Assembly: GCA_028534125.1 (NCBI GenBank)
Contig: CM052816.1
Coordinates: forward strand, 13,270,001 to 13,334,000
Direction of reading: 5' to 3'
DNA length: 64,000 nucleotides
Origin: Lama glama
Taxonomy: Eukaryota
Of this stretch, positions 1 to 64,000 are shown piece after piece. The first letter of the stretch is position 1; each line of letters starts with the position of its first letter. The translations under genes were made by a program, and so were the position numbers. The notes beneath the pieces were generated by a model, which was given only the letters and a program-made list of their open reading frames with translations, was not told the origin of the DNA and ran no database searches.

Positions 1-754
1 AACCCTGCTAAAACGAGAGGCTTACAGTAGCCAAATAGTTCACATCCCCAGTTACATAAGAATAAAGTCAAAAGCACCTGGGCGGGTGGGTGCTGGCTCT
101 TCATGCTGCCTGTGCCTGGGCTTTTTACCTGAGATGTCGTGAGCCCAGGGGAACGTGGGCAGATAAAGGCAGCTCAACCTGGAGAAGGGCAATGGTGCGA
201 TGGAAAGAATCCTGTGGAAGAAAAGGCTCCCTTAAGGTCCTGCATCTGTAGGGCTTCAAGTCCTTATCTAAGAACTTACCTGAGGTTCTTTCTCACTCTG
301 AACAATATAATTGTTACTGCAGTTGTGAGACAGTAAGGCTATGCTCTAACTCCCTTCTGCTTGTAACTTTTTCAGTTTATTTCTCCCACTGCTCTTCTGT
401 GTCAAGTATGAGAACTTCTTCAGCTTCCTGTAATCATCTAAGTTTACTTTTTTGTTTCTCCTAATGGGTAATAATTTTTCCCATTTTGCCGTAGAAAAAT
501 TCTTATTGGCACAGACCTAATTTTAGGGAGCCTCACTAGAAAGCCACATAACATTGAGGGTTTCCGAAAATACGGTAGTAGAGCGTTGTGCCTACTTTAA
601 AAGGGGAAAAGTAGGCAAAAGTTTAAAAGAAAAATACCAGTCCTTGCCCTGTGTTTTGCATCTCTTGTATATTCATTCAGAGACTGTAAAGGAATTAACA
701 TGATTTCTTTTGAAATAAGGATTTTTTTCTGTTTTTTTAAAAAGCACTGTATAC

Positions 755-1850
755 TTTTTTGTGTCTGTATATATTGAAGTATAGTCAGTTTACAGTGTTG
801 TGTCCATTTCTGGTGTACAGCACAATGCTTCAGTCATACATGAACATAAATACTTGTTTTTATATTCTTTTTCACCGTAAGTTACCATGAGATACTGAAT
901 ATAGTCCCACGCGCTATACAGTAGAAACTTATTTATCTATTTTATATACAGTAGTTGGTATCTGCAAATCTCGATCTCCCAATTTATCCCGTGCCACCTC
1001 ATTCCCACCCCGGGTAACCATAAGTTTGTTTTCTATGTCTGTGATTCGGTTTTTGTTTTGTAAATAAGTTTGTGTTTTTTTTTTCTTTTTAGATTCCATG
1101 TATAAGTGATATCATATGGTATTTTTCTTTCTCTTTCTGGCTTACTTCACTTAGAATGACATTCTCCAGGTCCATCCATGTTGCTGCAAAAGGCATTGTT
1201 TTATTATTTTTTATGGCTGAGTAGTATTCCATTGTATAAATATATCACAGCTTCTTTTATCCAGTCATCTGTCGATGGGCATTTAGGCTGTTTCCATGTC
1301 TTGGCTATTGTATATAGTACTGCTATGTACATTGGTGTGCAGGTGTCTTTTTGAATTAAGGCTCCCTCCAAATATATGCCAAGGAGTGGGACTTCTGATA
1401 GGGTAAGTCTATTTTGAGTCTTTTGAGGAGTCTCCATACTATTTTTCACAATGGCTGCACCAAACTGCATTCCCACCACAGTGTAGGAGGGTTCTCTTTT
1501 GTCCACAGCCTCTTCAGCATTTGTCATTTGTGGACTTTTGAATGATGGCCATTCTAGCTGGTGTGAGGTGATGCCTCATTGTAATTTTGATTTGCATTTC
1601 TCTGATAGTTAGTGATATTGAGCATTTTTTTCATGCCGTCTGTTGGCCATTTGTATTTCTTCCTTGGAGAATTGCTTATTTACGTTCTCTGCCCATTTTT
1701 GGAATGGGTTTTTTTTTCTTATTATGCCGTATGAGCTGTTTATATATTCTGGAAATTAAGCTCTTGTCAGTCTCATCTTTTGTAAATATTTTCTCCCATT
1801 TGGTAGGTTGTCTTTTTGTTTTGCTTATGGTTTCCTTTGCTGTGCAAAAT
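755..1850 (-). mobile_element. 5'-truncated LINE-1 (ORF2 C-terminus + 3' UTR), lineage-specific
   Basis: Minus-strand ORFs 1676-1885 (..[19 protein letters not shown]..) and 1204-1527 (..PLLGIY..AKTWKQPKCPSTDDWIK..) are the L1 ORF2 C-terminus; T-rich tail at the left end. Confidence 0.95.
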
Positions 1851-2276
1851 ACTTTTAACTCTTTTGTTCCTCTTTCATAAATCAATTGAGTGAATAATGC
1901 AAACTGATATAGTCAGTTCTCAGAGAAACAGACTGACAGAAATTGTAAAGTGGCAGCATGGTAGTATAACAGATGCTAATCTTTTGACTAGGTTTAAAAT
2001 TTTTTGTGCTTTCCAGAAGTTGACAGTTTACTTGTTAATAAAAATGCATGACCTTTAACTCTTCAAAATATTTTTTTAAAATTTGAGTAAAATTCTAATT
2101 TGTAAAATATGTGTGTGTGTATATAAATTATGTCTCATAAAAATGTTTTACAGACATCTTTCTATGTCAAAGTAAATCTCTTTCTAACTGCGAAATGAAT
2201 GTACTATATTTAACCAGATTTCCATTGAATTTAGATTAACTCACTTTTTGCTACTCTGTTGTCACAGTGTGCATCC

Positions 2277-2302
2277 GTGTGTGTGTGTGTGTGTGTGTGT
2301 GT
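2277..2302. repeat. (GT)13 microsatellite
   Basis: Direct reading. Confidence 0.97.
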
Positions 2303-2859
2303 ATACATAAATTTCCCCCTCGCTCTTCCAAGTGTTTCCATAGGTTTAAGTCTTTGAAAGGAACAGTTTTGAAATTGCCCTAAGTAATATTAGAAGCATT
2401 AAATAGCATTTTTGTCTTTTTCTTTAAAAACTATGTGTCATCTGTGCGGCCAGTTTTCAATATATTCTGCAAAAAATGCCTGAAATCTTCAATTTAAGAG
2501 CAGGAGGGATGACTAGACTTCCTTAGCTGAAAGAGTGAGGGCCTGACAAGCATTTTAGAGAAGTGTATTCAAATATAGTTGCTGACCTGGTGTCAGCCTG
2601 AAGCCTGCCAAGGCAATGTGTTGACTCCAGCGTCTGCCTGCAAGCCAGCATCCCGTTACTGAGATCTGTGGTTTCCATCGCTCCATGATAGCCATCCCAA
2701 GTTACAAGATGGGGGCCTCTGAAAATAGGTGGACGTTGAAGACCCAAGGAGCTTGGGAAAAGAAGCACAATCTAGATAGTAAATGAAAACATGACTGGAG
2801 AATTCATGTCTCTTTTTCTGGCCCTCTTTTGGATTCACCGCACATTTTTAATCCTTTGA

Positions 2860-3200
2860 TTTCGTTTACTGCTATGTTATGCCTTTGAATGAAAGTAGTA
2901 CATTTATCTGTCCTCCTGTAAATGGACATTTGGGTTTTTCCCGGGTTTATGCCAATTTGAACGATGCTGCTGTGAAAATGTATCCTGGTGTACATACTGT
3001 CAGAGTGCTTTTTGGGAACGATGTGCAGAAGTGGAGTAACTAGGTCAGCAGGTGTACACGTCTACAGGTTCTGGACTGTGCCATGCTGTTTCCAAGCGCT
3101 GTTAATACTGTTCTTTTTGCCCCACATTCTCACCAGCGTGTGTAGTGCTAGCCTTTTACTTTCGTGCCAGTTTGGTGGATGTGAAATACTTACGTTTCGT
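2860..3200 (-). mobile_element. Ancient L1M 3'-region fragment
   Basis: atggacatttgggttttt..gctgctgtgaaaat..cccacattctcaccagc resembles the antisense of old L1M(C/E) 3' ends. Confidence 0.65.
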
Positions 3201-5639
3201 TTTTTTCATGGTACCATCCAAGTAGATTTTTAAAACTATTTTAAAAATTAAGGCAGTTTTTTGAGTTTTACTATAATACAGAAATTGAGGTTAGGACTTG
3301 GAATAAACATTGGTTACAAAAGTGCCTAAAAGAAAATTTTTTTTGTATTCTGGAGCTACTCTGCCTCATTGAATAAAGCTGGTATGTTAAATTATGCATG
3401 TGTGGTTCAGAAGTCGAGCAATAGCTGTACTTACAGAGCAGAATGATAGCAAGCTATTTCTGAATGACTGTTCAGGGGATGCTCGTGGGTCAGTGTCAGC
3501 CTCCCCTAGCTTTCACATGCTCAAAGTTCCAGCGAGGTTTAAGCCTCTTGTTAGATGAGCATGATGGTGACTAGCTGGGTTAGAACACACAGGGCGCTGC
3601 CGCAGGAGATCTGAAATTTACCAATAAGTGTTAACTAAGGGCTGAGGAAGAGAGGCCGGGGAGAGGCAGGAGAGGCGCAGTTCCGCAGTTTGGGGGTAGG
3701 TAAGATGATTCTTTGGGAAAGGAAACAATGCGATGAGTATTTTACCCGAGCAACAGTGGCACGGACAATGGTAAGTTATCGCAAAGAACTCTTAAAATAC
3801 ACACATTTCCATTTTTGATCTCCTTTAATGATAATGCTAAAAGAAAAATGTCATTCACCAGTGCTTTATTGATAAAGAGGAAAAAAGATCAGAGAGGTGA
3901 AACAAGTTGACCAAAGACACCCATCTGGTAAGTGACAGAGATGTGGTGTGTCCTCAGGGCTCTTCCTCCGAGGCCCACAGGTCCTTTGCTCCGTGCTTTT
4001 CCGACTCCCGAGCAACACAGCTGCTGTTTCTGCTGTGGATAACGTGCCATCAAGCACTGATCTCTGCCTTCTGAGCACTCTGATGTTCTGGTCAGGACTC
4101 TGAAAAGCCAGATTCCTGCTCAGGAACTTACAGCCTTAACAGAACTCCAAAAAAAGACGGATATGAAACAAGAAGAGAATCAAAATGATTTTTAATGAAA
4201 TGTTAGATTATGCAGTAAAAATGAGCTTTAGTTGGACCTTCCAGAGTGGAATACAAGTGTGAGAATTGAATTGAAATTTATTTTCAAGATGCAAATTGAG
4301 TTTTCTTTGAAGAAAAACACTTCTCACTCTGGTATTTAAGGTGCTACTCATTTGGTAACTTCTGGTAGCCATGTAATTTAACGGTGGATGTACATATAAT
4401 GTAAAAGAAAAATATTTATTTTTAAAGACCAATACTCAAATCTGAAAGATTTTCCTTTTCTGGTCTTTGGCCAATTAAGGACTCCTTTAGTAAGACTCAC
4501 AGTAAACTTTTAGTTTCCTGTATTTCTATACTTTAATTAATAACCCCATATGCTTTGCATGTGACTTTTTCACTCGGCTGTGGTCTGAAGAATTCATGGA
4601 CATTTAAAGGACAGATTTTAACAGCTTTATTCTGAACCTGTACATCTCTAGTGTCAGACTGCCTGTGTTGCTTTCAGATACTAAGCTTCTAGCCACTTAC
4701 AGTTCCTGATAAGTTGCTTTTCTATAGATCTAATTTCACTTTCTTTATCCTTGAGTTTTTTTTTTTCTTCCCTTGCTATTTTCCTGAATTCTTGAGAGTC
4801 AGCAAAAACTTCCAAGTGGGAACTTTGAGGCTTTCATCATAAAGCTGTTCAGGTCAGTAGGTGTTTGAGTCGGGGTAGAACTAGTTGCCTGGAGTCAGAC
4901 CAGTATACGTCAGCTAAATCGGCCCATCATTGCTAAAACCTGGGAGGACCAGTGTGTTGCGATATACAGATCTGTAGCCAGTGTCCTTAATGTATTGGCT
5001 GCTTGTCTTAGGGCTCCTTTCTCTAAATACGCAGCTTAAGAAATTCATTGTCCTTTTTTTTCCCGAAAGAGAGATTCTCAGAATTAACTTAGCGCCCCTT
5101 ATTTGAAGTAAAGTTGACCAAATCATTATGACATATTTATAAGTAGAGAATTTTTGGAAAGGATGAGGATAATGCTCATCACACCTCAGAGTTAAGATCT
5201 TGTAGGTCTTTTAAAAAGAAAGTTAATGGGCTTCCTCAGCCTGGAGACTGTGCCAGTGATAGCACCTTGTCATGGGCTTCTGGCTGCCAGCCCAAGATGA
5301 CATAAAGACAGCTAGAGAAAGTAAGCTTAGTAAGTTGGTGGTGTCTGCAGCGTGTTTCAGAGCTACTTGGTAGTGCTGTGTTTCAGCGCCTACCAGAAAC
5401 GCCATCTCTTTGGAGAGCTGGGGGAAGAGGGTTTGGAGGGACCGCTATGAAGAAGATCCCTTGAGCTGTGTTAGTGAATATTGTAATAGTATCTTAACCA
5501 AAGAGCCAGATTCCACTTTAATCTCCTTTTCCATTAATTTTTTAACTTTGTTCATTTTTAAAAACCCTCCATTGAAATACATTCCTTACTACGCAAGGGA
5601 TTACTTAATATTAAGACCTTTTGCAAACTGTATTACTGT

Positions 5640-5800
5640 TTGATCTTCATAATCTGGAGAAGTACTTAGAGGATATTAAAATTTATCCTTGTTTTTTGGA
5701 ATAAGGAAACAGGTTCAGAGAGATTCAGTGACTTGGATGTTAACTCACCAGAGCCAGGATTTGAAACTAGGTCATTACTTCTGGTCTGTGCTTTCTGCCT
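5640..5800 (-). mobile_element. MIR SINE fragment
   Basis: ataaggaaacaggttcagagagattcagtgactt..agagccaggatttgaaactagg matches the MIR core in antisense. Confidence 0.7.
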
Positions 5801-6553
5801 CACAGGACTATAAACAGAATTATTTATTTCTCATAATTTTCATTCGGAAGTGCATCTGTTTTGCAAATTGAGTCATTTATGCCCATGTTCATGGTTTTCA
5901 AACACTTTAATCCAAAAGGAGCTCCCTTTGAAAGGTGAACACCTTTTATCTCATCTTTCAAGGAAAAGTAAAAAAAAACTAGTGACCGGTCAGATTCCAG
6001 TTCCAGGGAGGAGAGTAGAAAAGACACAGAGGGACCGGTGTGCTCACAGCTCTCGTGCAGCGACACACGTTATCATGTAGAGTCTCCACAGCAGGACGCA
6101 CACACGGCCTTCTTTCACCTAGCCAGTTTTGAAGTCCTGGATCTCAATCCCCAAAGTCATAATCTTATCTTCTCCAGCGAGTGGAGGTAAATATACAATA
6201 GGAAGGGGATTTCCACAAATGAAACCTCCTTAAAGTAAGTTCTAAAAACACTGTGATGGCATTCAGATTTCCCAAAATCCTTGTATCTAATATGGTCGAA
6301 CTCTAATCAGAAAAAAGAACCTTACTTGAATTGCAGAATCTTCACGATATCTTAAAATAGGTGATCTTTATGGTACACTCTGAAGTTGAAGCTGATACGT
6401 GAATACCCCTTCAGCATATGATTTGATATTGCCAAAATGAATGAAAAATAAGAACTCTAGTAAGTTTGGAGTACTATATTTTGAAATGATATAATGTAAT
6501 CTTGCATGATCGATTATCTTCTCCTACTTAATAGATTCCACTTCACCTTAAGA

Positions 6554-6655
6554 CAGGGCTTTTCCGCCTCAGCCCTATTCACATTTTGAACTGAGTAATT
6601 CTTTGTCGTTGGGGGACGTTCCGTTCATTGCAGGATGTTTACCGGTATCCTTGGC
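6554..6655 (-). mobile_element. MER20 (hAT-Charlie) DNA transposon, one half only
   Basis: cagggcttttccgcctcagccctattcacattttg..taattctttgtcgttggggg..cattgcaggatgttta..atccttggc matches the reverse complement of the MER20 3' half, starting at its terminal repeat. Confidence 0.8.
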
Positions 6656-8670
6656 AATCCTTAATCTTACTTTCTGCCGCTATGAATTTGCCTGTGCTGG
6701 AAGTTTCATATAAATTGTATGCAATAAGTGACTTTTGTATCCGCCTTCCTTCATTTAGTATGTTTTCAAGGTTCATCTGTGTTGTCACATTTAACAGTAG
6801 TTCATTCCTTTGTATGACTAAATGATGCTCGTCATGTGACTGTACCACATTTTGTTCCTTCACTGAACTGATGAGACATTAGGTTGTTTCCACTTTCTGG
6901 TCATCATGAATAACGCTGTTGTGAACATTCATGTGTAAGTTTTGGCGTGGACATGTGTTTTCTGTTTTGTGTGTAGACACCTAAGAGGAGAAGTGCTAAA
7001 TGGATACCTTAACCTTTTGAGGAATCGCCAAACCGCTTTCCACAGTGGCTGCACCATTTTCCAATCCCATAAGCAACATTTCAGAATTCCGATTTCTCAG
7101 AATTATTGCCCATATTTGTTATCATCTGTCTTTTTTATAACAGCCATCTGAGTGGGTGTGGCTATCTCACTGTAGTTCTGATTTGCTTCGCACATGATTC
7201 ATGTGATTGAGCATCGTTTCCTGTGCTTCTTGGCCATTTGTATATCTTCGGAAAAAGATCTGTTCAAATCTTTTGCTTTTTTTTTTTTAATTGGGTTGTC
7301 TTTTTATTGTTGTTTTTAAGAGTTCTTTATATATTCTGAATACTATTAGACCCTTACCAGATACATGATATGCAGACATTTTTTTCCCATTCTGAGGGTC
7401 GTCTTTTCATTTTCTTGATAGTGTTAAGTCACAAAAGTTTTTTTATTTTAATGGAGTACAGTTTATCCGTTTTTTTTTTCTTTGATTACTTGTGTTTTTG
7501 GTGTCACATCTTTTTTAAAAAGTGCCTAATCCAAGGTCACAGACTTTTCACCTATGTTTCCTTGTAAGGTTTTTATGGTCTTAGTTCTTACATTTAACTC
7601 TTTGATCCAATTTCAGTTAATTTTTATGCATGGTGTGAGGTATATCTTTACATATAAATATCCGCTTGGCCCACGACCATTTGTTGAAAAGACTTCTCTC
7701 TCCACTGAATGATTTCAGTACCCTTGTCGAAGTCAATTAATCATAAATGTGTGGGTTTATTTCAGGGGTCTCAATTCTATTCCATCGGGCTGTGTGTCAG
7801 ATCTTATGCCAGTACCATATTTTTTTTTAACTGAGTTATAGTCGTTTTACAGTGTTGTGTCAAATTCCAGTGTAGAGCACAATTTTTTAGTTATTCAGGA
7901 ACATGCATATATTCATTGTCACATTCTTTTTCGCTGTGAGCGAAAGATCTTGTATATATTTCCCTGTGCTATACAGTATAATTTTATTTATCTATTCTCC
8001 ATATGCCTGTCAGCATCTACAAATTTCAAACTCCCAGTCAGTCCCTTCCCAACGCCCCTCTCCCCTGGCAACCACAAGTTTGTATTCTATGTCTGTGAGT
8101 CTGTTTCTGTTTTATGTTTATGTTCTTTTTTTTTTAGATTCCACATAGGAGTGCGATCTCATATGGTATTTTTCTTTCTCTTTCTGGCTTACTTCACTTA
8201 GAATGACATTGTCCAGGGACATCCATGTTGCCGCAAATGGCGTTATGTTGTCGTTTTTTATGGCTGAGTAGTATTCCATTGTATAAATATACCACCTCTT
8301 CTTTATCCAGTCACCTGTCAGTGGACATTTAGGCTGTAGAGTAATGCAACAGACTTTTGTGTTATTTTGTATCCTGCAACTGAACTTGTTTATTAGCTTT
8401 AATCGGTTTTTTTGGATAGATTACCTAAGATTTTCTGTATATAAGATCTTGTCATCTGCAAGGAGAGATAGTTTTATTTTTTCCTTTCCAGTCAGGGTGC
8501 TTTTTACTTCTGCTTCCTGCCGAATTGCCCTAGCTCGAACCTGCAGTGTAATGCTGCACACCAGTGGTCAAAGTGGGCATGCTGGTGTTGGTACTGAACT
8601 CAGGGGACAAACTTGCGGTTTAGGTATGTTGTTAGCTGTAGGTTTTTCACAGATGTCTGTATCAGTTTGA
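6656..8670 (-). mobile_element. Old L1M element (3' UTR/ORF2), interrupted by a younger L1
   Basis: Minus ORF 6639-6863 (..RNELLLNVTTQMNLENILNE..) and degenerate ORF2 antisense sequence to 7818, resuming at about 8338-8670. Confidence 0.85.
7820..8337 (-). mobile_element. Young 5'-truncated L1 3' end nested in the older L1M
   Basis: Poly-T at 7820, then sequence highly similar to the 3' UTR of the L1 at 19890-20400 (gtgtcaaattccagtgtagagcacaattttt..cttacttcacttagaatgacatt). Confidence 0.92.
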
Positions 8671-11105
8671 AAAAGAAACGTCAGTAGGTGGAGCAATGTC
8701 ATTAATGTTTGATTAAATGTTATACGTTAAACCAAGCTTGGTACCAGTTTTAGCAACTATGTGATTAAACACCTGTATGTTTTATTCTTATCCTGATGTT
8801 GTTCTTTTAATGTGGCAGTAGAAAATTTCAGATTAGTCTAAAGTTAATCAGCAAAGACAGCTGAAAGTCTGAGAGTAGTTTGAATATTTTGTTTCTAAAT
8901 AATTTAACAGTGGTCTAGTACGCTACTCCTATAGAAATGTAAGCTTGAGAAAGCTTGAAGACGTCAACCTCTTTAAAGTTATCACCTTGCATTGTACATG
9001 TCTTTTAAAGCTGACTCAAGTCCTTTCTGAAATAAGGCTGGCATATTTTATGAATTTATAAAAAATTGCTTGATAAAGTTGCAGAGAAAAAAACATGTTT
9101 CAAAACTGAATCACTTACAAGCCACTAGAAGCACAAATAGTGGCAGAGATGAGAAATCATGCATTTAATATTTTTCAAAATTTTGATTAAAAATTGTGCT
9201 ATGAAAAATACTTTGGATAATTGTGCTTTAATCAGGTGTATGAAAAATCTGGCTTTTCTTTTGCAACGTAATAGCTTTTCAGTGTGCCACACTGTGGTTT
9301 TTAAGATTTTAATTACTCAACAAGGTAGGCTGAAACCACAGACACTACTTAAATTATGCATTCGTATGTGCTTTTTCTGTGAAGTACATGAAACTCAGAC
9401 CCTCTTTTTTGAAATTCTGAAATGGGTCTTATTTTTTTCAATAGAATTAAAAGCTTGATTTTTTAAAAATATCCAGATTAAGGAAACGGTTGTGCACTTT
9501 GCTACATTTCTCTGTTAGCCTTGACTATATATATACTGTGTGGTCTGTTAATTAATAAAGGCTTCAGGATTTATGACTGGCAGAGGTCACTGAGTACTTT
9601 GGGAAATGAGAGAAAAAAGCTTTTGTTGAGGATAGTTGAAGAAGATTTGAAGGCAGAAAAAAAGGGGGCAGAGTAAGAAAAAATCTAGAGGCTGATTATA
9701 GGCCGTCAGAACATATATGTTAATTGAATGAGTGAGTGAATGAATGAACCTGGCATGTTGAGGGACGATGAGAACCCATACTGACTGGAAGACAGTTCCT
9801 GTAAGAAATTAGTGAGAGAGATGTTACAGTCCACATTTTAATGGGCTGTGTTAAAGTTTGGGCTTTATTTTTATAAGGAGAAGGTTTGATAGAGGTTTGG
9901 AAATGAGATTTGTAGCTGATCATATAGTGTGAGGTTTTAGGACAGTGGTTTGCAAACTCTGTTTGAATATAAAGTTTGATGGTAAACCTGGATTCCAATT
10001 TCAGTTTTACTGGTTTTAGCAAGACAATTTCATTGTTTCCTTCATCATATAGGAAGCAATGAGAATCCATATAGGAAGCAATCATGTCACTGACTGTTTC
10101 CTATATGGATTAATGCTATAAATTTGAATGTATACAACATACTGTATGAGTATAATGTCACTTTTACCTGTTTTAAGCAGTGGGAGTTGTGCAAGAGGTT
10201 TAGTTTTTGAAAAGAAAGGATTTTGCTGCTAAGGACTTGAAAACTCATATTTTAAGAGGATGGATTAGAATAGGTTAAAACCAAGGCAAAGAGAATGGTT
10301 AGGAGGCTCTTGTGTTCAGATTTCTTTGCTAACATTTACACAATAGAATTCCTTTCATAAATATTTAATGGTACCAGATATTAGACGGTTGTAACGGCTT
10401 AAGTGTTCAAAGGATGCTGTCATATTCATGGTTCATGATCTCATTGTCATTAAGCATTTCCCTCTTCAAAACTGAGTCATTTACTTGTATGCAATAGTTG
10501 CAGTTAATGTAGACGTCCTGGAGCATGCCTTGCGTTCTTAGGTGCTCCGGTGACCTGTTCACTGCTGAGCTGACGTGGGTCTTTGATGGGCAGTTCTCTG
10601 TAAATTAAGTGTTAAATAGTGATGTGTTTTGGAAAATGGCAGCAAAGTATTTGAAAAGGTGAATAAAGAAGCAGAAAGAGTAGAACCCAACAGTTACATA
10701 AAATGTTTTATGGAATGGGGTGGTGAACAGCCGCTGGTAAGAGAGGATATGAAGAGATGTCTGCCTTCATTTCCTTGTGGTCCAGCCCCACTCAGCCAAA
10801 TTTTAACATGCTTTACGCAAAATAAACTTCCTACGCAGGAGCACGCGGTAACCTAAAGATCGAGACCTCTTAAGTGGGCTGTTTTCAAGTGAAGGAAGTG
10901 ATGTTCATCTGGCTTGAATAGATACTTGGTCAAGAAAATATCTGCTTAAGTTTTTTCTTGTTTGCCTCAGGTTTTTTGATTAGCTATTAACCAGAATTTC
11001 AGAACTAGTCTTAGTTCACAAGTATATGAGGGAAGGGAAGGCTTCGGGGAAGATGAGAGGATACTGTACGAAGTAGATGTGCACCTTAAAAGAAGAAATG
11101 GTTGC

Positions 11106-11184
11106 GGGGGAGGGTAACAGCTTAGTGGTATAGGGCGTGCTTGGCATGCACCAGGTCCTGGGTTCGGTGCGCAGTACCTCCGTT

Positions 11185-11222
<38 letters not shown>

Positions 11223-11226
11223 CAAA
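11106..11226 (+). mobile_element. tRNA-derived SINE of Vic-1 type (camelid) with (AC)16 tail
   Basis: ggggagggtaacagcttagtggta..gcatgcaccaggtcctgggttc..cagtacctcc: A-box/B-box tRNA-like head; (AC)16 at 11187-11218. Confidence 0.85.
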
Positions 11227-14200
11227 GAGCAGCAATTATAATTATGAAGGTATGTATTTTTCAGTGAGGACAACTAATTCATTACCACAGGGTTTTCTTT
11301 TTCATTGTGTTTAAAATGCTGTTTTGAAGGTACTAGTCTGAAAGGTGAGAGAAAAAATCCATCGCATTCCCCTGTTTGTAGTTCATAGTATCTGCCTGAA
11401 TTCCTCTTTGTTAGTTCAGCTGTAAGGTGAGGATTTTAGTTTTCACTTAATAGGCAAAATGAGCATCTTTTGACTTTCTTCAGTTTCAGCTTCCTCATGT
11501 TGTCATACAGAAGAGTTGTTTTATTAAACGAACAGAACAGTGTTTTTTGTTTCTGGGTTTTTTTTTTTCCCATTGGTTAAAATTCAAAGGGAAAGTGAGG
11601 TTACAAATCTGAGAAATGGAGCTATTTCTACAAGAACTGTGTTTAATTATCAACCCATTAAATTTGAATTTTCTTTGTCAGTACTGTGCATAATCTTAGT
11701 ATCAAGCTATTTATCACATATTAACAAACACTTGCTGTCCTGTAGCAAATGCACTAGGAAGTACATTACATATATAAAGTAAAACTTTCAATCTTTTTAA
11801 TGAATAGCTGGTGATTTTTAGCCTTTGGGTTTAGAAGTGAGTGAGGCAGTGAGGAAATACCACTGCTGCCTCAGCATTATTTTGAGATCCTGTTTTTAAA
11901 ACTACATAATATTCAAGGCCATGCGTCTGGAACCTTTCCAGGGATTAACTTGTATACCAAAGCTATAATTTGATTTTATTTAAGTACTGATGGAAGTCTA
12001 CTTTAAACCTCAAACTCTAGTGAGGTCTTAGAAGTAATATGAGCACTCTGACCTACAACCACTCCTGGTACTCTGTGTATGTTTTTCTTGTTTGGGCTCC
12101 TAAGAGAGAAATTTAACCCAAGTGTGATGATCATTAACACTAAACTCCCCCTTCCCCTGCAAAAAAGAAATCTTACCAAGTAGTATAGGATAATTAGGAA
12201 GTTACGTTATTGGATAGAATTTGCACATGATGGTTTTTTTTTTTAAGAGATGAAAATTACGAGAAATACAGAAAAGTGAAAGACATGGCAGAAGAGTTAT
12301 TATTATAGGACCAAAGGTTGCAGGAACTAACACTGTAAAGTTAGCTGGGGAAAATGGACTTGAAACAGGGAGAAAAAAAAAAGAAACAGTCTAGCTCTGA
12401 GAGCCTAAATAATGCTCTATTTAGTGAAATGATTCACTCTGCCATTTGGGCTTGGGGATGGGGTGAAGTTACTGAGGAACTAGAGAACGGCTGTCATGAG
12501 ATGATTTGTTTAGGGTACGGTCCTAGTAAAAGATATCTCTGCAACCTACTGAAAACTTGGCTGTAGAAGCATGTAAGGAGGAAGCTAGAGAAGCCAAGTC
12601 CTACAGAGTAATGCTTTTGTCTCTTTTATAATATCTAGCTTCGGATGTTTCTGCGGTCTTACTAGCTTCTTGCTCTTTCCACAGAGGCTGTTGAATCTGT
12701 CATTTCTGTAGTTGGTCACCTTTTGACTACAGATACGTGGCTTTCAAAGTCCTTTTGCTTCCAAGGGCCTTCTGAGCTGGGGTTTGTTCCAAATGCTTGT
12801 TGGCTTGATTCTCGGGTGAAGTCGATGTTGACAAGGCATTCCCTCTATGTCTTTCGCTCATTTTAGCATTTATTGAACACACTGAGTGCAAGTTATGGTC
12901 TGAGGTTTTCAGTGGCAGTTGATATTATTGATGGCATGTAACCTTGGGAAGACACTGAGCGCGCAGCTGTAGCAGACGAGGGGTCCAAAAAACAAGGTAT
13001 CTGTTCCGTGCTTTTGCCTGAACTAGCCAATGTGGGTGGGGAAAGCTGGCTCTTCAGAGGGCAAGCAGTAGACATGCTTTCTGGGGGCAGAGCAGGAGCC
13101 ACTTATGGGAATCATTGTGTTACTCTTACCCACTTCTCTCCTGATAATCGGAATTCAGTTTTTTCTGTTTTCTACTCCTTCTGTGGGCATTCTATGTCTT
13201 TTCTTGCCTTTTTTCCTTATACTGTTTTCAGTCTTCAGGCTGAAAATTGCTTATTCAGAGGTTTCAGTTTAATTAAGTTCAATCCATTTTAAGATGGATA
13301 TTGTAGCCTTTAAAAGTGATATTAAACAGTTACTTTAAATGATTAGAGGGCATCCCCCCCATTCCAGTGATAAGCTATTTTAAGATTGTCTATTTTTTTT
13401 GAAGTCAAAAGTCTTTAGAATTTGACCGGAATTTTGTCAGAATCATCCAAAGGTTTCACACAATCTGTTTTCAGAAGCATTCTATTTTTTATAGTGCGAT
13501 ACATTTGTGATAAAGTTTCAATTGGGTGATGATAAAAGTCATACCCCTATTTCATATATAAACTTTATCACCATAGACAGACAGAACAAAAATACTCCTA
13601 TCAAAGAATTAAGCAACGATGCCCGCAAAGGTGTGACAAACTATAATAAATTGTAAGAGTAAAAATTTATAGAAAACGTAAATGTTCAGCAAAAAGAAAA
13701 TGATTGTTGAACATTGATGGGAACACAGACGATGGAATACTATGTTTACATGAACAGTTACAAGAACAATACATGAGGAAGTATTCACGAGTGTGGTAAA
13801 TGGGGTTAAAAACAATATCAAATTATAATAGTCTATGTACATAAATATTGTCTATTGAAGGGCAATTATTTGACTTTAAAATGCTGAGGTTATGGAAAGT
13901 AGATTAGAATAATTTGGAGCAGTATTCCAAGTAATACCACTGAGAATTTAATAAAGCTCATAAACCCCTCTCACTCTGCTGCTCTGTCTTGAAAAGACAC
14001 GCTGACTGTGTCTGTAGGCATTCATGCTCTGTGGCGTGATTGGTAGACAGGGAGTAAACAGCTTACTGTAAATGGGCACTCAGCCAGCTGGCTTCCAGCA
14101 GCAGCAAGCTTGTGATTTGCAGTCAGGGTTAGGAAAATGCCTTTTAACTTGTTCATTTCCGCTGCTTTTCAACATGGAAAAAAGGCACAACTGTACGGAT

Positions 14201-14582
14201 TTATTAAGTGCCTCATAAGGTCTTTAGGAATTCCTCGGAAGTTATTAGTACCGCTTCCCTGGATCTGAATACCTCTCACTTAACAATGACAAGGTTTTAA
14301 AAGGCAGTTTTAATCGTTAAGGATTTTTTTAATTGGCTTGCCCTCACCTTGTCTATTTGGAATTATATTCGGGGGTTTCTCTGACCTACGTTTGAAGAGT
14401 TCGATTGATTCTCCAGCACTATTTTGGGGAGAAAAACATTATATGATATTGAAATCTGAGTTTTTCTCTTTTTTTTTTGTTTTTTTTGTACTTAGATACG
14501 AGAAAGTCCAAAAACATCTTAGCAAAAGGGGAAAGACCTTACCTTTCCTCCAAAGATGTTTTATGCCCAAAGCAATTGTTTG

Positions 14583-14625
14583 CAGCTGGTGAGTCATTTT
14601 CACCACCTGAGGCAGCTGAGTGTCA
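14583..14625. promoter_or_regulatory. Candidate intronic enhancer core (AP-1 + E-boxes)
   Basis: CAGCTG 14583, TGAGTCA 14590, CACCTG 14604, CAGCTG 14613 and TGTCA 14621 within 43 bp of non-repetitive DNA. Motif evidence only. Confidence 0.4.
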
Positions 14626-17600
14626 ATCCTGCATGAAAAGTGGAGGCTGCTGAATTCCATACAACTGTTTATTGGAAAAGTCGTCAAAACCTAATGATGT
14701 ACTTGAATATTCTAGTATATTGTATCCACAATCCAAGAAATGCTTGTGTTTACTTTGTTACTAAAATTAGAGCCGTTTTGTGGGATCAGATGACTAACTT
14801 GAAGGTTTCTGAAAGACTTTTGGAGGATTTCATTTACTTGAAAACTGTATGAAGAAGGAAATGTTGTCCAGATTAAAATCTATTTTAAAGAATTAAAGCA
14901 TTAAAATCTAAGAAAAATAGGTGTTTTTTAACAAAGTCATTTATTATCGTTTAAAAATAAAATAATATAGTATTTATATCTTTCCCCCTTGAATTCTTTA
15001 AAATCTTTTTCATATCTGAAAGTCTTTCAGGGTGGGGTTTAACTGCATGAGGTAATACCTGCTTATTAAAACAAGTAATTTTTCTTTGGGTGAAAAAGAC
15101 ATTTATTGAGTTAGCATATGTTTCTCTTTCTAAGATCACTGAAATTCTTGTCAGTCCTTTCAGTGCATGTAAAACTAATAAAACGGCAAGCTGGAAACAG
15201 AAGAAGCATTGATTTAGATCGCCTGCTCTTCTTTTGGTGTTAGAATGTGAAAACAGCTTTTTTAGAGTGGAATGTACAATGCACTTTAATAACTGTTTCA
15301 GTTCTCCCCTGAATGAGAATTTTTAGCTCTCTTGGGCCATAAATCCCTTTGAGAATCTGATAAAAGTTACTTTCTCCCAAATAAATATGCATGAAACACA
15401 CATACTAAACAATGTTTTATCGCTTTGTTACCGAGAAACGTCTTAGACCCAGCTAAAGCCCATTCATAAAGCCTACGTGGTTTGAACATCTCTATTGTTA
15501 GCAATGTTTAAGGAACTCCAATAAAGTCCTTTCCTCTTGAAAACTAAAAAAGCAAGTCGAAACTGAGATGAGTGTTAGCCATTTTGAACAATCATGCTTT
15601 AGTTACTTTGAATTCTAGCAGTGAGCTGAAAATCTGGATAGTTGATGATGTAAACAATACTAAGAAATTGGCTGTTGTCTCTTAAAAGCATTCATGGCAG
15701 TTTACCCAAAAAACTGTAAGTCAAGGCATTCATCTTAATTTGAATAAGCTAAGCAATCAGCAGTGACAGAAGCCCCAAACGGGAATTATTTTGATATGTG
15801 TCCTAAGTATGTAACATATAAATTATATGTTCTGTCACTGCTAACGGCGGCAGAGACTATGAATGGTACAAAGTAGCTCATCACCGAATCGGCATCACGT
15901 GGGACGTGCTCAGGCTGCACGCCATAGTTACTAAATAAGAATTGGGGGGCTTGGGGTTGGTTATCTGTATGCTGGCAAAGCCCTTCAAATGCTTCAGATT
16001 CTTCTGAGAACCAGTAGTGAAATAATGGCTGTGGCCTAGGATTACAGGAGTCGTCTGTCATATTTAGATATTAGTATTTTGTGGCTGAAAAATAAGCCCA
16101 GCATATTAAAAAAAAAATAAGAGCCATATATAATGGAAAATGTTGAGATTTCAGCCACATGAATGAACATGTGTTTTCCTGTAATTGAGAACATGCTAAA
16201 TGAGAATTCCAGAAGTGGAACAGACTGCGTGTCATTCCTCTGTAAACCAAGAAGACACGCACAGGGTAATAACTTTGTGCTGTTCATCAAACTTTTAAGT
16301 TCAGTATCATTTTTGCTGAGCCAATCTAAGAAAGGAAAAATTTTTCATAGATAGGATTTGTTTGGGATATAGGATTTATAAAGTGCACAGTAATCTTCTG
16401 TGATGGATCCTGGGATCATTTCGTGTATCTCTCTATATGTGAACATGTATATGTGTATTTTTAATTGCATACATTCATTCACCGTATAATGTAGTACCGA
16501 GGCGAGCAGAGTCCATCATACAGGGATAGCAGCTTTGCTAAGCATCGTTGATCCTCACTGCACTGCATTCAGTGTGTGTGTTTACCCATGTGTGTGATTG
16601 TGCAGAATCTTAGAAAGCTACAAAGAAAAACAAAATTAAGGGACTAGGAATGTTGAGAGAGTTTCAGCCATCCCTGAAACTACATAACAAAATTCACTTG
16701 ATCTGCTAGGTCGTCTTTAATAGACCTGTTAGATGTGTCACAGGCCTCTCTGATCCGTATGGATTCAAATTGATCTGAACGTCTGAAATGGCTTTTGATC
16801 CATATAAGTATTTCCTAAGAAGCATGTGCAATCACTAGAAAGTCATGACACTTGCTGGTTTAGTGCAGTATGTACAGACTGCTGTCTTGTAGTTAGAAAC
16901 CATTGGACAGCTTCTCCAAGATTGGTAGGGGAAAACCCTAAAAAGGAAAGCCATTATTTCCTTTTTTTTTCTTTCTCTTGTCATTTTATTTAGTAGAATG
17001 AGTGAGCCGATCATAATAAGGTGGAAATGTTTACAGTAAACAGTGTAGTATTTATAAAATCTGTTAGTACTTGTTAAAAACACTGTCTCACCCCCCCCCC
17101 AAGCTGTGTTGTTTCATGCAGTGACACAGCAGGGAAATAGCTGTGTTATGTGGCTGTTGGCTGTGTCAGATGCTGTTTGTTCATTGTGATAGGGAAATAA
17201 AGCCCTGAACCCAGTCCCCTCCGTTTTATTTGTGATGAAAGGAAGAAAGTATTTTCACCTAGGATGCTCATAATTTAAATCTTGACTTTTTCAATGTTTA
17301 AAGAACTTTTTTGAGATCAGCAATTTTTTTTTTTTAACAAAGTCAGGTGTGTGGAGAGTGTGCTTTTTGGAGTGTGGGCAAAAGGACTGGACCCAGAGTT
17401 CGCATTTTATTCTGAAGGCAGTGGATAACCATTTTGTCTTTGAGCAAGGACTGATTTGCTCTAAGCTGTATCTTAGAAAAATTACTCTGGCAGCCTTGTG
17501 TAGAAAGAGTTATGTATGGCTTTGTTTTATTTGAGGAAAGGAAAGTTGTCGAAGAGAGACTCTGGAAAGGTGATGTCTATGAGCCATTGACAAAGAGCAT

Positions 17601-17849
17601 TCTAGTAGTGGTGAAGCATGAGCGGAAGCAGTGGCTTTGGAGGAGGAGGTACATGGACAGACCTGAGAGTCATTTGGAAGATACGACGAGGCAGCACATT
17701 GACCCCGGAGAGTCACCGGTTTCTGCCGGCACTATTCACATCTTTCCAAAGTTACCACTTGCCTTCTTGTTAAATGCAGCAGACACGTCCCAGTGACCTC
17801 CTGTGTGCCGGCCCTGTGCTGGTCCACAGGATCCTGTTTGTAAAGGCTT

Positions 17850-19000
17850 CTTCCTGTGGTTTTTAAAATAATAGTCCTCGTTTTCCTCCTTGTACCTCTC
17901 AGACCCTCCTCTTTGCAAGTTCCTCTTCCCTGTAGAGTTCCTCAGAGCTCTGTCCTAGGCCCTTGTTGTACTCTCTGCCTCTGCCTGAGTGCTGCTGTCC
18001 TCTCTGGTTGCCTCAGTTACCATCTGTCCATATGCTGAGGACACCCACACCCATATTTTCTGTACCTCCAGCTCAAGACAGATTCTCTCAACCTCCTGAC
18101 CCTTATTTCCCACTACCTACTGAGTATCTTCTCTTGGAATCAAGATCTCTCAAACTCAGCATGTCCAAAGTACTTCATCAATTTATTGCAAGCCACGCTC
18201 CCTCTCACTGCTGTATTTCTTAGCTCGGTAGACGTACCGCACTTTGTCAGTTCCATTCCCCAATGTACAAATCTGGACATAACCCTCCCTTAACCTTTTC
18301 CCTTCTCTCCCCGTATTTCACCTGTCAAGCGTCCTAGATTTATCTAACTAAATACTTCACAAACCTGTGTACTTCTTAGTATCTTCACTTCTGCTGTAAG
18401 GTTAGGCTGCCGTAAGCTCGTAGCTGGATTTCTGTCACAGCATCTCGGCTGGCTGTCTTGTCATCTTCAGTCAGCTAGAGCATTCAGTCAGACGGGCAGA
18501 AAGCGATCTGCTCGTTTCCCTGTGTACGGTACCTCCGGGTCTTCACCGCTGCAGGACAGTCTAGCAGTTTACCATGGCTTCACAGGCCTTGTATGACTGG
18601 GTACTAAGTTTGTTACCGTGCACCCTTTCCCAATTGCTTTGGTTTCCCCCTTTCTTGCCTCTGTGCCTTTGCATAATGCTGTTCCCTGTGCTTCCCCCGC
18701 CTTTCATTCTTGCATCGTTTTCACGTGGCTAGCCAGCTACTGCTGAGTAGCCCAACATAGCTGAAACATCACATCGTCAAGCAGGCCCCCCTCCCCGGTC
18801 CCGTGATCCCCCACATCGGGGTTAGAGTCCTTCGTCAGTCCCAGGCGTTGCCCCTAGCTGAGCATTTATCTCGCGGAGTCACAAGTGCCTGTTTCCCTGT
18901 ACGAGTCTTAACAGTTCTGTGAGAGTAGAGGAGAATACCTGTGTTTCTCACTGTGGTATACCCAGTGGTTGGAATAGGATAGGTGCTCAATAAATATTAA
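17850..19000 (+). mobile_element. L2 LINE 3' portion
   Basis: cctcagagctctgtcctaggccctt..tctcaaactcagcatgtccaaa..ctctgtgcctttgcataatgctgttccctgtgc..taggtgctcaataaatatt (L2 3' terminus). Confidence 0.8.
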
Positions 19001-19889
19001 ATACATATTCAAAATATTTATGCAGACATAAATATGAAGCAATGAAAAAGTGAGCAGGATGCGGGAGGAAGCTGAAAGGCAAGGAAAGAGACTCTGAAAG
19101 CTGAAGGAAGGAGCCGGTTAAGGTGGAGGGGGAGTTGAGTTTGGTTCAGGAAGTCCTGTGTTCTAGAGCTACTGTAAGTGAGAGCCGAATCCTCAAACAG
19201 TGGGTCCCCATAGGTGACGGGTTGGAGAGAAAGAGAGCCAGTCTCCCAAGTAGACTTCGAAGAAGGAATAGAGTCCTCTACGATGATAAGTGACAGCAGG
19301 AGGGGTTCGGGGCTGGGAAGATGAGCCGCCTCCCCGTGCAGAGCTCACACGTTCAGGGAGAACGCAGGCGTGGTGAAGCAGCAGCCAGGGCAGAGCGGAG
19401 GATCATGTCTGATCGCCCTCCCTGGCTTTTCAGTTCTCAGAGCGCACAGTAAAGGAGTAGCCGTCGTCAGACAGTGTCGTAAGGAAAATGTTGTCGACGG
19501 GAAACGTTTTCATAAAGCGATGCTGCTAAGGAGGAGTGTGTGACCATTGCATAGCCGCCACCACCACCAAAGGCAGTACGAGCAACTCTGAGTCTCTGCG
19601 ACCCTTTCTCAGGGACTTTGGAGGGCCAAGAAGAGAAAGGTTCTTCTGAGTGTAAAAGGCTTCTACCCCCACCGTTCCGTCACTTCAGTGTTACCACACG
19701 TTACTCAGTCATAACTAGGAATTTGTATAAAATTTCACTAGGATGTCATGCTTGGAGAGAAAAATAATTGTTTGGATGTTTTTCTCTGCCAGTAATCCAA
19801 GGAGCATTTGTGGGAAAATATTTACAAATATAGTAAGACCTATTCTCTTTCTGTATTTATATTAAAAATTTTTGTATTGATTTATGTTA

Positions 19890-22800
19890 ACTTTTTTATT
19901 GATTCATAGTGAATTTACAACATTGTGTCAGATTCCAGTGTAGAGCACAATTTTTCAGTTATACATGAACATACGTACGTTCATTGTCACTTTTTTTTCC
20001 CTGTGAGCTACCACAAGATTTTGTATGTATTTCCCTGTGCTATACCATATAATCTTGTTTCTGCATATGCCTGTGAGTATCTACAAATTTTGAAATCTCT
20101 GTCTGTCCCTTCCTACCCCCTGCCCCCTGGGCAACTACAAGTTTGTCTTGTATGTCTGTGAGTCTGTTTCTTTTTTGTATTTATGTTCCTGTTTTTTTAA
20201 ATTAAGATTCCACATAGGAGCGATCTCATATGGTATTTTTCTTTCTCTTTCTGGCTTACTTCACTTAGAATGACATTCTCCAGGGATATCCATGTTGCCG
20301 GAAATCGCGTTATGTTGTCGTTTTTATGGGTGAATAGTATTCCATTGTATAAATAGACCTTCTCTTCTTTATCCAGCCATCTGTCGATGGACATTCAGTC
20401 TGTTTCCATGTCTTGGCTACTGTAAATAGTGATGCTATGCACATTGGGACGCAGGGACCATTTTGAAGTAGGGTCCCTTCTGGATATATGCTCAGAAGTG
20501 GGATGACTGGGTCATATGAAAGTCTATTCCTAGTGTTTTGAGGGATCTCCACACTGTTTTCCACAGTGGCCGCACCAACCTGTATTCCCACCAGCAGCGT
20601 AGGAGGGTTCCGTTTTGGCCACAGCCTCTCTAGCATTTGTCATTTGTGGACTTTTGAGTGACGGCCATTCTGGCTGGTGTGAGGTGATCCCTCATTGTAG
20701 TTGTGATTTGCATTTCTCTGGTAATTAGCGATGTAGAGCATTTTTTCACATGCCTATTGATCATGTGTATGTCTTCCTTGGAGAATTGCTTGTTTAGGTT
20801 TTGTGCTCATTTTTGGATTGGGTTGTTTGTTTTCTTCTTCTCATGTCATATGAGCTGCTTATATATCCTGGAGATCAAGCCTTTGTTGGTTTCATCGTTT
20901 GCAAAGATTTCCTCCCATTCCGTCAGTTGTCGTTTTGTCTTACTTATGGTTTTCTTTGCTGTGCAGAAGGTTGTAAGTTTCAGTAGGCCCCATTTGCTTA
21001 TTCTTGCTTTTATTTCTATTGCTTGGGCAGGCTGCCTTAGGAGAACATTTTTGAGATGTACATGAGATAATGTTTTGCCTACGTTTTCTTCTAGATTTAT
21101 TGTATCTTGTGGTATGTGTAAGTGTTTGATCCATGTTGAGTTGATTTTTGTGTGTGGTGTAAGGGAGTGTTCTAGCTTCATTGCTTTACATGGTGCTGTC
21201 CAGTTTTCCCAACACCATTTGCTGAAGAGGCTGTCTTTATTCCATTGTGTTTTCTTGCCTCCTTTGTCGAAGATGAGTTGACCAAAAGGTTGTGGGTTCA
21301 TTTCTGGGCTCTGTTTTCTGTTCCATTGGTCTGTAGGTCTGTTTTTGTACCAATACCATGCTGTCTTGATGACTGTAGCTCTATAGTATTGTCTGAAGTC
21401 TGGTAGAGTTACTTGTCCAGCCTCTTTCTTTTTCTTCCGTAATGCTTTGGCAATTCTAGGTCTTTGGTGGTTCCATATAAATTTTATTATGTTTTGTTTT
21501 AGGTGTGTGAAATATGTTTTGGGTAATTTGATAAGGATTGCATTCAATCTGTGATTGCCTTGGGCAGTGTGACCATTTTAACAGTATTGATTCTTCCAAT
21601 CCAGGAGCATGGAATATGTTTCCATTTTTTTAAGTCTTTAATTTCCTTCATCAGTGGTTTATAGTTTTCCATGTATAAGTCTTTCACCTCCTTGGTTAGA
21701 TTTATCCCTGGGTATTTTATTACTTTGGGTGCTATTGTAAAGAGGACTGTTTGTTTACTTTCTGTTGATTCATCGTTAGTGTAAAGAAATGCCACAGATT
21801 TTTGAACGTTCATCTTGTAACCTGCTACCTTGATGAATTCTTCGATCAGCTCTAGTAGTTTGTGTGTGGACCTTTTAGGGTTTTCTATATACAGTAACAT
21901 GTTGTTGGTGTCTAGTGACACTTCTACCTCTTGTTTTCCCATTTGGATCCCTTTTATGTCTCTCTCTTGCCTGATTGCTGTGGCTAGGACTTCCAAGACA
22001 ATGTTGAATAGGAGTGGTGAGAGTGGGCAGCATTGTCTTGCTCCAGATTTTAGTGGGATGCTTTTGAGTTTTTCACCGTTGAGTACTATGCTGGCTGTAG
22101 GTTTGTCATAAATAGCTTTTGTGACGTTGAGATACATTCCGTCTATACCTAGTTCGGTGAGAGTTTTTATCATAAATGGGTGTTGAATTTTATCAGATGC
22201 TTTTTTTGCATCGATTGAGATGATCATGTGGTTTTTGTCCTTTTTCTTGTTGATGTGATGTATTAGATTGATTGAGTTGCATATGTTGAAGCAGCTTTGT
22301 GTCACTGAGATGAACCTCACTTGGTCATGATGTATAATCTTTTTTATGTGCTGTTGGATTCTGTTTGTGAATGTTTTGGTAAGGATTTTTGCATCTGTGT
22401 TCATCAGTGATATTGGTCTGTAATTCTCTTTTTTGGTTGTGTCTTTGCCTGATTTTGGTATCAGGGTGATGGTGGCTTCATAGAATGAGTTTGGGAGTAT
22501 TCGCTCCTTTTCAATCTTCTGGAGGAGTTTGAGAATGACTGGTATGAGTTCTTCTTTGTATGTTTGGTGGAATTCCCCGGTGAAGCCATCTGATCTTGGA
22601 TTTTTATTTATAGGGAGGGTTTTTTTTTTATTGCTGATTCGATTTCATTTCTAGTGATCAGTTTGTTCAAGTGGTCAGTTTCTTTTTGATTTATTCCTGG
22701 TCGACTGTATGCTTACAGAAAGTTGTCCATTTCCTCTAGGTTACCCATTTTGGTTGTATATAGTCTTTCATAATATTCTCGCCTGATATTCTGTATTTCT

Positions 22801-25520
22801 GTTATTGGTTGTAATTTCTCCATTTTCCTTTCTTATTTTGCTTATTTGTGCTTTCTCTTTTTTCTTCTTGGTGAGTTTGGCTGGAAGTTTGTCAGTTTTA
22901 TTTATTCTTTCAAAAAACTAGGTTTTGGTTTGATTGATTGTTTCTATGGTGGTTTTAGTCTCTATTTTATTTATTTCCTGTCTGATCTTTATTATTTACT
23001 TCCTTCTGCTGCCCTTTGGGGTTTTTTGCTCTTTTTTTTGTAATTCTTTTAGCTCGTGGGTTAGATTGTTTATTTGAGATTGTTTTTCTTTTTTGAGGAA
23101 GGCCTGTATCACTATAAACTTTCCTCCTAGCAATGCCTGTGCTGCGTTCCATAAATTTTGTATGGTTGTGTTTTCATTCTCATTTGTCTCAAGGTATTTT
23201 TTGATTTCCACTTGGATTGCATCATTGATGTATTGGTTTTTTAGCAGCATGTTGTTTAATCTCCATGCTTTCCTTTTTTTCTCCTTTGTTTCTCTGTAGT
23301 TGATTTCTAGTTTCATGGAATTGTCGTCAGTAAAGATGCTGTAGATAATTTCTATCTCCTTAAAATTGTTGAGGCTTCTTTTGTGCCCAAGTACATAATC
23401 AATCCTGGAAAATGTTCCATGTACACTTGAAAAGAATGTATATCTTGTTTTGGGGGTGTGTGATGCTCTGAAAATATCCACCATATCTAACTTGTCTATT
23501 GTATCATTTAATTTCTCTGTTGCCTTACTTGTTTTCTTTCTGGGAGATCAGTCTAGTGATGTTAATGCAGTGTTGCAGTGTCCGAAAGAGATTGTATTCC
23601 CATCCATATCCCCCTTTATCTCTGTTAGTTATTGCTTTATGTCCTTAGGTGTTCCTATATTGGGGGCATATATATTAAGGAGTGTAATATCCTCATCTTG
23701 TATTACTCCTTTAATTATTATTAGATGTCCTTCTTTATCTTCCTTTATGGCCTTTGTTTTAAAGTCTGTTTTGTCTGAAATCACTACTGATGGTAACCCT
23801 GCTTTTTTGGCTCTTCCATTTGTATGGAATATCCTTTTCCATCCTTTCACTGTCCATCTATATGTGTCCTTCTCCCTAAAGTGGGTGTCTTGTATGTAGA
23901 ATCTTGACGGTTCTTGCTTTATTATCCAGTCTGCCACTGTACGTCTTTCGATTGGAGCATTTAGTCCATTAACATTTACAGTAATTAATGATCGATGTGT
24001 GTTTATTGCCGTGTTTGAACTTATTTTTGCAGTGGATTTGGTATTTCCTCTTTGTTCCTTTCTTCTTTTTGTGGTGTGATAATTTTCATTTGTATTATCT
24101 TGGATTTTATTTAGTTTTTGTGACTCCCTTGTAAGATTTTGGCTTGCTGTTGCCCTTTTTTGTAAGTCTATTAGACCATTACTATAACTGTTTGTATTAA
24201 ACAGATAGTAATATAAGCTCAAACCCATCCTACGAAGAAGGAAACATTTAAAAAAGAAAGAAGAAAAATACTCTATATTTGCTTGTTTCCCTCTCCCACT
24301 CTTAATGATTTAGATGTCTTCTTTTGCAATTTCATGTGTATTCTATTTGTAATTCATGGTAGGTGTTACCTTTCCAATTACGAGTTTCTCATTTTTGTAG
24401 CATCCTGCTTCTTTTCTATTTGGAGTAGACCTGTCAGTATTTCTTTTAGCATGGGTTTAGTGTTGCTAACTCTAGTTTTTGCTTGTCTGTGAAATTCTTT
24501 CTCTCTCCTTTTCTAAAGGATAGCCTTGCTGGATAAAGTATCCTAGGCTGCATCTTTTTTTGTTTCAGGACTTTGAATTTATCTTGCCACTCCCTTCCGG
24601 CCTGTCGTGTTTGTGTAGAGAAATCAGCTGAGAGCCTCATGGGGGTTCCCTTGTAACTCACTCTTTGGTTTTCTCTTGGTGCCTTTAGGATCCTTTCTTT
24701 ATCCTTGACCCTGGCCATCTTGATTATGACATGTGTTGGTGTGAGTCTATTGGGTTCTTCCAGTTTGGGACCCTCTGAGCCTCTGGTAGTCGGTTATCTG
24801 ATTCCTTCTTTAGGTTTGGAAGTTTTCAGGCATCATGTCTTCCAGTACCTTTTCAGTCCCCTTGGTTCTTTCTTCCCCTTCTGGGACCCCCATTATGTGT
24901 AGATGGGCATGCTTTATATTATCCTATAGGTTCCTTATGTTGTTTTCATTGTTTTTTACTTGTTTTCCTCTCAGCTGTTCTGATTGGTTGCTTTCTGTTG
25001 TCCTGTGTTCTCGGTCACTTATTCGTTCCTCTGCATTATCTAGCCTGCTTTGTGCAGCCTTTAGATCAGCTGTCATCTCAGCCAGTGAGCTTACCAATTC
25101 TATTGGCTATTCTTTATAGCTTCCATATTATTTTTGAAATATTTTATATTTCACAACAGTATCTTTTTTAGTTTGTTCAGTACTTTGATCACTCCTTTTT
25201 TGAAATCTTGATCTAGTAGGCCATTGATGTTTTTTTCCTTGATCGTACTGTCAGGGGATTTCTCTTGCTCTTTGAATTGGGAGTGGTTCCTCTGCTTCTT
25301 CATCTCGCTCCTGTCTGTCTGGTACTGTGGCTTATGGAGTATCAGTTATCTATTGTGGTCCTTATGGAGTTTATTTATTTATCTATCTAACGCCTATGCA
25401 GGAAGAAAACTTAATAAGAAAGAGAATTTTATAGGAAGGGAGGAGAAAAAAGTTTGAAAACAGTGTATGATCAATAATAGAAGAGCAAGTTGAATCAGAA
25501 TAGCAATTCAGTTGAGATTT
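19890..25520 (-). mobile_element. Near full-length but inactivated LINE-1 (ORF1 + ORF2, partial 5' UTR)
   Basis: ORF1 starts at ATG 25303 (MKKQRNHSQFKEQEKSP..) and continues in 24446-24718 (..MRLSADFS..ILYPARLSF). ORF2 is broken into endonuclease (..ITVNVNGLNAPI..NIYAPN, 23629-24228; 22996-23484), RT (21544-22404, [18 protein letters not shown], catalytic ADD motif degraded to DTNN) and C-terminal pieces (20846-21547, 20310-20636). The 5' boundary is approximate. Confidence 0.97.
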
Positions 25521-25699
25521 CTTTATGTAAAAAATTTTAATTGAGCCCTTAGATTTTTTTTAAAAAAGGAAAGTCAGTTAGTATTCTGCCACAAGTATAT
25601 TCATATAATAATGTGTTGAATGAAGGAGGGATTCAGTGGATAAACACATGAGTGTGTTTATGGACCAGTGGATGGGGATGGATGATGTCTCTAGAGCTA

Positions 25700-25862
25700 C
25701 ATCAGAGATTGGCAGGTCAATAGCCCACAGGCCAAACCCAGCCTTCAGAGAATCGTTTTTTCGTATTTCAAGGATTGTAAAAAAACAAACAAAAAATGTG
25801 TGATGCATGGTCTGTAGAATATTTAGTATCTAGCTCTTTATAGAGAAAAGTTTCCAGCCCAT
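25700..25862. mobile_element. MER58-like hAT DNA transposon fragment
   Basis: gattggca..tagcccacaggccaaacccagcc..aatatttagtatctagctctttatagagaaaagtttcc resembles MER58 ends. Confidence 0.55.
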
Positions 25863-25914
25863 CATTTAATCATACTTTTTAATACATGTGTGATATCCGT
25901 CATATGGCTATATT

Positions 25915-26528
25915 GTCTTCTCATTATTTACTGTAGTTTCCAAAATAGTCTCAGTGAACATTGAATTAGCAAATAGTGAGAGTCCATTACTCTTAGGGCA
26001 AATGCAGGGTTAGGTTCCTTTTGATCCTCTGGTCACAATAAATTTCCCAACCCATCAGTATGTACCTTGTTGTATGTGTGTTTCTATTTAAAGACAGCTT
26101 ATGTAATAAATATCACTGATTCATTTCCATGGAACCTATGGCTAGTAGAACTGTAAATCACGCCCGATGACAGCTTTTTGGATATACTTCCTTCCTCCCT
26201 GAGGTACATCACAGCTTTCTTTTGCTTAGGAATACTGAGCCATTTTAAACAGGGAAATCGCCAATAAAAAGTACAAAAATGCACAAATATGGCATTAGGT
26301 ATATTGGGAAAAGGACACTTATTCACAGTATGAGAGCTGAAACAAAATAGTGTTTAATGGCGTGCTTTTGTTTGACCTCAGCTGGGAATGTGTGCATCGA
26401 GCCATTCAAATTTTTTGCCATTCTGTGCTTCTCCACAGATGGCCAGGAAGACACTGAGTATCGATTTTGGAGTTAACAAATAGATTTCAGCAAGTAGGGG
26501 AACTTGCAGATAATGAGAATCATCTCTA
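25915..26528 (-). mobile_element. MER82 (TcMar-Tigger) non-autonomous DNA transposon
   Basis: cagggttaggttcc..ctctggtcacaa..gccattttaaacag..aaaaggacactt..cagtatgagagctgaaacaa..gacctcagctgggaa..agcaagtagg match the MER82 reverse complement in order. Confidence 0.85.
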
Positions 26529-28819
26529 CCAGTTTACCCAATCATTGAATCTGTTTTTTAAAGTAGTATTACATCTGTTATGACCTGCTGTGATTTTTAG
26601 TCACTTAATGTTTCAGTTTCCATGGGCCATTTTAGTCGTCGTATCGAAAGTCACATTTGAGATCTTAAGCTTTGAAGATCCCAAGCATGCTACGAGAAAG
26701 GGGAGCGGATGCCGTGAGGCAAAATCGGCAGGTCATGTACCACGATGACTCTTGGATGGAAACATTTTCAAACCTTCATGGTAGCCCTGAGATCTGAAAT
26801 GAGTCACCAAGAGTCGTGCGCAGGGTAACTCTTATAAGGGTACCTATATTTTGAGGGTCTAGGCCTCTGACCAAGAAGGTACAAATGGACAGGAAGTGAG
26901 ATAAGTTGGTAGGGGGACAGAGAGTGAAAGCTGGTCATGGAGCGTGTACTTAAAAGGGAGCAAGAATACGGCCGAAGCAGGCGGACTGGGTACAGACCGT
27001 TGCAGCTGTATTTGCTGCCTGAAGAAGTCTGGATTTTATCTTCCACAAGACAAAGCTATGAGTTTTTGAGGGGCTGCATAAAAGAAGATTTTTTGGAACC
27101 TATATTTGATAGAACTCTTACCTGCCCAAAAGCATCAGTGCCGTTTCACCCACGGATACTCCTCCGTGTCTAGTTTGGTCTAAGTTTTTACAGTGGGAAT
27201 GTGATTGCACATTTGTGAGTAGTAGGAGGAGGTGGCTTTTTTAGGCTGCAATTCTTGGGTAGCGAAAGTTCATACCTGGTTAAGGTCTTGGCAACCTGCA
27301 GTTCTATGTGTAGTAAAGTAGGATTCCAAAAAAGCAGTGTCCATGCCCTCTAATGCCTATAACAGATAATGTCATGTAATTTAAGAGGGATTTATAAGTG
27401 AAGAAGGCCCTTAGTGCTGTAATAATGCAATAACCCTATAAAAGTAATAAAGAGTTGGGGCCTAGCAGTCATGACACTAGCTTAAGATAACAGTTTTTAC
27501 GTGTAGAAATTTTTTTTTTTCTCTATGGATTTTGATGTCAGTAAGGGGGAAATGCCAGCAGTTGTTCCAGTTTCTTTTTTTGCCATCGGTTTGTGTACCG
27601 ATGTTACACGTATTTCCTGTTGTCATAGAGGAGGATACTTTGGTCTGTGTCCTTCCTACTTTGATGAAGGAGAATGGGAATCCATTGTAATTTGAGATAA
27701 TCGCCCAGGAATTGTGTCTTTATGGGTATGTGGATGTTTGGCCCTTTGTGTATCAAATGTATGTTTTATATACCATTCCATTTAAGTATCAGGAAGAGAG
27801 AAGGGGGTGAGGGAGACTTCTCACAGAGAAGCGCTTCTCTGAAAAGGGACGTCCTTCATAGAGCAACTTATTGAAGCTCATGTTGTAAATCATGAAACAC
27901 AGGAAACAGCCCAGTGTGAGGTCACCGTCTTACTGCTACTTTGGTAACGTGAAGAAGCAGTTTTCAGGCACCTTGTTCACGTTTACTATGCTTCTGCCAA
28001 GCAGTCTTCAAATATAAAATAATGTTGATTTTCTGATTCTCGTAATTCTTGTCTCTGTGAAGTCAAAAACTACTTTCTCCATTGTTAGTTTTTAAAGTGT
28101 AGTTAAATAGTGTAGTTTTTAGTCATTCCAGTGTTTCTGGTTAATGTTAGGAACCTGTGGTAAGAATGTTTCATGTCAGCCACTCCTGGGGATCTGAAAA
28201 TTGTCTGGGTGGCACTCTTTTCATTGTATTCTTGAGTGTCCAAATTTGGAAAGTTTTAATGTTCTAGGTTTATAATTTTATTACAAAAGCACAGAAACCC
28301 AGTTTTTTATATATTGTTCAAGGCCCTAGGCCTCTTGCCCAATTATCTAAAAATACTGATGGCATGATACATGGGAAAATCAGAAACTGAAGTCAGAGTG
28401 AAATCATGCTGACTGTATTAAGTGGCTGGGTCAAGACCTATTTCCCTCATGTGTCCTCTTTCTTCTTTCCTTTGGGGGACCCCTCTGTAGCGATCAAAGA
28501 TGTGAGGTCAGTGGGACCTAGGTGGGAACGAATGAGGAGGCTTTGCCATTCTGAATGTCAGATGCCCTGGAATTCTATTCTTGTCATGAGGAAACGGAGA
28601 AGCAGGGAGAAACAGGGAGAAACAGGGAGTGGTGGACCGCAACGTGGCCTCTCGGTTGCCCACAGCTGGTGTCTCATTTAACCCACTGGATCTTGGCGTC
28701 ATCACTTGCCAGTTATTGCTAACTTTTCAGTCATTGAGTTTTAGCACATAAATTTAGGATTCTGACAGCCTGCAGCGTATCCCTCGCAGTAATCTGCCAC
28801 TTAGTAGAGGTGTAATGGT

Positions 28820-29150
28820 GTACGTTCAGTACCGCGGCGAAGAGCTTGGCATCTGGATCGGTGTACCTCATTTGGGATCCAGATACCACCGTTTTCTAGT
28901 TGTGTCACTTTCTCTGGGAACAGTGTCTTTCTGAGCCTACATTTCTTTTTCCGTAACATGGGGCTGAGAAATCATGCATGTCGAGATGAGAAAGTCGAGT
29001 TCCCACCGATGGCTAGGTCCGTGAGCTTGGGCAGGGGAGTTCTCTGAGTATGCGTTTTCTTTGGGGATAACAGCGGGACCTACCTCATACGGTTGTGGGG
29101 AAGACGGAATAAGCAACGTGGAGGTGATACACAGTGCTTGGTCCTCAAGG
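28820..29150 (+). mobile_element. MIR SINE (diverged, apparently two overlapping core pieces)
   Basis: aagagcttggcatctgga..ctagttgtgtcactt..ctgagcctacatttc..gtaacatgggg..acctacctcatacggttgtggggaagac. Confidence 0.7.
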
Positions 29151-32100
29151 CACAGTCATGGCTGCTGGTTCTCACCGAGATAGGGTTTCTGTTGTTGCCA
29201 TCTCTGGCTGTTTGCCATCATTGCACTGGAGGATCACCGTATGAGAACCAAAAGAATCCTGAGACAAGTGGGAGATCCAGCTCCTGCCCCCTGCAAGATG
29301 AAGTGGCTTGATTTGTGAGTCCCAGAAGGAGCCTGAAGTGCCAGGGAAGCTCAGTGAGTTCTATGCCAAAGATGGTGGCCCCGTGAGCTAGTGGTAGGAA
29401 TTGGAATTTCTCTGGTTGCCCTGTTCAGGGGGGTGTCCTCTGCATCAGAACGCTGTGCCATAGTAAAGGTGGAAATACACCGTGCCCGTTGCGTCAGGAA
29501 GGTTTCAGTCTTCCCGCCTTTCCCTAGGTGGCATCTTGCATGAGCACTTGAAGAGGTTTCACCCCTGACTTCCAGATCTCTTTGGACCCTGCCTAGGCAG
29601 TGTTTTCTGCTGTTCTCTAGTAGTTATCTTGATACTGTTCTGTTGTCTTTACTTTGAGTTTCCCCAAAAAGGCCCTACTCTGTATATCAAGAGACCTCTG
29701 CACATGTTATCTTCTTTGTCCTGACCTCCCTCCCTCCCCCCCTTAGCTTTGCAGCTGTTGGCATCAATGCCACTGTTTCCAGGAGCACGTCGCTGACACC
29801 TCTCTCTACCTAAATGTCCGTGCGTATTCTTCTGCGGCAGCAAGAATCACAGTGTATGACAATTGCCCGTTTCCTTGTATGTCCCCTACAGGGGGCTGTG
29901 GAAGCTTCATGAAAAGACATTGTCATGCTACATACACAGCCCGTTTTCTGTCTCCTGACTCCTGGTTAGGAACTTGATCGTCCTGCCTCCATTGCTCAGG
30001 AGTTTCTGATTCTGTCCCAGAACAGTTGGGGGCATCTCTTCCTCTTGGTTTTGCTACCATTTTCTCTTAGTGCCTTTTGGTAACTTTTCTAATGTCTTAC
30101 GGTCGATTGTTCCAATGTGTATCCCTAGGAAATGTTACTGAGAAAGTGCTCAAAATGGAGAGGAGCCGCAGAACTTGGGAGAGATAGTCCTCAGCTGGCA
30201 GTCTGAGAATCTGCATTCTGGTTCTCACAGAGCTGCCGCCTTGGTGGCCTTGGACGGCGGACCCTTTGACCTGATTCTCCGTTCTTATTTCTCATTCTTA
30301 AAGTGAAGGTAGTAGTAGAACCCATCGTGATAGACGTCACCGACGTGAAAATAACGGAGATGATTCCTATACTGCATGTGGCACAGTGCCTAACACGTAT
30401 TAAATGAACATGAGTGACAATAAATTGTAGATTAAATCAGTCAGTTATTTAACAGATTCCATGAGGTAACTGAAAGGAAAGAGATTCTGTTGAAACATAC
30501 AATTTTTCAGAGCGTTTTTTTTCCTGTGAAACCCCTGCATGGCCCCACTTGGCTATTCGTACTGTTGGACCGTGGCTGTCCTGGATTACCGTTGAAGGTC
30601 AGAGAGACCAGCTTGTCATTTTGAACACGGCGTCCGTGGAAGAGCTTATGTCCCAAGAGTGATGTCATCCCGGAGAAGCATCAGATGGCCATGAGCCAGG
30701 GCGTGATGGGATGAAAGACGTTCATTTCTCCTCTCTTCCTTCTCTGTGTTTTCTTTGCCACAAAAGTCTGTTCGCGTCAAGCCCAAACGTAGCATAGTAG
30801 GAACATTTCAGGTCAAGTCATCATGGAAATTTGAGGGCATTTGCATGTATTATGTGTTAGCAATTCAATCATCCTACAGTCAGTCACCATTTATTTGCAG
30901 TCCATCTTTTCTTTCCCAAAGAGATTGTCCGTTAATAATGAAAGAAGAGTAAATATGTAACAGTATTTAAGAAGAGATTCGTTTTAAGTATTTAATGTCA
31001 TTTCAGTTTTAACTTTCTAGTTGTAATTCAAAATAAGTAAATGAATACGAACGGATGTGAAGCATAGGTCCTGTGAAAAGGGTTTTGGCAGTTGGAAGCC
31101 TTGTCTTCTTACACCGGAAAGGCCTGTTCCTCAGGAGAGCCGTGAGCAGTGTATACGAATATCCCTGAGAAGACCAACGGTGGATGTGGTTCTTTGTTCT
31201 TCGGGCGCTTTTCGTTGGCATTCTGGTTGCTGAGGGATGTACTTGTGGTTTTCACTCTTCTGCTCAAACTCGCTCTTGTTCTGATGACTTTGCTGAAGTG
31301 GAACAGCAGAGCAACCAGCACGTTACAGCGAGACATTCCATGAGCTTACATCGAGACGTTTTACGTCAGAGCGGCAAACACCGGATCCCTTACGTGAATT
31401 TTTTAAAGGACTGAAACGAGAACCTCATGAGTTACAGAGCAAGTGTCATTCCGAGCGAACGTATTCATCCGATCCTTTGGCAAAAGGGACTTTCCTTCGA
31501 GTTGGTTTGTTTGCCTTTCACATTCCATGACCCGGTTGCCGATTCTTTTTTTGCAGCAGTGACTTGTTTAATCTCTTTCATGCTTTTGACTAAATCAAGT
31601 AGTCTGGTTTATTATTTTGAAACCACACAGGCTTATAAAACATCTGAAAGCAGAGTTTTGTGTATGCCCGCAGAGTGAAAAACGGTTTCAGTTTGAACAG
31701 ATGCGCTGCCTTCATTATGGTTATTTAGTGGGTGCTACTGAAAGCTGTTTGGTAAATGAATGATCCCTTTGAAGGCATTTGACACTCCCCCAGAAGGCAG
31801 GACCGTGGTCAGGGTTTCTTCCCAGTCTCTGTATTTCCACATATAGTTGAGAATGCGTTTGTGCATGTCTACACGTCCAGAAAGCCTGCTGGGATCATTA
31901 CTGGTCTTGCATCGAGTTTATAAATCAATGTGGCGAGAGCAGACGTGACTGATGTTTTCTATCCTTCCGTTTAGTTAGATACTCGTTTGTGTCTTTCCTC
32001 CGTGTTTGCTAGTGTTCCTTTAGAGCTCTGCCTGTTTTCCCCATTTATGCTCTTATTTTGTGTGTAGATGTGTTAGTTCTGCTCTAATTAAAGAATTAGA

Positions 32101-32949
32101 GTACATTTCATTTTTAATCGTTGTAATATCTTGGCTGAGGTTTAATGTTTATACAGTGTGCCTGGTGACCCTGCTCAATGTCTGTAATGTATTCTGATTT
32201 CTGGTAAGTATTTCTTTGAATTTCTGTCTGACGTCTTTCAGCGTCGTCCCTTTTCGGGACTTCTCTTCTACGTACGTTAGGCCACGTGACCTTGTGTGTC
32301 AGGTCTCTGAGGTGCCGTTGAATTTTCACCAGTTTCTTTCCTCTCTGTCCTTCAGAGCGTATGAATTCCACGGATATCGGGTATGCAACAGTTCACTTAA
32401 TCCTCCTGTTTTCTGTCAAGTACCTCGGCGCTCAACTCTGTCGGGAATCCTTCATCCCAGAGCCCTTTTATTTTGCTGTTTACCAAGAAAGGACTTTGGT
32501 CTTCTGTCCAGAAGGAGGGGATGGACAGGGCGAAAGGAAGGATCATAGCTTCTAGTCTCAAAAGTAGAAATCAAGACGACAGAGGAGTCCACCTCAGAGG
32601 AGACGGGAGCTATGCCGAGAGCAGGGGCTTCCCTGTAACCTATTCTGTATACGCTGAGAGAGAGGGAAGATAGTGCATTCATAACTGAAGCATAAGGAGT
32701 TTTTAAAAAGAGGGACGATTGAGCACGTAAAACCTGAGTGTTGGAAGTTATAAAGGTGAAAGTGTAAATGAAAAGCTCAATGGAAGATGGGGAGATTAGC
32801 GTAGAAAGAAGAGCAAAAAGACCGAGGGACAGAAAGTAGGGGAGAAATGGAGAGGAGCAGGCAAGGTGGACATCAGGAGGGAAGAGATCGTCCGCTACTG
32901 AAGTAGGAGAGATGGCACAGGGCTTCGGTGACCTGTGTCTTTTCCTGTC

Positions 32950-33810
32950 CGTTTATTGTAGTTAGAATTTTTGAAAAAGTTTACTGTGAAAGGAAGCATA
33001 CAGAAGAACAAACAAGACATGTGTATATCCACAGTCATAAATAATTATGAAGTTTGCTCTCAGGTGAGTACTGAGCAGGGAAAGAAAAGGAATACTGCCA
33101 ACACGTTGGAAATCTTCTTGTGACCTTGCGAGATTCCAGTGCCATTTTGCTCCCCTTCCCTAGAGGGAAGCTCTCACCTAAAACTTCACGGTAGTTACCT
33201 TTGAGCTTTTCTTCCTCCCTGACTACCCTCAAGCGGTGTAGCTGAGTTTGCATGTTTTTGCGCTGTAACGAATAGATTGATACCACACGGGCTATGTTGT
33301 GTCTGCTGGCTTTCACACTGTACAGTCCCCCCGTGGTAGTATGTATAACTACAGTTCCTTGTGTAGAATTACAGCCATGTGTATCTATTTCCATTCCATG
33401 AGTACTATGAACAGTGGAGTTGTGTCCGGTTCTGGTGTAACACAGGACATGGAGCTGTCAGCGTTGGTCCACGTGTTACTGGGTGCGCAGATTAACTTCT
33501 TGATACAGGGCAAGTGGCGGAGTTTCTGGATCTTAGGATATTCTCGTCTAAATCTTTACTGCGTAATGCCGAAGTGTCTTTAAAAGTGATGTACTATTTA
33601 TAGTCTGTCCTTTTTGTCAAGTGTTTTAATTTGTGCCAGCCTGGTGGGTCTGTCATGGTGTTTATTGGTGGTGTCAATTTACATTTCCTGGATGATCGGT
33701 GAGGCTGTTAAAACTTTTTATGTGTTTATTGGCCATTTGGAGTTCCTGTTTTATAAAGTACCTGTGAGTTTTTGTCCGTTTTTCTGGAGGGTTTTCTGCC
33801 CTTTCGTTTG
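32950..33810 (-). mobile_element. Ancient L1ME-type 3' fragment
   Basis: ctgctggctttcacact..tttacatttcctggatgatcggtgagg..tgtttattggccatttgga resembles old L1 antisense. Confidence 0.7.
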
Positions 33811-34064
33811 AAACGCATGTTTGTCTACATTTGTAAATATTCGCAGAGCACAGGTGCCCAGTGAGCTGAGCCTTAGACTTCAGCCTCAGCCCTGTGTTGC
33901 CGTGTTAGCTGACGGGTGCTCTGAACCAGGTTTTCCGTAAATGTTTTTTACCTAGCATTTTGTCTCTGATGGGCAGACTGGCCGCCATAACCTGGCCTGC
34001 CGTCTTCCTGAAGTGGTATTCCACAGCCTTTGGGCCCATTGTCCTGATTTGGACCCTTACCTCT

Positions 34065-34564
34065 NNNNNNNNNNNNNNNNNNNNNNNNNNNNNNNNNNNN
34101 NNNNNNNNNNNNNNNNNNNNNNNNNNNNNNNNNNNNNNNNNNNNNNNNNNNNNNNNNNNNNNNNNNNNNNNNNNNNNNNNNNNNNNNNNNNNNNNNNNNN
34201 NNNNNNNNNNNNNNNNNNNNNNNNNNNNNNNNNNNNNNNNNNNNNNNNNNNNNNNNNNNNNNNNNNNNNNNNNNNNNNNNNNNNNNNNNNNNNNNNNNNN
34301 NNNNNNNNNNNNNNNNNNNNNNNNNNNNNNNNNNNNNNNNNNNNNNNNNNNNNNNNNNNNNNNNNNNNNNNNNNNNNNNNNNNNNNNNNNNNNNNNNNNN
34401 NNNNNNNNNNNNNNNNNNNNNNNNNNNNNNNNNNNNNNNNNNNNNNNNNNNNNNNNNNNNNNNNNNNNNNNNNNNNNNNNNNNNNNNNNNNNNNNNNNNN
34501 NNNNNNNNNNNNNNNNNNNNNNNNNNNNNNNNNNNNNNNNNNNNNNNNNNNNNNNNNNNNNNNN
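34065..34564. other. Assembly gap (500 N)
   Basis: Run of exactly 500 N; the round number suggests a placeholder size. Confidence 1.
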
Positions 34565-36627
34565 CTGCTGCCATGGTACAGCGTGGATGAACTGTCCTTG
34601 TCGGGGCTGGATATCGGGCAGATACTTTCTGACAAACAGCAGAAGGGAGCTGATCACTTCAAGGAACACAACTGACAGTATTTCTTGCCTATCAAAACAC
34701 ATTAGAGGTGTCAAAGTACATTTACCATTTTGAAAACCTTCAGTCACTGAGTTTGTACATCTCTTTTGTATGGTATCACAAACGGTGTCTACATGTGTAA
34801 CACCTGTGTCACTTGGGGAGCCAGATTTTTCCCAGTGACTCCTGCTCGGTACTACAGAATCACACCTGCATCAAACATGCACATTCAAGGGGCAAGACAG
34901 ACCGATGGCTTTTCACGTAACACTTACAAACAACCCATTCCTGCACTCACTCACCTTTATAAAACTGGATGGTCCGACTTTGGTGTACTATCAAAAAAAA
35001 CCTCCTTACGATGACCAGAATTTACACTTCTCTTGGACCCTGAACCCTCCCTCACAGGGGAGGCTCTTGACAGCACTTCTGATTTCCTACGATCCTCCAG
35101 AAAGAGGAAGCACTTGGGGAGGGACAAAAAAGGAAGTTAAAGCCCGAGGGCTAAGGAGAGACGTTTTGCTGGAAGATCACCGCATGTGTGCCGGTATTTT
35201 ATATACTCTACACAATTTCCTAAAATGCTACTACTAAGGAAACAGACTCGGACTCAGGAGTTCACTCTGTTGGCCACTATCACACAGTTACAGCAGTGGA
35301 GCTAACAGTGGAACCACATTTGTCTATATATGTGTGTGTGTGTGTCTGTGTGCGTCTGTATATACACACACACACTGTATATAGCATATGTAGACAGAGC
35401 CAGATCTCTTCCCAGTAGTACTATGTATGAGCCAGAACCAGTTAACATGTGCTCTCCTGCCTATATCAAACTTGCAAAGTTCATGAATGCATTTCCACGC
35501 ACATTATAACTTCCATACGTGATGGGACTTCTGGATCCTCAGTGCCTGGCGTTCAGCTGCCAGCAAGTACGTGCTGAGACACACAGAATCATTTACGTGC
35601 CCCCTTTCCCTGCTTTTCAGTCTGTGTCACATTCCTCATCCATCCAGGATCCTCCTTCATCAGCTGCACTCCTCGCCACAGAATTCAATAGCAAAACCTC
35701 CTTCATACATTTTTCTTTCTCTCTCTAATATACACTCAGCAGCCTCAGGAGTCACTCGATACCCACCACTCTCTGCATTCTGCACCAATGCAGCATTCAA
35801 GGGCTCACCCACAACATGACTTTGTTCCTGGGACTCTTCTCTTACGGCAGAGCACTCTGGACACAGTCCCTTGCAGACAAAACCTTAGTACCTTCAGAAT
35901 GTCGCACACAGCTGTAAACACAAACGGAAGCAAAGAGCAGCACAGGTTAGCTTTTCCATGCAACACGTGTGCCACACGCACTCACCTCTGGCAAGCTTTC
36001 TCTTTCTTTCTGCCCTATATCCTTCTTAAAAGCTGTAATTCAATACGGTTTTCCTTTTGAGTTCTAACCACTTCCTACTTCACTGAACCCTAGCCCCTCT
36101 GAGCAGTGCCATGGGGGTCGCACGGGCCACTCGATGCCATTTTGCATTCATCTTTTCCTGCCAGGGGAGTTCACTAGAGGCCCTCCTAGTGCCCTTATGA
36201 CTGTGACAAAACCTGATTTTTTCCACTGCTGTCCGTGGTGCACTGGGCAGCTCCCCACGGACTCAGTTCTCGTCGAAGGGAGCCTGGAACGACTGCCTGA
36301 TGGAATGTCAAAAGCCTGCCCTACACTCCAGTTGCTTACAAGTGGATCCACCCATCTGTTCATTGACTTTTAACTTTCCTTTTTGTCATCTCTAGCTCAC
36401 AGATGAGTGACCTCAACACGTTTGCCAAAAGCTTTCATTGTAACCGACTTTGGGGAATACAGTCCTCACTTTGACACGTACACTGCTACTTTCCATTTTC
36501 ATAATACTTAAGCGTGCTTTCTCATCGCATCTCCACTTTTCCAGCAAGACAAAACAACAAACATTTATTGAATGCTTGCGAGATGCACAAACTATAGACT
36601 AGAATCCTGTACGTTCTCTTTTTTACA

Positions 36628-36628
<1 letters not shown>

Positions 36629-36678
<50 letters not shown>
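36629..36678. repeat. (CA)25 microsatellite
   Basis: Direct reading; perfect 50-bp tract. Confidence 0.98.
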
Positions 36679-36679
<1 letters not shown>

Positions 36680-38759
36680 CCTTCGCAGCTTACTCGTGAA
36701 GAAACAGTCCCACGGTAGTCTAGACCTATCCAACGTCAGGTCACCCGACCTTTAAAACGCTACATGTGGGATCGGAAGCATGTCCGTTTGACCACAAACA
36801 AGCTCCCTTTCGGCCTCCTACAACCACGAGACCACACAGAGGTCTCCTTTGCACAGGGTTCTAGACAGAACACATACCGTTCTATTCACGAAAAAGCTTT
36901 AAAACTCTCAAGTCCCGTCAAAGGACTACTTACACATTCTTCACACGGGTGTTTCTGTCATGTATATACATACATCTATAATGGCTTGAGGAAACATGAC
37001 AGAATTAACCTTACCAATCTTTCACTATTGCACTTATTTGACATACACTGAAAACACAGACAACTGGTTGGTCCCTAAAAATAGAAATCAGATGACACAC
37101 ACGGGCTGAGCAGGAAAAGGAGCATCTTCAGAACCGCAGCCAAGGAAGTTTCTGCTTCCCTCACATGGCTGCGTGCACTCCCTCCGGGCCCTCCTCCTTG
37201 TCTGTAAAACTCTGGCCCAGAGCGGCTCCACTCCATTAAGCACAGGTTTCCATTCATCCAGGGTGCCTCGTACCAGGCCCACAGCACACTCCGTTCAGGT
37301 TATTCTCTTCCACTGTGGGCGGTCAGTAGGCACTCCGTCCACGCTCCCAGATGTACCAGGGAATCGATGCCTTGCGACACGGAAGCATCCTGAGATGCTC
37401 CTGGACGGTGTTTAGAGAACAACATGAAACCCTGTGGCCTCTTCCCAGAACCAGGGCAGGGGGAACGTTGGCCTGTTGGCTAAGCCTCTAGATAAACAGA
37501 CGGTTGGCAACGTTCAGTACGCTTCCTTGAGGACAAACTTTAGAGGGAGCTTTGAGTTTGAGCCTCACTACACTGACATTGATAACACACACGGTCATTC
37601 TACACAAATTGCTGTCATTTTACAATTAACTTTCAACTGTTATTCCTAACACAGAACAACAACAATGACGAAACATAGAACAATGTCGTTTCTAACCATG
37701 ATACTAACCCAAACCATTTTAGTGACTTCGCTCTGAGTGACTTTCACCCCGTTGGACATCTACTCATGTTATTAGCTGCATTTATAAAAGATGACCTAGA
37801 GAAAGCTCACCAGTGCTTCAAGTTCATTCCTCAATGCCATCTCTTCTAGAAAGCCAGGCAGACCAAGAAGACCTCAGACAGAGGGGATGGGGTGTTTATG
37901 TGCTTGCTCACACGCAGGAGGAAAAGCATACTGTAGAGTTCCAGGATCAGCACACTGCTGCCTCCCCATTTTTGACACACACATCAAAAGAGAAGGAACG
38001 GGTCAGTCTCCAAAAACTACTTTTAGAGACTTCTGAGGTACGCAAGGTTAGAAACTCTCATCGCACAGTTTTACAAACTCCTCAGTCACACGGTACAGTT
38101 TTGTCTCTAACGTTATCGTGTAAGACGAAAATTCCTTATCAGGATGCAATATTGGAAGCCGCTGTATCATCTGTTAGGAAGTGTTTTAGGGTGGATTTTT
38201 CCTCCAGCATTAAAAAGATTACTATGATGTTGACAAATATGTCTTCATAAGCCAATGTGACAACATGTTGAGCATTCATGCCTAATGTAGTGGAGCCGCT
38301 GCGGGCCAGAGTTTTATCAGACAAGGAGGAGGGCCTGGAGGGAGCACACGGAGCCACGTGTGACAAAATGCTGAGCATTCATGAGTTTAAGTAGACGTAT
38401 ATCCACGGCACACATGCTTTCAACGGTTCTCTGGGTTTGAAAATTTTCAAAACGTACATTAGGAAAACAGTCATTATCTTTAAACACTACACCTACACTG
38501 ATGGTGGCAAGAAGTCTGCAACATGAACACTCGACCTAAAGCAGGAAAAGCAAGTCCACCTTTTCCATGTTGGCCTCCAGGACACATCTCGAGTGGGGAG
38601 GGCAGAACAGTCCTCACTGGTGGGACCCAAGTCCTGGAAAAAAGTCCTCATTGTCAAACTGGAAGGTCACATGAGGTCAGGTTTCTGCGTCACTCTTTTG
38701 TAAGTCGTAAGAAGCCGTCATTTCACCGAGGATGCCATGGGGAACCAGACATTCAAACA

Positions 38760-39058
38760 CACTCACACCTCACAGGGACTGCGCGTTCGCTGCCAGACCA
38801 CCTCGAGAAGGCAGATATTGCGATACAGCAAGTCAGACGACTTTGCTGCTTTCCCAGTACGTGTTAAAATTGTTTACACTGTTAACTGTGCAGTAGCATC
38901 GTGTCTAAAAAACTATGCAAATACGTTTATTTAAAAACACTCTTTGCTAAAAAATACTAACCATCTGACAACACACGGTTACCACCAACTCTCAGTCTGT
39001 AAGAACTGCAACCTCTGTGAAGTGTCACTAAGCAAAGTAATAAAACGAGGTATGCCTG
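38760..39058 (-). mobile_element. Internally deleted Tigger1 derivative (~300 bp, Tigger1a-like MITE)
   Basis: Right end aataaaacgaggtatgcctg followed by TA is the Tigger1 terminal inverted repeat. The left end cactcacacctc..gttcgctgccagaccacc is the degraded opposite end. Internal gcagtagcatcgtgtctaaaaa..tgctaaaaaatactaaccatctga matches the Tigger1 3' region. Confidence 0.85.
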
Positions 39059-39128
39059 TAACATGTTTCCACTTACTAGAGACACGGTTAGAAACGTCAT
39101 GGGACTTGATTCCATTTAGAAACATGCC

Positions 39129-40245
39129 TGAGGAATCTCCATACTGTTTTCCATCATGGCCGCACCAACCAGCATTCCCACCAGCACCGTAGGACGGTTC
39201 CCTCTTCTCCGCACCCTCTCCGGCATTGACCATTTATGGACTTCTGAATGATGGCCATGCTGGCTGACCTGACGTCAGATCTCATCGAAGTTTTCATTTC
39301 TATTTCGCTCATCATTACCAAAACTGAGCATTTCTCTGTGTGCCTATTGCCCATTTCTGTGTCTTCATGGGAGAATGGCTTCTGCCCATTTTTGCTTTTT
39401 GGGTTCGTTTCTTTCTTTCTTTCTTTCTTATTAAGTTGTATGAGCTGCTTCTATATTCTGTAAACTAAGCCCTTGGCAGTCACATCTTTTGCAAGTATTT
39501 TCTACCAGTCCGTAGGCTGTCTTTGTTACACTGATGTTTTTTTGGTTTCGTGCAGCCATTATGGTCAAACAAGATGGACATTCCTCCAAAGACTGAAAAA
39601 TAGACTTACCGTATGGTCCGGCAGTCCCACTCCTGGGCATATATCCAGAGGTTACTCTACTTTGAAAAGACACGTGCACCCCAGTGTCCATAGCAGTACT
39701 ATTTCCAGTAGTTGACATGTGGAACCCACCCCAATGTCCATCCACAGATTACTGGATAAAAAAGCTGCAGTATATTTATACAACGGAATACGACTGAGCC
39801 ACAAAGAATAATAAAATAATGCCATTTGCGGCAACATGGATGGACCTACAGATCATCCTACTAACTGAAGTCAGCCCGAAAAAGAATAATACCGTGTGAT
39901 ATCACTTCTATGTGCCCTCTAAAAAGCAGACACATGAACTTACTGACCAAACAGAAGCAGACTCACTCACAGACATAGGAAACAATCTAATGCTCGCTAG
40001 GGGGTAAAAAGGGCAGGAAGGGATCAATGGGAAGTTTGAGCTCTGCAGCTACTAATATATATACAACACATCAACAAGTTGATACTGTACAGCACCGGGG
40101 ACTCCCTAATACTTTATAGTAACCTCTAATGAGAAAGAATACAAACACAAATGTATGTATGTATGTATATGTATGACTGAAACGTTGGGCTGTACACCAG
40201 AAACTGGCAACATTGTCAACTGACTCTACTTCAATAAAAAATAAA
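39129..40245 (+). mobile_element. 5'-inverted (twin-primed) L1 insertion
   Basis: 39129-39549 is L1 ORF2 in antisense. 39550-40245 is L1 ORF2 end + 3' UTR in sense, ending cttcaataaaaaataaa. It has the same 3' UTR type as the L1 at 755-1850. Confidence 0.9.
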
Positions 40246-40782
40246 TTCAAGACAATTTAAGGCGGAGAGATACCTGTACAATATCTTAAATTTAGAAGAA
40301 ATAAAGATGTCCTAAGCATTAAAAAGTGGAGGAAGCCTCTTTTGGGGGTGATGGATAGATGCTACACTTTCTTGAACGTGGTGGAACATCATGGTGGTAT
40401 TGACACAACTGTCCACTTGACAGAACTCATCAACTGTACACTTACAGCGTGAACGTTACTGTATGTAATACTTGCATAAAGGTGATTATAGATACTGACA
40501 AATCCTAGGCAACTAAAAATGATCATCTAAGGGAAGCACAATCTCACCATCCTTTTTAAGAATACTTACCAAGAAATTATCTTACTCTTAATTTAGTGTA
40601 GAAGAAGACTACAACATCATTGGAACCTATTTTACAGAGCCTGTTTTAATGCTGGCTAGTATCTGCAGCCAGAGTACGGTGTGAACGTGCTCTCGGTGAC
40701 GTGAGACTCTAAGATAACTGCTTTCATGCTGCTTTGGCAGTCGTGATGGTTACCTTCTAACATGCCTCTCTTCCTTCTTTAG

Positions 40783-40946
40783 CCCTGGAATGAGACCAGA
40801 CGTCAACTCTCCTCCATCCAGCTCTTCAGCGGCCACGGGACCACCTCCCAAACTCTGCCTGGTGTGCTCGGATGAGGCTTCGGGATGTCATTATGGGGTT
40901 CTGACTTGTGGAAGCTGTAAAGTATTCTTCAAAAGAGCAGTGGAAG
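40783..40946 (+). CDS. NR3C1: Glucocorticoid receptor exon 3 (end of N-terminal domain + first zinc finger, P-box)
   Basis: Acceptor ttccttctttag ends at 40782; translates ..[54 protein letters not shown]; donor GAAG|gtagtg at 40947. 164 nt. Confidence 0.99.
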
Positions 40947-41127
40947 GTAGTGTGTGTTTTGAAGAGTTTTGTTCTTCCTCTATTGGGTTCCTGTTTCTCT
41001 GAGTGGATTTGGAAATACATACTATATGCAAAACCCATTAAGGCTAGAAGTCAGTAAAACCAGGAAGAGGGCGCTGGCTCCTCAGTCCTCTCGTGGGAAA
41101 GAGAGACTTCAAACAGCAACGCAAAGC

Positions 41128-41281
41128 AGGAGGGAAGAGCTCAGTGGTGGAGCACATGCCTGACAAGCACGCCGTCTTGGCTTCCATTTCCACTACCTCC
41201 ATTAGAAATCAAAAAAAAAGTTAAAAATAAATAAACCTAATTACATTCCCCACCCCCTAAAAAAAAAAAAAAGGAAAAAAA
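41128..41281 (+). mobile_element. Vic-1-type SINE (diverged) in intron 3
   Basis: agctcagtggtggagcacatgc..ctacctccatt head, then aaataaataaacctaattacattcccc and poly-A, the typical Vic-1 3' part. Confidence 0.85.
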
Positions 41282-43749
41282 CCTTAGTTCAAAAGCAACA
41301 TAGGCCAACTAGAATAAAATAGAAGAGTCTGAACTCAAGGGAGGGAGCACAGTCAGAGAACAAAAGAGAACCGTAAGACGGCGCCATCACGTACGGTGAC
41401 CGCGCTAGGCTTCGGCAGTAACGGCGCTCGTCGTATTACTGTCGCGGACTTCCATCCATCCCTGTAGACTGGCTGCTTCTAAAGCCGCCAGCTGTCCCAC
41501 TCTGGCAAAAATGAGTGACAGTGAAAACCGTGAGGGGGGGAAAGGATTTGTTTCCGTTTCTCCCTAGTGAGCCATGGCAGTGCGCTAAGGAACGCCTAAA
41601 TGCGGTGGTGGTTATACGATATTAGACCTGCTCCCGGCCCCCGGGACGTCAAGTCAACTTGGAGGGAAAAGATGAGTTAACAATCACAAGCTACCGAGAT
41701 GATAGCACAGGGGGCAAGTGATCAACTGCCTGAGGAGGTCAGGGAAGACGGTATTTTAGAGAAAGGGGTTTCACCCGACGATTGTTCTCTTCATAGCAGC
41801 GTGACCCTTGTGACAGTTTCAGTCTGCTTACAAAGGCAACTGCCCAAAGAAGGAAACGTTCATTTCCTAACTTATTGGAAACCCACTAACATTTTCCAAT
41901 ACCAGCAATTTCTCTGGGAAACAAACTTGCACCATTTAGTTGTTTGCAAAGCTTCAGAGGCAGTGTGGCGGGAATGAATTACCTACAGCTCTGATTATAT
42001 GACTTTTAAAGACATACCATTATCTATTCATTCACAGGATGAGAAGGACTACTACCACCAGTATTACTATTAGCCTTTACTTGTGTGTGCATGTCCCTAA
42101 CAGTTCCATGAGTCATTTCCCTTTGCTTGGATGGCTTCTAATACATTGACACACCATAAAATTGCCCACGTTACCCACATACAGCACAGGGATGCAGGCT
42201 TCGACCGCTTTGCTACATCCTCCAGCTACTGAGTAGACTAGACGGTCCTTCAGTAGAGCGCACCGCGAGCTCATGCGGTGCCACTAACACAGGAGTGGTA
42301 TTTACCACAGACCCCAGGGAGAAGGAAGGTTCCTGTCCTTCCTTTACTCAGCACTTCTGAACTAGTTACTTACTTCCAGGATATCAATTCAGTGGTAGCA
42401 GCATTGCACTCTTCCCGTATATAGTAAAGAATACTGACAGACTGAATCCTGAGAGAGACATTCAGAATCAGACAATGGAGCCTTAAAACACTTACAGGTA
42501 TTTGAAAAATGTTTTCCATTGCTCTTCATCTTCACTAAAACTGTTCTTTAACAACGGGCTACAGATTCCACTTCCACGGCCTACAGGAACCCCGTGTGTG
42601 TCACTGGCCAAATACAATACAACTGGAGGAAGGAGGCCAATCATTGCTACGGGAGTGCAGCCATGCCCTGCCTAGAAGCATCCACATGTCATTTACCAAG
42701 AAAAAAAGGCTAAACATCCCTCCCAAGTGAGACATCGCTGCGGGCCGTAGGCCCTCTGGGCTAAATCCCCGTTTGACAATCAAATTCTTAAGACTTGTTT
42801 TGAGGTAAAAATGTCATCGACTATTAAATGATACACATTTTGAAACAGTACAGCTAAATGTCTCAGTCAAGTACGCTGGCTACGTGACATGATTACTAAG
42901 AAAAGGCTAAAATGGGGACTGAGTTAATTAAATCCTTAATTTGGATTTAAATTGTCTTCACGCTCCTTCCAGCTCTAAAGTTTGGTCATCCTTCGCTAGC
43001 CTAACTCATAGTGCTTTTTCCACTTTTCCTTCCGAGTCACGATGCATATATGTTTTAAGCCCAGATACCTATTTTGCAGCACTCTCCAATCGTGACAAAG
43101 GTGCTCGTTGTGTGATTTTTACAATACTATGTGCATTCCATTTTTAACACCTGCTAGAATTTACAGGTTATCCACCACATCAGTACAGCATCTATTAAAT
43201 ACCCAAACATTTAAATATTTTTAGGAAATCTGCACAAGTTTTACCAGTTATCCATACAACACAGATCAAGGATATGTTGAATTTTAATTCTTTATTCTGA
43301 GAGTTGCTTTCCTTTCACAGGAAAGAACTGTGGGTAGCTCCACTTCTTTTGATCTAAACTAGTTCAGTCATCTTTCCCCCCCACCCGAGTCCCTTTCTCC
43401 TTTGTCCCCTTTGCCCGTAAGGGCGCGCCATCGTCGTCGGTGGGTCGCGACGGAGATGGGCGTCGGCTGCCCTCTAGTTCCCCTGTACCGAGTACCATGT
43501 ATGTGTATCGTATCACGTCATGAACAGCTCTGTGAGCTCTTAGATGGTGTTATGATCCACATTTGCGTGTCCGGGAAACGGAACCTCACACAGCTTCAGT
43601 GGCAGACCTAGAACTCAAACATAGCTGTCTCCAAACACGCTCTTCACCACAGTGCTGCACTGCCTCCCAGGTGTGGCAGAAGTCTTGCCTCCTGGCAGTT
43701 TACAGTCTAGTTATATACTGAGATCAAAGCCCTAACGAGGGAATTACTT

Positions 43750-43950
43750 AATAGCTAGCACTCATCGAGAGCTTACGACGTGCTCGGCGCTATTTTTTAA
43801 GAACCTTCGACGCGACGGCCTTTAACCCTGGCAAAAGCTCAGCAACATCCGTGCTCAGGCTCCAGCTTTACAGAGGTGGGGGGGACGGGCTCAGCAAAGT
43901 TAGTCAGCACTGCTGAAACCACACGGCTAGGAAACAGAGCTGCCACTGAG
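43750..43950 (-). mobile_element. MIR SINE, unusually CpG-rich
   Basis: atagctagcactcatcgagagcttacgacgtgctcggcgct..tttacagaggtggggggacgggctcagcaaagttagtca follows the MIR antisense layout. Confidence 0.7.
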
Positions 43951-44254
43951 ATCAGGGGCTCCCTGGCAGCTCACCGTGTACACGTTCCCCTCGTCGACAC
44001 TGTTTTTGAGAGCAGTCGAGGAAGAAGCCCAAGCTGACAGTCCCAGTTCCCATTTAAAACTTGCACACTTCACACAGGGTCTGCAAACGGCACAGAGCCC
44101 TCGAACACGTCCTTTGCCACATTGCCCGTTTCCTGTAGCGCTTCCCTTATCTCAGTCATGTCTGTGCATCAGTGTCCCATTACTTAACAGTCGCCTTGGA
44201 CCACTCTTTCAGTAACGTCAGTTTACTTACAACAGCAACAACTTGACTGTCCCT

Positions 44255-44756
44255 ACTGGATTAGTTATTTATTCATAGGGAACAAATTATCCCCCAATTA
44301 GTAGCTTTCAACAGTAGACTTACTGTATCATACAGCTTAGGACAGTCAAGACTTTAGGAGCAGCTCATTAGCCGGGTACTCCTGAGGACTCCCATAAAAT
44401 GACATCAGGCTGTGGGTGGGGGCTGCCGACATCTGAAGGCTGGACGGGAGCTGGAGGACCCACTTCCCAAATCGTTCACGATGGTTTCGGCAGGAAGCTT
44501 CAGCTCCTCGCTCTGTGGGCCGCCTCTCTCAGCGTAGCAGCCAGCATCCCTCTAAACACGGGATACGCAAGACAGGGTGACAGATATGGAAGCAGATCGT
44601 TTTTATAACTTCCTCTCAGATGTCATACACGGCCATTTCTGCCATACATTTTGGTCACACAGACCCATCCTGGTATACTATGGGAAGTGACTGCCTGAGA
44701 GTATGACTGTCAAAAGACACACCGCTGGGGGCCATCTGAGAGACCGGTAACCACAC
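44255..44756. mobile_element. MaLR solo LTR (MLT1-type)
   Basis: ttagttatt..acaaattatcccc..ggctgccgacatctgaaggctggacgggagctggaggacccacttccca..ttctgccatacattttggtcacacagaccc..gggggccatct..taaccaca is the typical MLT1 LTR sequence order. Confidence 0.8.
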
Positions 44757-46719
44757 CCACCGAGAATAAAAATCAGAATCCATAGCCAAAATTAGATTTC
44801 TACCATAAAAAAAAATAATGCACACGAAACAATGTTAAGCAATTCAGCTGACCTGAAGGCTCTTCTCCTGACATCTCGTCTGCCTTCTTTACAAAAGGAA
44901 TTTACCAAGTAGCAGAAGACAGCCATGGCAGTCTCTCGTCATCTCATCAAAAGCATTGACAGGGAGGGACTTTTAGTGGTACTTGTCCGTGCCCTGTAAA
45001 ACAGTAACCACTAGCCAACGCGCCCCCTGTTATAGAGAAGACACCCAGAGACTTACCCAACTTCCCATAACCAGACAGAACTGATTTTAGTTTATGAAGG
45101 TACACGGCCCCCAGTCCTGTAGCTCAGATCCCTAACTGTGCTCAAGACACACCTGGGGGAAAAATCATTAGCATAACATGTACGTTCTCATCTTTTGCTT
45201 ACATATCTATCAAGCATTGCAACTTCTCCTGTGGAGAGTAGTGAGTCATTTCTTCAGTTGTCCTTTCTCGTCGCTGCAGGACAACAATTCAGGGACGTTC
45301 CTCTGGTAGAATTGCTTTGTAACTGCTCCAGCGATGATGGCATCTGTTGTTCCTATTTAAACTTTATAGAGGACAGAATTATGGGGTTAATGCTGCCAAT
45401 CCATATCCAAGTCGAGAGGCTAGGAAACGTACACGTAATACAGAGAGGAATTGAAACAGCTGGTACCGACATTTGGCATTGGAGCACGACTCTGGAACAC
45501 AGCGGAATTGTAGGCCAGCAGTCAACTCTGCGGCCTGCCCTCACAAAGAACTGAACCTGATACTGTTAACCAGCTCCCCAAAACGAGCGCTTACGAGCAG
45601 CACTGTGACTTACCATACTAGGAACAAGAAAAATACAGTATGTTTTCATCCAAGTCAAGGGTAGGGTTGTCCTATGCCTCAAGGGTCTTTTCCCAAAAGT
45701 CTGATCTACGTATATTCCGTTGAACAAATTCATAGCTATGAACTTGTTCTCTCTTCCTGGAGTATGATCTGTTTGAGAAGAGAGACGCCCCGAAGTCTTC
45801 TGAAGACCGTCCCCTCTGGTACCGTGGGCGTGAACTCCTCATTATCTACTCTAGCTGCGGGACGTGCCAGCCTCGTGGAGGCGGCGCCTTCCGTGTCTGC
45901 CAGGCTAGCGGATCCTCCGATCGTTCTCTTCAACAAAAGAAAACTACAAAGATGGATTTGGGAGGTGGGGTCCAGGAGTGGGAGGGAGGGGATTGGAACA
46001 CTTTCCTTCTTTTCCTTTTAAACTTTCCTTCACATTTTTTGCCAGGTGACAACTGCACCTTAACCTCTTAACACATCACTGAATACTGTGTGCCAAAAGA
46101 TTTTAAGCAGTAGCGACCCTTCATATTTACATTTTACTGTCTGTGAAATAATGATCCAATATCCCTAAGATACAGTTGTTCAGTTTGCCAAGTCTGATGC
46201 ACCCGGCAGCCTTAACATTCAAGATTCAGTGCTCACCTATCATTTCATTCAGTATTTGGAGGGCGGAACACACTTTGTGGGCATATGGTGACATCATGTT
46301 GAACTAAAGTCATTTTCCCTTTAGGAGTCTCCTAATATTTTTAAACCAGTTTCCTCTGTCAGTCCGCCTTCACATTAGGTCTGAAGTCATAATAAAATAG
46401 TCATTACACAGATACTCTAACTTTCGTTAAAAAGAAGAAACTGTTGAAAGCACCATTGAAAGAACCATTTACCCACAAAGAGGATCCGTGCGGTGGGTAG
46501 TGACTGGACAGGGGCAGGAAGAGGGTTTGTGGGGTACTGTTGTTGATCCGAGAGCTGATAAATGTGCAAGCGTCCCGTCTGTCACAATTTGGCAGGCGGT
46601 ACGCTAACGATTTCTGCCCATTTCTATATGTATACTGCAGACGAGTTTTTTAGTGAACTCTGTCGAACAGAATAAGAAAGACTTCTTAGGTTGACCCCTC
46701 CACTTTGCAACGGATGTAA

Positions 46720-47049
<330 letters not shown>

Positions 47050-50000
47050 TGAAGTATTGACGAGTAGAAATTTTTAAATCAGTCTTTCATGATCTGCTCA
47101 AGTGTACTCACCCCCTCTTACTACACACAGTGAATTCAGTATAGCCACACCATAGACTAAGAAAGAAAATTACGTCACCATGAACTTTAGAGTATTTTAA
47201 GCAGCATTACTTTTATCTTACTCCTTTTCTCAACGTCAGAACTATTTCCTAGGGTTACAAATACTGCTCAGATGTTTTTCCATGTCCACTTTTCTGTTAT
47301 TACCTTTTACTTGACATAGGTGTATGTATGTGCTGTGTGTATGTGATTTCTTACAGATCGGTAGCGGGGAGGGACTCCTCAAGGACACATTGGATACTTT
47401 TGTTTTTTGAGTAAAGAAGGAATCTGAAACGACTTCTAAGTTTATTTCACATTCTTATTCATATAGCACATCATATAGTTAACATTCACCTCGTCATTTC
47501 AAATCTTTTCTCTGGAATGAAAAAAGTGTGGAATTTTGCTTTAGTTGAAATTCTGTCAAATGGGGGTGCCTTATAACCCGTGTGCATTTTGATTCAGCAG
47601 ATACTCACCAACAAGGTGGACACTAGACATGAAATGACAAACAGTGTCTGTATTTAAAATCAATAAGATAGCACCTGTATCCAAGGAGCTGACCATCTAG
47701 TTGGGCTGCAGTCAATCACAAAACAGCACGTACAGCACACTACAGAAGGAATAGAGCAACAACGGGAACGAGGCGAGGGTCACCACATTCTGTCCCGAAG
47801 GGCGGGGAAGATTCCTGCAAGAAGCAACATTGCATTTTAAATTTAGAAAAGCCGAGTGGGAGTTAGGTGGAAAATCAAGGCAGAGACATGATCAGATTGC
47901 TGCTTTCGAAAGACTCATCTTGCATATGCCGATATTACAGGGAGAATAGAAACCGTGTTGTTCTTTCGATAGGAGAGACTAACTGTTGGTGCTATTTAGC
48001 ACGCGTGTATGTTTTTAACTATTAAGTAGATTCACGGGTGTGAATACAGTCTTAACTCCCCAAGCCACACACACAACATGATCTTCTCACTTCATCCTAT
48101 TACTTGGATAGCAAAAGAGACAAATGAAATTAGTCTTTTCTTTACCATGTTTACAGACAGTCAGGGCACCATCACCTAACCCAGTTTCTTCTAAGAATGC
48201 CTAGGTTGCTTGAACTTGACCGCAACAGCGCCAGCCTGTATCCCTACTACAGTGCGGCTGCTTACCCAGTGACATTTTTAGACGCTACCGGTCAACTACC
48301 CGTCAAGCTTCACGTTCATCTTTGGAGCTTTAAAAATGTACTGCTCTTTTGCGCTGTTCCTCGTCTATCCAAAGTATGAGGGAATTTTTTTATTCAACAG
48401 AAATAAGATGCATCAACGATGAAGCACTGATTCTGATGGCCTAACTTTCTCCCATTTCTCTTCCCTCTTACAATTCAGTAACAGTTGTAGTGCCCTTGGC
48501 CTTCACCTCACTCGAAGACCAAGGCAGTGAATGGCATCTCTGTTTTCTCTGTATGATCGAGTGTATCATCACTGCCATTTCTAATCAGATCTTCGCTTGA
48601 AAAGTCACCTTTTTTGAATGAATAAAATTTAAACGTACCACTTAAACTGAGATGCAATGTCTCAAAACACTACTAAAAATAACCACACTGCATGCTTTTC
48701 TAAGGTCTCCTGTAAAATATCAGACATTGGGCAAACGAGCCTTTGTCAAGAGCTACAACATGCTAGTCTTTGTTATACCTTCTATTCAAAGAGGTTATTT
48801 GGGACCCTCAAATAAAAAACACTCTCCAGTAGGGCCAAGGTTAACCTTATGTCCACTTACACTACACAGTTTGTCATTATAATCATGTATTAGATATTAG
48901 GTAGCACCTATCATGCCGTTCATAATGTCATTCTACTTGTAGAAAAATTTAAAGAAAGCCGTCTTTTAAAAAAAATCTAAGTTAATAGACTTTTTATATA
49001 TGTGTTTCCAGTGTGGAAGCCTCATTTTTTAAAAAGTTATTCCAGTAATATATAAAACCTTTCTTTGAAGTCTGTGTGTGTCCCAGAAGTACTTGATGGG
49101 CCATAATACTTAAGTATGAAACACATGGCTCATCTATATTCTTCTTCTTATTTTAAAAAAAAACATTTTAAAATGTTCTTATTCGCTCGAGTCTTTGCCT
49201 AAGCGAAGCAGCTTCATGACATCCCCAGAGTAATTTTGCAGAAGCCATCAACTCTCTCAGAGCAGTTCTCTCCACAAATGTAATTTAGCACTGCAAGTGG
49301 TGCATTTTGATACTGTTGCTCCATACCAAGTCATTCTCAAGATTGATTTCAAGGCAGTCTTCTTCACTGCTCAGAATGCCTGGCATTTGCATACACTGAC
49401 TTTCTTCATGGACATCCTAAATGTTTTATTCTTCTTTCATTTTAAGGTATACTGTAATCATTCCCAATTACAACTTTATTTTTGCCATCAAGAGCTAAGT
49501 GGAACTTACAGGCAAGGAGCCTTATGGTATTATTGCATTTCCTAACTGATATTTAAGCTAAGTTTTAAACCAAGATGACTTTACTTCTATTAAAAATAAA
49601 ATGGAGCTATCACAGACTCCTATACAGAACATGTATTGACTGCGCATCCTTATGGTCCAACCAGAACTTCATTTACAGTAAAATCTCATCAACTAAGTTG
49701 CTTTAAAATAGTTATTGTTTAACTAATTCAATTCTTGCTAAGTTATGTGAAAATCTGTTAGTACCTTTTCTTGCTCTACTCTGCTTTACACAATTGGACT
49801 CACCAGTGCTGCTTAGCTTAATTCAAAACAACCAGTTCTTTCTCTAAGGACTATAGATAAACAGTAAGAGACTTTACTGTATAGTAAGGATAAGAAAAGA
49901 CTTCAAAGTATGCCATCTTGTCTGTGTCCTTCTCTTTTCTAATCTGCAGTGTAGGAACGTATGTTCTAAACAAATTGCAAACTTACGGTTCATTGAGATT

Positions 50001-50229
50001 TTTACAATATCGCTGCAGTGCATTCATTTGGGACATGCATGTCCTTGTTAACTTGTCAAAGTTCATATCATGATTTTGACATCTGGGTGTCACTGAGACA
50101 CCTTTGCTTGTTGAGACGATTTCTTTATGTAAAGGAGCTCTTCCTTTTTTAAAGCTTTGTCACTCCTCTACAGACTCGGACTATGCCAATTCGAAATACT
50201 CCACAACCGTACTTCACCACCAGTTGAGG

Positions 50230-50460
50230 CAAGCGTCAGTCTTGTATAGCACTTAACGTGTGCCAGGAACACTTCTGTCCATTGACTTAATTCTGGACAG
50301 ACCCTAAGAAGTAGGTACTAACAGTATGCTCATTGTACAGAAGAAGCAATCAAGGCCCACGCAGTAATTTGCACAGATATCCAACTACTGAAATGGCAGA
50401 CCCAGGATTTAAATTCAGACGTGCTGCTTTCCTACTCAAGCTCTCTTTACTACCGTACCA
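50230..50460 (-). mobile_element. MIR SINE
   Basis: agcacttaacgtgtgccagg..gtaggtact..cattgtacagaagaagcaatcaaggccc..tggcagacccaggatttaaattcag. Confidence 0.7.
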
Positions 50461-51770
50461 TACTTTCTCTTCTACAGAACACAGTAAAATAAATGATCAT
50501 GATCCTTTTTCTCTCCTTTCAAATGGTAACTGAAAGTTCTTCAATGTGGCAGCAGAGAGCGCAGTAAGAAATGGGACCGTTCTACTCAATGTAAACAACA
50601 GACATCCCCCCTCCCCAACACTGGACATTGAGATGTATAGTTCTCACCACTGCATCTGTCCTCCACTAACTGCAGTTGGTCATTTTAGGGACAGAGCATC
50701 TAATAATGATTCTAAAAGGTAATTTGCATTCACTTTCCCCTTAGCAAGAGGGTTTGCCTACCTCACACCAGAAGACAGGTGCATTTCTTCTTAAAGGTCA
50801 GTTAGACTCCTCGCCCTTCCTTGCAGCTCTGAACACTTTCTTTTCAGACGACTGTAATTCTTTGCTGGCTTCAGCACATCAACTAACAAGGAATAATACT
50901 TTTGTCACTGGAACCAATTATAACAAGTATTCCTTAAAAATCTACAGAATCCTTGTTGTCATTTGATTATACTGTTCCAAACTCAGTCAAAAATAAAAGA
51001 TAACTTTAGTGACTTTTTACATACTATGAAAATAGGTAATTTTACGTTTACAGAGTCATCGATAAAAATCTTAGAGGACAGAAAGTACCCACTAGTGATT
51101 TATATAAAGAAATGCAAAGCTTTTCTTTTCCTCTGCACAGAGGTTTTCAAGTCCCATATAATATCCATCATAAAAATGTAAGAAGTGGACTTTTTGCTGT
51201 TAGAACTAATACTATTTTTAGCCTGTGATCTGCTGTGTCATCTCAGCATCTTGATAGAAAGGGGACTTTGTGCAAGGCTGTAGGGAGTATCACTCTCTTC
51301 ATTATACTTATTACCATAATTCAGATTAACCCTAAGCCACATGACCTACTGATGCGGTATTACAAACAAGATTCTTTCGATTAACAGTCAAAGTAATTTG
51401 CCTTGTGTAGGTAATGACCATTTTGACTTTGCAAGGTAACAGAAGATTTATGGAAGAATACATAGAAGTAATTTGTTTAAATTGTTTTAACACACTGTTC
51501 TAAGACAATTCTGCATAACTGTCATGAAGTAACTGGCTTATCGGAAAAGGAAATCAAATGCATGGGTTCCTCTTGATCCTTTGCTTTCAAGGAAAAAATT
51601 TATTTCTCTTTTCTCCCATGTCACTTTATCATCATTGCTATATAAAAGATTTCTCCTCTTTCCATCTCAATAGTTTCAGAAGTTAAAATACTTCTTAAAT
51701 AAACTGTACCACCCAGACCTTCCCATGGCAACTCGTTTCTGTGGTTTTTTTTTTTTTTTAATACACACAG

Positions 51771-52049
51771 CTCGAAAAACAAAGAAGAAGATAAAAGGAA
51801 TTCAGCAGGCCACTACAGGAGTCTCACCAGACACTTCTGAAAACCCTGCTAACAAAACAATAGTTCCTACAACGTTACCACAGCTCACGCCTACCCTGGT
51901 GTCACTGCTGGAGGTCATCGAACCCGAGGTGTTATACGCGGGGTACGACAGTTCTGTTCCGGATACAACGTGGCGGCTCATGACCACACTCAACATGCTA
52001 GGGGGCCGGCAGGTGATTGCGGCAGTCAAGTGGGCAAAGGCCATACCAG
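51771..52049 (+). CDS. NR3C1: Glucocorticoid receptor exon 5 (NLS/hinge and LBD helices 1-3)
   Basis: T-run then acacacag acceptor; translates (A)[92 protein letters not shown]; donor CAG|gtaaga at 52050. 279 nt. Confidence 0.99.
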
Positions 52050-53019
52050 GTAAGAAGTCAGAGATGACACAGCTAAGGCACAAACCTTAACGTTTTTTTC
52101 AATGAAACCCTCTCGCTCTTCATCATCCTGATCCCGTGGCGCGTCTCATTTCTCTTACTCGGTTCTGGGCACTGACGATGACGGTCAGGTAACTAAGCAA
52201 GAGTGAAGAGTCTGTGATAAAACTTCTACACTTCCCCTTGCTTTTTACATTATTCCTCGGAGCACGTAGTGATTTCAGATGAGATACTGGAACATCACAA
52301 CTAGAGTTACCAGAGTTACTCACTATTCCTTTACCTAGAAGTCTAGAAGATGATGTATAGTGTTTCTTTTCCTTCTAAGTATCACTCGTAAAAACAGGTT
52401 ATTTCCAAACTTGCCTAGTAACAGCCCTAGTAACACTGTCAAAAAGTACTCAGATTGAAAATGATTTCAACTCTTCACTCAATAAAATTACATGTGGACT
52501 GTAAGTTTTAGTTAATTTAACGTCAAGATAATGTGCAATAAAAGTTCCCCTACTGAAACTGGATGTAGCACGGCAGAAGTCAACGTCAGTGGCAACTCGG
52601 ACGTCACAGTTAGAGGGGAACTGACAAGTTTCAGTTCACGCCAATAGTTAGAGACAGACAAGAATAAAGTAACCTTGCCTCCTGCCATTCATGCTCCGTC
52701 ACGAGGAAAAGAGGTGTAACTATGAGGGGAAGTTTTTCAACTTACATTCACTGAATGGGTAACGTCCCGGGCCAGGACTCTTACCTTTCTATTTTACTGT
52801 GGAGTGCACCATTTATTTAGTGGATACTTAAGTCGGCAAAAACTGTTATAACTGACTGAACCCTTAAGTTTTTTGCTTTTTGGTCCTAACATGCCAGATG
52901 AGAGAAAACTCTGCCTATCTGGTGCTTCACTTCCTCTGTCTGTCAGGGGCCCCCCAGTGCTGTCTTGGGCAGTTTGATGAGTGGACTGTTTGATCAGACC
53001 TTCATCTCTCCGATTTCAG

Positions 53020-53164
53020 GGTTCAGGAACTTACACCTGGATGACCAAATGACCCTACTTCAGTATTCGTGGATGTTCCTCATGGCATTCGCCCTGGGAT
53101 GGAGATCCTACAGACAGTCGAACGCAAACCTGCTCTGTTTCGCTCCTGATCTGGTTATTAATGA
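53020..53164 (+). CDS. NR3C1: Glucocorticoid receptor exon 6 (LBD helices 4-5, beta-sheet)
   Basis: Acceptor ctctccgatttcag; translates (G)[47 protein letters not shown](E); donor GA|gtaagt at 53165. 145 nt. Confidence 0.99.
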
Positions 53165-54899
53165 GTAAGTCGTTCTCCCTGTTTTCACAGGGTACTTTTA
53201 CCCAGCTGATGTTTTCCTGATGGACTCCTGTTGTGCACTGTGATCGTTCAGGGACTGAGTCAATCCTACCAGTTGTCTTGGAACTGGGCAAACTTGAAAT
53301 AGAGTTGTTTACTAATTCTGAAGGCAGGCCAGGTGTAATGCAGAGCATATTACTTGTGGCATCATGACTGTCCCAGGACATACTTGAGGCTGCTTTTAAG
53401 CAGTGAACATCTCTTGGGATCAGTAAAGTCTGCACCAAGGAAAAAGGAACCTTACTGTGGCACTGCCTTCACTACGTAATCCCATTCCAGACGGGAAGCA
53501 AAGCGTGACACAATTCACGTCCATCCTGCTCTCAGTAGGACAACTACAGACGAGAGCAGCTGCGCTGAGGGAACAGGAGGCATGGACCCGGAGACAAAGG
53601 CTATCCTTTTGCGTGGCAAGGCTCGCTCCATGTTTATGACTAGGAAGGAACATAGGGACAATTTTTTTTTAATCTGGGAGAGAACCAACCAAGCTTTAAC
53701 GTTTGATACACCAGCTGCCTCTCGTCCTCTAGGCTTGTGCTTCTGAGACCTACTTCAGGTGTTCGCTCCCCCTTACCTCCACTGCATTTGTTTCCCAACT
53801 AGCTTTCCACCTCCAGTGTATCCTCCATCATGTTGACTCATTTTATCTTCTTAACACACAGTGTGATCATATAATGTGTGTCCCTGACACAGATGTCTTC
53901 ACTGACCACTCAGTGCACACTCAGCATGGTTTCTGGCTTTCCAGAATCTGGCCTCCACTTTCTCTCTCATCATCCTCTTTCACATCCTCGTTTTTCCCAC
54001 TCAGATCATCTATCCTTCAAACATACCCCTAGCTCACGATGTTCACATCATCCTGTAGAACCTCTCTGCTTTATCTGCCTTGCTCTTACCACTGTCTGCC
54101 TTGCATTACTACTTCTTTGTGTTCACAGCTAATCCTCCTTAATTAGAATGCAAGCACAGAATTCACACATGCTCACACACACACACACTGTCTGGGCAGA
54201 ATTAAAAAATGAAAGATTTCTGTTTTTAATTGTGAGCTGCAGGTGCTCTTGACTAAGATCCAAAAAAAAAAAAATTGACATCTTAAGCCACATTGACAGT
54301 CCGCAGAATAACAGTCTCATTATACTCTGAGTTACTGCATCACTAGTAAGTAGTGTGTGTTCAGAACTGAATACCGTGTTCGAGGTAACAGTGACAACTT
54401 TAAGGATGTCCACAGCGGCAAGGAGTTTGGAAATCAGCATCAACTGAGGAACAGAGGATGTATGGAGGAAAGAGAAAAGGCTGCTTGGCAACATGAGGAC
54501 AGCCTAAGACGCTATCCGAGGAAGATAAAACACATATTGCTTTCTCTGTTAGGTATGCCACTCACAAAAAATAATGGGCAGAGGTTATAGAAAAGCATCT
54601 ATTTGAGCTAAGTGTTCAATGGGAGGGCTTGCTTTATGATGTGGTTAGCCCAAATTATCATATGTGTTTTCAGAGACCAGATGATACTAGCTCCAGGTAT
54701 TTTAAAAGAAGCTGAACTATTCAGTTCAACTTAATGTTGTTTTTCTATTGGTGATCCCGACTTTTCAGCACGGTACAGGACTTACCAAGTGCCAGATGGT
54801 CTTTTAAGAGCTTGAGCTATAAAACTCAGGAAAATCATAAATGACCAAAATTGTGTCAGAGAGCCATGATATGATCGGGGAGAACGAAGGTGAGAGGGT

Positions 54900-55180
54900 G
54901 TGTGCTGCTTTGGATCAGGGCGCCATAGAAGACCTCTCTCTAAAGAGCAAGCTGGAGGAAAAGCAGGGCACTTCAGGCAGAAGAGATGTGTGCTCAGCCA
55001 GGAGAGATGAGTCACAGAGGCTGCAAACAACCTTGGCACGCATAGACATCGAGAGCAAGCCACTAAGGCTATTGTGTGAGTGGAGAGAAGTGGATGGGGC
55101 CAAGTCAGGCAGAATCTTGTAGGCCATGACATGGAGTCTGGATTTTATTCTAGCATCAAGAAGCCAGTTTGGGAGGAGGG
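54900..55180 (-). mobile_element. L2 fragment
   Basis: cagggcgccatagaagacctctct..cttcaggcagaagaga..cttgtaggccatgacatggagtctggattttattctag resembles L2 antisense. Confidence 0.65.
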
Positions 55181-56789
55181 GGGACAGACGACAACATGAT
55201 GGAAAATGGATTAGAGGAGGAAAACACTTCCCACTCTCGTCCTCTGTGCACAGCGCGTCATTAGTTGAGAACAAGCCCAACCGACTCCTCACCTTCACTG
55301 CGTACATACGCGAGGCGGGCAGGCACGCGCCACCACCAAATAAGTCATTTTCACATTGTGATGAGAGTTTTTACTAGAGATAGGGTCGCCAATGGCTGCC
55401 TGGAGGAGATGTCATCTGAGTTGAGGAAGAACTGAAGACCAGACTTCATAGCGAGAAGCAGCATGACAAGAGGAATGTCAAGCATACGATGTCATCCAAC
55501 TCTATTCCAGGGGACATCTCTCCCGGCCCTCAGTTAGCAGGCACCTCCATGTGGTTGGCCAGACCACACCTCCCACAGATATACTCTTAGAGATCTCCTT
55601 CAGAGACAGAACTCACCTGTCTATTGCCAAAAAAAAGAACTGCTCAAACCACTGCACCGCAATTTAACAACATACCAGCTGTTTGATCAAATTTAACTGA
55701 TAGATGTATACAGCTGATATGTAAACTCAAAGACATTTGACATCTCTCAGTCCTTGCTGCTCATTTCCAACTCCATCCATGCTTCAAAACCTGAAAACAT
55801 CATCGACAATATTTACTATTTACTGTCACTTTCTAAAAAGCCATTTGAAATCATTTCATGGGATTAAAACTACAAGCAGAGATTTATATGAAACACTAAC
55901 ATATTTCTGTGTTATAAAGTGAATCTAATTTAGAGTTTTGATTTTGGGACCAGTCATTGAGACAGTTATACCATAGCCTGGTATTTCTTACACAGGAGGA
56001 ATTACAGAAATTTTTTTCTCAGTGTTCAACTTCATTGTAGGATAGAAAGCTTACAAAAACAGTAGTTTTTAAGAGGGCACTCTTATTTCCCATGCTTGTA
56101 TCTATCTTCATGCTGCTCAAATAATCTTTTCTTTTTTTCCGTTAAGTCCGAGATCACTGTCTGTCAGAAACTCCAAAATAAACACGAACACAAAAACCAG
56201 GTCTTAACAAACAGTGAACAAGGCACAGTTTGGGGCTCTTAGTGTTATTTAAAAAGTTACAGAACTTTAGAGATCTACATGATAGTAACTATTGAACATT
56301 TACTTGGTACCTTTCATTAGAAAAATACTCAGTCACAGGCTGATTTGGGGTACCGGAAGGCCTAGTCATGTTCTAATTCTCACCCTCCGCATAACTCACA
56401 GTATCACACCTAAGTTGTCTTTATAATGGAATGCTGTGCGGAAAAAATACCTTGATTTTCAGATAGGTAGGATTTAAAACTGTATTGTCTAATTAGCCAG
56501 ATTCAAATGCTACCATACAACCTTGATTTAAATGAACAACTAGCAATAAATTCTCTAGGAGTAAATTCTAAACACTTAAATACAACAAATATATGACAAT
56601 CATTTCCCCACTATGTTAAGCAAAGGTTTTCAAAACTCTGACCCATAAGGAATGAGCATTAAATAGCAACAGTAAGATGACTTCATAGCTTCGCAAAAAA
56701 AAAAAAAAACAAAGTTTTGTTTTTTTGTTTTTAACGGGGACAAAAACTATTTCTTTCTAACTCTAACATTGATCATTTGTTTTTCACAG

Positions 56790-56920
56790 GCAGAGAATGG
56801 CTTTACCCTGCATGTATGACCAATGTAAACATATGCTGTATGTTTCCTCTGAGTTACACAGGCTTCAGGTATCTTACGAAGAGTACCTCTGTATGAAAAC
56901 CTTACTGCTTCTCTCTTCAG
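56790..56920 (+). CDS. NR3C1: Glucocorticoid receptor exon 7 (LBD)
   Basis: Branch-point-like ctctaac at 56761, acceptor ttttcacag; translates (E)[43 protein letters not shown]; donor CAG|gttggt at 56921. 131 nt. Confidence 0.99.
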
Positions 56921-58984
56921 GTTGGTAGAACACCTCTTCGCTTCTAAATACATCCAAAGCGTGAACTACCAGCGTCTAGAAACAAAGGTGTATTGGTATA
57001 CAAAGCACTCAAAATTACACCAAGTCTACTACTACTTCCTGCTAGTCAGACACTGTGGATTTTCAACAATGTAAGATTTTAGAAAGGCACAGCCAGTGAT
57101 ACTAAGATTAATGAGAAATGAACAGGCATCTGAACCGCTGGGTGGGGATAGGGGAGGTCTCTGCTGATCTAGAATGCCTACAGACTTCCTCCTCCTTTCC
57201 TGTGACCTTTGGCAATACCACTATAGACGACATGGGAAAAGCAAGCCAACTAGGATGGCTTACGTTTCCCTACTTACTACACTGTCACTGGGTCAGAATT
57301 TTTCATGATGCGATGAATGCTACCATGTATAAGACATGGTGGGAGAAAAAGATACGACCTACAGAAGGGGTGCTTGATGACTGGTAGACGATTGCTTCCT
57401 GCGGCACTGCAGCTGGACTGTTAGAGGTAATCTATTTAGAAAAGAACAACAAGGGTTTAGAAAACAATCTTGAAAATTTATGTAAATTTATTGGTATATG
57501 ACGTTTACTGAGAGTAGTTTCAGCCAGCAAAGACATACTACAAGGCTACTGAAAACTATCTGCTCTGTATTAGTCAAAATGTGGCAGTTTCAACAACTAA
57601 TAAAAGAAGGTCTGTGAACAAGTTGGTATTATAAACTTTAGGCCACTCCAGTAAAAATGATCAGGTTAGTGTTTATACAATACTGGAGTCGATGGCTGAA
57701 TACCTCTTTGATATACAAGTAAGTACCTTTGCCATTTAAAGGAAAAAAACCTTCCTTCCGTTAGTAACTGTGGTTTCAAAGTACCTAAGTAACTTGGAGC
57801 CTTGGATGTTGCCCATGACTTTATCTACTGAAGCTTTTCCAAAGCACACATCCATCTTAATGCTCTCTTACTATCTTTGCTCTCCAAATGGAATTAAAGA
57901 GTATTAATAATATTTCAACCAAAGCAACAGAATTTTCCACAACCGATTAAAAAACCTAATTTTTCTAAGGTTATCAGCAGAAGTACTCTTGTTAAAGAAG
58001 TGAGCTTGATTTTATTCAAGGGAGTAAACAGTTCAAGTTCTGACCATGAATCGTGATTTTGATGGGTAACATCCAGGTATAGGTCAATACCTACATACTA
58101 TTGGTAAAAAAAAAAAAAAATTACAGTTTAAGGTTTATACATTCCAGGCTCACTGAGCTGCGTGTTTTTTTCATTCTAGATAGGAAAAAGTAATTTGAAG
58201 GCGTATTTGTCATTGGTTCCTTTAAAGAAAAAATACGATCACAAGGATGGTAATACATACCTAAAACCAGGTATAATATGAATTCCACTCTGACATAACA
58301 CTGACATAGGTATCCTAACCTCCCACTAAAAAATACTGAACTGAAAAAACTACAGACCAAGTATAGGCAAGTACTACCCCAAAGAGGCCAACTGCACTCC
58401 GAAGCTGCCTCTCTCAGAGGGTATCTGCAAAGCCTGGTGGATCAGTGTACTTAGCTAGTTTAAAGACAGGTGACATTGAAAAGAAATGGATCATGTATCT
58501 AAAGGCAGATTAGAAGATGGACTTGAAGACATTGAAAGTCAAATATATATCTGCAGAAATTAACCAGAATACTTTTTAAGGTGCCTATGTGTGTACCTGT
58601 ATTCATACTGATATACGGATGTGTACTATGTATTCATGTAAATGAACAAGGGCAAGAGGCATGATTGAGGAAGGACTAAAACACTGCTTCACAACTCTTT
58701 TCATGTCACAATTAACATAAAAACAGTATTCATACATAGCCCAATGAGGTGAATGAGTGAGGCCACTTGCAGCGAGCAAAGCAGACCGTTATCTAAACAC
58801 ATTGGCAACCTTTTCATAGTACATCCGTTGAAAAAAGGTCTAGCCTAATAATAATCATCAAATATCCAAAACCAAAGGTAAAAAAAATTACACAAAGAGA
58901 TGGAAACCTTCCAGAACAGCAGCAGTTCAAGAAAAAGGAATTTTTTTTTTAAGCTAAGGAAGCAAAGTGAAAAATGAGGGTGGA

Positions 58985-60900
58985 TTTCCAGTTTCAGTTC
59001 TGACAAGTAAACACCTTGGAAGTTTCACTCCCATCCTCACAGTAAGAAAACGTTGAGCAAACAAAATCAATGACTTTTCTAAGATCATCAGAGAAGTGAG
59101 GTCACAGAGCAAAAAATGTGAAGAATACAGGCAAATATAGAGAAACACAGCCAAGATCAGCTTTCTGGGAACAGAAACTACTGGAGCCAGTAAGGTAGCA
59201 ATAGTTGTGGTAATTTTGGTGAATCATTGGAGACCAAGTGAACAATAGCTGATGTGTTAAAAACTTCTTAGTGAGGTTGTTACCCACACTTTCTGGGTTT
59301 CTCTCCAGAAGCTCCACCAGGTTCTCATGGTGAAGCTCAGACAAAGACCCCATCATGTTTCTGTCCTCTAAGGGAAACTGCTGTGATAAAGCTTTATCCG
59401 ACCTGGGGGGAAAAGCAAGTCAGTCATTCCAGCTCCCTCTACCTTCCTATCTCAAACAGGGAGGGGAGGGAAAAGGTTCAGTAACACCTCTGAAGGTCAC
59501 AGCCCAGGGACTCGGGCCTACTTAAAAAAAAACCTGACGTTTACCCATAAAGGTATAAAACATTCCACATCCCCATCACCTTACCGCCATATTAACAGAG
59601 CTCCAGGATAATTCAGGGTTACAACTGAGAGAGCTATAGGACACAGCGATTTAAAGAGCTCTTAGGGAAACCCAAGGACAGCACGGAAGAAAGTAGAACA
59701 GAAACAATGAAACCAGAGGAAACGGAAGCCTCTTCACACCTACAGCTGCAGCCAACGTTAAACACAGCCCAGATCCTAGCCACATTAAAAGCCTAATTAC
59801 CTCAGCTCTTACATGTCATATCCAGCTTTGAGCAAAAAATTAAAATAATGTGTGGAGACACAAGCAACAAAACCCAACTCAGACGTGACCCTGGTGCTGT
59901 AATGATCAGAGACGGAGTGTAAAGTAACTACCATTAGTATGTTCAGGGCTCTAAGGAAAAGTAAAAAACATACAGCAACATACGGGTACTGTAAGCAGAG
60001 AGGTACAAACTCCAAGAATCCAAAGGAAATCCTAGAAATTAAAAATACTGTAATGGAAACATAATGCTGGGCTCGTCAGTAGATTGGGCATAGCCAAGGA
60101 CAGAATCATTGAGCTGGAACATACGTCAACAGACGGTTCAAACTTAACATGCAAAGAGAACAAGGAATGAAAAAAATGCAACAGAGCATTCGAGAACTGT
60201 GAGGACAGTTTCAGAAGGTGTAACGTAAGTAGCGGAGTAATCAGAAGGAACCAAAGAAATATCTATGAAGTAATGATGACTAGTCAGTTTTCAAAGTTAA
60301 TGATAGACTTGGAAACAGACCCAGGAAGCACAGAAAACAGCAAGAAAGGTAAACACTACACCTGGGCATCTTTCAGTTAACCTATAAAAAATCAAAGACA
60401 GTAACAAAATCTCGGAAAAGGCCAGAGGTAAAAATACAGGTTACCTACGGAGAAACAAGGATAACAATTATACTAGAATTCTTACCACAAACCATGCAAG
60501 CAAGAAGGAAATGGAGTGACCTATTTAGTGTTGAAAGAAAAAAATTACCTACGTTACGATTCTGTGTCCAGTGAAATTATCCTTCAAAAGTGAAGGCAAA
60601 ATAAAGACTTTTTTTCTCAGGCAAAAAATGGGGAATGTAACTCGTAGATCTGCCTTGCACAAAATGTTAAAAGAAGTTCTTCAGAGTGAAGGAAGATGAT
60701 ATAGCTCAGAAACATGAATCTCTGTAAAAGGAAAAGCTTTAGAGAAGGAGATGAAAACACGCTTTCGTTTTTCTTAATTGATCTAGCAACTATTTAAAGT
60801 AGTAATTGCAGCACTGTATTGGAAAATTGTAACATGGGTAAGGGAAATGAACAACAGCAAGGTTAAAAAGAGATGGGACAAGAAAATTGGGAATACCGTG
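58985..60900 (+). mobile_element. Old L1M 5' region/ORF1 remnant, sense to the gene (intron 7)
   Basis: A-rich, with ORF1-type C-terminal sequence aaaccatgcaagcaagaagg..ccagtgaaattatccttcaaaagtgaaggcaaaataaagac..aatgttaaaagaagttcttcag. Confidence 0.8.
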
Positions 60901-60949
60901 TTTTAACTGATTATATTTCAATTAAAAAGAAAACAGTAGAGTATTCCAA

Positions 60950-62478
60950 GGAAAACAGACACAGATCAATAGAAACATAATTGACAGCCCAGAAATAAAC
61001 CCATGCATATATAGTCAATTAATTAAAGACAGACGTGCAACAATACATAATGGGGACAGGACAGTCTTCAATAAGATGCTAGAAAAAACTAAACCACTAT
61101 CTTAAGCCACACAAAAATTAACTCAAAATGGCTCAGACTTGGACGTTAAGACCTGAAACCGTAAAATTCCTAGAAGAAAACATAGGCGGTAATAAGATCC
61201 TTCACATCATTCTTGGTGTTGATTTTTTGCGTCAGACACCAAAAGCCAAGTCTACAAAAGCAAAATAAACAAGTGAGGCTGTATCACACTGAAGAGCATC
61301 TACAAAGCAAAGGAAACCATCAACAAAATGAAAAAAGGGGGGGAGGGGCAGCCAAACCAAATGGAAAAAAATATTTCCAAATCATATATCTGGGGTTTGG
61401 ATATATTTGGATAAGGGGTTAATATCCAAAACATATGAAGAACTCAACAGCATAAAAACTATAACCCTGATGAAAACCTGGGCAAAAGATCTGAACAGAC
61501 ATTTCAAATGACATACAAATAGTCAGCAATACATAAGAAGGTGCTTAACATCATTAGTCATCAGAGGAATGCATGCAAAGCAAATGCACAATCAGATACC
61601 ACCTTCCATCTCTGAAAATGGGTATTATCCACACGTCCAAAGGTAACAAGGTGTTGGTGATGGTGTGGAGAAAAGGGGACCCTTGTGCACTCCTCACGGA
61701 ATTTAAATTGCTGCAGATGGTCTAGAAAACAGTATGGAAGTTCTTCAACAAGTTAAAAAATATAACTACTATATATGATCCCCCTATTCCACTTTGGGGT
61801 ATTTATCCGAAGAAACCAAAAGCATTAACGGGAAAAGACCCATATACCCCCAAGTTCATTTGCAGTACTATTTATAATAGCCGAGCTATGGAAGCAACCT
61901 GAGTGTGCACTGATAGATGACTGTATAGAGAAAATACGGTGTCTGTCGTCAATGGAGTATTATTTAGCCATAAGAAAAAAATGTAGTCTTGCCATTTGTA
62001 ACTACATGGATGGGCCCTGAAGGCATTCTCCTAAGTGAAATGAATCAGACAAAGATAAATACCATATAATCTTACTTTAATGTGGAAGCTAAAAGCAAAA
62101 GCTCAGGGATACATAGCAGAAATTGGTGGATGCCAGAGGTTGGAGGAGCGGGTGCTGGCAGATGGGCGAAATGGGTGAAGGTGGTCAAAAGGTACAAACT
62201 TCTACCTGTACAATAAGTAAGTCACGAGGATGGAATGTACAGCATGGTGTCTATAGTTAGTAATACTGTATTTGGTATTTGAAAGTTGACAGGAGAGTAA
62301 ATCTTAAGGTTTCATCACAGGAAGAAATTCTGTAACAATTTATGATAATGGATGTTAGTCTTATTGTGGTCATTATTTCCCAATTACACAAATACTCATG
62401 TTGTACATCTAAAACTAATGTTATATGCCAATTATACCTAAATTTTACAAAATGCCAATTATAGCTAATTTTTAAAAA
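60950..62478 (+). mobile_element. L1MA-type 3' ORF2 + 3' UTR, sense to the gene (intron 7)
   Basis: agcccagaaataaacccatgcatatatagtcaatta..cctagaagaaaacatagg..ggtcaaaaggtacaaactt..aatgtacagcatggtgtctatagttagtaatactgtatt; ends with a 27-bp imperfect tandem duplication at 62425-62478. Confidence 0.88.
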
Positions 62479-63530
62479 TTAAAAGCATTTTTTTAACTCC
62501 ACTGAGAAAGTAGCAAACGGGCTAGGGGAAGTTATAACTCAAGTCCACAAGGCAAGTAGGAATTAAATGAAGACTGTCTGCTCCTAAACCCACTGCTTTT
62601 TCTCTATTCCACCATTTTCTAAGATGTCAACAGCAGTGAAGTTTAGGTTTGATAAACAATGTGTTCCCCTCCCTGCAGAGTGCTTAATTATTACTCTTGA
62701 GAAGTCCTGAAATCTACCAATCTGCTTAACATTTAGTTGTGCTCCATTTTGGCCAAATTCCTTTTTTCCCTCATCACTGTTTACACAGAACCAGCATTCC
62801 TAGAAGCACACTTTAAGAAGTGGAACATCCTCAAGAGTCATCTCTGCAAGTCTGACTGAAAACGTGATTAACCCTCTGTACACAGTCCTTCTAACTAGTA
62901 TCAGTTTTTAAAGAAAGAGTCCTCTAAAAAAACTCATTCTATACCAACTTTATGATCCATGAGGTATTTTCTATATTTCTCTACATAAGGAAAGGTGCAT
63001 GTTTGCTCCCCAGTAAGGTATTATATATAAGCCACATAAAAAAATTAAGTTTCTTTTTACATTGGTATCACATCAACTCATTAAGTTAACACACTGACTA
63101 GTAAAGTGCACAGCATGCTGATTTTGAGGGAGACATCACAGGTATTCCCAGACGTAACTGGTGAAATCAACACTGTTGTTGAAGCCTTCTACGTCTGTAC
63201 TAGCATCACACTCAAGGGCAGAATGATCATCAGGGCATTATTCATTTGGTCTTCCAACTAGCTTGGTGAACTAGGGAGGAAGCTCCACTTCATAGATGAG
63301 AAACAAAGCTATATACTCAAAGTCAAATACTCCAAGTTCAGTCCTCCAATTTCCTATTATCCCATATTCTCCCTTGCCTTTAGTTTCACAGTCCTTTGAA
63401 AATGCTTCTATGTTAATAGAATGCATAAAGAGCATCATAGACAAAGTCACCCATGATACTGTGCTATGACTACTTGCATGTATGAAAAGTTACCGTAAGA
63501 AAATTAATTGACTACATCTTCACTTTTTAG

Positions 63531-63688
63531 TTCCTAAGGAAGGTTTGAAGAGCCAAGAGCTATTTGATGAGATTAGAATGACCTACATCAAAGAGCTAGG
63601 AAAAGCCATTGTCAAGAGGGAAGGGAACTCCAGTCAGAACTGGCAGCGGTTTTATCAACTGACAAAACTCTTGGACTCCATGCATGAT
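63531..63688 (+). CDS. NR3C1: Glucocorticoid receptor exon 8 (LBD helices 9-10)
   Basis: Acceptor cactttttag; translates (V)[52 protein letters not shown]; donor GAT|gtaagt at 63689. 158 nt. Confidence 0.99.
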
Positions 63689-64000
63689 GTAAGTGTCAAA
63701 CAAAAATCAACATATCACAAGAATTTTCTGAGACATAACGTATGTCCTGATTAGTGTATATGATTACCAGGTTTTATTTTTTCCCCATTTATGCATTTTG
63801 GTGATGGTTTGGGTTCAATTCGTGAAGTCCCATTTGGCACGCATTTCTCCTAAGGCCAATTATGAAACATTTCATCTACTCATGTGCACCTAACATCATG
63901 ATGCCAATACAGAATTTAACACTATTTTTTAAAAGGTAGAATTCTCTGTTTTGCTATGATTAATCCAGCAAATTCTGTCTTTCATATGTTATGGTACTGC

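What the first reader, a model, noticed from the sequence alone, without database searches (positions are those of the whole stretch)
39260..39332. Local G>C (minus-strand C>G) hypermutation measured against in-window paralogous L1 copies
Seen: 39260-39332 aligns without gaps over 73 bp to the L1 copies at 1554-1626 and 20670-20742. Those two copies differ from each other at 9 positions. The 39.3-kb copy differs at 19 positions where the other two agree, and 7 of these are G>C, 3 are T>C and 0 are C>G (hand count). This copy shares its 3' UTR type with the 755-1850 L1, so greater age is an unlikely explanation. Established: ordinary neutral decay of mammalian repeats is transition-dominated, whereas C>G excess is typical of abasic-site/REV1 bypass and of clustered germline mutation regions. 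Inference: this part of NR3C1 sat in a lineage-specific, strand-biased germline hypermutation zone.
Basis: partly seen in the sequence, partly recalled or inferred. Interest (0 to 1): 0.8.

Follow-up and report, generated by a model that had tools for sequence, protein, structure and literature searches.

The report
Strand-biased GC-ward mutation zone in NR3C1 intron
An old jumping-gene copy just upstream of exon 3 of the glucocorticoid receptor gene carries about twice the usual number of changes, nearly all towards G or C and with G-to-C changes on one strand only, and a second copy 18 kb away shows the mirror image, which looks like the accumulated scar of repeated DNA-break repair in the germ line.

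Summary
The hand count is exact: 19 private differences in 73 bp, with 7 G>C, 3 T>C and 0 C>G.

The signal is much wider than 73 bp.
- **The element.** It is a 5'-inverted L1 3' end (39129-40245) in NR3C1 intron 2.
- **Its load.** Against the majority of 29 genome copies it is about 16% diverged, where other copies are 7-8%. It has G>C 23 vs C>G 1 on the + strand and W>S 114-116 vs S>W 35. Its S>W rate is normal, so it is not older.
- **Not a subfamily effect.** 20 of the 23 G>C are private, and the bias follows the genomic strand across the L1 inversion junction. This also rules out a cDNA effect.
- **The neighbour.** The adjacent unrelated repeat (38759-39065) shows the same pattern.
- **Not an assembly error.** 17 of 20 independent sequencing runs hold more of the stretch's words than an error could allow.
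- **The mirror.** A long L1 at 19.9-25.5 kb has C>G 46-48 vs G>C 7. Fisher P for the flip is 2e-14, and 0 of 70 control evaluations come close.

Between the two zones the GC skew changes sign. An assembly gap there hides at least 2 kb of CpG-rich DNA.

Best reading: long-lived break or recombination activity, combining biased gene conversion with REV1-type bypass on resected single strands. This is known in kind from human data. The mechanism is inferred, not shown.

The parts
39260..39332 (.). It is the local peak of + strand G>C changes.
   Evidence: 19 private differences, 7 of them G>C and 0 C>G; scan-statistic P = 0.046 within the L1.
39129..39524 (-). Arm A of a 5'-inverted (twin-priming type) L1 3' end. 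On the + strand it reads antisense.
   Evidence: matches 1424-1815 plus/plus, where that copy is antisense; 379 sites, 15.8% from the majority; + strand G>C 12, C>G 0, T>C 15.
39545..40245 (+). Arm B of the same L1. It is sense on the + strand and ends in an A-rich tail.
   Evidence: matches 1465-772 plus/minus; 680 sites, 16.0% from the majority; + strand A>C 25, A>G 24, T>C 17, G>C 8, C>G 1; 17.7 gap opens per kb, against 7.0-13.5 in 29 controls.
38759..39065 (.). An unrelated old interspersed repeat directly upstream of the L1. It carries the same bias.
   Evidence: 18.6% divergence against a mean of 12.7% for 28 copies; W>S 33, S>W 9; G>C 7, C>G 2. GC* 0.65 against 0.39.
19869..25520 (-). 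A long L1, antisense on the + strand, with the mirror-image bias: C>G, C>T and A>G in excess on the + strand.
   Evidence: The 3' part has C>G 16-17 vs G>C 1, all private. The 5' part has C>G 31 vs G>C 6, C>T 52 vs G>A 23, and 8.4% divergence against 4.5% for 12 copies. Pooled, one search gives 46:7.
34065..34564 (.). A 500-N assembly gap at the point where the GC skew changes sign. It hides at least 2 kb of CpG-rich DNA.
   Evidence: skew is positive to the left and negative from 34.5 to about 53 kb; unplaced 200-mer graph contigs extend 1578 bp rightwards from 34064 (GC 0.48, CpG o/e 0.73) and 430 bp leftwards from 34565 (GC 0.55, o/e 0.59). They do not bridge the gap.
40856..40897 (+). Core of NR3C1 exon 3 (first zinc finger). 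It fixes the gene on the + strand and places the L1 in intron 2, about 0.6 kb upstream.
   Evidence: a six-frame motif scan also finds exon 4 at 46873-46947, exon 5 around 51905 and exon 6 at 53022-53153, all on the + strand.
41129..41280 (.). A short SINE-like repeat downstream of exon 3. Overall divergence is back to normal, with a possible residual G>C.
   Evidence: 12.2% against 11.2% for 20 copies; W>S 7, S>W 5; G>C 3 of 23 G sites, C>G 0.
735..1875 (-). An in-window control L1 that lacks the S>S asymmetry.
   Evidence: G>C 2, C>G 2; divergence 9.9-10.1%; GC* 0.44.
7820..8337 (.). A young L1 3' end, used as an in-window control.
   Evidence: 5.7% against 4.1% for 15 copies; C>G 1, G>C 1; W>S 17, S>W 7.

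Best explanation
The excess is real and fixed in the germ line. It arose after the L1 inserted, and it belongs to a regional, strand-asymmetric, GC-ward substitution zone in NR3C1 intron 2.

The most likely cause is recurrent double-strand-break or recombination activity around CpG-rich, promoter-like DNA in the intron. That DNA includes the unassembled stretch at about 34 kb and possibly the GC-rich patches at 36-37.5 kb.

Two processes then add up:
1. GC-biased gene conversion raises W>S fixation.
2. The 3'-ended single strand left by resection, or by break-induced replication, collects cytosine damage and abasic sites. Translesion polymerases fill these in, with REV1 inserting C. This gives C>G, with some C>T and A>G, on the exposed strand. 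That strand is the + strand left of the break sites and the - strand right of them.

The finding lies on the right side, so the changes read G>C on the + strand.

What is shown: the spectrum, its extent, its strand polarity, its mirror image and its independence from the L1 strand. What is inferred: the break origin, the polymerases and the role of the CpG-rich DNA.
For: **Load and age**
- The copy is 15.8-16.0% from the majority, against 7.3-7.8% for other copies. Its S>W rates are unchanged.
- W>S:S>W is 114-116:35, giving GC* 0.63, against 0.36 for 29 controls.

**Strand bias**
- G>C 23 vs C>G 1, with 20 of the 23 private.
- The same pattern appears in the neighbouring unrelated repeat.
- The bias follows the genomic strand across the L1 inversion junction.

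**Mirror image**
- The L1 at 19.9-25.5 kb has C>G 46 vs G>C 7, C>T 8.1% vs G>A 4.8%, and A>G 7.9% vs T>C 4.1%.
- When the right zone is written on the - strand, the two spectra match: C>G 12.4% vs G>C 1.2%, and C>T 8.0% vs G>A 5.3%.
- Fisher P for the flip is 2e-14.

**Controls**
- 0 of 70 control evaluations reached P < 0.01.
- The in-window L1s at 0.7-1.9 kb and 7.8-8.3 kb show no S>S asymmetry.

**Other signs**
- Indels are raised: 17.7 gap opens per kb against 7.0-13.5.
- GC skew changes sign at about 34 kb.
- The gap there holds CpG-rich DNA with o/e 0.59-0.73.
- CpG o/e is 0.36-0.78 over 30-48 kb. The median is 0.17, and the 95th percentile 0.39, in 171 other 1-kb pieces of this genome.
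- Independent runs hold the sequence.

**Literature (passages read)**
- Hinch et al. 2023 (PMC7615360) place single-stranded DNA left of the break on the forward strand and right of it on the reverse strand.
- They report C>N and A>N asymmetry that flips across the hotspot, long-range (>10 kb) asymmetric C>G and A>G ascribed to translesion synthesis in break-induced replication, and C>G as a REV1 signature.
- Joseph et al. 2024 (PMC11161765) report PRDM9-independent hotspots at CpG-island-like loci, active in most mammals and readable as raised GC*.
Against: - **Distance.** The zones lie 4-7 kb (right) and 8.5-14 kb (left) from the gap. That is far beyond the 1-2 kb of meiotic resection. Only the long-range component, or several break sites, would fit.
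- **S>W not reduced.** Pure gBGC predicts a drop in S>W, and none is seen.
- **A>C in arm B.** Arm B has A>C 25 vs T>G 6 on the + strand, a class and polarity not listed by Hinch et al.
- **The 25.9-26.5 kb block.** It has a normal GC* of 0.38 and no C>G asymmetry (2:2-3), only C>T 21-23 vs G>A 4-6.
- **No cytosine-deaminase context.** There is no TpC or CC preference.
- **Orientation unverified.** The left contig's orientation relative to the right one was not confirmed. All exons lie right of the gap and the graph walk did not bridge it. If that contig is inverted, the asymmetry is uniform rather than bipolar.
- **Proxy ancestor.** Ancestral states are majorities of paralogous copies, not outgroup-polarised orthologues.
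- **No direct data.** I had no recombination, DSB or methylation data for this organism. The literature pattern comes from humans.
Confidence: 0.5

Rival explanations
1. An oocyte-type, transcription-associated C>G process, the 'process 6/7' of human population data. Damage builds up on the exposed non-transcribed strand in long-arrested oocytes, in local spikes.
For: Seplyarskiy et al. 2021 (PMC9217108, passages read) describe a strand-asymmetric, C>G-dominated process with strong local spikes. [quoted passage not shown] The left zone (19.9-25.5 kb) has C>G on the + strand, which is the non-transcribed strand of NR3C1.
Against: At the finding itself the polarity is the opposite: C>G falls on the transcribed strand, 31:3. 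An antisense transcript over 38.7-41.3 kb would be needed, and I have no evidence for one. The asymmetry here is 7:1 to 23:1, far above the 1.5-3-fold reported. The W>S excess is not part of that process.
Confidence: 0.15
2. Replication-direction asymmetry. Forks converge near 34 kb, so the lagging-strand template is the + strand on the left and the - strand on the right. That template is briefly single-stranded and collects cytosine damage, which REV1 then bypasses.
For: The polarity of both zones, and the change of GC skew from positive to negative at about 34 kb, fit converging forks as well as they fit a break centre. This is my own derivation from the geometry.
Against: From recall, germline replication asymmetries in mammals amount to a few tens of percent, not 7-23-fold. 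A replication effect should also stretch over whole replication domains. Here the L1s at 0.7-1.9 kb, 7.8-8.3 kb and 60.9-62.2 kb show no clear S>S asymmetry. It does not explain the local GC* peak or the excess of indels.
Confidence: 0.1
3. The left contig (1-34064) was placed in the wrong orientation by the scaffolder. The true pattern would then be one uniform strand bias, C>G on the transcribed strand, over at least 20 kb, with no centre.
For: The sign change sits exactly at a 500-N scaffold join. All NR3C1 exons found lie right of it. The graph walk did not join the two sides.
Against: The left contig has G>C and T>A skews, which are ordinary for the coding strand of a + strand gene, and its L1s are antisense to the gene. 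This is weak evidence. The extensions into the gap keep their own side's skew, +0.10 and -0.13. This rival changes the geometry only; the hypermutation itself would still be real.
Confidence: 0.1
4. An assembly or base-calling artefact. Spurious C and G calls in a poorly covered stretch would produce the pattern.
For: Changes are 'to C' from all three other bases, 81 of 169, which looks like a calling bias. The assembly is fragmented, with 1,072,352 contigs.
Against: 20 runs from 5 coded organisms and 8 studies hold 55-79% of the stretch's sampled 31-mers. 17 of the 20 exceed the roughly 0.66 that is possible if the L1 part carried about 95 errors. Only 6 of 2971 of those 31-mers occur elsewhere in my library. 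The pattern also extends to a neighbouring repeat, and in mirror image to a 5.6-kb L1 18 kb away.
Confidence: 0.04
5. The copy belongs to an older or different L1 subfamily whose consensus already carries these bases.
For: The best matches in the whole genome are only 75-78% identical.
Against: S>W rates equal those of the other copies. 20 of 23 G>C and 24 of 29 A>C changes are private. The bias reverses, in L1-sense terms, between the two arms. The unrelated upstream repeat shares it.
Confidence: 0.02

Closest known systems
Strand-asymmetric mutagenesis flanking meiotic DSB hotspots (Hinch, Donnelly & Hinch 2023, Science; PMC7615360, passages read)
   Same: Complementary classes are enriched on opposite sides of a centre: C>G, C>T and A>G on the forward strand to the left, and their complements to the right. 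The polarity matches the one that paper gives for resected single strands. C>G is the hallmark class, ascribed there to REV1. A long-range (>10 kb) component exists for C>G and A>G. Indels are raised as well.
   Different: That pattern is a small per-site excess, seen only when rare variants of about 25,000 human hotspots are pooled. Here it is read from fixed differences at one locus, with 5-14% of the affected C or G sites replaced. The zones lie 4-14 kb from the presumed centre. A>C is also raised on one side. No DSB map exists for this locus.
PRDM9-independent recombination hotspots at CpG-island-like loci, detected by gBGC (Joseph et al. 2024, PNAS; PMC11161765, abstract and passages read)
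   Same: There is a local peak of equilibrium GC content, 0.63-0.65 against 0.36-0.39, next to CpG-rich DNA. CpG o/e is raised across the region.
   Different: gBGC alone does not change S>S classes and should lower S>W. Here G>C is the most enriched class and S>W is unchanged. Germline methylation and recombination rate at this locus are unknown. No camelid name occurs in that paper's main text, and I did not read its species list (Dataset S3).
Oocyte-specific C>G process 6/7 and maternal mutation clusters (Seplyarskiy et al. 2021, Science; PMC9217108, passages read; Jonsson 2017 and Goldmann 2018 seen only as cited there)
   Same: The process is local, C>G-dominated and strand-asymmetric. 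It has been linked to breaks or damage outside S phase.
   Different: There the excess falls on the non-transcribed strand. At the finding it falls on the transcribed strand. The size of the asymmetry and the W>S load are also far larger here.
APOBEC/AID kataegis and APOBEC-type germline clusters
   Same: Both show strand-coordinated C>G and C>T changes that point to a single-stranded intermediate.
   Different: No TpC, CC or WRC context preference was found. W>S changes dominate in number.

Membership tests
Meiotic-DSB-associated strand-asymmetric mutagenesis | [quoted passage not shown] | tested here: met
   Left: C>G 46 vs G>C 7. Right: G>C 31 vs C>G 3. Fisher P = 2e-14. This holds only if the scaffold orientation is correct, which I could not verify.
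Meiotic-DSB-associated strand-asymmetric mutagenesis | Polarity: C>N and A>N on the forward strand left of the break, since that is the 3'-ended strand left by resection. | tested here: met
   On the left + strand: C>G 5.0% vs G>C 0.8%, C>T 8.1% vs G>A 4.8%, A>G 7.9% vs T>C 4.1%. On the right the complements appear. The A>G/T>C asymmetry is weak on the right, at 10.0% vs 9.3%.
Meiotic-DSB-associated strand-asymmetric mutagenesis | Spatial scale: peaks 0.7-0.8 kb from the centre, flanks of about 2 kb, and a weaker tail beyond 10 kb. | tested here: inconclusive
   No centre is mapped. The zones lie 4-14 kb from the gap. G>C density falls from 25% of G sites (39129-39428) to 5.6% further right, which hints at a nearer centre to the left of 38.76 kb.
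Meiotic-DSB-associated strand-asymmetric mutagenesis | The centre is a mapped DSB hotspot (DMC1 or SPO11 signal, or crossover data). | not testable with these tools
   No such data were available for this organism.
gBGC hotspot | Equilibrium GC content is raised relative to the flanks and the genome. | tested here: met
   GC* is 0.63 (L1) and 0.65 (upstream repeat), against pooled control values of 0.36 and 0.39. Other blocks in the window range from 0.38 to 0.57.
gBGC hotspot | The S>W substitution rate is lowered. | tested here: not met
   In the L1, C>T is 6.2% and G>A 7.9%, against about 7% in other copies. Only the upstream repeat is lower, with 9 S>W in about 100 S sites against about 13%.
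gBGC hotspot | Only W<->S classes are affected. | tested here: not met
   G>C is raised about tenfold, 11.4% against about 1.2%. gBGC can therefore be only part of the cause.
Oocyte process 6/7 (transcription-associated C>G) | C>G is raised on the non-transcribed strand of the gene. | tested here: not met
   NR3C1 is on the + strand. At the finding, C>G falls on the - strand, which is the transcribed one, at 31:3. The feature is met only in the left zone.
APOBEC/AID-type clusters | TpC (or CC, or WRC) context of the mutated cytosines. | tested here: not met
   Right zone: a 5' T in 9 of 31 (9.0 expected) and a 5' C in 8 (7.2 expected). Left zone: a 5' T in 24 of 46 (21.5 expected).
Older or different L1 subfamily | Differences are shared with other copies, all classes including S>W are raised, and the bias is tied to the L1 strand. 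| tested here: not met
   20 of 23 G>C changes are private. S>W is unchanged. The bias flips between the arms in L1-sense terms.
5'-inverted (twin-priming type) L1 insertion | Two adjoining L1 segments lie in opposite orientation, the 3' one ends in an A-rich tail, and the whole is flanked by target-site duplications. | tested here: inconclusive
   The orientation and adjacency of the arms are shown (1424-1815 plus, 1465-772 minus, with a 42-bp overlap in the reference copy). The A-rich tail is visible. Reading by eye, I could not recognise a clear target-site duplication.

The most novel reading that the evidence does not exclude
NR3C1 intron 2 of this lineage holds a long-lived, probably PRDM9-independent break hotspot. 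Its mutational footprint has built up to 5-14% replacement of C or G sites on the resected strand.

If so, the polarity, reach (at least 14 kb) and spectrum of single-strand-associated translesion mutagenesis can be read directly from one genome at one locus. The footprint would appear as a bipolar C>G/G>C pattern around unassembled, CpG-rich and highly heterozygous DNA, a few hundred bases from the exon that encodes the receptor's first zinc finger.
Probability: 0.3. Interest if true: 0.75.

Novelty: new member of a known kind. Interest (0 to 1): 0.6.

Why it matters
Strand-asymmetric C>G mutagenesis around germline breaks has so far been seen only statistically, by pooling rare variants over tens of thousands of human hotspots or megabase regions.

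This locus shows the footprint in fixed substitutions, with a mirror image on the other side. That would give a natural single-locus record of three things: which strand was exposed, how far, and with what spectrum.

It also bears on two further points:
- Such activity can double the substitution load, raise CpG content and erase repeats inside an essential, conserved gene.
- Unusual repeat divergence can mark past hotspots in genomes that lack recombination maps.

As practical advice, repeat-based dating in such zones overestimates age roughly twofold.

Tried and rejected
- **Metagenome scan.** A scan with a 30-base word from the zone found nothing. I kept no independent contig from it.
- **Bridging the gap.** I walked the assembly's unplaced 200-mer graph contigs. 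They extended 1578 bp and 430 bp into the gap but did not join.
- **Earlier notes of this scan.** None exist for this genome or for these words. One search failed on a sign in a word.
- **Subfamily or age.** Rejected.
- **Editing of L1 cDNA or RNA before integration.** Rejected. The S>S bias follows the genomic strand and reverses between the two arms in L1-sense terms. The neighbouring non-L1 repeat shares it.
- **APOBEC context.** Not found.
- **Tandem repeats.** Tandem repeats as a cause of the skew in 28-42 kb: only two short arrays are present.
- **Literature search on maternal clusters**. It listed nothing useful beyond the papers I cite.
- **PRDM9 status.** A search for PRDM9 in camelids gave no paper on it, and I did not examine the gene in this genome.
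Full report
**1. Observation**

The three stretches align without gaps over 73 columns. A script reproduces the hand count exactly.
- The copies at 1554-1626 and 20670-20742 differ from each other at 9 positions.
- The copy at 39260-39332 differs at 19 positions where those two agree: G>C 7, T>C 3, G>A 2, T>G 2, C>T 2, T>A 2, A>C 1, C>G 0.

**2. What the element is**

Self-comparison of the window shows that 39129-39524 matches 1424-1815 in the same orientation, while 39545-40236 matches 1465-772 in reverse. In the copy at 772-1815 the two parts are contiguous, with a 42-bp overlap, and antisense on the + strand.

The 39-kb element is therefore a 5'-inverted L1 3' end of the twin-priming type.
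- Arm A (39129-39524) is antisense on the + strand.
- Arm B (39545-40245) is sense and ends in an A-rich tail.
- Reading by eye, I could not recognise a clear target-site duplication.

A six-frame motif scan places the NR3C1 exons on the + strand: exon 3 at about 40856-40897, exon 4 at 46873-46947, exon 5 near 51905 and exon 6 at 53022-53153. The L1 thus lies in intron 2, about 0.6 kb upstream of exon 3.

**3. Extent of the anomaly in the L1**

The window's own assembly (2.35 Gb) holds no copy more than 78% identical to arm B.

I anchored 29 genome copies plus the two in-window copies on the query and took the column majority as an ancestral proxy.
- Arm A is 15.8% from the majority (379 sites) and arm B 16.0% (680 sites). 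All other copies pooled give 7.8% and 7.3%.
- Of the 169 changes on the + strand, 81 are to C, 47 to G, 21 to A and 20 to T.
- G>C is 20 and C>G is 1.

With the 29 genome copies alone, G>C is 23 and 20 of these are shared by at most one other copy. C>G is 1. A>C is 29, of which 24 are private. T>G is 15.

S>W rates (C>T 6.2%, G>A 7.9%) equal those of the other copies, which are about 7%. The copy is therefore not older. It carries an extra load made of W>S changes and G>C.

The copy has 22 CpG, where the majority has none. Gap opens are 17.7 per kb, against 7.0-13.5 in 29 controls.

The flagged 73 bp are a modest local peak, with a scan-statistic P of 0.046. G>C takes 15 of 59 G sites in 39129-39428 and 8 of 143 further on.

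**4. Not an L1 property**

In L1-sense terms the S>S bias reverses at the inversion junction: C>G 12 vs G>C 0 in arm A, and G>C 8 vs C>G 1 in arm B. It belongs to the genomic + strand. That excludes both a subfamily consensus and any process acting on L1 RNA or cDNA.

The unrelated old repeat directly upstream (38759-39065) shows the same pattern against 28 genome copies:
- 18.6% divergence against a mean of 12.7%;
- W>S 33 vs S>W 9;
- G>C 7 vs C>G 2.

A short SINE-like repeat at 41129-41280 is back to normal divergence (12.2% against 11.2%; W>S 7, S>W 5). It still has G>C at 3 of 23 G sites and no C>G.

**5. Real or artefact**

The index of public runs lists 20 runs, from 5 coded organisms and 8 studies, that hold 55-79% of the 303 sampled 31-mers of 38300-41300.
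- The L1 makes up 36.6% of the words of that stretch. Only 6 of 2971 words occur elsewhere in my library.
- Suppose the roughly 95 excess changes were errors. Then about 6% of L1 words would survive, and no independent run could exceed about 0.66.
- 17 of the 20 runs do exceed that value.

This is an inference from shares, not position-resolved support.

**6. The wider region**

I applied the same method to every repeat in the window for which I could fetch copies.

| Block | Divergence, block vs controls | S>S classes (+ strand) | Other classes | GC* |
|---|---|---|---|---|
| 735-1875 | 9.9-10.1% vs 8.3% | G>C 2, C>G 2 | – | 0.44 |
| 7800-8345 | 5.7% vs 4.1% | C>G 1, G>C 1 | W>S 17, S>W 7 | 0.57 |
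| 19869-25520 (3' part) | 15.3-15.5% vs 9.1% | C>G 16-17, G>C 1 | – | 0.54 |
| 19869-25520 (5' part) | 8.4% vs 4.5% | C>G 31, G>C 6 | C>T 52, G>A 23 | 0.45 |
| 25900-26520 | 17.0-17.2% vs 13.9-14.1% | C>G 2, G>C 2-3 | C>T 21-23, G>A 4-6 | 0.38 |
| 60900-62150 | 16.8-17.8% vs 12.3-12.4% | G>C 7-8, C>G 5 | W>S 62-66, S>W 39-43 | 0.44 |

- The long L1 at 19869-25520 shows the mirror image of the finding. All the C>G changes in its 3' part are private.
- Per site in its 5' part, A>G is 6.3% and T>C 2.8%.

Pooled counts give C>G 46 vs G>C 7 on the left, and G>C 31 vs C>G 3 on the right. Fisher P is 2e-14.

When the right side is written on the - strand, the two spectra agree:

| Class pair | Left (+ strand) | Right (- strand) |
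|---|---|---|
| C>G vs G>C | 5.0% vs 0.8% | 12.4% vs 1.2% |
| C>T vs G>A | 8.1% vs 4.8% | 8.0% vs 5.3% |

No TpC or CC context preference appears. Among 70 control evaluations (41 distinct copies, 29 of them seen against two anchors), none reaches P < 0.01 and the most lopsided is 6:0.

GC* is 0.63-0.65 at 38.7-40.3 kb. Pooled controls for those blocks give 0.36-0.39.

**7. The middle**

GC skew in 2-kb windows is positive from about 8 to 34 kb and negative from 34.5 to about 53 kb. The change falls at the only assembly gap, 34065-34564.

CpG o/e is 0.36-0.78 over 30-48 kb. In 171 1-kb pieces of other loci of this genome the median is 0.17 and the 95th percentile 0.39. Those loci are L1-rich and may bias the baseline downwards.

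Unplaced contigs that overlap by 199 bases extend the left side by 1578 bp (GC 0.48, CpG o/e 0.73, skew +0.10). They extend the right side by 430 bp (GC 0.55, o/e 0.59, skew -0.13). The two sides do not meet. They come as pairs 98-99% identical, which means a cluster of heterozygous sites.

By contrast, my searches with 25500-34000 and 41300-51000 listed no such near-identical partners, apart from the two contigs at the gap edge.

The gap therefore hides at least 2 kb of CpG-rich, polymorphic DNA. Because all exons lie right of the gap and the walk did not bridge it, the orientation of the left contig remains unverified.

**8. Mechanism**

The facts call for a process with these properties:
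- it acts after insertion;
- it is confined to part of the intron;
- it is strand-specific, with opposite polarity on the two sides;
- it is rich in C>G and accompanied by W>S and indels.

The closest description in print is Hinch et al. 2023 (PMC7615360; passages read).
- After a meiotic break, single-stranded DNA lies left of the break on the forward strand and right of it on the reverse strand.
- The flanks show C>N and A>N on the forward strand, and the complements on the other side.
- C>G and A>G also show strand-asymmetric excess beyond 10 kb, ascribed to translesion synthesis during break-induced replication.
- C>G is called a telltale of REV1.

The polarity here is the one that model predicts. 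The W>S excess and the raised GC* fit GC-biased gene conversion at a PRDM9-independent, CpG-island-type hotspot. Joseph et al. 2024 (PMC11161765; abstract and passages) report such hotspots as active in most mammals.

I commit to this combined break-repair reading at about 0.5.

Points against it:
- the distances (4-14 kb from the gap);
- the unreduced S>W rate;
- the A>C excess in arm B;
- the ordinary block at 25.9-26.5 kb;
- the lack of any recombination or break data.

**9. Rivals**
- **Oocyte process 6/7.** Described by Seplyarskiy et al. 2021 (PMC9217108; passages), it is local, C>G-dominated and strand-asymmetric, but it raises C>G on the non-transcribed strand. That fits the left zone and is the opposite of what is seen at the finding.
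- **Converging replication forks.** They would give the same polarity. From recall, though, germline replication asymmetries are small and domain-wide.
- **A mis-oriented left contig.** This would turn the bipolar pattern into a uniform one without removing the anomaly.
- **Artefact and subfamily.** Both are disfavoured by sections 3-5.

**10. Verdict**

Its inference, a strand-biased germline hypermutation zone with a REV1-type signature, is supported and can be widened.
- The zone spans at least 38.76-40.25 kb.
- It carries more W>S than G>C changes.
- It has a mirror-image partner at 19.9-25.5 kb.
- It surrounds CpG-rich unassembled DNA.

Lineage specificity was not tested, because no outgroup sequence was available to me. 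In kind this is known from pooled human data. As a single-locus footprint in fixed differences, of this intensity, it is a new and unusually legible member.

Noticed in passing
34065-34564 and unplaced contigs L081, L082, L150-L160: The only gap in the window hides at least 2 kb of CpG-rich DNA (CpG o/e 0.59-0.73). The unplaced graph contigs that cover it come in pairs 98-99% identical. This means a cluster of heterozygous sites, whereas about 18 kb of flanking sequence searched the same way listed no such partners.
   Followed up: partly
26000-53000: CpG o/e is 0.36-0.78 over most of 30-48 kb at only 41-48% GC. The median is 0.17 in 171 other 1-kb pieces of this genome. Every repeat tested in the window except 25900-26520 has a higher GC* than its genome controls.
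   Followed up: partly
41300-51000: This stretch covers NR3C1 introns 3 and 4 with exon 4. It is almost free of recognisable repeats: only 16 candidate matches in the whole genome, none longer than about 200 bp. The region is either strongly conserved or its repeats have been worn away.
   Followed up: no
25900-26520: An old repeat with C>T 21-23 vs G>A 4-6 on the + strand, but with no C>G asymmetry and a normal GC*. This is a strand-coordinated transition excess without the transversion component.
   Followed up: no
39545-40245: Arm B has A>C 25 vs T>G 6 on the + strand. This to-C excess from A is absent in arm A and is not part of the published break-associated spectrum.
   Followed up: no
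37162-37242 and 38279-38360: A local inverted match of 81 bp at 88% identity lies just upstream of the zone.
   Followed up: no
36625-36678: An (AC)27 microsatellite sits inside the most C-skewed part of the window (GC skew -0.4 to -0.5 at 36.5-36.8 kb).
   Followed up: no
20846-24309 (- strand): The long L1 at 19.9-25.5 kb keeps open stretches of 183-366 codons of its reverse-transcriptase gene, split by frame breaks. It is 84-88% identical to its best genome relatives.
   Followed up: no
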